A stretch of DNA of 64,000 nucleotides from NCBI GenBank assembly GCA_032718475.1, contig JAUCBJ010008367.1, forward strand, positions 1 to 64,000, in the 5' to 3' direction. Source of the stretch: Nemertoderma westbladi. Taxonomy: Eukaryota > Animalia > Xenacoelomorpha. Below are positions 1 to 64,000 of the stretch, in pieces. Position 1 is the stretch's first letter. Each line of letters starts with the position of its first letter. Below the pieces are notes generated by a model that searched no databases, was not told the origin of the DNA, and was given only the letters and a program-made list of their open reading frames with translations. The translations under genes and the position numbers were made by a program.

Positions 1-579
1 ATAATATATGCGTGATGCGTGTAGTTGGTGGCCACGTTGTCTGCATATACAGTATACAGTGGTTGGTTGCATGGATAGGAAATAACTATGGAAATATTCG
101 TATACGTGTAGCTAGAACGTGGCGGAATTTCAACACGTATCATAATAGCGTTGGGGTAGGCAGGCCGCTCGGTTGGTTGGTTTGGCGACAGCCGTCGCGG
201 AGTAGCCGTGCGTGGTGGTGGTGGTGGTGGTGGTGAGTTGGCAATCGATTCGATATAATAGGGTAGTGTGGGGCTAGCCATGCGATGAGAAGTTAGGTTA
301 CGCGAAGATGAATATGCGATGGTTGGTTGATGCAACGACGCGAATCAATACTCGCGGGTGGTAACAGTTGTCGAGTAAGGTAGGCATCGTGAGGTTAGGC
401 TACGCGTAGGTGATAAGCAACGATTGGTTGAAGGCACCAATACTGTTGGTGACAGATGGTCATTAAACACCACAATTTAGCACCGGAATTTGGCATTTTT
501 TAATTGCCTCCGAGATGTGGCCCGTAGCCCAGGCTAGGGAGGAGTATGGTGAGGGCTATGCTTCTCCTACTACTCACGT

Positions 580-1505
580 TCAACAGAACGACAGACACAC
601 CGATTCAGTTAATGGTATCCGTTTGCTAAGCTCGCTTACTTGCGTGGCTCGCCCCATACAGGATCAACGACAAGCAAACAATACTATACCAGACCGACGC
701 GACGACCCGACTGTTACAAGTACAAACCAACATATCGCGGTACCATTTTTGTCTGGAACGCGATATAAACGGATTTAAAGAAGATAAATTGAAAAATCAT
801 TTAGGAAAAAATTTATAAAACAAACTAAGAACTGAGCTACAGTATGATAAAAAAAAATAATATATAACAATAATGATTTTTATCAATTACCATATCATAA
901 TAAAATGTAAATTAAATTAATAAATTAAACCAATATAAATCAAATAATTGTACTGTTATTTGTGGGATAAAAAGGTATTGGGTCGAAGGTCCGAATGAGA
1001 CGTGTCCATGAGTGGGTCCGAGTATTAACGAAAATTATTCTGAGCTGCTTGTCATTTGCATTTACGCTGCTTGGACATACAAAGAAGAGCAAGCATAGTC
1101 TACTGTATGTGACACTGTATTAACGAGGGAGGATCAAAGCAACTTCATTGATTCTATCTTTAAATATATTTTTCACCGTAGGCCTACTTTCTCCAGATAA
1201 ACAGTTATTTATAAAACAGTATTTTTATTTATTCACTTATATTAATAATTGTTAAATAAATTTTTAAATTGAATTGAATATGTATTGAAAATATAAATTG
1301 AATAATATGCACTAGAGTATTATCATACAAAATGGTTAAGCACATTAATATTAATTAAATCCAACAGTAACGTAAATGCATTCAATAAGGCCAGTCATGG
1401 CCATAGGGCCTATGCTGATGTGGGGCGAGCGTCGAAAGTAAGCGAGCTTAGCATACAGGTACCACTAACTCAATTAGTGTGTCTCTTGCTCTGTTGTTCT
1501 GTTGA
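580..1505. repeat. Diverged ~80-90 bp inverted repeat pair (580-660 / 1416-1505); possible MITE arms or two copies of a dispersed repeat
   Basis: TCAACAGAAC...GCTAAGCTCGCTTACTT...GCTCGCCCCA at 580-660 recurs reverse-complemented at 1416-1505. Confidence 0.5.
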
Positions 1506-2017
1506 TCTGTTGTGTCCAATTTTAAACGTTAATAACTCAGCCAAATCTCGATAAAATATATCCAAACTTGGTATATATGTAGTCTGGCAAAAGTGTAGAA
1601 ATTTTCCAAGGTGAAATTGCGTCTCAATAGGAAGGTATTTACTAGAGATCCATAAAGAATACTCATATATGCTATATTTCTCGGGTTCACGGTCCTACTT
1701 ACTGACTTATATCAGAACAAGGCCATCTAAATAACAGGCCATGACGATGACAAGGACCTATAAAATAGGACCTGAAAAATAGAAACCTAGGACCTGCACA
1801 ATTATCGTAGGCTGACTGCTGAATTATCAAATATTATATTTTCCACGAATGCATGGTCCATTATTTAAAAGGAGATAACTAGATTTTCGTAAAGAATTTA
1901 ATTGAAACAGTATTTAATAATTAATTAATTAATTATCGCTCGAGTTCCTGCTGCTTTTATTTGTTTGTGGCTGCCTCTGGCTATGTTTGTGGCAGGTTTG
2001 TGTTAGTAACAATTTTA

Positions 2018-2145
2018 GTTACCAATTAAGGGAAAGGAGCAGGTTACAGAGACGGCTTCTTCTAACCAAAACAATAAACGATGTTGTTACCAATTTAAGG
2101 TAAGGAGCAGGTTACAGAAACGGCTTTTTCTAACTAGAACAATAA
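2018..2145. repeat. Two-copy tandem duplication, unit ~68 bp
   Basis: GTTACCAATT..AAGGAGCAGGTTACAGA.ACGGCTT..TCTAAC...AACAATAA starts at 2018 and again at 2086. Confidence 0.7.
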
Positions 2146-3687
2146 TTGTTTAGTTGGCGATGGTTGCTCGCGGAGAAGATTGTCTTCGGGCGAAGTTTGC
2201 TGCGTACCCTACTAAACATTACACATCACGTGTGGCGGGCATTTTGTTAAAATTCCAAACAATCACACCTGGACTACGCTGGGGGGGGGGGGGGGGCTCT
2301 TCCCCCACATCCACAACTACTATAAATATGAATTACAATTTGGGGTCTGGGACCCTACCGTGGGAAATTCCTGGCTACGCGGCTGATTGCGTGGGGTCTT
2401 CGTGCAGCATCTGTGTAACTGTCTTGCAGTTATAATAAATTTATCTATCCAAAAATTATTAGGCTTGGCATCAGCTGGTTGCTAGGAGACTGCAGGATAT
2501 ATCGGTGGGTTTGAAATTCAGCAATACCGGTACAATGCAGCAATAATGTGGCCTTGTGAAGTGTGGTAGGCCTATTTCACTTTCAGCCATTCCAGCATTT
2601 CCAGAATGCAGAGTTCAGAGTACAACACAGGTACCATGAGATGCCTGTACTCAGTACCGGTACTGCTCACTGCGGTTGCTGTATGCGGTAGGCCTAGCTT
2701 TCTAGGTTGGTTGTCAGTCTGTCAATGTGGTACTGCTACTGCATTAGGCCTATCTGAGTATTATCGTACGTGTGGTAGGGCAGGGAGTCCTGAAATTGCC
2801 TGAGTGATGACAGAATTGCGATATCGACACTATTCAGCCATATCATGTACCGGTACGGTACCTTAATCTTATTAAACATATGTTTTAGGGCAATTCCGTC
2901 GTTACGGACTCACATTCATACGCAGTTTTCTAATTTAATTGGCATATTTAATAAATAACTTTACAATATAAATAACATTCACCTATGGTGGCTAATGGAT
3001 TAATGGTGCATCTTTACATTGACTTATAACAAAGAGTTTTTAACTCATTTGATTCATAGGATATTGTAAATACAGTACCCGTTACGGACTCACATGCAAA
3101 TGGACAAAGAAAAGTTACCCAATTGTATTTTGACAAATTCTCTTGAATGAAATATTTAATGCCATACGTTATAACTTTCACAATGCGAGGTAGATACAAC
3201 AAATTTTTTAAAATGGTGGTGAACCACATTTATAGAGAAATTGTTCGTTACGGACTCACAGAAAAAAAATGTTACGGACTCACACTTGAAATCGTTATGC
3301 ACTCGTTATATTTTTTAGAAAAAAGAGCAACGACCAAAGAATGCTCATGGTGTTTATTCAATAAATATCTTTATTAATTATATACCTTTCACAATGTACT
3401 GTACCTTAAGAATCACTATTAGATATATCTTTAGTAGTGTTCATTAAGTGAACTGTACATCTTATCTACTGTATGAGATGGAGTAGGCATATTTGGTGTG
3501 TGTATATTAGTGTATATTTAATATCCTATAAGTTCATATGACCATAATTTGTTAAAATGACCAATTTCTAATTCTTTAACAACATAAATACCACGTTCAC
3601 GTAAAATTTTTTATACTGGAAAATAAATTTTAAACAGTATTTCGTTGTATTTATGTTTTACGATCACTACTATCACAGTCCACAGTT

Positions 3688-3773
3688 CCACCTTGGCGTA
3701 GTTTGTTAAATCGGTGGCATTGAAATCACATCTCTCCTTGGGTCATGGCATGGGTTCGATCCCATTATGGGGG
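3688..3773 (+). mobile_element. tRNA-derived SINE-like head (Pol III A/B boxes)
   Basis: A-box-like TGGCGTAGTTTG at 3694 and B-box GGTTCGATCC at 3753-3762; I could not fold a proper cloverleaf. Confidence 0.4.
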
Positions 3774-4038
3774 CTAGGTCCGGCCCGGAGATACTAAGTC
3801 CGGCCCAGAGATACTAAGTCCGGCCCGGAGATACTATCTCAGGCCCGGAGATACTAAGTCCGGCCCGGAGATACTAAGTCCGGCCCGGAGATACTAAGTC
3901 CGGCCCGGAGATACTATCTCAGGCCCAGAGATACTAAGTCCGGCCCAGAGATACTATCTCAGGCCCGGAGATACTAAGTCCGGCCCGGAGATACTAAGTC
4001 CGGCCCAGAGATACTATCTCAGGCCCAGAGATACTAAG
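3774..4038 (+). repeat. 20-bp tandem array, ~13 units
   Basis: Direct repetition of CCGGCCCGGAGATACTAAGT variants. Confidence 0.95.
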
Positions 4039-5210
4039 TGTTCGCGCTTTCAGACCTTCAGCAGTTTAACCTGCCAAATTTGGGTGTCTTCTAGATTATA
4101 AATCGACTTTAGCCTATGACGAGTATTTGATACACTACATTAGCCGAAGCCAGTCTATGCGCGACCATTCACCCGCTGGATATACCCGGGAGACTGGATT
4201 CGGAAGCATTGACCTTATTGCGGTGTAGGCCTACTGTATTATTCGACTGATCGTTAATATATAATTTCTGACAAATATTATTCACTTTTGGGAAATATTA
4301 ACAGTTCCTTTAGGACGTGGCGCTCTAAATATGTAAACAGAGTTATGACTTACACTAGACACAACGGGATGGCTATGGATTCACGTATAAAGCGCATTCT
4401 TTAGGAGATGCTTTGTTATCAGTCACAATCATGCACACTACCGCACAATGCTGCACACCGATCTGCCGACCTTCACTAAATTTAGTCACATATAAAGAGA
4501 ACAACGACCGACACATGTAGTGCCTATGAAATAGCATTAGATTCACTCCAAAACCACTTTAATGTAAGTCGCAATTGTTATATGTAACCGGTCTCTCTAA
4601 CCTTCAGTGTATCAAGAAGATTGGGGTTTCTGATTATTGATCGATATTATCCAAATATAACAATATTTCATCAACTGATATAATGAATAACCGACAGTAA
4701 ATAGCAGTAAAAATGCGGTGTTTATAGTTGACAATATGATTTGCATTGATAGGATCAGATTGTTTGATAGGTAGGATAACAGTTATACGTTTCTATGATC
4801 AAGCCTACTAATGTTTGGCTAAAGCCTGAAAACACAGAATTCCAAAGCCGGTCTTATGGCTGTGAACAAAAATACACATACTGACTGAATCGCATGAGTT
4901 TCTGTATACAATCCCCAACACAGAGTCAAAAAACGCTCTGATTGGTCGACCGAACAAAGAGAGAACAAAGAACAAAGAAATGTTACACGTGGACATATCA
5001 GCTGTTAGATGTCGTCATGGTAACTACACTGTATCAAGAGGATTTTGGCTTATTGCGACATAAGATCGCTAGTTATGTCCGCTAAAGTACACAGCTAGTT
5101 ATGTCCGCTAAAACACCCGTACAGTAAGGAAACGGCTTTTATGTCCGTTAAAACACCTACAGAGTACTTTGCGGGGAAAATAACTGGCTAGATCCGCAAA
5201 AGCCTTTACA
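4039..5210 (-). repeat. 3' LTR of BEL copy A (1172 bp)
   Basis: On the minus strand it reads TGTAAAGGCTTTTGCGG...GAAAGCGCGAACA, the same termini as the B and C LTRs; preceded by PPT-like GGGAGCGG. Confidence 0.93.
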
Positions 5211-5287
5211 CCGCTCCCAGAAAATGGGATTTATTCTATAAAATATAAAAAATCACAGTTTCTAAATTATAAAAATACTCTAAACAG

Positions 5288-6753
5288 TTAGTTTTTCTTG
5301 CGCGGACGGCGTTTACGCAGTTTTTTGAGGCTAGCAAGAGTCCTTTTTTCTTTGGGGCGAGCCACTTTACTAGGAGGGCTATAACCCTTGGGTAAAGGGT
5401 GCAATACAATTGCATCTGAAGGGTTAGGGTTACGGTCGATGTCTCGTCCATTTCGATATGCTTCTCCTCGAGCTGATTTTCCTCCGCTTATCGTTGGATG
5501 CGTTCGTCCAAAACTCTTGCAGAGAATAGGGTCGTCCAAGTTCGATATCTTCTTAGAGATTCTGAATTTCCTGATCGAACTGAGATAAAGTTAATTCGTT
5601 TACCGCTTGGACTTGTTGCTGCAATTTACGTTTCTCTAAACAATTGTAGGTTCATTTTCCGATCTTTTGACGAATAGTGTCCAACGCGTTTCGTACAACT
5701 CTCTCCTCCGCCTCGGTGACAGGTTGTATCGGGTTAAACAGGGACGATGATACGGTTGAATGGCGATATTAGATGTCCGCGTCCCAATCCGACTAGGTAA
5801 GATGGGCGAATATTTAGGGAGCCCACAACCGGAGTGCCACCGACTAACTGTTCGGGTAACACTAGATCTTTGAACAGTGAGTACAGTTCGGGAGGATCCG
5901 TGATACTATTAGGATCAAGAGTCTGAGGTCTAACTAGGGATTGAGGAGGTCTGACCGAGTGTTCCGGAACTCCGATCATAGGTTTATTTAAGGATCGTTT
6001 GAATCGAGCGAGCGTAGGTGATACATCGAACAAGTTTCGCTCGAAACTCCCGTAAATATAGCGAGTAAAACCGTGTTTAAAGCAACGTCTCTACGGATGT
6101 TTATGTCTTTCCGTTTGTTGGTTGGGTCTTGGGCATTCATCGCAATAATACCAAAGACGCACGTCTTGTAGGGGAAACGCGGGTGATATTTATTCGGTTT
6201 TACAATATTCCTCCATCTGTTCGAAGCTATCTGGGATGACAGGTAGCGGTCGATCGGCGGTAAGATACATCATAGTGAAATAGAGTCGTTTGAGTTCTAT
6301 CATAGGATCCTGATGTATACCTTGAGGATATCAAGTTTCTAGATTTTGTTGACTGGCAATATTGAGATATGTTTCTCTCAGGAATTCCAGATAATCGTTG
6401 AAGTTGCTGCGTTTATCCGGCTCTTCAACGTCTTCTCTTTCGAGTCTGTTTTGAATAGAATTCTCGTGTTCCATTCTCGGTTTATCGTTCCGCCTCCGCT
6501 GGGTAGGATATTTAAATAGTACCATTTCCCTTTCGGTGTCGACATCGTCCGTATCGTGTAAATCGATAGGATGGCCGGTAGTTAAGAAGTCCATATACGT
6601 ACCATTACCATTCCATTGCGGTTCGATATAACGACAATCGTCCTCCGTAGTAGTTGGACCAGCGTCGCCGCGTATCAAGCTATCAACAAACGCTTGTAAA
6701 GGTAGAGTATATCGCTCCCTGATACCAAGATCATCTTCTATCAACTCAGTCAT
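5288..6753 (-). pseudogene. Remnant of BEL accessory ORF with exonuclease and zinc-knuckle region deleted
   Basis: MTELIEDDLGIRERY... start and ...KKLRKRRPRKKN end match copy B. It has several stops/frameshifts, and ~2.7 kb (B ~53271-55998) is missing at a junction near 5442. Confidence 0.9.
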
Positions 6754-8387
6754 ATCTGCTATATGAGTTTATCAATATTATAATGAGTTTATATTTAGGC
6801 TAGCGGGCGTCGCTGCCTACCCCACTCGGCCCCCGGACAGCGCAAGATCCTCAGCGCTGGTGTACTTTCGCCGATGTGCCTATCGCCAACGTAGTAGCTG
6901 CACAACGACCACAACAACCAGCGCGAGTCACTCCACCATCCATCCCAAAGGCTTAGATTTACTTCAGGTTTTTACTGGAGAGTTAGGGCTACTTTCACAA
7001 TTGCGACTCGCTACTGTAAACACACTTTAGTAGTAACATTCACCTATAAACGCACAAATTCCACACAACTGTCACAAATCGCACACATTCGGGCCATTTG
7101 TCCGTTAGTCAGTGCCTTCCAGAATGCCACGTTATTATTGGGTATCCTGGGATACTAGCAGTATGCTATTTATTCCTTATGTTATTCAAGGGGGCAAGCC
7201 TTTATTGTTCTTTTAACTCACTTCTAATTCTAGCGTGGTTGTTGCCATGGTGACATTATGGAAAGCTAGCAGTAGAATTAGGGTAATTCTCATGCATACA
7301 GATCTGGGATGCTATTTAATAGTAATTCTTTAATTGTCAATATTCCTCTTTATACATGATTTTATGAATTTTAATCGGCTATTGACTATATATTGGAGAT
7401 TCTCGCACACTACTACACTTAATAGAGTGAATCTCCGCTCCCATGATCTATTAATTAATGGAATTTTGGGAATGTTATAAATTGTATAAAAATGACAATT
7501 TATCAAATTCATTAAAACATGAATTTAAATTTATTCCCGTAAATTTTATTATTTAATATTAAATAGACACAATTTTATTCCAGAACATGTCTGGGGACTA
7601 GGATCCTTGATTCTAGGAAATTGGTCTTTTTTAAGAATGTCGGTAAGTGCTACGATATCTTAATAGACTAGAATTTTAAAGGATCTAAAATTTGACAGAT
7701 TTTGTAAATATTAATAATTAATATTTAGGATGGGCACCAGTTTATTCCAGAACTTGTCTGGGGACGTTAACCACTGATTCTAGAATTTTGTCTTTCAAGT
7801 ATATCGGTGGGTACCGCGATATCTTAATCGACTAGAATTACCGATGGTCAAAGGGTTTAACAGATTTATTTTGCGTTTTACGCTACTGTTAAAGGGGCAT
7901 CACGCTACTATATGTATTATTTAATATACGGTATGAGAGCAATATCGCACGAAGCAATGTCAGTGAGAAGAGGCAAGTCGTTTCCAAGGTCTACCCAGAG
8001 CTTGGTTTAGCCGAGACACGAGGATCTGAATTTTGCATTCCTAATACTCTGCTTACCAATAATACTTAAATATAGTAGGAGCTTTATTGTACTTTAATAA
8101 GTACGGACATTCCATCTTACTGTAGTCACGTATGTGTAATGTAATACGGACAGTAAGGAAAGAGAAAATAATTATTTCTCGCCGTCGCACTAAATATATA
8201 ATATATAAGTAATTAATTATTAAACGCGAATATATATTGCACTAATCTACTAGATAATCGCTAAAATAACATTCTACTAAATAAAATTAAAAAAAACGAT
8301 TATAATAAAATTACATAATAATACGTACCTAAATATAAAATAATAAAAATATAAGATAATATAGTCACACACCCACTCCAGCCGTTG

Positions 8388-11300
8388 TTAAGTTGGGGAT
8401 TCCCTAGATGTTTGTTGGATTAGGGAGGTGGTCGTGGGAAGAGTATCTTGCCTTCCATAGTTTCCGGAGAGTTCTCTGTCTCTTTCCAGTAAACATAAAC
8501 GACCAACTGGGCGATTGAGCTGCTGTGTCTCGAAGACAATTCCCGGTTTCTTGAAGTTACGTCGCATGACGACGAGTTCTACCGATCGCACCAAACCATC
8601 ATCCGAGATGTGAGTCTCGATGATACGACCTGTCTGCCGCCTCTTACGTGGAAGATCTGAATCCACAATAAGGACCATGTCTCCAGCGCTGACGTTTTCT
8701 TGCTGCGCAAACCACTTAGTTCGAAGTTGTAGCGTGGGCAGATAATGTTTTTCGAAATGGTCAGCGATACGACGGGATAACAACTGCATAAGTTGCCAAG
8801 TTTGCCGGCAGTATTCGTCTCCGTCTGTGATTTCCGATCGTGGGAGCATGGCTACAGGTTTCTTCAGTAGGAAGTGCGCGGGTGTTAGCGCTTCCAGGGA
8901 ATCGGGACTCGATGAGACTGGCATAAGCGGTCTCTCGTTGAGATAGGCGGCGATTTTCTCCATTAACGTCCGCAAAAGTTTGTCGGTGAGATACGCGCGG
9001 CACGGCACTATGAAGTGAAATGCGGTCTTCACGCTCCTGATTAATCTCTCACAACTTCCTCCCCACCAAGGGGCGTCGGCGGCGTTGAAGGTCCAGCTAG
9101 ACGCTGTTACCCTTAGCTGATCGTCCACCTGTCTTTGGTTCCAATCTTTGACGTAAGCTTTGATTTCATTGTTGGCACCAATGAAGTTCGTTCCCTTATC
9201 AGATCTCATTGTGTTACTAGTTCCAAAGCGAGCGATCTGTCGTCGTAAGCTCAATAGGAAGCTGTTGGTAGATAAATCGTTCACCATATCGAGATGGATA
9301 GCTCTACAAGTCATACAAACAAAGATGACACACCATCTCTTGACTATAGTCCTAGCACGATATACTTCAATAGGGCCAAATAAATCTACACCGGTATTAG
9401 TAAAGGGTGGTTCATAGAAGCTTACTCGTTCCCTAGGTAATTCTGCCTCTCGCTGTGTTAAAGGCCTACTGAATGCTTTCCTACAGGGTATGCAGTTCCT
9501 AAGAACTTGGTTCAGAGCTCTACGGGGTTTATAAAAATAATAGCGAGTTCGAATTTCGCTAAGAACTCGCTCTCTACCAGCATGATAAAGTTTGCTGTGA
9601 ACATCTACAATCATTTTGATTTGTATTTCAAGATTTCTAATGAGTATGGGAAACTTGGTGTCAAAGGATAATGGAGCATTAGTTAATCTTCCTCCAACAC
9701 GTATCAACCCATCTATCATTGTGCTAGAGAAACGATCCCTTAAGCGCATCTGTGGATTTCTCAACAACAGGAAATACTTATCGGAATCCTCATAGCATTG
9801 CAGGAGTCTCAGCATCTGCTTGTTGGTTTCTTCATGCTCCTGATAACTGATCCTCTCCTTCAGGAACCTGTCGGATATCTTATATTTGGGAAGATCTTTA
9901 ACAACATGGACCTGCACAGATGTCAGTGGAGCGGTATCATTATTGGTCTTCGCCCTGGAGTAGTGATGATGAAAACATCGCTTTAAATTGTAACGGCTTA
10001 CAGAGCCGATTCCAGGAACTGTAGTGATATATCGCTCTCTGCAGGAGAGGTGAGAGTCCTTGCGAGACGTCTGGTATTCCAGATTTCCAATCCTTCTCTC
10101 TGATTTCTACAACAGACTTATTTGTGGCTGTGGGTTTCGGATCCAAAGCGTCGTCTCCGGAAGTGTGTAGTACAGACAGATCTACCACGGGTTTAAATAA
10201 CTTCGATTTACTCGCCCGAGTTTTAGGTTTGACTTTCTCCGCTCCCTTGGCCTGTCTAATCTCTGCCGTAGTAAGATGAGGAGGCCATTCATCCTCTTCT
10301 TTGCTTAGGAAGTCGGGTCCACCTAACCAGTCTGGAGTATCTATCAGTTCTTGTGGAGTTGCTCCCCTGGAGGCGATGTCTGCTGGATTAATCGTTCCGG
10401 GGCAATGTCTCCATTGATCCATCTTCGTGCGACTAAGTATAATGGCTACTCTGTTGGTAACGAAGACGCTGAACCGACAGACTTTATTGGTTATATACTC
10501 CAACACGAGTAAAGCATCGGTCCAATAGACAATTTTCTCCAGTGGATAGTCGATCTGTTCTGTTACATTCCGGCCGATGGCTGTAGCGTATAGAGCCGCT
10601 TTTAACTCCACTCGAGGAACTTTCAACTTGTTGTTTATCAATGCCTTAGAGGTAACCAAGGCGACTTTGATTCCATCCGGAGTTTCCACTCTTAGGTAGG
10701 CTACTATACCTATTCCCATATCGCTGGCGTCTCCAAACACATGGAGTTGATAGGAATACGTAGGGAGAACATGACCAAAATATGAACGGGAAATTATAAA
10801 GTTCTCGATGGCTGGTAGAGAATCTTCCCATTTCATCCACTTCTTTAATAATTCTCCCTTAAGTGGATCGTCCCATGAGTGGTTTTCAAGCCACATTTGT
10901 TGTACTAAACTCCGAGCAATCAATATAACTGGGCTAATAAATCCCAATGGATCGAAATAAGTACTCAGGATACTTAAACAAATCCGTTTAGTCCGAACTG
11001 GATTATCTCGCTGTTTTAGCTGGAAAAACAGGATATCTCTCTCTGTGTCCCATTTCAAACCAAGTGTCTTGGTTTCTGGAAGATCATCTTTAATTAGGTC
11101 TAGGTCTTTCGCTCCTCGATCTTCTACCGGGGTCGATTCCAGAAACTCACGGGAGTTGCTGGTGAATTTAGTTAATCGAAATCCACCTCTTTTTAAGCAC
11201 TCCACCATTCCTTTGGCGACATCAATGGCTTCTTCCACAGATGGAAGGGACTTTAAATTGTCGTCCATGTATATATCCTGTTTGATGTTGTCGATCACCT

Positions 11301-14300
11301 CTTTTGAGAAGGCGTCCCGGTTGTCATCAGCAGTGGTGCGCACCACTGAGCAGGCGTTTGAAGGGCTTGAGATGATCCCAAAAGCCTGGATGGTCATCCA
11401 ATACTCCACCGGTTTCTGGCTGAGGTCTCCTTCAGGCCACCACAGAAATCGTAGGCTGTCTCGATCCCTGTCCAGCGCCTTGACTTGTAAGAACATGCCT
11501 TCTATATCGGAGGTGAAAGCGATTGAATATTGTCGTAATCTTAAGAGTATTCCCAACAAGGATTGGAGTAAGTTGGGTCCTGGTAACAACTCGGAATTAA
11601 GGGATTGGCCCATGTAGAGGGCGGAGCCGTCGAATACTACTCGTACCTCATGAGGTTTACTGGGTTTGGGAACGTAATGATGTGTTAAATAGTACGTTCT
11701 TTCAGTTAGGGGTGTTCCTTCCGGTACTCGCTCCGCATATCCCTTATTAATAAATTTCTTCAACTGAGTCTGATACATTTCTTTAGCTGAAGCATTTGCC
11801 GTAAGGCGTCGATGTAGTTGAGCAATTCTTTTCTCCGCCAAGGGTCGGTTATTTATGAATTTTGGTTCTCGCTTTCGGAATGGGAGACCGATTTCATATC
11901 TACCTTGATCTTTAAGAAAACGTGTCGTTGTCTCCTGGATCTGCTTGGCTCTTTCTTCTTCTACCGATAGGGCCTTATCGTAGGAATTGGGCTCTACAGC
12001 CTCTTGAGTAAAGAATCGTACGGCGTGTTCATCTCGAGTTTTCGCGTTATATCTCTCGATTACGTCATTCAGTTCGTCATTATAGTCGACTCGTCCTGAT
12101 TGACTAATGACTTGACATAGATTCACTTGGTTTTGCCAAGTCTCGTTTTCCGTAAGGATATCGATGGTATTCTCCTCGTCGAAGAGCTGGTGGATATCGT
12201 CATTATCTGAGGAGTATGGTGTTCCCTCAGTTGGGTCGTCAACTTCACTGCTCTCCACTTCCCATTCACTTAATTGATATACCCGTTCTTTTGGTAATCT
12301 TTCCATTAGAGTTCTACGTGAAGGGCCAGTAAAGTACCAACCTACTCTAGTTCTTCCCGCATAGACTTGTAATGGTTGCGGTTGAGCAGGCCGTTTCTCC
12401 AATGTCTCAAGCGCTTCATGCGCATTTTGGCCGATGAGTATTTGCACTCCAGGGTAATCTGTGTTGAATCTAGATATATTTAACTGCTGGGTGGAATCGT
12501 CTTCATCCCAGTTATAAGGTTCTACTTGGCTGGTAGCGAAGTTCTTTATCGCCACCATTTTTACTGACCTTATACTATGCTCTCCTAGTTCATCCTGGGG
12601 GGTGGACAACGCACCTACATAATAATCCGCTATTACTGTAGATTTCCAAACCTGCATAATTCCTGACATGTTTAACTTAGTTCGGAACTTGGGTTGTCCA
12701 GCAAAGATGTCTTCGGCTAGTTCTTTGTCGATGAATGTTCCTGTGCTACCGGAGTCAAGGAGGGCGTTCACTATATAACTCCTTTTAGGTCCGTGGACCC
12801 TTAGCTGCACTACAGGAAATTCTCGGATTCCTACATTGGAAGTTGGTGCTTTCCAAGATGGTTGTCGGTCAGAAGTAGTTAGGGGGAGCTCGCTGTCGGT
12901 GTCCTTTTCATACGTAAGTGCTCGATACACTGCGGTATTTATCAGGTAACAGGATTCGTCTTCGTCGGAGAATTCGTCTGTATAGAATCCTTCCATCTCA
13001 GAACTTTGGTCAGTGTCGTTCACATCACTGAATTGGACATGTAGTTCGGAATCACTTACCTGACTCGGGCTGTTTCGTTCGAATTCAGTGTGCAACAAGA
13101 TATGATATTTTGCGCCGCACTTCGCACACCTTGCGTCCGAGTAACAGGTTCGCCGTTGATGTCCTTGTCTGAGGCAATTATAACACAACCGCTTATCCCA
13201 CATGACTTCCCATCTATCCTTTAATGATTTCTTTAGGAATTCATCACACACATTCAAACGGTGGGTCCCGTCACACTGCGCACATTTCGGTTTGATGTTA
13301 CTTACCTTATTTTGAGTAACGTTGTGCACACTCGTTCTTTCTTCGGGCTTTCTTACCTGAATTCTCTTAGGAGACGTAGGAGGAGTTTTTCTTACCTGTT
13401 CTCTCCTGTCATTGGTTCGAGACTTGAATTTACTTACGTCTTTAGGAGTTTTATTGACATAATAAGATCTTTCAGTGTCTTTCCCGCTGTCTTCTTCTTG
13501 AGAAGCCTGGCTTTCGCCGTCGTCGGTATAACACACTGGTGTTACCTTTCTCCTAGAAACGGGTTTCTCACTTACCTTGTTTTCCGGTGTCTTCTCTCTG
13601 GACTGCTTTAGGAGCTGTAATTTCACTTATCCATCTAAGAATGACATGAGATCAGCCATGGTAGGGTCTCGTCGTTGTTGTTCCATCATATATAACACTT
13701 TCTTATCCCAGCGTGTGCCTACTCCACCCTTAGGTAAAGTTGAGGCCACGGCTCCAATAACCATAGAACTCTGATATTCATGAGACTTACCTAGCCAATC
13801 TAATTGTCTACAGATCTCTTGAATCTCATCGGAAAACTCTATAATCCCGCTGCTAATGAACTTTCGGGGGGCTACCAATTTTGCATACAAATACCTAGCT
13901 ATGTTATTCCTATTACCATACCTGATGTTTAGTGTATCCCAAACTTGTCTTAATCCATCTGGATGTCCAATAAACTTTAACGCCATTAACTTGGGAGATC
14001 CTTCCAAGCACTCGATGAGGAATCTAAGTTTCTCTCCATTAGATAGCACAGAGTTCTGTATGTTATCTTTGTAATATTCATTAAAAGGTAACCATTTCAT
14101 CTCATCTCCATTGAACTTGACGATTTCTCCCACCTTTACCGCTTGACGGGCTTCGGTTCTAGCCATTTGACGCGTAAAACTTTCTTGGGCCATCGTGTTA
14201 TTTAATATCAAGTTATCGGTATATAAATTTCTCGGATTATTATCAAGTCTATATGGAATATCATTGTCAACAGGTTTATAATTACCCTTAATAGGGTTTA

Positions 14301-16157
14301 TTATAGGAGTTTCCACTTCACTAGCAGTATAGATGCGTGTAGGCTCCACACCTTGCGCATGAAATACTTCAGACCTAACAGGTTGACACATTGTTACAGG
14401 GGGTGGTGGTATACCCTTTTGTGTATTTACTAATTTATCGCGTTCTAATGCGATACTCTGCTGCACTTCTTGCAACTCTAACTTACTTTCCCTTACTGTT
14501 CCTTTAAACTGATGAACAGTCTCCTGCATCTGCCCGAGCAGGAGATTCATCCCCCGCCGCCCCTCATCCACCCACTCGACCGCCGAAGCGGGAGCCGCCA
14601 ACGTAGTAGCGGGTAGACGAGGGACAACGGGCGACAAATCATTGATCTTTCGCTCGGAGTCCAGGACAGGAACTGTCTCAGGGGTTGTTTTGTGGGGCAC
14701 AGGTAGTTTAGTACTGTGCAAAGGGAATTTAGCGGTAGGTTCTGGGAGTACAGGTGTCTCTATCACCGAAGGGGTGATTTCAAGAACAGGCCTAATTATT
14801 TCAGGCTCATCTACTATAGTAGGGAGTCTTTCTATTTTAATTATTTGGTCTGTGGGTTCTGTACTACCTAAGTCTGTGTTAGTTAGTTGCCTTCTAACAG
14901 CTGGGGGCAAATCAGGCAATTTCTGACAGTGGGACATTCTTCTACGTCTGCTTAGACGAGATCTATTTCCTCCGCCTTCAGGATCGCTGGTATCGCCTTC
15001 ATCAGATGATGTATATCCCTGTCTTTTGGGAGTAGATCGATTCATCATCTGCATATTACTAGCTGTTAACTGTTTATTTATGCAGTCTTGATTCTCGAGC
15101 ACAAGCTTGGCTCCTTCACTATTAGGGCTAAGTCCAGACAGCCGTCTCCTCAACTCTTCGTCACCTACAAATCGTTGATAGTCCGACAGATAGATGTCAA
15201 TAGCATCCCTCTCATGCGGTTTCTCTGCCGTCGCTTCACTTTCCACTTGGGAAAATGTAGCGTCTGTTGATTCTCCATGGGTTGAGCGCTCAGCCAGCTG
15301 AGATTTCCACTGGGCAGTTCCTTGAACTTGGAGACTCACCCGCTGAAACCAAGTCTTTACGGCAACTTGCAACGACGTGTCTTGTCTTCTTTTCGAAGCC
15401 TCCTCAAAGGCAGATAAGATTAGTCTGATTCGTAGAATTCTTTCTCTAACTTGATAAAGCAGCTCTCCCTGCTCTTGAGGTCCTTGGGGTTGTCGAAACA
15501 GTTGTTCCTTTAATCGCTCCATAGAGCTGAAGAATCCCTGTACGTATCCTGCTGCTGACCTCTTCCACACAGCTGGATCGCTGGTTTCTTTTGTCACTCC
15601 CATCCTGTATATGTCTTCCCAGGCAGCTTCCAATAAGTCAAACGGGAGTCCGGGTCCGGGGAAGTTCCATTGCGACTCGACAATAGACTTCAGTTCTTCC
15701 CTTGTGTATCCCGCATAACTATCCTTGGTCGATCGCTTACTTCTCGCCCAATCAATTTGGTGTTCCCCCACCGCAATCAATACCCTAGTGAGTACGGCTG
15801 CAGGAAGGATGAGAAGGGGATCCGAATAAACCGCATCTGCCATCTTTGCTCCGCGCTCGGGTGTCAGCTCTACAGTATCCGCACTACTGGAGCTGTCGGT
15901 CGCTGAGAAATAAGTTCTCGGCTCGAGTGTTGCTGCTGTTCGGCTGCTTCTTGGTCCCGCTTGACCTGAGCTCGAGTGCCTATGATAGACCTACGGTGTT
16001 GGACTAGCCTAGGGTCTGATACTACTACTGGAGGGATGATCTTTCTTACAGTAGGACGTGAGTTGAACTTTGGTCTCACACGTTCTACACTCCTGTCTGG
16101 GTCACAGATGGTTGTATCTAGGAGACTGTCTGACAGGTTTTGCTTTGTGTCAGATAT
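8388..16157 (-). pseudogene. BEL/Pao gag-pol, disrupted (ORF pieces 15870-16079, 13627-15843, 9940-13626, 8388-9917)
   Basis: Gag CCHC cluster, protease LLDSGS, RT YMDD, RNase H HVFGDAS, integrase GVDLFGP/SDKGTNF. Nonsense at 13627 (GAA>TAA vs B); frameshifts near 15900 and 9990. Confidence 0.93.
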
Positions 16158-16348
16158 TGAGATACTGTCTCAGGCCCGGAGATACTAAGTCCGGCCCGGA
16201 GATACTAAGTACGGCCCGGAGATACTAAGTCCGGCCCGGAGATACTATCTCAAGTCCGGAGATACTATCTCAGGCCCAGAGATATCAGGGAGGGAAATTC
16301 AAATTAAGTATTTAAGTGGGTGGCGGGTGGGGTTGTGCACTGGCTGAA

Positions 16349-17288
16349 TATCTCCGGGCCTGAGATAGTATCTCCGGGCCGGACTTAATATCTCCGGGCC
16401 TGAGATAGTATCTCCGGGCCGGACTTAATATCTCCGGGCCTGAGATAGTATCTCCGGGCCGGACTTAGTATCTCTGGGCCTGAGATAGTATCTCTGGGCC
16501 GGACTTAGTATCTCCGGGCCGGACTTAGTATCTCCGGGCCGGACTTAGTATCTCTGGGCCTGAGATAGTATCTCCGGGCTGGACTTAGTATCTCTGGGCC
16601 GGACTTAGTATCTCCGGGCCAGACTTAGTATCTCCGGGCCGGACTTAGTATCTCCGGGCCGGACTTAGTATCTCCGGGCCGGACTTAGTATCTCCGGGCT
16701 GGACTTAGTATCTCCGGGCCGGACTTAGTATCTCCGGGCCGGACTTAGTATCTCTGGGCCGGACTTAGTATCTCCAGGCCGGACTTAGTATCTCCGGGCT
16801 GGACTTAGTATCTCCGGGCTGGACTTAGTATCTCCGGGCCGGACTTAGTATCTCCAGGCCTGAGATAGTATCTCTGGGCCGGACTTAGTACCTCTGGGTC
16901 GGACTTAGTATCTCCGGGCTGGACTTAGTATCTCCGGGCCGGACTTAGTATCTCTGGGCCGGACTTAGTATCTCCAGGCCTGAGATAGTATCTCCGGGCC
17001 GGACTTAGTATCTCCGGGCCGGACTTAGTATCTCCGGGCCAGACTTAGTATATCCGGGCTGGACTTAGTCTTTCCGGGCCGGACTTAGTATCTCCGGGCC
17101 GGACTTAGTATCTCCGGGCCGGACTTAGTATCTCCGGGCCTGAGATAGTATCTCTGGGCCGGACTTAGTATCTCCGGGCCGGACTTAGTATCTCCGGGCC
17201 GGACTTAGTATCTCCGGGCCGGACTTAGTATCTCCGGGCCGGACTTAGTATCTCCGGGCCTGAGATAGTATCTCCGAGCCGGACTTAG
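16349..17288 (-). repeat. 20-bp tandem array, ~47 units, inverted relative to 3774-4038 and 16159-16284
   Basis: Repeats of TATCTCCGGGCCGGACTTAG. Confidence 0.95.
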
Positions 17289-19659
17289 AAAAAAAAAGGG
17301 GAACCAATGTCCCTTTAGGGGCTCCGTACTTATTAGCCAGGGAGCATCTCGTCCTTCCGTAAATGGTAGCTATTCCTAGAGTACTGGAGTTTCCTCTGGG
17401 GAATATAGGTCTTGGGTGACCGCACTGGTAATAATTATTGAGACTTTGTGCGTAATCCCTGGCCTAACGGACGATTTTTTTTGTATCACAATCCATCATT
17501 CGCTCACTCGTTTCATGAAATCTTGGCGAACTTCGAGTGTATCATACTATACCGTCTTGGTCAGTAACTTCTGTCATCCGTGATATATGCCGTTTGGCCC
17601 TTTCGGCCCAGAAATGTGAGTATTAGACGTAAGAGACAGAATTAAAGGATTAAACGGGCGCAATGAAGAATGTCGTACAGTAGGATGATGTACATATGAA
17701 TGAATACGTTCGAATGTACTGTCGATGGACAATTGTCAGACTAAAAGAGCTGAATACTTTCAGTTTACCTAGTGAATAATGTATACAAAGCAGAATGATT
17801 CTTACCTAACCTACCGCGTGGTGAGTCCGTAACGAAAAATTTGTGAGTCCGTAACGCTGTTCTTAAATGATTCAGCTGCAATACAAACCAAGACCATAGA
17901 GACCTAATGGATGGTTTTGATTGGCTGTAAACCAAAAGGAAAATGATTGTCAGTGCAATACACATGCGGGGTGTACTCCAAATTAAAACTGTAAGTACTT
18001 TTCGTTACGCACTCACATAATTCTGTAGTCCAAATCTAAAATTTTTGAAACTTTGAATTCACAATGCTATACTGTCAATATTCAAAATTTTATCAGCAAT
18101 AGCTTCCAATAAATGTTGAATTTTCGGTTGGTGTAATTCTGTCTTAATCAGACAATTTCAATGGTAGTAAGATTATGTCAAAAATGACATGTAATAATTT
18201 CTACAAATTTGAAAATACGTAAAAAAATCTCCTCATATTCTATAATGAAAAACCAGTTGTTACCCTCAAAAAAATTAACAATCCGTCACTTTTTTTAAAA
18301 ATATAATTCTTTCTCGTCATTTTGATACCAAAATTATGCTTATTAGATGACTTTTTATTTTCGACGTAACTGTTTCATCAATGGTGGAATTGCCCTTTGC
18401 AGTACGGTACCAGTACTGTGGTACAGAGTTACCAGCACCGTCTTCAGGTCGTTGGCGCCACCCACCAATCATGCTCGGCAACGGCAACCATGCAGCCATG
18501 GAAGTTTTGAAATTATGCGGACTTAAGACAGACTGACATATTGTCAGGTTGTACCAGCTGACCTTTATTCCATGTTCCGATATCCACTACTGCACTAGGT
18601 ACCCCAACAGCCCAATACTCTGCAATACCCAGCAACGTTTTGGAATTGTACCGGTACTCAAACAACTCGCCATCAAGGCCACAGCCTCTGTCTGCCGCAG
18701 TTTCGTTGGCGACCTCGACTTTTGGTATCGCTACTGCGCTAGCGCTACGGGCAAACTGGACTAACCGATGAGCGAGACCCGAGGACTGAAGAATGCATTT
18801 AATTTTTTTGAGTAGTTTGACTGTGGACTTCTATGACATCGACTTTTAAAGTAAAAGTTTGGTTAAATTTTCTTAAGTATTTATTAAAATTTTTTAAGTA
18901 CCGATTTTGTGATAGAATCGCTCAATTTTAATCTGTATCATCAGTGTGGTGTTCCTTGAGAAAAGGGACCTATTATCGAACTTGACATCTCAAACTTGTA
19001 TTTTTCGGAAGTGGGTGCAAAATGTGGTGCTAGCACCAAATTTTGAAAACCATCAAATATATCAATTGATTGTTTCATCTTGTTTCTTGCGTTATACGGG
19101 TTTCTTAGGGTTCTGAATTCAATGGAATCAATAAAAACAGCACTGACATCGCAAACTTGTACTTTTTGGTGATGGGTACGAAATTTGGTGCTAGCACCAA
19201 AATTTGCCAAATTACGCCGAAAAATACAAGTAGCAATGATCTGGCATGTTTGAAATGTAATCCATTAGAATCAGCGCCCTAGAAAACCTGAAAATGTGAA
19301 ATTATAGCATCGTATAAGTGAATTAAAATTTTGTGTTCTAACTGAAAAGTGCTGGTTACTTGTTTTTTTCATTTTTTTCCTACGCATAGAGGACTGCCAT
19401 TTATGGTAATCATATCATTTTTAATTATTTTACAATGTATTTTGCGCCCCAGAAAACCTGTATTGAAAAACAATTAGCCGAAAAATGTAACTTTCAAATT
19501 TTGTGAAAATTGAGCACTACTTGTAATTTTGGTGATGCAATATTACCACCCCAGTACATTTTTTCGAAAATTTTTTTTTTTGGTCGGATCCAGAATAGTG
19601 ATACCTACGTACTAACAAATGAATCAGACGTTTTCGTTAATATTTGTAGATTTTAGAGG

Positions 19660-19729
19660 GAGGGGTCAATATGACCCCCCCCCCCCGGTATTTGTACAGC
19701 ATTTTATAGCCAGGTACTAATAGGGTTAA
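19660..19729. mobile_element. piggyBac-like MITE terminus (other end not found)
   Basis: Palindrome GGGGTCAATATGACCCC followed by ...ATAGGG|TTAA. Confidence 0.35.
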
Positions 19730-22700
19730 GTACACGCGGGAGGCCAATTTTGGAAATCGGCTGTGATTGGCTGCTACATATTAGACGTCACTACGCAGTG
19801 CTCAGATAATTTCTTCTATTGGTTTCTATGTAGGGTGATTTTAGATCCATTAAAATACACATTTAATCTTAATCATTTCAAACATGCCTTATATCAAATA
19901 AAAGCGGAGAGTCTTGCGCTTCTTTTGAGACTACAATTAATTAAATTCATGGTGAAGAACATGGACATCAATGAACATCAATTCACAATTATAAACTCGC
20001 AGATTGCCTGACCGGTTTGTAAGTAATGTAGTACTGAACCACTCAGCCATATCCACCTATTATTGCATTGCAATATCGGAGTATTGCTGTATTGCACTAA
20101 GTTCATGAAGTTGAAATGTGTACCGGTCAGCGGTAGTGTAAGAGTGGTACAGCGGTACGTTTACTCATCTTAATGAATTTAAGCAACAATACAGCAATAG
20201 GCCTAATCCGACACTGCATGCAATAATAGGTGGCTATAGGATCCTTGCATACGGGGTCAGGCAATCTACGAAGTTGTCAAAATTGCAAACAGTGTTTTAT
20301 CAATATTCATGATCATGAATTTAAGTAATTGTAGTGTTAAAAGACGCGCAAGACTCTACGCTTTCAATTGATATAAAGCCATGTATGAATTGATTGAGAT
20401 TAAATGTGTATTTTAATGGATCTAAAATCACCCTCCATAGAAACCAATGTAAGAAATTATCAGAGCACTGCGTAGTGACGTCAAATATGTAGTAGCCAAT
20501 CACAGCCGATTTTCAAAATTGGCTTCCCGGGCATACTTACTACTAGGATCGGCATGTTGCGTTGCAGCTGCATTTTTAAGAATGCTGTGCCGGCTTGTCA
20601 ACAAAATTGCACCGCCACAACTCCCTATCACCCATGACATTTGCTAGATCATCCGCATCTTCAAGGCCAGTGTCCTTTAAGATGCGTCTCAAGAATGTCA
20701 TGGGCTGTCCACCATGCTTATTCACTCCATGAGGCTGCCAAAGTACAAGATTATGCACTGGCTGCTCCTCACGGCGAAAGCAATGTCCTGCAAAGCGGAG
20801 GCGATTTTGTTCTAGTGTCAAGCTTGGGGGAACCAATGAGACACCTCCAATGTTATATAGTGTCTGGTTGGAGATGTGTGCATTGTACTTGACACAATGA
20901 ACCCGGCGTAGCATTCTTGTGAATGTGCCATCCAGAGATTTGGTGTCCTCAGCAGTTAGAGCCCAGCATGGACTCCCGTAGAGGAGTACTGGAACTACTG
21001 CTGCTCTAAATAATCGGACCTTAAGTTTCCGATTAATTCTCGGTGACTTCCAAATCCTGGAAAGCCTATTCAAGGCTGCCCATGCCTTTCCCTTACGTAT
21101 TCGAAGGTCCTCACCTGACTTCCGGATCCATGATCCCAGGTAACAGAAGTCGTCCACATGCTCAAGCGTACCATCCTTTGAGCTTATGCTCATCCGATCA
21201 GAGACTTGCTGAGGACTTTCAAAGTTAACTGTCAAAAGTTTGGTATTTCTGGAGTTAATAAAAAGACCAACACTAGAAGCAGCATGTTCTAATGAGCTGA
21301 GGAGCCGTTGGGCTCCCTCTAATGTTTCTGAGAGTACTCCTAAGTCATCAGCAAAGTTTAGATCAGTTAGGTACTTGGCAGGATTTCCTCGACTTCTGGA
21401 GCCAGTAGGTGGAGTTATCATCACCCCATCATCATTATGATGATCTAAGGACATGCGTAGAACATAGTCAACCACAATAATGAACAAGAATGGTGCAAGT
21501 GTGTCTCCTTGGAGGACGCCCCATAACACTTCAAATGGTTCTGTGTCACCGTAAACAGTAGACATAAATGTTGTCGAACCATCGTATACTGATCTGATTG
21601 CTGCAATAATTTCATCAGGAATCCCATATTATTAAAGTATGCTGAACATACGTGAGCGAGAGACTGAATCAAAGGCCTTGAAGAAGTCAACAAAGATAAC
21701 AGCCAGATGCCTGTCTTTCTTTTTTGATAATTCTTCAATTATCCTACTAAGTGCCAAAATGGGCTCCATGGTCCCACGACCTTTACGGAACCCATTCTGA
21801 TTTCCACGGAGCAGTCTCTCAATGGGATCCCTGATGCGATTTAATAGAATCCTATTGTATAGCTTTGCAGCAATCGAGATCAATGAGATTCCCCGAAAAG
21901 AACCATAGAGTGTTAGGTTGCCCTTCTTGGGAACTGACACCAACTTATTTGTTTTCATTTCTTGTGGGACTCTTGTTGTTCGGTACATGTCTACTATGAT
22001 GGGATATATGAGCTTTAAACACTCAGGTATTTTAAAGACCTCAGGGGGAACACCATCTACTCCACTGGCACGATTGGTCTTAATGCTCTTTGCAGCAGCC
22101 TTCACTTCTGCAAAGGAGATATTGCCAATGGGAATATCTGGGAGTACAGACTCAGACACTTTTACTTCTATAAAGTTATCAGGCAATACCCTGTCATTAT
22201 TGAGGAGCTTTTCAAAGTGGGCTTTCCAACCATTGAGGCGATCGGCTGGTGATTCAGCCTTAACCTTGGTGGTTGGTTGGCTTTTCCGCCCAGTAAGCAA
22301 GTTGATCTATTTCCATGCCTGGGATGATTGCCTGTTGTCGTCAGCATCATTGATGGCATCAACCTGTTGGTTTATTAGCTCCTGTAGATTAACAGAGTAC
22401 TGCCTGTTCAGGGACCTAGATGCAGCCTTAACTGCATTCTTGGCCGCTGTAGTCTGTTTGAGTCGGGACTCTTTCTGCGCCTTATGAAGGTCATTTCGGC
22501 ACTTCTGAATTTTGTTGTCAGTCCAGGGGGGCCTTTTCCTGTTTCGAGGGTATACAGGAACTGTTTCTGCAGCTGCTAACTTAACTGCTTCTGTAAAGGC
22601 AGTATAGCCCTCACAGTGATCTGCCGCCTCAGAGGCAAGAGCCTCATACCTGTTGCTCAGCTGTAGTGTGAAGCTGGATCTCACACTTGGCTGTTGCAAC

Positions 22701-23374
22701 AGAGAGGACCAGTCATGCCGCGGCAAGGCAGATTTCGTTGTTCTGCTTGCACGCAGACTAAGTCTTACCTTGGCCACAATAAGGCGGTGATCACTGGAGA
22801 AGGGTCGAAGTGTAAATGCATTACAGTCTTGTATAGAGCTCCTGTATTTCCTTAGAAACAGAATATGGTCTATCTGGGACTTGTGACCACTGGGTCCACT
22901 ATGAGTCCATAGCTTTCCAGTTCGCTTCTTTAACTGGGTTCCAGCCGAAAACAATCCATTTCCAGAGATAAAATCCTGAAGATGGACATAATTTCGGTTA
23001 ACACTATTGCTATAGACCCAGGGCGATGTAGGTGATTGATGCAGACTTGCATTAAAGTCTCCCAGGAATGTTAAGAATGCATGCTGATCCACTCCATCAG
23101 TAGCTGCTTGTAGATTGTGGTAGAAATTTTCCACCTCCTCTACAGGGGCAACACTAGTTGGAGAGTAGCACACAATCAGAACGACTTTAGGAAACTTCTT
23201 AGCCAGTCTTCCAGTACATGAGAAGTGGCAACGGATGATGCGGTTAGAGATTTGGTCTATTTTGTCCAATGCTGCATGAAACCAATGTAAGAAATTATCA
23301 GAGCACTGCGTAGTGACGTCAAATATGTAGTAGCCAATCACAGCCGATTTTCAAAATTGGCTTCCCGGGCTTAC
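19730..23374. mobile_element. Palindromic ~810-bp MITE in a TTAA site (Kolobok-like), its right end interrupted by a LINE
   Basis: Arms ~19730-20100 and ~20170-20537 are inverted copies. TTAA at 19726-19729, and the duplicated right terminus ends in TTAA at 23375-23378. Confidence 0.7.
20540..23277 (-). mobile_element. RTE-like LINE, 5'-truncated in the APE endonuclease; ORF disrupted
   Basis: APE motifs GDFNA, QIDHIL, SSDHR; RT motifs QNGFRKGRGT, FVDFFKAFDSV, GVLQGDTLAP, FADD, YLGS. Frameshift near 22305, stops near 21630. (TAG)n tail at 20540; flanked by a 100-bp direct repeat. Confidence 0.9.
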
Positions 23375-25417
23375 TTAAACCCGCCATTTCGAGCGATTCC
23401 ACGTGTTTTTACAAAAAACACATCCCGCCACTCGATTCAGGGCACCTTGTTACCCTTATTTGATTGATTCTAGTCCAAAAAAATTTTCGCGCACCAACGC
23501 TTTTGCTGCTGCTCGTTATGCAATAGTTGCTGCTCGAACCGCTACCAAGTTCTTATCTGCCAAAACCGCTCAACTCTACAGGAACTATCGGTCTCCTCTT
23601 AGGTTTTTTACTATCTTTTTAAACTCAAATTTTAATAATTAAAATAATATTACAGTAGTTTAAAATTGAAGTAAACTGTGTGACCATTTGCCCCGACTGG
23701 GGTCGTATATATAATGTTATAATTATGTACATTAGGGCGGTGCGTTTTTTACTTTTTTTCGATTTCATTGTTCTACCGGTGCACAAAAGTTGCCAAATGG
23801 TAAAAAAATAAGGCATTGTATTGGTTGAATAATGGTTGAATAATGGTTGGCATAATGGTTGAAATTTTGTGCCATCGCGATGCACCACAATGAAATGTAT
23901 AACAATATAACACATTGATGAAAGATCAATGACTCAAAAAAGAACTTCCTGCATGCATCAAATGTCATCAAATGGGTCTAAACTTAGTTAGATACCAAAA
24001 TTTGAATTTTTGGAACAAGGGAAGTAGTGCCACAGGCACATGACCAGAACCTACTCTTTGGCGCAAGTGATGATTATTCTCAATTTTGGTGATGGACAAC
24101 TTTTAGTTCTCCTACGGCATTATTATTATGCTCATTAGAACCGCAATGGCCGATTTACTGGGGGTAGACACCATCAAAACAAGAATAGAGCGAATAGTTC
24201 TTGAGATATTACAGAAAATGTGAAGTACGGCACATGTCAACATTACTGCCTTGATGATTTATAGACAAATACACAAAAACGTTATTTCTAATTATCTTAA
24301 GGCATCAAAAATATACATATCACTGCAACAAATTGATTTAGTGTATACAGAGACCTTCAAAATTAAAGAGTAGTGATTAATTCACTAGAGTTTTTGTACA
24401 AAATGTGTGGAATGGGTCAACTCAATATCAAGTAGTAATTGGTGGACATAGTCTTGACATTTTGTAAAATAACTCAAGAACTAATGACTCTACTCTTATT
24501 CTTCACCCACTATTCCACACATCATTTCTGTGATGTGTCTATTCTTGATTCCTTGAGATAATTCAAAATATCATTTATAGTGTTTTTGTCCATATCACAT
24601 CATCGTATAATTTTTTTGATAGTGGGTTGTTATTAAAATTTTATCACATATAATCGCTTTAATTTAAATGAAAAAATACAGAAAATTCAATAGATTGTGA
24701 TTGAATTTTGAATCCAAGATAGCTCCTTTTTAACGAATTCATTAAAAAGGCTCTATCTTAGAACTTCTATATGGATAGCTCCGTTTTAATAAATTCGTTA
24801 GAAAGGTGCTCGCGCTATCTTAGTTATCCCTCAATTCAATTCAATACAATTCAATTTTAATGTAGCTCTTCTAAAGGTCTAGATTACTGCATGAGATACA
24901 AATTTATATAGGAGTACTTACGACAATAGACATAATTAAACCAGTGTTATGGAATGGAGAGATCATTAGGTATGAAACTTACGGAAATATTAGTTGGGTA
25001 CGAGATATACAATTGAGGCGAATAATTGGATACACAACACACACACAGTTTATTATACACACACAATAAGACTTTATACATACTGTACAGTACACGCACA
25101 GATAAACAGCAATAGCTAGAGTTAAGCGAAGTACACCCAAATAGCATAGCTAGAGCGGGCACTACTACTTGGCTTAATTAGAAGAACAGTGGGCTGCAGA
25201 TCTATAGATAGAGTGATTGCACTTTTAGGTATTGTTATGGTTATGGCAGTTTCTAGATACTGTTAATTGCACTTATACTAAAGAAAAAAAAGCAAGTAAA
25301 AAATAGTTTCTGTGCTCACCGCCGACTCTAATGATGTGACATATACTTATTAGATTTAAAATAGACTAAACTCACTGACTAATAATATTGCTGCTGAATA
25401 GTAAAGAAATTGTGTAA

Positions 25418-26290
25418 GGTGTCATCCATAAATGACGTCACGCTGGACAGGGGGGGGGGGGGGGGGGTTGGTATTTCGTGACAATTTGTGACGAGGGGGA
25501 GGGGGGGTGTCCGCAATATCATGACGTCACATTATAAGTTTCCGATAAAATTACTTTATATATATTAAATACATAACGTGTGTACTTGTATGCTATTATA
25601 CGTGTCTACTATTAAACTATTACCTCTTCCAATGATAACCATTAAAATCTTACATTACGACCTCTACTGCCCTTCCATAATTTGTAAAATTAGAGAGCGT
25701 GTTTGTAAAGAATGTCATATTTACTTTGCATCGACAGTTTGACTAAAAATCTTACATCCCTTCATTGTAGCGGTAGTTCCAAAACCCGTTTTTATTATCA
25801 ATCCCCTGCGACTACTACTAGGATCGGCATGCTGCATTGCTGCTGCATTTTTAAGAATGCTGTACCGGCTTGTCAACAAAATTGCGCCGCCACAACTCCC
25901 TATCACCCATGCATGACATTTGCTAGATCATCCGCATCTTCAAGTCCAGTGTCCTTTAAAATGCGTCTCAAGAATGTCATGGGCTGACCATCATACTGCG
26001 AACACATACCCAGTAGCTGCTGTCCCACCAATGGCCATTATAAGCATGACAGACCACCTGTCGTGCCCATGGGAGCATGTCTGAAAAACTCGTATTACTG
26101 TAATTCAGTAATTTGTAATATTAGTTTATATCTATAGTTTATAGTTGACAAATTTATTCCAGATTTATTGTTCTAATAATATAAGAGTAATTATTTAATG
26201 GGGTAGCCATTTCGTGACGATTTGTGACGAAAGGGGGGGAGGGGGTCTAAAATGTCTATAAAAAACGTGACGTCATTTATGGATGGCCCC
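25418..26290. mobile_element. PIF/Harbinger-type MITE
   Basis: TIRs GGTGTCATCCATAAATGACGTCACG / CGTGACGTCATTTATGGATGGCCCC, flanked by TAA at 25415-25417 and 26291-26293. Confidence 0.8.
25812..25995 (-). mobile_element. ~180-bp 3' fragment of the same RTE-like LINE family, inserted in the Harbinger MITE
   Basis: Matches 20540-20715 including the (TAG)n tail; candidate TSD CTGCGA at 25806-25811 / 25996-26001. Confidence 0.85.
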
Positions 26291-27000
26291 TAATGGGAAA
26301 TATATCATCTGTAAAAAATATAATGTATTCAGGATTTTACTTTTCCCCTTATATATTTTCTGAGATAGCACCTTTTTAAAGAATTCATGGACCAGACGAC
26401 CACTTGCGATTTACCCTCAGTTCACTGGGTTGAATAGTCGCCTTTATACACGGCCCATGAGGTGGTCGGAAGAGTCGAATTGGTCGGCAAAGTCGGCACC
26501 ACCTCTAGTCTACATATAAACTTTTGCCACTTTTAGCGAACCTCTATAGTCTACATATAAACTTTTGCCACTTTTAGCGACCCTCCATATAGTCTATTGT
26601 AGGCCTATGATGATATATGTAAGCCGACCACTTGCGACTCATTCTCAGTTCACTGGATCGAATAGTCGCCTTTATACATGACCCAAGAGTGGTTGGAACT
26701 TGGCCTAACCTAAATACTTCATATGTAAACTAGCCGACTTCTAGCGATCCTCCATACGTCACCTGTGGTCGGCTGTTCGGCTTTCATATATAATAGGTAA
26801 CACACATACACTATAATTTAAATAGACATTAAATATATAATTAATAGTAAATAGAAATAACTGGGCAACTAATATATATAGTACGTAGTTATACCAATTA
26901 ACCAATCAAATGCTATACATGATAATGAGGGAAGGTAATAAGGCCAGTCGCATTGTTATTGGATTTATATAGCCGACCATTGCGTCGATTTTCCCCTTTA

Positions 27001-28813
27001 TTATTAATTAATCTGGACACCCCCCAGTCGGGGTAAATGGGAAAAACCTAAGTAATTATATATTAAATTGCACGGAATCTAAAATTTATAAATTATTAAA
27101 AATATTAATATATGGTCTAAAGTAATTAGTTATTGAGAGGATAAGGTGGATATTGTTGGGCATTTGTCGCAGACTAGGGCATGGTATCGGTTCTTTGCGG
27201 ATTGCAGACAGAAACGACATATACAGTCAATACATGGATCGTGGTAGGATTTATTTTCACACAGCTTGAAATGAAACCCGTGTGATGTGGTTCTTGTTGC
27301 TAGGTGACGGTGTCGTTGGCCGCTGCGTTTCCAGCTAGATGATTGGAACGCAGGGCCCAGCTGGTATTGTTCTGCATTGAAATTTGCATTGCGATCGTTT
27401 CTGGAAGTGTTCTACTGTTCTAGAATTGCTGGGTTAAATATGCCTGGGAATTTAAGAACAATGTCATTAGTTAAGGTTTCTTCGTTGATTAATTTCAAAG
27501 CGAGCGTGGAGGATGAGGAGATGTGTAGGCCGAGTAACCGTTTTATAAATGTAGATTTTATTTTGTCGATTTCCTTTAGTTGGGGCAGTGTAAGCAGGGG
27601 ACCAAACTCGGATATTGCGTACGTTGTCATTGGGAAAATCTTCATTTGAAATATTTTCATTCCGGTTTGTACAGAAACTAGATACAGGTTTTTAAGAGAG
27701 CCAATGGCGGAATATGCCTTTTCCTTTTTTGCTTTAATGTGCTTTGTGAACGTCAGAGTTGGTTGTAGGGTGAGTCCCAGATACTCGTAATGGTCACAGA
27801 TTGTTACAGATCGCCTTGTAAGAAACCGAGTATTTGTCGGATTGCATTTGATAGACGTAACCCATCATAGATTTGTATGAAATTTACTTTCAGTATTGAT
27901 TTGATGATGTTGTATAGTTTCCCTTTGACACCGAAATCGTGGTAGAGTTTATGGAAAAAAAATATTTCGGCTGGTGGAGTCGAAGGCCTTCCGAAAGTCT
28001 ACGAAAGCCACATAGACTCGTCCCTCAGAGTCAACTAGAGACGAGATTTCGGAAAGGAGGAGTTTAATTGCGTCAGTTGTAGATTTGCCCGGGGTAAACC
28101 CAAATTGTTCTAGTGGTAAACGATGTAAGAGTCTGAGTAGTAAACGCTTGTTTATAATGGAGGTAAATATCTTGAGAATGACGCTTAGAAGCGCTATGCC
28201 GCGGTAATTATCTGGATTGGTAATTTTACCCTTTCCTTTGTATAGAACCTTGATGAAACTGGACATCCAAACTTCTGGGATTGAGCCTAGATTGAGACAC
28301 GTGTTATAAAGTAGGACTAAGAGGTGAATAATAAACGGTAGTCCTTGTTTAAGGTGTTCGTAGTAAATACGATCGGGTCCGCTAGCTTTACGGTTAGCTG
28401 CGTGGTTAATAGTATTTTCTACTTCAGCGGCCGTGATTGGGGCATTATACCATTCATCACTGTTGGTTTCATAATTTGATGTTTCTGGGATGTCGGGAGT
28501 ATTTAACTGGTCATTTAAGTGACTTAAAAGATTCTCAAAATGAGTTTCAAGTTTATCCATTGGTATAGGTGCTACATTGTTTGGTTTGCCTTCTCTCAGC
28601 AAAGTCCATGGTGTAATTTCAGTTTGAGCTATACGTTCTAGAAGGCGATCTTCCTCATAAATTTCACGTTTGTATTTCAGCAGTTTTTTGTATTCACGGC
28701 GTGCTTCCCAGAAAATGTCTTTGTCAGTAGTAGAGAAATTCCTTTTTGAGAACAAATGCAGCATGTGTACTTTGCGGTCACGACATTCGTTGTTGAACCA
28801 TGGTTTTCCGTTT
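27001..28813 (-). mobile_element. Non-LTR retrotransposon (LINE), 5'-truncated, with RT core deleted and a C-terminal Cys/His domain
   Basis: KASGPDRI, NYRGIALL, QFGFTPGKST, FVDFRKAFDS and GFLQGD jump directly to YEYLG, so no YADD motif. C-terminus reads HGFHFKLC...YH...CICRFC...YHALVC. 14-bp TSD GATTTTCCCCTTTA at 26987-27000 / 28814-28827. Confidence 0.85.
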
Positions 28814-28879
28814 GATTTTCCCCTTTAGAGGATACAATTTTTCTCGCGTCGAAAGCCCCCCTATATGTCTTCTTGATGT

Positions 28880-29366
28880 TTCGGACCTTCGTATTGATTT
28901 TTCGGACCTCCGTCCCATTCGGACCTCCGTCCCATTCGGACCTCCGTCCTATTCGGACCTCCGTCCTATTCGGACCTCGTCCTACTCGGAGATCCATCGT
29001 ATTCGGACTTCTGTCCCATTTGGACCTCCATCCCATTCGCACCTCGTCCTATTCGGACCTCCGTCCCAATCGGACCTTTTCCTATTCGAACCTTCGTCTT
29101 CATTTTTCGGACCTCCGTCCCAATCGGACCTTTTCCTATTCGAACCTTCGTCTTCATTTTTCGGACCTCCATCCCATTCGGACCTCGTCCTATTCGGACC
29201 TCCGTCCTATTCGGACCTCCGTCCTATTCGGACCTCCTTCCTATTCGGACCTCCGTCCTATTCGGGCCTCCGTCCTATTCGGACCTCCGTCCCATTCGGA
29301 CCTCCGCCCCATTCGGGCCTCCGTCCCATTCGTACCTCGTCCCATTCGGACCTTCGTCCTGGAACC
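28880..29366. repeat. ~17-bp tandem array (TTCGGACCTCCGTCCYA), probably one arm of a subrepeat-TIR DNA element
   Basis: Direct repeats ending in ...CCTTCGTCCTGGAACC; a related inverted unit CGAAGGTCCGAATGAGACG sits near 984-1002. Confidence 0.85.
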
Positions 29367-29616
29367 GATAACAAAGGAATCATCCGAGCTGTTGCAGGTT
29401 GGATAGGCATATTTATTCAGCAGCTCATTATAGCATCTTATAATTCATTTGCTTTAAAGATTAATGTCTACGACATGCTATTTTCTCAATAAGAAATCCT
29501 ATAAATATTATATTATATTTTTGACAAAGAGTTGGATTATAGGCGAAAATTAAAATGGATTAATTATTTATGCGTGTATACCATATCGAACCTTTTACGT
29601 AGGTAAATTTACCGCA

Positions 29617-29767
29617 TGACGGATGTTGAGCTGGGGTCCATTAAATATAAGCGTGGTTATGCAAATCAGTATATTAGTCAGACAACAGTATATATGATCG
29701 AGCAAACATTAGGCCTAATCTAAACAGAAATTGGGTAGTCCAGTACATAAAACAGAAGTACTACACA
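29617..29767 (-). repeat. Gypsy 3' LTR
   Basis: 150/151 identical to 35761-35911. Confidence 0.95.
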
Positions 29768-30446
29768 TACTTATTCCCAAGGGTTGCCAGGCAACCAGTT
29801 ATACAACTAGAAAGCCAGCAAGCTGGCTGGAAGGAGCCCGGGGGAAAAATCCTAGCCAAGACTATTACAAAGAACTATGTCAGTCAGCAGTAAGTAAACT
29901 AAAATTGTCTAAACTGCAAGGCGTGAGGCTAGCTGACTTTGTGGCTCGCCCCACATAATAAAAAATGCAACTTAGCTACCACTAACAAAAATATAATATG
30001 AAGCAAATAATTTCATTACCAAGAACGTTTACAAGATATAAGATGCGATTACCGAATATTTATAAAAAATGCCCATGATGCACAACCAGATAAATAACAA
30101 CGAATAGAGCCAAATAACAAATTTAGTTTCCTTCTATAGGTATTACCCCGTCGTCAAGCGGAATATCTCTTCCCAGTGAATTCTATGTGAATATGTAATA
30201 TAGGTACTCCTTAGGCGGTAGGCCAGAGCGGGCTCCTTAAATACATGCAACTACTGTATTATAGTGTAGGTCAACTATAAAACATTTTGCAATCCACAGT
30301 GAGTATCGACTGCAATAGGACACAACACACTGCTTTGTGTAACTAAAATTCATTCTCCTGATCCACCCCCTAACATAGCAGAGTGAGTAACCTTATTGTA
30401 GATATACCCTTAGGAAGCACTGGGAGAGCAATCAGCTTATGGGGTA

Positions 30447-30649
30447 ATACATTAGAAACCAACAGCTTATGTGTGAGTAAACATTGCCTTTCCTTATAGC
30501 CTACTAGTAAAACTTGGCAACCAACACGTTTTTCTATGACTGTGTATATACATTAGAAACCAACAGCTTATGTGTGAGTAAACATTGCCTTTCCTTATAG
30601 CCTACTAGTAAAACTTGGCAACCAACACGTTTTTCTATGACTGTGTATA
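30447..30649. repeat. Two-copy 101-bp tandem duplication in the Gypsy 3' noncoding region
   Basis: ATACATTAGAAACC...CTATGACTGTGT starts at 30447 and again at 30548. Confidence 0.9.
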
Positions 30650-31198
30650 ACATATTAAGCCATATTTCATCATGAACACCAGCTGTTATTTTACCATTGC
30701 TTTTAATTTCGCGACAAAACAATGTCAAAAAACTAAATATATCGAATACCACACATAGAATCGATCTGAAATTTTGTAACGCGATTATGAACCTCAAAAG
30801 CAATGTACTTGCAAAATTTCATCAAAATCGCCAGGCAGGAAGTGCCTTAACCTAGATAATTATCAGTCAGTCAGTGTCAGTCAATGTAATGTATCCTGAA
30901 GATTCTTACAGTAAGTATCCCGCTGTCAAGCGGGCTCCTAATAATATAGTGACATGTGAAGAGATGTGTTACTCTGCAACCATGTAAACAAAGGAGTTTG
31001 CAAAATAAGTTTATAGGGGGTAATGGAATATAATTAAAAATACTATAATCAAATAGGTTGTTATTGAGAAAATTTTTTCATTTTGGGTGACTTGACTATT
31101 CGTTATTCTCCTGTTCTTTCAAGTTGCGGTGCAGTAAAAATAGTTATTTGAAACCTAATGGATAAAAGGTGGTGCGGCTTCCGGATTGTATCGCCGTG

Positions 31199-34100
31199 TT
31201 ACAGATCCGGAAAGCCATAGCGTTGGGGTGGTCGTATTTCACGTCCAGAACGGGTAGTTGGGTGTTCTGGTTGGCTCGTGCGGGGTGTTGCGGTCCGTTT
31301 GACGATATCGGACCAGGTCGGGGCCGACGCCATGGGTGGGGGTGTGGGTTCTGGGGTGACTACGCGGCTGGGTTCGGGGTTTGGTGGGGGTGCTTTGGGA
31401 GCATTCGGGGTGGGTATCGTGGGCCCACCTAACGAGGTAGTGCGTGGGCGGAGTAAGACTCGGTTTCTCCGGAGGACGCGGCCACTGTCCTGGCGAACCA
31501 TATAGTCATGGTTATCCAGCGCCTCCACTACTACCCCCTGTCCTGTCCAGCGCTTGGTGTCGGCGTCCTGGATGATAACGGGTGTCCCTATGGAAATGAC
31601 CCGGAGGGGGCGAGTGCGTTGGTCATAGGCCGCACGCAGGTTAGATTTGGTTTGTTCCGCGACCTCGTCGAGCTCCTGGAAGCACTTCCTCCATTTGGGG
31701 TCGAACGAACTGAAGTGGGCGGGCAGGGCCTCCCGTATATTGCACCCGTAGAGGAGTTCCGCTGGTGAGCGACCTCCATAACGCGAGGTGTTGCGGAACC
31801 CAAGGACGCCCTGGGCGATGCTGTCGACGTCATGGTTAGCACCCCGGACGATTCTCTTCATCGCCTTGACGGCAGATTCGGCATGGCCGTTAGTGCGAGG
31901 CAAGTGGGGCGACGATGGATTGAGGTGAACTCCCCAGTTTTTCAGGAAAGTCTTTACGGCCTCCGAGTTGAACTGGGGACCACCGTCTGGGTGGAATTCC
32001 AGAGGGACGGCAGTGGCCAGGAAGAGGAGTCGGAGGTTTGTAATGATGGCTGCGGACGTAGTGTCAGAGCCGAGGCGGGCTAAAGTGGGCCATCCAGTGT
32101 ACTCGTCGGTGGCCACCATGTAGTGGATGCCGTCGGCTACGAAGAGGTCAGCATGGATCCTCTGGAACGGGCGGGTGGCGTCCGGGGTTCGTTGGAGGGG
32201 TTCCGGTGCCTGGGATGGTAGGGAGGATTGACACGACTGGCATCGTTCGATAGCAACGGCGATGTCGTTAGATATGGTGGGCCACCAGACGGACCGACTA
32301 GCACGCTCCCGGGTTTTATTGAGCCCTTGGTGGGCGGCGTGTAGTAGACGAAGGGTGTTGTGGCGTAGTTCCTTCGGTATGTAAAGTTGTGGTCCACGAA
32401 GTATGATGCCATCGTGGACCATGAGTTCAGAGCGGTGCTGAAAGTATGGGCGTATATCGTCGTTCGTGATATTGTGGCGGGAGGTTGGCCAGCCATCCCG
32501 TATTGTGGCGAGGAGTGCCACATAAGTTGGGTCGCGATTCCCCATGGAACGGATCTCCTGTAGACGGGCGTCCCGGGCGTCGATTGTAAGGGTTGTCTGG
32601 GCAATGGCCGCGGAGACAATGAACTCCCGGTCACTGTCGTCGTCGCCAGTGAGTACGAGGTCATCCGGGGTAGGTTTGTGCCGGGGGGAGCGCGAGAAAG
32701 CGTCGGCGACGAGGTGCTTGGCGCCCTTTTGGTGGCGGGCAGTGAAGTTGAAACGCAAGAGGGCTGTTTTCAACTTCAGGAGCCGGTCATTGGACACTTG
32801 GTCTAAACGCCTGTCATTCAGGATGGGTATAAGGGGGCTACTGTCGGTAACCAGTTCGAAGTGGTTTAGACCATCCAGGAAGTAGCGGCACTTGTGTGCC
32901 GCCCAGGCTGCACCGAGGGCCTCCAGTTCGGCCATCCCAGACCAGTTTGCCTCGTGCTTGGCGAGGGTCCGAGAGCCGCACTGGATGGTAAGCCAGTGGT
33001 TTGAAGAGGGGTCCCATTGTCGTAGAAGGAAGCCGATACCATTGAGGCGCGAGGCATCAGTTAGGAGTTCGGTTCTTCTATCGGGATGAAAGCCCGAGAG
33101 GTAGGATGGGCTGGAGAGGGTGGCCCGGGTGGCCTCGAATGCGTCCTGGTGCTGTGGCAGCCAAACCCAGGCGGCGCGGTCCGTATTAAGGCTGCGGAGT
33201 GGCTCGACGAGTTTGGAGATTTCGGCCGTCGAATTTCCCAGCTGTTGGGCAAGGCCGAGGAAGGAGCGGAGGTCCCGGCGGTTGTTAGGGACCGGGAAGT
33301 GGCGGAGATCTTCAGTAAGGGTGGGGTCGATCCGATAGAGTCCGTGGCTGACGAGGTAGCCGCCGAAACGGACCTTGGGGAGGCAGTACTGAACTTTATC
33401 GGTGTTCAGCGATATGTTGGCAGTGTCGCACGCAGCTAGGACCTTGGCAACTGCCTCGGGGTGTTCCTCGGCGCTGTCTGTATATATAATGACGTCCTCC
33501 ACTATGCGCCCAATGTTGGGTATTCCGTGGAGGGCCCGGGCCATCCTGGCGTTAAATACGTCAGAACTGCCATGCCACCCCATCGGCATACGGCGGTATC
33601 GGAAGCGGCCGCGGGGGGTGGCGAACGTGGTGAGTCGGCGACTGGCGAGGTCTAGTCCCACCTGGTGAAATCCCTTTAGGCCGTCGAGGACAGTGAAATA
33701 GCGCGCTGACGTGGGGATTTTAGAGATGACGTGAAAGGGGGAGGGGGAGAAGTAACTCGGGCGGATGGTGGCTTTATTTAATTCCCGTAAGTCGACCGTT
33801 ATGCGGACTTTGGTGGGGTCACTTTTCTTCCGCGTAACGACCATCGGGCTAAGCCACTCGCCCGGGTTATTCTCATCACCGGCGGGCTCAAGGATGCCCA
33901 TTGCGATCTGGGCATCGAGTTCCCGATTGAACGCGGCCTCCAAGTTTATCGGAATAGCTCGGTTCGTGTACGATTGGTGTGGTTGGACACCTGGGATGAG
34001 CTTTATAGTAAGTTCCCCTCCAGTCATCACTCGGCACTGCCCTGATAGAGGACGAGGGAAGCGGCGATGGAGGGCTTCCCAGTCAGTCAGGGTGGATGAT

Positions 34101-35678
34101 GTTGGGGTATGCGGAGTATGGGGTAGGGTTTGTGGTGGGTAGATAGGGGTTGGTGGGTTAGCAGTTTTAGGCGGTGGTGGTTTGTGGGTGGCATTTGGTG
34201 GCAGTTGTGTGGTGGGCTTGGTTTGCTCGATCGAGTTCACTGTTGCGGATAAGTTGCCACCTCGGAGGATGGGACTCCGCAGGATTCCCAGGGTGAAGCA
34301 CACCCGTCGCGAGAGGAGGGGTTGTTGCAACCCATCCAGGACCCAGAGGTCGGTTGTACAGGCTGTGCCGAGGGCGGTGCACTGGAGGGTGGCATTGAAT
34401 ATCCCCTTAAAAGTCCAACCAGCGCGGCTCCCATTTGCGAGCCGAGGCGCCTGTGGAGTGTCGGATTCCCTGTGCCCCGACATTGGGTTGCCGTCGGGGT
34501 GGCGGAGGTTCTCGAATCGGCCCCCGAACGCTCGGTAGATTCGCCAAGGGATAGTCGTTACGTTGGCTCCGGAGTCCGGGAGGAATTGTAGCTCCGGGAT
34601 GCCACGGGTGGGGTCCTTGGTGACCTGGAAACCGATAGTCACAGTCTCCAGGGGTTCTAGTCTCTCGGTAGCGGAGACGGCCGGAACGGCGTCAAAGTTA
34701 AGGCCGTCCAATATGGTGGTCCATATTTGGGCATGGTAAGTGGACTCATTGGTGTGCCGGAGTTCGGCTGGTTCCTGGTCCGTGGAGTTTGTCTGTGGGT
34801 CTCGAGTGGCGCCCATTGGGCGGCTGCGGCACATACGGTCGTAGTGCCCAACCTGGTTGCAGTGCCGGCAGCGGGCTGTGGCACCCGGGCAACGTTTGCC
34901 GGACTGATGCGGTGGATAACCGCATTGGGGGCACTTGGAGCTGGCGATGGGGCGCGCCTTGGGCGACCCTTGGGGGCGCCGAGGTAAGGCTGCAATACGG
35001 TTGGCGGCGGCGGCAGCGAGGGGCTGTGGTGGGAGACCAAGTGACGCCGCGTCTTTCCTGGCTGACCAGACGGCTTGGGAGAGCCGGAGGGCGTCACTGA
35101 GGGAACAATCGTTGGGGAGTCGTAGAAGTTGTTCAGTAACTTCCTTGTCCCCGAATCCCGAAATGAACTGATCCAGGAGTCGGTCTTCTTGGTGGGCCTC
35201 CTTGGATGCAAGTGGGGTAAAAGCACATTTGGTGGCCAGGTCCCTAAGGGCGACGAGGAACGACTCGGGACTCTCCTCTGGGAGGCGGTGGCGTCGGGCC
35301 AGTTGTTGTCGGTGAACTCGTCGGTTGGTTCCCCCATCGATATGTTGTCCCAACCGGTCGATCACCACTTCGGGATTCGCGTTTTCCTCGGCAGTAAGGG
35401 CGAGCCCCTTGACTACGGCGTTTGTGGCGCGAGAGAAGGCCGTTGTAAGAGTCGCACGGTGGAGGTGTAACGTGGATCGTTTAAAGTCCTCGGTAATCGC
35501 ATCGACGGGGGGTCGTTGCCGGGTCGGATATATAGAGGTTGCGGAGTCCGGATGTGGCGAGAAAGGCGTTCCATTCGTCTTTCCAGAGCTCCCAAGTTGC
35601 CTTTTCCGATTCGATATCGAAGGTGGGCGGGGAGCTACGTAGCACGAATATATGTGGGTTGCGTGGATCTGTTGCCAT
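31199..35678 (-). CDS. Gypsy gag-pol polyprotein with one frameshift near 35510
   Basis: Gag N-terminus MATDPRNP...PPTFDIE..TWELWKDEW is in the 35481-35678 frame and the rest is in the 1502-aa ORF frame. Double knuckle CPQCGYPPH...CRHCNQVGHYDRMC, protease PDSGA, RT LDGLKGFHQ/RMPMG/IVED, RNase H TDAS, integrase H-H-C-C and DGGPQF. Confidence 0.88.
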
Positions 35679-35750
35679 ATCCGGATATCAGGGGATTGAA
35701 CAGTCAAACTGTGGTAGACCGTAGGTCCGGATTATCAGCGTGTCCGTAAA

Positions 35751-35760
35751 CACTGCGCCA
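35751..35760 (-). promoter_or_regulatory. tRNA primer-binding site (TGGCGCAGTG; tRNA-Ser-like by recollection)
   Basis: TGG directly follows the 5' LTR on the minus strand. Confidence 0.8.
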
Positions 35761-35911
35761 TGACGGATGTTGAGCTGGGGTCCATTAAATATAAGCGTGG
35801 TTATGCAAATCAGTATATTAGTCAGACAACAGTATATATGATCGAGCAAACATTAGGCCTAATCTAAACAGAAATTGGGTAGTCCGGTACATAAAACAGA
35901 AGTACTACACA
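35761..35911 (-). repeat. Gypsy 5' LTR
   Basis: Adjacent to the PBS and followed by TSD CCGCA. Confidence 0.95.
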
Positions 35912-36982
35912 CCGCACGTTTTACGATCGTTTACATTTTACTTTGTTTTTTTACTACCTAATTTATTGCCCCCCTTTGATTCCCTTTATACACAGCCAGA
36001 CATCCCGCTATAGGGTTCACCATGATGCCGGTAGATATCTCACTTGCTCGTCTGTCCATCAATATAGTTAAATGCGTAAGTAGTATAGAGAACCACGATA
36101 GTGGCGCACATTGACACTGTAATTAAAAAAGTGATTTCCAGTAAAGATCGGTCGAAATGATAAATATAAGGCCCGTTTCACCACCCTACGGAGGTCGTGG
36201 GTTCGATCCCCGCATCTGGACCAGGGCAGTCTTCGTTTCGGCATGAATGCTTAAAGGGACTAGCCAGCAGGGCGCATCTCTTTATTACGTTTTAGACAAA
36301 TTATTGATATTTTGGTACTCTTATTGCGCTGGTATATCGTCATATTGGCCACCATTAATGGGGGAAGTCAATGAGGAGATAATTGAAACGGTTGACAATA
36401 TTAAAATAATGAAAATACGCATTAACATAAGCACGGGCAACAGTTTTTGGAATATATAATATATAATAATATATATCTTCGACCATTTATTAGTAATGTC
36501 ATTAGTGTAGCGAGGCAAAAAAGTCGCAAATAATTAGAAAAGTATCAAAATTGCACAGATTGTTGTAAATTCTTTTAATTGAGTCCAGCCAATTGAAGTG
36601 TACTGGTGTATATGGGGGTGACGTCACATTAACATGTACAGGTCGCAGTTGACGCATTTCTTATCTAAATTTATTATCATTACTCGAGAAAGGTACTACA
36701 TAGTTTATCAATAATAATTAAAGTATTGCATTTTTAAAAATTATCATGATAAAGGTAATTAATGTTTAGATAAATAAAATCACATGAAAACGATGTAAAA
36801 ATAGTGATTACACGCATCGATTGGTATAAGAAATTATCGAGAGACTTAAAGAGATTAGATATTGCCGCAATAGGGGCTGCAGTGCACTTGTAATAGCAAC
36901 CTAAGTGCTTTGAGATATTTGATCGAAAAACCCGGATCCGCGGATTTCTCGGCTACGCGATGGAATTGCGTTGACTGGGGGT

Positions 36983-37092
36983 GATATCGCTGTAACTTAG
37001 ATATCGCTGTAACTTAGATATCGCTGTAACTTAGATATCGCTGTAACTTAGATATCGCTGTAACTTAGATATCGCTGTAACTTAGATATCGC
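36983..37092. repeat. Perfect 17-bp tandem array, ~6.5 units
   Basis: (GATATCGCTGTAACTTA)n. Confidence 0.95.
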
Positions 37093-37264
37093 GCTGGAAC
37101 CGTAGGTTCAATATTATCGCGATCACGAGAAGGTGGTCCCGATCGCTTTGAGCCGCTGGCCCGGTTGGTTGCGGATTCTATATGGATAACTGCCCGGGTG
37201 ATGTCATAGGTTGTTGTTTACAGGCGCGTTTGCGATAAAATCCATTCGTTCCTTAAAGAATGAG

Positions 37265-37771
37265 AAATAATATTATTTAGAAATAAACGTTTAAGTTACA
37301 ACGGAATAATATTATTTAGAAATAAACGTTTAAGTTACAACGGAATAATATTATTTAGAAATAAACTTTTAAGTTACAACGGAATAATATTATTTAGAAA
37401 TAAACGTTTAAGTTACAACGGAATAATATTATTTAGAAATAAACGTTTAAGTTACAACGGAATAATATTATTTAGAAATAAACGTTTAAGTTACAACGGA
37501 ATAATATTATTTAGAAATAAACGTTTAAGTTACAACGGAATAATATTATTTAGAAATAAACGTTTAAGTTACGACGGAATAATATTAATTAGAAATAAAC
37601 GTTTAAGTTACAACGGAATAATATTATTTAGAAATAAACGTTTAAGTTACGACGGAATAATATTAATTAGAAATAAACGTTTAAGTTACAACGGAATAAT
37701 ATTATTTAGAAATAAACGTTTAAGTTACAACGGAATAATATTATTTAGAAATAAACGTTTAAGTTACAACG
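37265..37771. repeat. 39-bp tandem array, ~13 units
   Basis: (GAATAATATTATTTAGAAATAAACGTTTAAGTTACAACG)n with few variants and no spacers. Confidence 0.95.
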
Positions 37772-38696
37772 ATCCACCATATTGATTTTTATCGCAAGCT
37801 CGATTGCCGCTTTTCTTACAGATCTGCCAATTAACTAGCTGGTGGAGCTTGCGCACCGCGAAAGAAGCTCTCTAACTTCAGACGACTGTTCAACTGTCCA
37901 CGTCTTCGTTCAAGTTACACTCAAACTAATGTATATACATCAATAATGTATATAACATAAATGACCTTTATTGGCTTTATTATGTTCTCTGAGTTAATGA
38001 CTGTTAGGACTGCTTACCTTAAAAGTCACTATCTAACTATGTATGTATGTATATAGGGTGAACTCCTCTGAAGGTATAGTTTGAAATATATATATAGCTA
38101 TGTATAGGTAGTTTCGAAAAAATTATTAAGGTTTCTTTTTATTTCGAAAATTGCCCCATCTTAACACGAAAATTTCCGAAGGCTCAATGATAGCTCAATA
38201 TTAGTTTTGCATGCTTCGCTCGCCCCTGCCCAGACCTCCCCCCCACCCCCCCCCACCCCACCACCCCCCACCCCCCCACCCCCCCCCCCCCCCCGATTTA
38301 CAATTCAAGACTACTACGCCACAGTATGTAATAGGGGAATTGGAGAGGGGGCTCCCTTCCAGGTGGGTCCCAGGCCTCCCACCGGCTTAATACGTCCCTG
38401 AAAATAAGCTGCTGCTGTTTTGCGACTAAAATTCACATTTTATTAGCAATACGCTGTTCTACTCCAAAGCAATAGTAGGGAGTAAATATTTTGCAAGTCT
38501 TCCTTGAACAAAACTCGCGAAACATACGCCCTAATGCGTTTGGTTTCGGTACAACATCATTACTTGAGATGTGACCAATAGAAATGGTTTTCCTTGTTCT
38601 AATACAGCTGGCCCCGTTGTTCAAAAGGTAAACAATGACAAATTTGACTTATGATCTAGTGATGTTTTTGCAATCCTCTTCTTAGAACTCACCAGG

Positions 38697-39859
38697 TGTA
38701 AAGGCTTTTGCGGAATTAGCCGGTTATTTTCCCCGTAAAGTACTCTGTAGTTGGTTTAACAGGCATAAAAGGCCGTGTCCTTACTGTACTGGTGTTTTAG
38801 AGGACATAAAAGCCATTTCTTCTGTATGTGTACTTTAGCGGACATAATTAGCAATTCTATGACGCAATACGCCAGATCCTCTTGAAACAGTGTAGCTACC
38901 ATGACGACGGCTAACAGCTGATGCTGTACACGTGGAGCTTTTTCTTTGTTCTCTGTTCCTTCTTTGTTCGGTCGACCAATCAGAGCGTTTTTTGCCTCTG
39001 TGTTGGAGATTGTATACGGAAACTCGTGGAGTTGAGTCAGTATGTGATTTTGTCCACAGCCAAGAACACCGGCTTTGGAACCTCCGTGTTTCAGTCTTTA
39101 GCCCAACATTAGTAGGCTTAATTATAGAACGTATATCTGTTATCTACCAAATCATAACATACATATCATAACTCATATCAACACCTTAAACTTTGTACTG
39201 CTATTTACTGTCGGTTATTCATTATATTTGTTGATGGAATATTATATTTGGAATACTGATAAATAATCAGACACCCCAATCTTCTTGATATACTAAAGGT
39301 TAGAGAGACCGGTTACATATAACGATTGCGACTTACATTAAGTGGTTTGAAGTGAATCTAATGCTATTTTATAGGCCCTACATGTATTGTCTGTTGTTCT
39401 CTTTATATGTGACTAAAATTAGTGAAGGTCGGCAGATCAGTGTGCAGCATTGTGCAGTATTGTGTATGATTGTGACTGATAACAAAGCATCTCCTAAAGA
39501 ATGCGCCATATACGTGAATCTATAGCCATCCCGTTGTGTCTAGTTTAAGTCATAACTCTGTTTACATATTTAGAGCGCCACGTCCTAAAGGAACTGTTAA
39601 TATTTCCCGAAAGTGAATAATATTTGTCAGAGATTATATATATTACGATCAGTCGAATAATACAGTAGGCCTACCCCGCAATACGGTTAGGCTTCCGAAT
39701 CCAGTCTCCCGGGTATATCCAGCGGGTGAATGATCGCGCATAGACTGGCTTCGGCTAATGTAGTGTATCAAATACTTGTCATAGGCTAAAGACGATCTAT
39801 TATCTAGAAGACATCCCAATTTGGCAGGTTAAACTGCTAAAGGTCTGAAAGCGCGAACA
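38697..39859 (+). repeat. 5' LTR of BEL copy B (1163 bp)
   Basis: TGTAAAGGC...GCGCGAACA; near-identical to 56233-57412 apart from one short segment. Confidence 0.96.
39132..39143 (+). promoter_or_regulatory. Putative self-primer / transcript 5' end (TATATCTGTTAT)
   Basis: Exact reverse complement of 39860-39871; homologous site in all four LTRs. Confidence 0.6.
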
Positions 39860-39871
39860 ATAACAGATATA
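39860..39871 (+). promoter_or_regulatory. Non-tRNA primer-binding site (ATAACAGATATA)
   Basis: Abuts the LTR terminal CA, has no TGG, and pairs with 39132-39143. Confidence 0.65.
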
Positions 39872-40138
39872 GCTTCTGTATTGCAGTAGGCAATAAAGCT
39901 GAAGTACCGGACAACCGGTACCTAGTAGGCCTGACTACCTAACCACCCGGACCGGTACCTACAGCAGTACAGGTACAGCAGTATTATTCGATTTTGATAA
40001 TTATATACCGGTAGGCCTTAATAATTAATCAGGGACTGCAGCCCTGGTTTTTTATTGAGATTTTACTTATTTCTGTCAGTTTTATTTACTTGTAGGTTAA
40101 TATTGAGCAGAAGACGTGTAAGCCTGCCCAGATTGTAC

Positions 40139-40718
40139 AGATAATTTGTAGGCTGGACTGTTGTCTGACTGTTGTTAAGTCTGAAGGGACTGTAGTGTGT
40201 GTAGAGCGTATGTCCGAAAAAGTACTAGTTAGGAAAGTAGGGGCTGCCAGTGCTGTGAGGTGAACCCCCTCGAAAGAATAAGTCGTACTACTCGGTTAGA
40301 ACGCATACTAACTAACCATTTCGGAGTCTGCATATACTGTAGTTTATTTAGGCTTGATAGTAGTCTGCCAGCGTTTGGTCTGTACTTTGTTTGTGTAGTC
40401 TGTACGGGTAGCGTAATATTTCTTATTTAGATAATTTGTAGGCTGGATTGTTGTCTGGCTGTTGTTAGGTCTTGAGAGATTTCGGTGTGTGTAGAGTGTA
40501 TGTCCGATAAAGTGCCAGTTGGGAACGTAGGGGCTTCCAGAGCTGTGAGGTAAACCCCCTCGAAAGAATAAGTCGTACTACTGGGTTAGAACGCATACTA
40601 ACTAACCATTTCGGAGTCTGCATATACCGTAGTTTGTTTAGGCTTGATAGTAGTCTGTCAGTATTTGGTCTGCATTTTGTTTGAGTAGTCTGTACGCGTA
40701 GCGTAATATTTATTATTC
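40139..40718 (+). repeat. 290-bp tandem duplication in the BEL leader (single copy in C)
   Basis: AGATAATTTGTAGGCTGGA... starts at 40139 and again at 40429. Confidence 0.9.
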
Positions 40719-42166
40719 AGAGTTTATGCGATTATTCGCAACATTCATATCCCCAAGTTTATTCCTACAGTAATTGTGCTTGTTATATATACCGTTATAG
40801 TTAAACTAACCCCGGTACTACATCAGGGCTGCTTGGCGTAGGTAAAGACTGGTGATTTTGTGCCCCGGTCACTCCAGCAGATACCGTGGTTCTTTTAGCT
40901 GTTCAAGTATTTTTAACTACTGATTATTTGTTGTATAAGTACTTGTACCTAATTTAGGGTTTAGTGTACAGTGCTTTCCGAAGGTAATTAGTGTGTAGGC
41001 AGTATATTTGTGTTGTAAAGTGGTTAATAGGCACGTTGGTTCTGGTAGACCGCGGTAATTAACTTCTAGGTAGGAACACTCCGTGATACATAACGTAGTA
41101 CTTATAGCGCCACGGCTATAAGTCGTCAGACGGTGGTATTTTTCTATCTGGACAACGCAGTATATTTACTACTACTTATTATTTTCAAATACCGTAGTAA
41201 CCTGTCCGTTGTAATAACCAGATATTCTAACCCTTTGTTAGGCTGGTTAGTAGACTTCTTGTAAAATTACCCTAAAAATTCGTACTTGTAATTTTTGTGT
41301 TTATTTAGAGATTGTAATCTCACCCAGAATTGTACGTAATTTGTAGTATTAAGTAACTTAGGTAAATTAGAATTATTTGTTTTAGTGTCCAACAAGTAAC
41401 ACTTCACTGAGAGCGCACAGCTTCTGTGTAGTGACTCCCCCCAGAAATAATAACATTTATTTCAAATATTGACAAAACCCATTTTAACGGGTATATATAT
41501 TATAAATCAACTCAAACGATTTATAAATAGTAGGCCTGCCATACATCAATTAGGTCTAAATATCAGTTGGACTACTGCTCAAATAACGGTAATAAAGTAA
41601 GTAAAGTAACCAAGTAACCCCTAAAAATTCAGAAATTCAATTATTTAAAATAATTGACATACCGGTATTTACCATAGGCTTATTATATTTATTTCTATAA
41701 ATTTTAGGCTGAAATTATACCGGTATTCTGTAATTAATTCTAGTCTGTAATTATACTTATATATATACATTATAAGTGTAAGCTGTATACCGGTATTCAC
41801 GATAGGCCTATTATATATTTAAAAATTTAGGCTGAAATTATACCGGTATTCTGTAATTAATTCTAGTTAATAATTATACTTATATATACTATAGGTGTAA
41901 GCTGCATACCGGTATTCACGATAGGCCTATTATATATTTATATATACTTGTGCTGAAATTACATACCGGTATTCTGTGACAAATCTAGTCTGTGACAATA
42001 CTTATATATATACTATAAGCATACCGGTATTCTAATATATTATATATATATTACGCTACACTGAGTAGCAGTATCGGTAATTAATTACTAGGCTAACGGT
42101 GATACTGAATTACTAGACTTGCTTAAACTGTAATATAGCAGTAGGCATTCAACTGTACAAACCAAC

Positions 42167-45100
42167 ATGTCTGACACAAAGCAAAACCTGTCAGACAGTC
42201 TCCTAGATACAACCATATGTGACCCAGACAGGAGTGTGGAACGTGTAGGACCGAAGTTCAACTCACCTCCTACTGTAAGAAAGATCATCCCTCCCGTAGT
42301 AATATCAGACCCTAGGCTAGTCCAACATCGTAGGTCTATCATAGGCACTCGAGCTCAGGTCAAGCGGGACCAAGAAGCAGCGGAACAGCAACAACCCGCG
42401 AGCCAAGAACTTATTTCTCAACGGCCCGACAGCTCCAGTAGTGAGGATACTGTAGAGCTGACACCCGAGCACGGAGCAAAGATGACAGATGCGGTTTATT
42501 CGGATCCCCTTCTCATCCTTCCTGCAGCCGTACTCACTAGGTTATTGATTGCGGTGGAAGAACACCAGATCGATTGGGCGAGAAATAAGCGATCGACTAA
42601 AGATAGTTATGCGGGATACACAAGGGAAGAACTGAAGTCTATTGTCGAGTCGCAATGGAACTTCCCCGGACCCGGACTCCCGTTTGATTTATCAGAAGCT
42701 GCCTGGGAAGACATGCACAGGATGGGAGTAACCAAGGAAATCATCGATCCAGCTGTGTGGAAGAGGTCCGCAGCCGGATACGTACAGGGATTCTTCAGCT
42801 CCATGGAGCGATTAGAAGAACAACTGTTTCAACAACCCCAAGGACCTCAAGAGTAGGGACAGCTGCTTTATCAAGTTAGAGAAAGAATTCTACGAATCAG
42901 GCTAATCTTATCGGCCTTTGAGGAGGCTTCTAAAAGAAGACAAGACACGTCGTTGCAAGTTGCCGTAAAGACTTGGTTTCAACGGGTGAGTCTCCAGGTT
43001 CAAGGAACGGCTCAGTGGAAAGCCCAGCTGGATGAGCGCTCAACCCATGGAGAATCAACAGACGCTACTTTTTCCCAAGTGGAAAGTGAAGCGACGGCAG
43101 AGAAACCGCATAAGAGGGATGCCATTGAAATCTATCTGTCAGACTATCAACGCTTTTTAGGTGATGAAGAGTTGAGGAGAAGGCTAGATGGACTTAGCCC
43201 TAATAGTGAAGGAACCAAGCTTGTGTTGGACGCAATCGATGTGGATATGAGAGCTGCGAACCAAGCTAGATTTGATGAACGCCTCCGCATCACTAGAGTC
43301 CAAGAAGAACAAGTGAAGAAAAAACGTATAGAAGACAGAAAGACAGCGGCAGTGGCAGCAGCAGTGGCAGCGGCAGAAGCAGAAAGAAAAGCGGCAGTGG
43401 CAGCGGCAGAGGCAGAGGCAGAAGCGGAAAGAAAAGTGGCAGCGGCAGCAGCCGAAGCGGAAAGAAAGGCGGCAGTGGCAGCGGCAGAGGCAGTAGCAGA
43501 AGCGCGGAGAGCTTCTGAAGAAACCACCCAATTAGAATTGGAAAACATTCAGGAGAATCAAGACTGCATAAATAAACAATTAACAGCTAGTAATATGCAG
43601 ATGATGAGTCGATCTACTCCCAAAAGACAGGGATATACATCATCTGAGGAAGGCGATACCACCGATACTGAAGGCGGAGGAAATAGATCTCGTCTAAGCA
43701 GACGTAGAAGAATGTCCCACCGTCAGAAATTGCCTGATTTGCCCCCAGCTGTTAGAAGGCAACTAACTAACACAAATTTAGGTAGTACAGAACCCACAGA
43801 CCAAATAATTAAAATAGAAAGACTCCCTACTATAATAGATGAGCCTGAAATAATTAGGCCTGTTCCCGAAGCCACCCCTTCGGTGGTAGAGACACCTGTA
43901 CTCCCTGAACCTACCTCTAAATTCCCTCTGCACAGCACTAAGCTATCTGTGCCCCACAGAACCACCCTTGAAAATGTTCATGTCCTGGACTCCGAGCGAA
44001 ATATTAATGATTTGTCGCCCGTTGTCCCTCGTCCGCCCGCTACAACGTTGGCGGCTCCCGCTTCGGCGGTCGAGTGGGTGGATGAGAGACGACGGGGGAT
44101 GGATCTTCTGCTCGGGCAAATGCAGGAGACTGTTCAGCAATTCAAGGGCACAGTAAGGGAAAGTAGGTTAGAGTTGCAAGAAGTGCAGCAAAGTATTGCG
44201 TTAGAACGCGATAAATTAGTAAATACACAAAGAGGTATACCACCACCCCCTGTAACAATGTGTCAACCTGTTAGGTCTGAAGTATCTCATGCGCAAGGTG
44301 TGGAGCCTACACGCATATATACTGCTAGCGAAGTAGAAACTCCTATAGTGAACCCTATTAAGGGTAATTATAGACCTGTTGATAATGATATTCCCTATAG
44401 ACCTGATCATAATCCGAGAAATTTATATACCGATAACTCGATATTAAATAACACGATGGCCCAAGAAAGTTTTACGCGTCAAATGGCTAGAACCGAAGCC
44501 CGTCAAGCGGTAAAGGTGGGAGAGATAGTCAAGTTCAATGGAGATGAGATGAAATGGTTACCTTTTAATGAATATTATAAAGATAACATACAGAACTCTG
44601 TACTATCTAATGGAGAGAAACTTAGATTCCTCATCGAGTGCTTGGAAGGATCTCCCAAGTTAATGGCGTTAAAGTTTATTGGACATCCAGACGGATTAAG
44701 ACAAGTTTGGGATACACTAAACATCAGGTATGGTAATAGGAATAACATACCTAAATATTTGTATGCAAAATTAGTAGCGCCCCGAAAGTTCATTAGCAGC
44801 GGGATAATAGAGTTTTCCGATGAGATTCAAGAGATCTGTAGACAATTAGATTGGTTAGGTAAGTCTCATGAATATCAGAGTTCTATGGTTATTGGAGCCG
44901 TGGCTTCTACTTTACCGAAGGGTGGAGTAGGTACACGCTGGGATAAGAAAGTGTTATATATGATGGAACAACAACGACGAGACCCTACCATGGCTGATCT
45001 TATGTCATTCTTAGATGGAGAAGTGAAATTACAGCTCCTAAAACAGTCCAGAGAGAAGACACCGGAAAACAAGGTAAGTGAGAAACCCGTTTCTAGGAGA

Positions 45101-48100
45101 AAGGTAACACCAGTGTGTTATACAGACGACGGCGAAAGCCAGACTTCTCAAGGAGAGGATAGCGGGAAAGACACTGAAAGATCTTATTATGTCAATAAAA
45201 TGCCTAAAGAACAGGTAAGTAAATTCAAGTCTCGAACCAATGACAGGAGAGAACAGGTAAGAAAAACTCCTCCTACGTCTCCTAAGAGAATTCAGGTGAG
45301 AAAGCCCGAAGAAAGAATGAGTGTGCACAATGTTATTCAAAATAAGGTAAGTAACATCAAACCGAAATGTGCGCTATGTGATGGGACCCACCGTTTGAAT
45401 ATGTGTGATGAATTCCTGAAGAAATCATTAACGGAGAGACGGGAAGTCATGTGGGATAAGCGGTTGTGTTATAATTGCCTCAGACAAGGACACCAACGGC
45501 GAACCTGTTACTCCGACACAAGGTGTGCAAAGTGCGGTGCGAAACATCATATCTTGTTGCACACTGAATTTGAGCGAAACAGCCAGAGTCAGGTAAGTGA
45601 TTCCGAACTACATGTCCAATTCAGTGATGTGAACGACACTGACCAAAGTTCTGAGATGGAAGGATTCTATACAGATGAATTCTCCGACGAAGATGAATCC
45701 TGTTACATGATAAATACCGCAGTGTATCGAGCACTTACGTATGAAAAAGACACAGACAGCGACCTCACCCTAACTACTTCTGATCGACAACCATCTTGGA
45801 AAGCGCCACCTTCCAATGTAGGAATCCGAGAATTTCCTGTAGTACAGGTAAGGGTCCACGGACCTAAAAGGAGTTATGTAGTGAACGCCCTCCTTGACTC
45901 CGGTAGTACAGGAACATTCATCGACAAAGAACTAGCCGAAGACATCTTTGCTGGACAACCCTGCCGAACTAAGCTAAACATGTCAGGAATTATGCAGGTT
46001 TGGAAATCTACAGTAATAGCGGATTATTATGTAGGTGCGTTGTCCACCCCCCAGGATGAACTAGGAGAACATAGTATAAGGTCAGTAAAAATGGTGGCGA
46101 TAAAGAACTTCGCTACCACCCAAGTGGAACCTTATAATTGGGATGAGGACGATTTCACCCAGCAGCTTGAAATACCTAGATTCAACACCGATTACCCTGG
46201 AGTGCAAATACTCATCGGTCAAAACGCGCATGAAGCGCTCGAGACATTGGAGAAACGGCCTGCTCAACCGCAACCACTACAAGCTTATGCGGGAAGAACT
46301 AGAGTGGGTTGGTACTTTACTGGCCCTTCCCGTAGAACTCTCATGGAAAGATTACCGAAAGACCAGGTATATCAAGTAAGAGAATGGGAAGTCGAGGGCA
46401 GTGAGTTAGACGATCCAACTGAGGGAACACCATACTCCTCAGATAATGACGATGTCCACCAACTTTTCGACGAGGAGAATACCATCGATCTCCTTAAGGA
46501 AAACGAGACTTGGCAAAACCAAGTGAACTTATGTCAGCTCCTTCTTCCATCAGAACGAGACGACTATAACGACGAGCTTAATGACGTCATTGAACGTTAT
46601 AATGCCAAGACTCGGGATGAACACGCCGTACGATTCTTTACTCAAGAGGCTGTAGAGCCCAATTCCTACGATAAGGCCCTATCGTTAGAGGAAGAAAGAG
46701 CCAAGCAGATCCAAGAGACAACTACACGTTTTCTTAAAGATCAAGGTAGATATGAGATCAGTCTACCTTTCCGAAAGCGAGAACCAAAGTTCGTAAACAA
46801 CAGACCCTTGGCGGAGAAAAGAATTGCTCAACTACATCGACGCCTTACGGCAAATTCTTCAGCTAAAGAAATGTATCAAACGCAGTTGAAGAAATTTATT
46901 AGCAAGGGATATGCGGAGCTAGTACCGGAAGAAACACCTATAACTGAGAGAACGTATTATTTAACTCACCATTACGTTCCCAAACCCGGTAAACCCCATG
47001 AGGTACGAGTGGTGTTTGACGGCTCCGCCCTCTATATGGGCCAATCCCTTAATTCCAAATTGTTACCCGGACCCAACTTACTCCAATCCTTGTTGGGAAT
47101 ACTCTTAAGATTAAGACAATATTCAATTGCTTTCGCCTCAGATATAGAAGGCATGTTCTTACAAGTCAAGGCGCTGGATAGGGATCGAGATAGCCAACGA
47201 TTTCTGTGGTGGCCTGAAGGAGACCTCAACCAGAAACCGGTGGAGTACTGGATGACCATCCAGGCTTTTGGGATAATCTCAAGCCCTTCAAACGCCTGTT
47301 CAGTGGTGCGCACCACTGCGGATGACAACCGAGACGCCTTCTCTAAAGAGGTGATTGACAACATCAAGCGGGATATATACATGGACGACAATCTAAAGTC
47401 CCTTCCATCAGTCGAAGAAGCCATCGATGTCGCTAAAGGAACGGTAGAGTGCTTAAAAAGAGGTGGATTTCGATTAACTAAATTCACCAGCAACTCCCGT
47501 GAGTTTCTGGAGTCGATCCCGGTAGAAGATCGAGGAGCGAAAGACCTGGATCTAATAAAAGATGATCTCCCAGAAACTAAGACCCTTGGTTTGAAATGGG
47601 ACACAGAAAGAGATATCCTGTTTTTCCAACTAAAACAGCGAGATAATCCAGTTCGGACTAAATGGATTTGTTTAAGTATCCTGAGCACTTATTTCGATCC
47701 ATTGGGATTTATTAGCCCAGTTATATTGATTGCTCGGAGTTTAGTACAACAAATGTGGCTTGAAAACCACTCATGGGACGATCCACTTAAGGGAGAATTA
47801 TTAAAGAAGTGGATGAAATGGGAAGATTCTCTACCAGCCATCGAGAACTTTATAATTTCCCGTTCATATTTTGGTCATGTTCTCCCTACGTATTCCTATC
47901 AACTCCATGTGTTTGGAGACGCCAGCGATATGGGAATAGGTATAGTAGCCTACCTAAGGGTGGAAACTCCGGACGGAATCAAAGTCGCCTTGGTTACCTC
48001 TAAGGCATTGATAAACAATAAGTTGAAAGTTCCTCGAGCGGAGTTAAAGGCGGCTCTATACGCTACAGCCATCGGCCGGAATGTAACAGAAAAGATCGAC

Positions 48101-50263
48101 TATCCACTGGAGAAAACTGTCTATTGGACCGACGCTTTACTCGTGTTGGAGTATATAACCAATGAAGTCTGTCAGTTCAGCGTCTTCGTTACCAACAGAG
48201 TAGCCATTATACTCAGTCATACAATGATGGATCAATGGAGACATTGCCCCGGAACGATTAATCCAGCAGACATCGCCTCCAGGGGAGCAACTCCACAAGA
48301 ACTGGTAGACACTCCAGACTGGTTAGGTGGACCCGACTTCCTCTACAAAGAAGAAGAAGAATGGCCTCCTCATCTTACTACCACAGAGATTAGACAGGCC
48401 AAGGGAGCAGAGAAAGTCAAACGTAAAACTCGGGCGAGTAAATCGAAGTTATTCAAACCTATGGTAGATCTGTCTGTACTACATACTTCCGGAGACGACG
48501 CTTTGGATCAGAAACCCACAGCCACAAATAAGCTTGTTGTGGAAATCCGTGAGAAGGATTGGAAATCTGGAATACCAGACGTCTCGCAAGGACTCTCACC
48601 TCTTCTGCAGAGAGCGATACATCACTACAGTTCCTGGAATCGGCTCTGTAAGGCCATTACATATTTAAAGAGATGTTTTCACCATCACTACTCCGGGATG
48701 AAGACCAAAGGTGATACCGCTCCAATAACATCAGTGCAGGTCCATGTTATTAAAGATCTTCCCAAATATAAGATACCCGACAGGTTTCTGAAGGAGAAGA
48801 TCAGTTATCAGGAACATGAAGAAACCAACAAGCAGATGCTGAGACTCCTGCAATGCTATGAGGATTCCGATAAGTATTTCCTGTTGTTGAGAAATCCGCA
48901 GATACGCTTAAGGGATCGTTTCTCTAGCACAATGATAGATGGGTTGATATGTGTTGGAGGAAGATTAACGAATGCTCCATTATCCTTTGACACTAAGTTT
49001 CCCATACTCATTAGAAATCTTGAGATACCAGTCAAGATGATTGTAGATGTTCACAGCAAACTTTATCATGCTGGTAGAGAACGAGTTCTTAGCGAAATTC
49101 GAACTCGCTATTATTTTTATAAACCCCGTAGAGCTCTGAACCAAGTTCTTAGGAACTGCATACCCTGTAGGAAAGCATTCAGTAGGCCTTTAACACAGCG
49201 AGAGGCAGAATTACCTAGGGAACGAGTAAGCTTCTATGAACCACCCTTTACTAATACCGGTGTAGATTTATTTGGCCCTATTGAAGTATATCGTGCTAGG
49301 ACTATAGTCAAGAGATGGTGTGTCATCTTTGTTTGTATGACTTGTAGAGCTATCCATCTCGATATGGTGAACGATTTATCTACCAACAGCTTTCTATTAA
49401 GCTTACGACGACAGATCGCTCGCTTTGGCACTAGTAACACGATGAGATCTGATAAGGGAACAAACTTCATTGGTGCCAATAATGAAATCAAAGCTTACGT
49501 CAAAGATTGGAACCAAAGACAGGTGGACGATCAGCTACGAGTAACAGCGTCTAGCTGGACCTTCAACGCCGCCGACGCCCCTTGGTGGGGAGGAAGTTGG
49601 GAGAGATTAATAAGAAGTGTGAAGACCGCATTTCACTTTATAGTGCCTTGCCGCGCGTATCTCACCGACGAACTTTTGCGGACGTTAATGGAGGAAATCG
49701 CCGCCTATCTCAATGAGAGACCGCTTATGCCAGTCTCATCGAGTCCCGATTCCCTGGAAGCGCTAACACCCGCGCACTTCCTACTGAAGAAACCTGTAGC
49801 CATGCTCCCACAATCGGAAATCACAGACGGAGACGAATACTGCCGGCAAACTTGGCAACTCATGCAGTTGTTATCCCGTCGTTTCGCTGACCATTTTGAA
49901 AAACATTATCTGCCCACGCTACAACTTCGAACTAAGTGGTTTGCGCAGCAAGAAAACGTCAGCGCTGGAGACATGGTTCTTATTGTGGATGTAGATCTTC
50001 CACGTAAGCGGTGGCAGACAGGTCGTATCATCGAGACTCACATCTCGGATGATGGTTTGGTGTGATCGGTAGAACTCGTCGTCATGCGACGTAACTTCAA
50101 GAAACCGGGAATTGTCTTCGAGACACAGCAGCTCAATCGCCCAGTTGGTCGCTTATGTTTACTGGAAAGAGACAGAGAACTCTCCGGAAACTATGGGAGG
50201 CAAGATACTCTTCCCACGACCACCTCCCTAATCCAACAAACATCTAGGGACTCCCCAACTTAA
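42167..50263 (+). pseudogene. BEL/Pao gag-pol, single frame of ~2698 aa with two in-frame nonsense codons
   Basis: TAG at 42854 (CAG in A and C) and TGA at 50063 (CGA in A). Motifs: gag KFNGDEMKW, CALCDGTH/CYNCLRQGH/CAKCGAKHH, LLDSGS, YMDD, HVFGDAS, GVDLFGP, SDKGTNF, GGSWERL. Confidence 0.94.
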
Positions 50264-51899
50264 CAACGGCTGGAGTGGGTGTATGACTATATTTTATATT
50301 TGTTTTTATTCTTTTATATTTATGTATGTATTATTATGTAATTTTATTATAATCGTTTTCTTTAATTTTATTTAGTAGATTGTTATTTTAGCGATTATTT
50401 AGTAGATTAGTGCAATATATATTCGCCGTTTATTACTTAATTACTTACATATTATATATTTAGTGCGACGGCGAGAAATAATCCTTTTCTCCTTCCTTAC
50501 TGTCCGTATTACCTTACAAATACGTAACTACAGTAAGATGAAATGTCCGTACTTATTAAAGTACAATAAAGCTCCTACTATATTTAAGTATTATTGGTAA
50601 GCAGAGTATTAGGAATGCAAAATTCAGATCCTCGTGTCTCGGCTAAACCAAGCTCTGGGTAGACCTTGGAAACAACTTGCCTCTTCTCACTGACATTGCT
50701 TCGTGCGATATTGCTCTCATACCGTATATTAAATAATACATATAGTAGCGTGATGTCCTTTTAACAGTAGCGTACAACGCAAAATAAATCTGTTAAACTC
50801 TTTGAGCATCTGTAATTCTAGTCGATTAAGATATCGCGGCACCCACCGATATACTTGAAAGACAAAATTTTAGAATCAGTGGTTAACGTCCCCAGACAAG
50901 TTCTGGAATAAACTGGTGCCCATCCTAAATATTAATTATTAATATTTACAAAATCTGTCAAATTTTAGATCCTTTAAAATTCTAGTCGATTAAGATATCG
51001 TAGCACTTACCGATACTCTTAAAAAGACAAAATTCCTAGAATCAAGCATCCCAGTCCCCAGACACGTTCTGGAATAAAATTACGTCTATTTAACATTAAA
51101 TAATAAAATTTACGGGAATAAATTTAAATTCATATATTTCAATGAATTTAATAAATTGTCATTTTTATACAATTTATAACATTCCCAAAATTCCATTAAT
51201 TAATAGATCATGGGAGCGGAGATTCACTCTATTAAGTGTATTTGTGTGCGAGAATCTCCAATATATAGTCAATAGCCGATAAAATTCATAAAATCACGTA
51301 TAGAGAGGATATTGACCATTAAAGAATTACTATTAAATAGCATCCCAGATCTGTATGCATGAGAATTACCCTAATTCTACCGCTAGCTTTCCATAATGTC
51401 ACCATGGCAACAACCACGCTAGAATTAGAAGTGAGTTAAAAGAACAATAGAAAGCTTGCCCCATTGAATAGCATAGGGAATAAATAGCGCACTGCTAGTA
51501 TCCAAGGATACATAATAAATAAAGTGACATTCTGGAAGGTACTGACTAATGGACAAATGGCCCGAATGTGTACAGTTTGTGGCAGTTGTGTTGAATTTGT
51601 GCGTTCATAGGTGAATGTTACTGCTAAAGTGTGTTTACAGTAGCTAGTCGCAATTGTGAAAGTAGCCCTAACTCTCCAGAAAGAACCTGAAGTACATCTA
51701 AGCCTTTGGGACGGACAGTGGAGTGACTTGTGCCGGTTATCGTTGTCGTTGTGTAGCTACATCGTTGGCGAAAGCACAGCGACGACGGTACATCGGCGCT
51801 GAGGATCTTGCACTGTCCGGGGGCAAAAGAGGGGTAGGCAGCGACGCCCGCTAGCCTAATATATAAACTCATTATAATATTGATAAACTCATAGCAGAT

Positions 51900-54800
51900 A
51901 TGACTGAGTTGATAGAAGATGATCTTGGTATCAGAGAGCGATATACTCTACCTATACAAGCGTTTGTCGATAGCTTGATACGCGGCGACGCTGGTCCAAC
52001 TACTACGGAGGATGATGGTCGTTATATCGAACCGCCAATGTCCCAGGAGCAACTTACGCGTGAATTGGACTATCGAAAGTTCACCGCTCGCTATACGCAT
52101 CGTAATGGTACGTATATGGACTTCTTAACTACTGGCCATCCTATCGATTTACACGATACGGACGATGTAGATACCGAAAGGGAAATGGTTTTATTTAAAT
52201 ATCATACCCAGCGGAGTCGGAACGATAAACCGAGAATAGAACACGAGAACTCTATTCGAAACAGACTCGAAAGGGAAGACGTTGAAGAGCCAGATAAACG
52301 CAGTGACTTCAACGATTATCTGGAATTCCTGAGAGAGACATATCTCAATATTGCCAGCCAACAAAATCTCGAAACTCGATATCCTCAAGGTAAACATCAT
52401 GATCCTATGATAGAACTCAAACGACTCTATTTCACTATGATGTATCTTACCGCCGATCGACCGGTACCTGTCATCCCAGATAGCTTCGAACAGATGGAGG
52501 AATATTGTAAAACTGGAGAACGATCACCCGCGTTTCCCCTGCAGGACGTGCGTCTTTGGTATTACTGCGATGAATGCCCTAGACCCAATCAGCAAACGGA
52601 AAGACATAAACATCCGCGGAGACGTTGCGCTAAACACAGTTTTACCCGATATACTTATGGGAGTTTCGAGCGAAACCTGTTCGACGTATCCCCTACGGTC
52701 GCTCGACTCAAACGATCCTTGAATAAACCGATGATCAGAGTTCCGGAATACTCGGTCAGACCTCCTCATTCCTCAGTTAGACCTCAGACTCTTGATCCTA
52801 ATAGTATCACGGATCCTCCCGAACTGTACTCACTGTTCAAAGATCTAGTGTTACCCGAACAGTTGATCGGTGGCACTCCGGTAGTGGGCTCGCTAGATAT
52901 TCGCCAACCCTACCTAGCCGGATTAGGACGCGGTCATCTAATATCGCCGTTTAACCCATACAACCATCCCGGCTTCACCCTCGATCCAACCCGTTACGGA
53001 AGTCGAAGAGAGCGTCGTACGAAATGAGTTAGACGCTATTCAGCAGAAAATCGGAAAGGGAACTTACGATTGTTTGGAGAAACGTAAATTGCAACAACAA
53101 GTCCAAGCGGTGAAGGAATTAGCTTTACCTCAGTTCGATAGAGAAATACAAAATCTCGAGGAGGACATCGAACGTGGACGAACCTACTCTTTACAAGAGT
53201 TCCTAGATGAGCGTCTACAACAACAAGCGGAGGAAAATCAGCTCGAGGAGAGACATATAGAACTAGATGAGAGAGAAGAAGCAGCTTTAGTCCAACCCGA
53301 AGCTCAAATCCTTATGACGGATCTCTACTCTAAAACCATCCTTCATCCCTCGATGGTTCCCCATTTCGGAGACAAACTCTTTGCGACGGTACAACCCCAA
53401 CCGGTTGATATCAACCTAAGATCTCGAGATCTTATCGCTGACGCTCCCATGTTGCAGCATCCGCCCATCGAAGCCGCTCGTGTCGATGGTATACTCGTTG
53501 AACCTCCGGACAATAGAGCGGATCTTGTCCGTCGCATGGTACACGATGTTAACATACGCGCTAGACCTTTACCGGACTCGTTTTATGGGATCAAAGATCA
53601 CCCTTATTACGTCAATCTAACACAATATTACATGGTAAAACCGGAAGATCCTACACATAGTTTGAGGTTTCTACCACTAATAAATCCTCTCGATCTTGTC
53701 GAACTCGAACAACTGCAGAAACATCTGGATCAGTTAGTTAAAGTAAACTCATTTCGAAAACCATATAATGTTTCCAGAATAGAGAAAGAAACAATACCTC
53801 CGTATAATCTTGATGGATTCATCAAAACTCGTTTAGTACACTGGAATCTTGACGTGTTATTCGAGGAGGAAAGAATACAACGATATGGAGATGTGGAAAC
53901 ATATACTACGCAATATTTAAAGTATAGAGACCTACCTAATGCTAGCGAATGCGCTACCTTGTGGCATCCAGTGGGAATGACCCTCGAAAACGCCACTAAA
54001 GAGTGGAACAAGACTCTTAACGTTATCGAGATGTATGGAGTTGTCACTTACGACAACGAAGGTAGCGTTCCGGTTGGAGAACTGGGAACTACGCGGATGA
54101 TACACATACGAGGACTCACTGGTTCTACCCACGTATTTACTCGAGCGTGTTCCGATGTGATTGATTATTCTTTTGAAACTCTTACTGAGACACAAAAGAA
54201 ACTCCGACATGGACAATTCGAACTCGCGCAGCGTTACGTCATCGACACCGAGCGCAAACCGGCCATGTGTATCGATGGATCGATGTTACCCCAGCCCGTG
54301 CTCGAGATGTTGTTTAACGAAAGAATCCTTAAAATCGGCTCCACTGTTTATGGAGACCTACAAAACGACTTTCGGAATATGGAGAACATTCCATACCCTT
54401 TCGTTGATACTCAGCTGATTGCTCCCTGGGCAGAAGGCTGAGATTTCTTCCGCACTATGTATGCCAATACACCCAGCGGCATTACTAAAGTACAACGAAC
54501 CTCCATCGGACATCTTGCCTTTCAAGAATACGGATGGAATTTCAAGGTTGGAAATCCTATAAATTACCAACAAGTATATGGAGACCATTATTCTCGTTTA
54601 TACTTTGATGGACCATTGACCGCACCTGGCGCCGTGTATAGCTTTATGAGTGTTCCACTTCGTCCCTCCTTAGCTATATACACGATCTTTGAAAACGCAG
54701 CACTTGCCGGTTGGCTAGCCGATGTGTGCAGTCGTACCATACGCGCCCATCCCTTAATACTTGGAACCAAACTCGCCAAGTTAGATGAACACAATAAATT

Positions 54801-56154
54801 CATCCGCTTCGAATGTTTCAGGCGCTTTCTGACTCCGTTCCGTAACGTTGATAGTCAGTTCAAGGACCGCGCTCTGACCAAACTCAGCCTAAGAGACTCA
54901 GCTGCGGAGAAGCTAATCAGCGCGGGATTTGCTCTCTTTCAGGACGTTTGTATACAGAACTTACATTCATCTGTTATACAAAGACCCCGAATACCCACAG
55001 GTTATTCTGTCGTGGAAGTTCAGACAATGGGTCCGCTTGCGGAGACAGCCGCACCTACCTCAGCTATGCAATTGGAAGACGAACCAATATGCTTAGAATC
55101 TGAAGCGATCCAGCCTACAGCGCCCCGGAGCAGCGATAACGATTACGTCTTGGAGTGGTATCAAGGTCCACAATGTCTCACCGCATACGATTATCGACAC
55201 GCCAACTATGTTTCTCGAAAACGTTGTCGATTATGCGCATCGAGAGACCATTTCACCCCTATGGACTCAGACGTACCCTGCTCCTATTTCCACGAACAAC
55301 CGATGATGGAAATCTATTGTGCGTATTGCAGACTTAATAACTCGCATATTTTTGCAGTCTGCCCCCAATTTATGACTCAATGCCACCACTGTCAACTTAA
55401 AGGACATGCCAGTTATAATTGCCCCTTTAACCGCGATTTAGAAAGCGTAGATGAGATGATTACCCTGCGCTACATCCGAGCTTGGGAAGCGAACGTGGAT
55501 TTACATTGTGAGTCCCGCCATCGCTATTACCCTGGACGCTCTTACGAGGGAGTTTACACGTTCCATCCTTATTTATTCGCGTCTGTTGAACAAAAAACAC
55601 GCACACCGAGTTACGAACTAATGAAGCGTGTTGGTGAGTGTATTTCCACCAAATTTGTTCGAAAATATCTCAGGAACGTCAATCCTAACGATATTACTTC
55701 ATACCATTTGATCAATTTCATCCGTCAAGACTCTGAGTATGGCGATTTATTTATCAACTCGCACCCTGAGTTACAGGAAGTATCTCGACGGCCCTACGAA
55801 TATCGAGCCCGAGAACGCGAGCTGGAAAGAACCATTAAACCGAGGAAGTTTCTCACCACTCACGGTCCACCTACCGCCATTGTCCAGACGACCCGTCAAG
55901 GACCCGTAGGAGCTGCTGTCCTAAGACGCGCCCTAAAGGCCGTTAGACATCGCTCCACTGAAGTTGATATCGATCAACCAGGTACCTCGACCGGCGGATA
56001 CACCGATCGTAATCCTAAACCTTCTGATGCAATTGTATTGCACCCTTCACCCAGGAGTTACAGCCCTCCTAGTAAAGTGTCTCGCCCCAAAGAGAAAAGG
56101 ACTCTTGCTAGCCTCAAAAAACTGCGTAAACGCCGTCCGCGTAAGAAAGACTAA
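51900..56154 (+). pseudogene. BEL accessory ORF (~1417 aa reconstructed): Cys/His motif, coiled coil, DEDDy-like 3'-5' exonuclease, three zinc knuckles, basic NLS-like tail
   Basis: ORFs 51900-53027, 53074-54441 and 54457-56154 join via a 1-bp insertion near 52981 (supported by alignment to A) and an in-frame TGA at 54439. Motifs VVTYDNEG, LEMLFNERILKIGSTVYGD, FVDTQ, PLRPSLAIYTIFE; CRLC..H, CAYC..H..C, CHHCQLKGHASYNC. Confidence 0.8.
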
Positions 56155-56232
56155 CTGTTTAGAGTATTTTTATATTTTAGAAACTGTGATTTGTTATATT
56201 TTATAGACTTAAATCCCATTTTCTGGGAGCGG

Positions 56233-57412
56233 TGTAAAGGCTTTTGCGGAATTAGCCGGTTATTTTCCCCGTAAAGTACTCTGTAGTTGGTTTAACAGGC
56301 ATAAAAGGCCGTGTCCTTACTGTACTGGTGTTTTAGAGGACATAAAAGCCATTTCTTCTGTATGTGTACTTTAGCGGACATAATTAGCAATTCTATGACG
56401 CAATGCGCCGGATCCTCTTGAAACAGTGTAGCTACCATGACGACGGCTAACAGCTGATGCTGTACACGTGGAGCTTTTTCTTTGTTCTCTGTTCCTTCTT
56501 TGTTCGGTCGACCAATCAGAGCGTTTTTTGCCTCTGCGTTAGAGATTGTATATAGAAACTCGTGGAGTTGAGTCAGTATGTGATTTTGTCCACAGCCTAG
56601 AACACCGGCTTTGGAACCTCCGTGTTTCAGTCTTTAGCCCAACATTAGTAGGCTTAATTATAGAACGTATATCTGTTATCATATCAATTCATAACATAAA
56701 AAACGAACCATAACTCACATATCATATCAATTTATACCTTAACACTTGTACTGCTATTTACTGTCGGTTATTCATTATATTTGTTGATGGAATATTATAT
56801 TTGGAATACTGATAAATAATCAGACACCCCGATCTTCTTGATATACTAAAGGTTAGAGAGACCGGTTACATATAACGATTGCGACTTACATTAAGTGGTT
56901 TGAAGTGAATCTAATGCTATTTCATAGGCCCTACATGTATTGTCTGTTGTTCTCTTTATATGTGACTAAAATTAGTGAAGGTCGGCAGATCAGTGTGCAG
57001 CATTGTGCAGTATTGTGTATGATTGTGACTGATAACAAAGCATCTCCTAAAGAATGCGCCATATACGTGAATCTATAGCCATCCCGTTGTGTCTAGTTTA
57101 AGTCATAACTCTGTTTACATATTTAGAGCGCCACGTCCTAAAGGAACTGTTAATATTTCCCGAAAGTGAATAATATTTGTCAGAGATTATATATATTACG
57201 ATCAGTCGAATAATACAGTAGGCCTACCCCGCAATACGGTTAGGCTTCCGAATCCAGTCTCCCGGGTATATCCAGCGGGTGAATGATCGCGCATAGACTG
57301 GCTTCGGCTAATGTAGTGTATCAAATACTTGTCATAGGCTAAAGACGATCTATTATCTAGAAGACATCCCAATTTGGCAGGTTAAACTGCTAAAGGTCTG
57401 AAAGCGCGAACA
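56233..57412 (+). repeat. 3' LTR of BEL copy B (1180 bp)
   Basis: Follows PPT GGGAGCGG and ends GCGCGAACA before the TSD. Confidence 0.96.
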
Positions 57413-58009
57413 CCAGGCCTGAAGTTCAGTATTCTACTTTTGCTTATAGCAGAACGACATATTTTGCCATTAACATCTGGTTTAAAATGCGGAAGAATTA
57501 TAGTTAATTACTGTAGTACTGGAGTACACTCAAAGTACTGAAACACCGTGAAACACTGAATTGTACCGATTTACTGATGTCCTTGTATATATTCTTATTT
57601 TTGATGATGATATGGAGATGACGCTATATTAACTACTCTTATATCGCAACCTATCATTATTTATATTGGAAGAGGTAAGCTGTGGTTGGTAAATTAGCAG
57701 TCCCGGTTCACAATTAAGTGGTGTGCATGGGAATATATGTTATTTATTAGCCCCAACGTGCGTCAGCCTACCAAACTCCTTATTCATGTATCAATTTGCC
57801 TCAAGTCAGTAAATCAGTGTATTTCAGTCGGGTCCATAATACCCCGCCCCTAAAGGGTGTGCAGACTATGATTCTTGTTCACAATATGTTGTAATTTCCA
57901 TAAGAGATACGCCTGTTTGTTATCTAGAGCGCAACATCTGAAATGGAACTGTTAATACTATCCTGTATGTGAGCATAGCTGTTAGGAATTATATTCACAC
58001 TTATATTTA

Positions 58010-59385
58010 CTACTACTACTAGGTCGAGCGAAATCGGACATTGGAAATGAGATCCTTCCAGGCTTCCCGATTCTCCATAGTTGTCGCAATTTCATTTCTC
58101 CCAAGTTCAGTATCCCTTTCAAGTTGATCTATATATGTTATGGCCGGTCGTCCACGACTACGCTTTCCATGAGTTGGTTGCCAGAGAAGTAGATCTGGTA
58201 TGACCTCGTCTTTACTTCACCAGCAGTGCCCACTGAATCTTAATCTGCGTTCACGGAGGGTGGTTGATACAGGTGGTATTGTACCCTAAAGCTTGGCGTT
58301 TGTCATGTGTTGTCTCCAGCTGATGTTTAGGGCTTCCCTTAGTAGTCTTGTGTAACAACCATCAATTCGTTGTTCAAATGATTTAGTCAGTGTTCAGGGG
58401 TCACCCCCGTATAAAAATACACTTTCCACTGTGGCTCGAAAGAATTAGTCTTCAGGTGCCTGGAGAGATCTGAGTTCCAGATGGTATCCATTTTTGATAG
58501 AGCTACCCAAGCCTTTGCTTTCCTAACTTCTATGTCCTTTTTGCTACTCTCTATCCATGATCCAAGGTACTGGAAGTCATCGACCTTCCTTAGTTGATTA
58601 TTATCAATGGTTGTCAAGTCAAGAATGCTTTCTTGAAGTCAACAAAAGTCATCAATGCGGGGAGATTCTTTGACTTAATTCCTTCAATCAGTCTCCGTAG
58701 TGCAAGTATCTGAGCTATTGTTGATCTACTTGGTCGAAATCCGTTTTGGCTCTTACGCAGTAGTTTCTCTATGTGAGCCCTAATCCTATATAGAATCATT
58801 TTATTGTATATTTTGGCAGCTACCATAAGCAGACAGATCCCACGATAGTTTGTTGGTATGCCGATGTCTCCTTTCTTGGGGAGAGGCTTTAGTTGACCTT
58901 TAGTCCAAATTGGTGGTGGCTCTCTCAAAAGGCGCAACTTTGCACAACTTTTCCGACCAGATACCTCATTTACAGTTTGCCAGGTAAGTCTTGATTGTTG
59001 CTGTATGTGAGCAGTTGTAATTGCTTCAGTTTTATCCTGTATGTACTTTTCCTGGCTGATGTTGTAGGTCAATTTAAGATCGTCCTTAGATCGTTTCTCA
59101 ACCTTGTTAATGTTTTCGGTTGTTGGTTGTTCGGTTTTAACTTTGTAGGCTATCTCAAGATCTTCTCTCTTACAAGTAACCTCAGAGTTTTGCCATGGCA
59201 CATACTGTTTTCGTTTGGGTTTCTGGGGGATATGCCTCTTAGCTGATTCCTTGTGGGCTGTTATTATATTCTGGTATATTGAATTGGTGGATTGGTCTTC
59301 ATCCATTGACTGAAGTGCTTCAAAGCGGTTTTGAACTTCTGCTGTATAAGCATCCTTTACAGCATTGTCAGTTCTGAGTTTCTCC
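58010..59385 (-). mobile_element. RTE-like LINE, 5'-truncated and internally deleted
   Basis: NYRGICL, QNGFRPSRST and FVDFKKAF are joined directly to VDDFQYLGSWI. (TAG)n tail at 58010-58021; 12-bp TSD CACTTATATTTA at 57998-58009 / 59386-59397. Confidence 0.85.
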
Positions 59386-59461
59386 CACTTATATTTAAAG
59401 GGGCACAATTTTGGTAAGCCGATATATTTCAGGCTCCCTAACGGGTCATATGCCGCACTAT

Positions 59462-60665
59462 TGTAAAGGCTTTTGCGGATATAACTAGTCATTTTCCCCG
59501 CAAAGTACTCTGTAGGTGTTTTAGCGGACATAAAAAGCCGTTTTTCTTACTGTGTAGGTGTTTTAGTGGACATAAAAAGCCATTTTTCTGTATGTGTACT
59601 TTAGCGGATATAACAAGCCATTTTATGCCGCAATACGCCAAAATACTCTTAATACAGTGTGGCTTAGATGACGAAATCTATCAGCTGATTTTGATGTCGA
59701 TGTGGAGCTTTCTTAACTCTCTTTGTTCAGCTCACTCGATCAATCAGAGCGATTTTCATTTTATTTGCACAGAAGCCTCCGGGAAATCGCGCAATGCATG
59801 ATGGTCTTTGTTTACCTTTTCCTGAGCCCAGAACATCGGCTTTGGAATTATTCTTAGTTTCAGACTTTAGCCAAACATTCGACGGCTTTGATTATAGGAA
59901 CGTATAACTGTTATCAGCAAACCACTCAAGTTACGCAAAACAGCCCATATCATACTATACATACCTTTCACCGCATTATTTTACTGCTATTTACTGTCGG
60001 TTATTAATTGTTATAAGTTGGTGGATATGTTGTTATATTTGGAGAATATCGATAAATAATCATAAAACCCCAATCTTCTTGATATACTGAAGGTAAGAGG
60101 GACCAGTTACCTGTAGCAACTGCGACTTACATTTATAGTGGTTTTGGAGTGAATTGAATGCTATTTCATAATCCCTACATGTGTCAGTTGCTATTCTCCT
60201 TATATATGATCAAATTTAGTGAAGGTCGGCAGATCAGTGTGCAGCAGTGTGCGGTAGTGTACATGAGTGTGACAGATAACAAAGCATTTCCTAAAGAATG
60301 CGCTTTATACGAAAATCATTAGCCATCCCGTTGTGTTTAGTGTAAGTCATAACTCTGTTTACATACTTAGAGCGCCACGTCCTAAAGGAACTGTTAATAT
60401 TTCCCGAAAGTAAATAATATTTGTCAGAGATTATATATTAACGATCAATCGAATAGTACAGTAAGTCTACACCGCAATAAGTTCAGAGCCTCCGAATCCA
60501 GTCTCCCTTAACTGTGGGTGAATGGTCGCGCATAGGCTGGCTTCGGCTAATGTAACTTTATATCTTATATGCAACAAATACTTGTTATAGGCTAAAGTCG
60601 ATTTATAAACTAGAAGACACCTAAAATTAGCGGGTTAAACTGCTAAAGGTCTAAAAGCGCGAACA
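59462..60665 (+). repeat. 5' LTR of BEL copy C (1204 bp)
   Basis: TGTAAAGGCTTTTGCGG...AAAGCGCGAACA. Confidence 0.92.
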
Positions 60666-60676
60666 ATAACAGTTAT
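60666..60676 (+). promoter_or_regulatory. Non-tRNA primer-binding site of copy C (ATAACAGTTAT)
   Basis: Exact reverse complement of ATAACTGTTAT at 59904-59914 in its own LTR. Confidence 0.6.
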
Positions 60677-62658
60677 TGATTTTTTTCCTTTATTGCACAG
60701 TAGACAATAAATACAGTTTACTATTGTTCTGGTAAGAACAATAACAGTTATTCAGGTTTCTTTATTGAAACGTAGGCAATAAAGTCGAAAGTACCGGTCT
60801 ACCGGTAACCTGTAGGCCTGACTGCCTAACCACCCGAACCGGTACTTACAGCAGTATAGGTACAGCAGTATTATTAGATTTTGATAATTATATACCGGTA
60901 GGTCTTGATATTTAATCAGGGACGGCCGCCCTGGTTTTTTATTGGGATTTTACTTATTTCTGTCAGTTTTATTTATCTGTAAGTTAATATTGAGCAGAAG
61001 GCATGTAAGCCTGCTCAGATTGTACAAATAGTTTGTAGGCTGGATTGTTGTCTGGCTGTTGTCAGGTCCGAAGAGATTGCAGTGTGTGTAGAGTGTATGT
61101 CCGATAAAATACTAGTTAGGAAGGTAGGGGCATCCAGTGTTGTAAGGTAAATCCCCTCCGAAAGAATAAGTCGTACTACTCGGTTAGAACGCATACTAAC
61201 TAACCATTTCGGAGTCTGCATATACTGTAGTTTATTTAGGCTTGATAGTAGTCTGTCAGCATTTGGTTTGTATTTTGTTTGTGTAGTCTGTACGGGTAGC
61301 GTAATATTTATTATTCAGAGTTTATGCGATTATTCGCAACATACACCACCCCAAGTTTATTCCTACAGTAATTGTGCTTGTTATACATACCGTTATAGTT
61401 AAATTAACCCCGGTACTACATCAAGGCTGTTTGGCGTAAGTAAAGACTGGTGATTTTATGCTCTAGTCACTCCAGCAGATACCGTGGTTCTTTTAGCTGT
61501 ACAAGTATTTTTAACTGCTGGTTATTTGTTGTATAAGTACTTGTACCTAATTTAGGGTTTAGTGTACAGTGCTTTCCGAAGGAAATTAGTGTGTAGGCAG
61601 TATATTTGTGTTGTAAAGTGGTTAATAGGCACGTTAGCTATGGTAGGCTGCGGTAATTAACTTCTAGGTAGGGACATTCCGGGTACATAATGTAGTACTT
61701 ATAGAGCTGTAAAGCTAGAGACTATAAGTCGTCAGACGGTGGTATTTTCTTATCTAGACAATGCAATATATTTACTACTGCTTTATTATTTTCAAATACC
61801 GTAGTTTCCTGTCCGTTTGTAATAACCAGAAATTTCTAACCCCTTGTTAGGCTGGTTTGTAGATTTCCTGTAAAATTACCCTAAAATTTGTACGTGTGAT
61901 TTTTTTTGTGTTTATTTAGAGATTGTAATCTCACCCCTTAATTGTACGTAATTTGTAGTAATAAGTAACTTAGTAAATTAGAATTATTTGTTTTAGTGTC
62001 CAATAAGTAGCACTCCACTGAGAGCGTTCAGCTTCTGTGAAGTGACTCCTTACCTAGAAATAATAACATTTATTTCAAATATTGTAACAAAACCCATTAA
62101 ACGGGTATATATATATTATAAATCAACTCAAACCGATTTATAAAATAGTAGGCCTGTCATCCATCAATTAGGTCTTAATATCAGTTGGACTACTGCTTAA
62201 ATAACGGTAATAAAGTAACGTAAAGTAACCCTAAAATTCAGAAATTCAGTTATTCTAAAATAATTGACATACCGGTATTTACGATAGGCTTATTATATTT
62301 ATTTCTATAAATTTAAGCTGAAATTATATACCGGTATTCTGTAATTAATTCTAGTCTATAATTATACTTATATATGCTATAATGTAAGCTGTATACCGGT
62401 ATTCACGGTAGGCTTATTATATATTTATATATATTTGCGCTGAAATTATATACCGGTATTCTGTGACAAGCCCTAGTCTGTAATAATACATATATATATA
62501 CTATAAGTGTATACCGGTATTCTAATATATTGTATATATATCACATTACACTGAGTAACGATATCGGTAATTAATTACTAGGCTTATAGTTGATACTGAA
62601 TTACTAGACTTGCTTTAACTGTAGTTCTAGCAGTAGGCATTCAACTGTACAAACAAAC

Positions 62659-64000
62659 ATGGCTGACATAAAGCAAAACCTGTCAGACAGTCTCCTAGAT
62701 ACAACAATCTGTGATCCAGATAGGAGTGCGGAACGTTTGAGACCGAAGTTCAACTCCCCTCCTACTGTAAGAAAGGTCATCCCTCCAGTAGTAGTATCAG
62801 ACCCTAGGCTAGTCAAACACCGTAGGTCCATCATAGGCACTCGGCCTCAAGTCAAGCGGGACCAAGAGGCAGCTGTTAAACAACAGCAACACTCGAGCTG
62901 ATAACTTATTTCTCAGCAGCCCGATAGCTCCAGTAGTTCACATACTGTAGAGTTGACACCCGAGCGTGGAGCAAAGATGGCAGAAGCAGTTTATTCGGAT
63001 CCACTTCTCATTCTTCCTGAAGCTGTACTTACTAGAGTATTAATTGTGATGGAGGAACATCAAATGGATTGGGCGAGAAGTAAGCGATCGACCAAGGACA
63101 GTTATGCGGGATACACGAAGGAGGAACTGAAGTCTATTGTTGAGACGCAATGGAATTTCCCCGTCCCGGACTCCCGTTTAACTTATCGGAAGCTGCCTGG
63201 GAGGACTTATACAGGATGGGAGTGGTAAGGGACACTAGAGTTCCAGCTGTGTGGAAGAGGTCGGCAGCAGGATATGTACAGGGATTCTTCAGCTCTTTGG
63301 AGCGATTAGAGGAACAACTGTTTCAACAACCCCAAGGACCTCAAGAGCAGGGAGAGCTGCTTTATCAAGTTCGAGAACGTATCCTAAGAATCAGACTAAT
63401 CCTATCGGCCTTTGAGGAAGCCTCGAAAAGAAGCCAAGACACGTCGTTGCAAGTTGCCGTAAAGACTTGGTTCCAGCGGGTGGGTCTCAAAGTTCAAGGA
63501 ACGGCCCAGTGGAAAATTCAGCTGGCTGAGCGCTCAACCCACGGAGAATCAACAGACGCTACCTTTTCTCAAGTGGAAAGCGAAGCGACATTGGAGAAAC
63601 CTCAGAAGAAGGACGCTATTGACATCTATCTGTTGGACTATCAACGATTTATTGGTGACAAAGAGTTGAGGAGACGGCTGGCTGGACTTCACCCTACTAG
63701 TGAAGGAGCCAAATTTGTGTTAGACGCATTAGATGCGGAAATGTTAGTCGCAGAGCAGGCTAAATTTGATGAAAGCATCCTCCTCGCTAGGGAACAGGAA
63801 GAACAATTAAAGAAAAAACGGATAGAAGACAGAAAGGTAGCAACAGCGGCAGTGGCAGAAGTTCAAAGAAAGGCGGCAGCTGCAGCGGCAGCGGCAGAAG
63901 CTGAAAGAAAAGTGGCAGCGGCAGAGGCAGAGGCTGAGGCAGCGGCAGCGGCTGAGGCAGCGGAAAGAAAAGCGGCAGCTGCAACGGCAGAAGCTGAAAG
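62659..64000 (+). pseudogene. BEL gag N-terminus, disrupted
   Basis: MADIKQNLSDSLLD... is homologous to 42167 onward. Stop at 62899, frameshift near 63160, Ala/Glu/Lys repeat at the window end. Confidence 0.88.

Follow-up and report, generated by a model that had tools for sequence, protein, structure and literature searches.

The family of copy B, a BEL/Pao element in the window (the whole 64,000-nucleotide stretch of Nemertoderma westbladi DNA that was analysed), probably primes minus-strand DNA synthesis with a piece of RNA derived from its own LTR; the probability is put at roughly 0.8. The initial annotation had proposed such self-priming, and the proposal is strengthened by variants in public contigs, by a conservation boundary in the LTR and by pairing across related elements. 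Judged from its sequence, the family has the central pairing of Tf1-type elements, yet lacks the tRNA site by which BEL/Pao elements are defined. The features concerned, by window position, are:

38692 to 38696, plus strand: target-site duplication CCAGG, 5 bp, repeated at 57413 to 57417
38697 to 57412: copy B, BEL/Pao element of 18.7 kb, delimited by its LTRs and target-site duplication
38697 to 39859, plus strand: 5' LTR of copy B, TG...CA, 1163 bp
38976 to 39041, plus strand: candidate promoter, with CCAAT at 38976, a TATA-like sequence at 39013 and TCAGT at 39037 to 39041
39132 to 39143, plus strand: LTR site complementary to the primer binding site (PBS), the predicted self-primer; also at 56668 to 56679 in the 3' LTR
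39145 to 39192, plus strand: hypervariable, A/C-rich, G-poor segment that begins just past the predicted cut
39860 to 39871, plus strand: non-tRNA PBS of copy B, adjoining the LTR
42134 to 50065, plus strand: BEL/Pao gag-pol frame of copy B, with DUF1759, protease, reverse transcriptase (YMDD), Peptidase_A17/RNase H, integrase and DUF5641
51867 to 56154, plus strand: three extra sense frames of copy B, 3' of the integrase
56225 to 56232, plus strand: polypurine tract, adjoining the 3' LTR
56233 to 57412, plus strand: 3' LTR of copy B, 1180 bp
59462 to 60665, plus strand: 5' LTR of copy C, with the site at 59904 to 59914
60666 to 60751, plus strand: PBS of copy C, in two copies (60666 to 60676 and 60741 to 60751)
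4039 to 16157, minus strand: copy A, 5'-truncated, with a 3' LTR at about 4039 to 5210 and a C-type site at 4776 to 4786
29615 to 35911, minus strand: Gypsy element with a TGG-type PBS, used as internal control

By its predicted proteins, copy B is a BEL/Pao element and not a Gypsy element. Its long frame has Pfam matches to DUF1759, Peptidase_A17, Integrase_H2C2 (a zinc finger) and DUF5641, the motifs follow the Gag-PR-RT-RH-IN order with Pao-type domains, acidic RNase H motifs are present, and the LTRs, polypurine tract and target-site duplication are those expected of the group. In domain content and domain order, in LTR length (about 1.2 kb) and in its polypurine tract, copy B agrees with the ICTV profile of the Belpaoviridae, which gives a genome of 4.2–10 kb and tRNA priming from an 18-nt tRNA PBS (PMC8742986), in line with the earlier remark that BEL/Pao elements are generally described as tRNA-primed. 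Copy B differs from the profile in its length of 18.7 kb, in having no PBS complementary to the 3' end of a host tRNA and in its extra 3' frames, which have no env-like match. Pfam gives no chromodomain in B, a mark of the Ty3/gypsy chromoviruses of the Tf1/sushi group. In the best 120 of 637 homologues the domains are the same and identity to B over the reverse transcriptase and RNase H is 38–44%; the named homologues among these 120 are from echinoderms, cnidarians, molluscs, a ribbon worm and a fish. Two in-frame stops (42854–42856 and 50063–50065) are found in the gag-pol frame of B; neither is present in A, and the first is absent from C. The three extra frames (386, 499 and 570 aa) contribute to the size of B and have no Pfam match over the cut-off. 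The last of them gives a weak zinc-knuckle signal (E 0.015), and its best matches in a protein-atlas search are at or below 0.85. Copy A is without the part that corresponds to 53272–55997 of B. The 2.3 kb leader of B contains tandem duplications, of about 290 bp at 40139–40721 and of 130–250 bp at 41658–42091. An Rfam scan of 38690–42200 returned nothing credible; the best E value, 0.46, is below gathering, and therefore no known ribozyme is indicated in this region.

The complementarity between PBS and LTR in copies B and C is real. All six motifs on which the initial annotation had built its case are present where it placed them, and the pairing is exact as claimed: directly after the LTR, 12 bases in B and 11 in C are complementary to a site within the LTR. 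No TGG occurs in the 26 bases after either LTR, in contrast to the Gypsy element, where TGG follows the LTR directly. The B 12-mer abuts the true LTR end, because CCAGG borders the LTRs on either side; 716 nt separate the site from that end. The single difference between the B and C motifs is present on both partners, so that its description as compensatory was correct, and copy A does carry the C-type site; A has neither a 5' LTR nor a PBS in the window and thus contributes a site alone, and C runs into the window end. When LTR bases were shuffled, 12 or more matching bases for B, and 11 or more for C, came up in 1 of 2000 shuffles in each case. The empirical control gives a weaker result: a match of at least 12 is found at 134 of 8958 window positions, the window being rich in repeats. 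The PBS of the Gypsy element pairs with its own LTR over only 4 nt.

In calculated duplex energy, the B site gives −22.8 kcal/mol with its own PBS versus −7.2 and −10.6 with the PBS copies of C; the C site gives −17.8 kcal/mol with its own second PBS copy, −13.5 with its own first and −15.0 with the PBS region of B, and outdoes the other windows of its LTR only narrowly (−13.4 versus −12.4). The LTR end and PBS of C are duplicated (60662–60751); a template switch is suggested by the better pairing of the second PBS copy with the sites of C and A. Seven more pairs are found upstream of the B duplex, an extension not above shuffles (P 0.215); upstream extension as a general trait was rejected, since no more than 2 of the 15 elements had P < 0.05 against shuffles. 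The single-strand minimum-energy fold of 39030–39900 is unremarkable (z −1.14). A splice-junction primer was sought in B and C, and none was found.

Do related elements keep the pairing? Metagenome and genome collections yielded 122 loci of related elements, 49 of them with a flanking direct repeat. The LTR end could be defined for 22 (L108 included); that of L042 is ambiguous, and the rest were left out. Eighteen of the 22 are without TGG and make up 15 families after three near-identical pairs were merged. A PBS–LTR pairing of 10–15 nt is present in 14 of these 15 families, with different letters, and the covariation called for in related families is thus seen. In two (L012 and L026) it is contiguous over 10 nt, as in B, and in 12 it extends over 11–15 nt but only across a GTRAG-AG junction, i.e. 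with a GT-AG intron removed; the remaining family, L085, pairs over 8 nt. Three of the families needed a wider search region, the LTR end of L005 is less certain, and the 5' LTR of L074 has one mismatch. The paired segment begins 0–3 nt past the LTR end in each of the 14 families that pair, as it does in B and C. When the PBS of one family was set against the LTR of another, 1 of 496 pairs reached at least 11. Three primer positions differ between L081 and L082, and all three are compensated. The four TGG elements that were scored pair over 6 nt or less.

A FastTree tree of 110 sequences, from which 13 loci with short segments (among them L108) were left out, has one split with SH-like support of 1.0 that places B and all 18 labelled non-TGG loci on one side and six TGG loci, for two of which the label was assigned by eye, on the other. 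The tree is without named BEL/Pao references (Suzu, Sinbad, Pao and others), its root is not fixed, and the branch of B is long. Many loci may share one host, and therefore the families are not to be counted as independent origins. Forty-three of the loci (L080–L122) come from genome records of bacteria and archaea, for the most part MAGs, and are likely host DNA in bins. One, L104, has both LTRs and is part of a Wolbachia chromosome record; it represents contamination or a real insertion.

Further copies were looked for in public contigs. Six runs carry all or part of the stretch, in each case as contigs, and four of seven listed runs (X1, X3, X4 and X5, the last tentatively an RNA run) were aligned. 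Among the matches listed, two PBS variants, 39864 C>A and 39865 A>G, occur in X1, X3 and X5 and not in X4. The partner changes, at 39139 and 39138 respectively, were predicted before the site region was compared. Among the 19 matches listed there, the 39138 change is present in one X5 contig and a C-type site in one X3 contig; the 39139 change did not appear. The predictions were borne out in part, one of two, and site and PBS are linked on one molecule in B and C alone. A search of metagenomes with one exact LTR pattern gave no matches, and no relatives were found in the viral contigs searched. The LTR core at 39544–39645 is the peak of contig depth in all four runs and has no Rfam match.

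Of interest is the segment that follows the site. In all four runs the contig match to B stops at 39144–39146 and continues as unrelated A/C-rich sequence. Among the four LTRs of the window, 7 of 72 columns are invariant in 39144–39193, versus 22 of 26 in the columns preceding it and 24 of 25 in those following it; the bin at 38994 comes next, with 5 of 25. The approximately 50 bases after the site are thus the least conserved part of the LTR. Of the 38 columns that differ between the 5' and 3' LTRs of B, 29 are in 39144–39192. Under self-priming, the template end and the strand jump would both fall at this conservation boundary. Template ends are prone to errors; a literature search on that point gave no match. 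An unstructured spacer maintained for its composition would fit the segment as well. The LTR pair of B is a mosaic: seven differences lie before the site, those 29 in the 50 bases after it and two in the last 670 bases, although the target-site duplication is intact. This pattern may come from gene conversion or from the use of two template RNAs.

How would the primer be made? In Tf1, according to the available text of PMC7175516, the transcript's initial 11 bases pair with the PBS, and cleavage by RNase H falls between bases 11 and 12; two further duplexes, forming a ‘pretzel’, are required according to the available part of a preprint (bioRxiv 10.1101/2022.12.06.519325). Likeness to Tf1, which the initial annotation had put forward, holds for the central pairing of 11–12 nt at the LTR end and fails for the two side duplexes, which in six of six tests were no better than shuffles (16–84 of 100 shuffles matched them). 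The candidate promoter, shared by B and A and missing from C, is the sole promoter-like set in B, and it suggests a start at about 39039, some 95 nt upstream of 39132. The start right at the site (39132) that the initial annotation had predicted is unsupported. Only 3–9 nt of the primer come from its first exon piece in the junction families, which may also point to a transcription start further upstream; from site to splice acceptor these relatives have 52–289 nt. The transcript would then begin at or upstream of the 39132–39143 site, which would be brought onto the PBS by folding of the RNA. The element's RNase H would cut after about 39143–39144, as in Tf1, and the reverse transcriptase would extend through the LTR up to the cut and then jump to the 3' LTR. 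As promoter and exon pieces point to an upstream start, the primer would be a piece that RNase H releases from the 5' part of the RNA, and it may exceed 11 nt. Its copying back into the PBS would keep site and PBS matched. Copy B would represent the intron-free form, and most relatives would form the primer by splicing.

An RNA primer of the element itself could also arise from a 3' end at the site, by a polyadenylation cut in the 3' LTR or as a short LTR transcript acting in trans, and not from an RNase H cut. Pairing and covariation are accounted for equally well in this way, and a repeat region of about 105 nt would result if transcription began at the candidate start, 39039. The sequence downstream of the site, however, is A/C-rich and not GU-rich. 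The B LTR has no AATAAA; among 15 elements AATAAA is found within 40 nt past the primer end in six and in no case within the 25 nt ahead of the primer, which makes a polyadenylated 3' end less likely as primer. This origin is considered unlikely. Quite unlikely is a pairing selected as an RNA structure for packaging, dimerisation or a translation switch, with a host tRNA fragment or another RNA as the primer. The motif is palindromic in C, but the B form is not, and the paired segment occupies the place of TGG in the pairing families as in B and C. The PBS, moreover, varies between families and within the B family, and a single host RNA could not track such changes. Chance pairing of AT-rich sequence, or a DNA transposon whose terminal inverted repeats would enclose 39132–39871, would suit a motif with A or T at 10 of 12 bases, TA at both outer ends in B and many equal matches in the window, but is very improbable: the right arm is outside an LTR whose end is set by the 3' LTR and target-site duplication, C lacks the TA ends, the pairing recurs in 14 of 15 families, and the cross-pair control largely refutes it.

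Self-priming by an RNA of the element itself thus remains the preferred reading. A broader scheme, to which about even odds are given, is that a BEL/Pao branch replaced tRNA priming by a transcript-internal self-primer, mostly built by splicing and ready-made in B, and that the hypervariability past the site is a mark left by cut and jump. Has self-priming been described for Ty3/Gypsy elements alone, as the initial annotation had supposed? In the available text of PMC4600332 it is described for the Tf1/sushi group and Tj1, but that of PMC6317226 also predicts it for the plant Tcn1 clade and for the TAR lineage of Ty1/copia (Houba, Osr-1), so that the supposition does not stand. The prediction there is based on pairing of at least 10 bp within 0–5 bp of the LTR end, the same type of sequence evidence as given here, in other superfamilies and hosts. 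Copy B shares with Tf1 and Tf2 (Schizosaccharomyces pombe), Tj1, Tosmo1–3 and the Tf1/sushi group the absence of a tRNA site, the presence of RNase H and a PBS of about 11 nt that adjoins the LTR and is complementary to an LTR segment; by Pfam it is not a member of that group. It differs from Tf1, whose primer is the first 11 nt of the RNA in the text available, in that the start may be upstream of the primer, in the 716 nt between site and LTR end, and in that its relatives split the primer by an intron.

No paper on self-priming in BEL/Pao elements was found in a literature search outside which lay Repbase, the full ICTV report, subscription journals and supplements. The words ‘primer’ and ‘PBS’ are absent from the main text of a BEL/Pao survey (PMC3118150), whose supplements, outside this scope, possibly list PBS types, and ‘PBS’ and ‘tRNA’ from the Sinbad paper (PMC554778); the available parts of PMC13524379, PMC3601003 and PMC8220671 have nothing to add. 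A self-priming BEL/Pao branch, if true, would extend the mechanism to a third LTR superfamily and suggest that dependence on tRNA was lost several times, and annotation tools that demand a tRNA site would under-call such elements. With an intron-free form in B and splice-built forms in its relatives, the origin of the primer and a gating of replication by host splicing would be directly testable.

Other repeats surround these copies. Copy A is bordered on both sides by one 20-bp satellite, partly inverted (3774–4039 and 16158–17288), and the Gypsy element has a 1510-aa open frame and LTRs that are 99% alike. At 37266–37771, 20576–23350, 27412–28824 and 58614–59546 lie a 78-bp tandem repeat and three LINE-like pieces of reverse transcriptase, all of them broken, and copy C starts within the last LINE-like piece.
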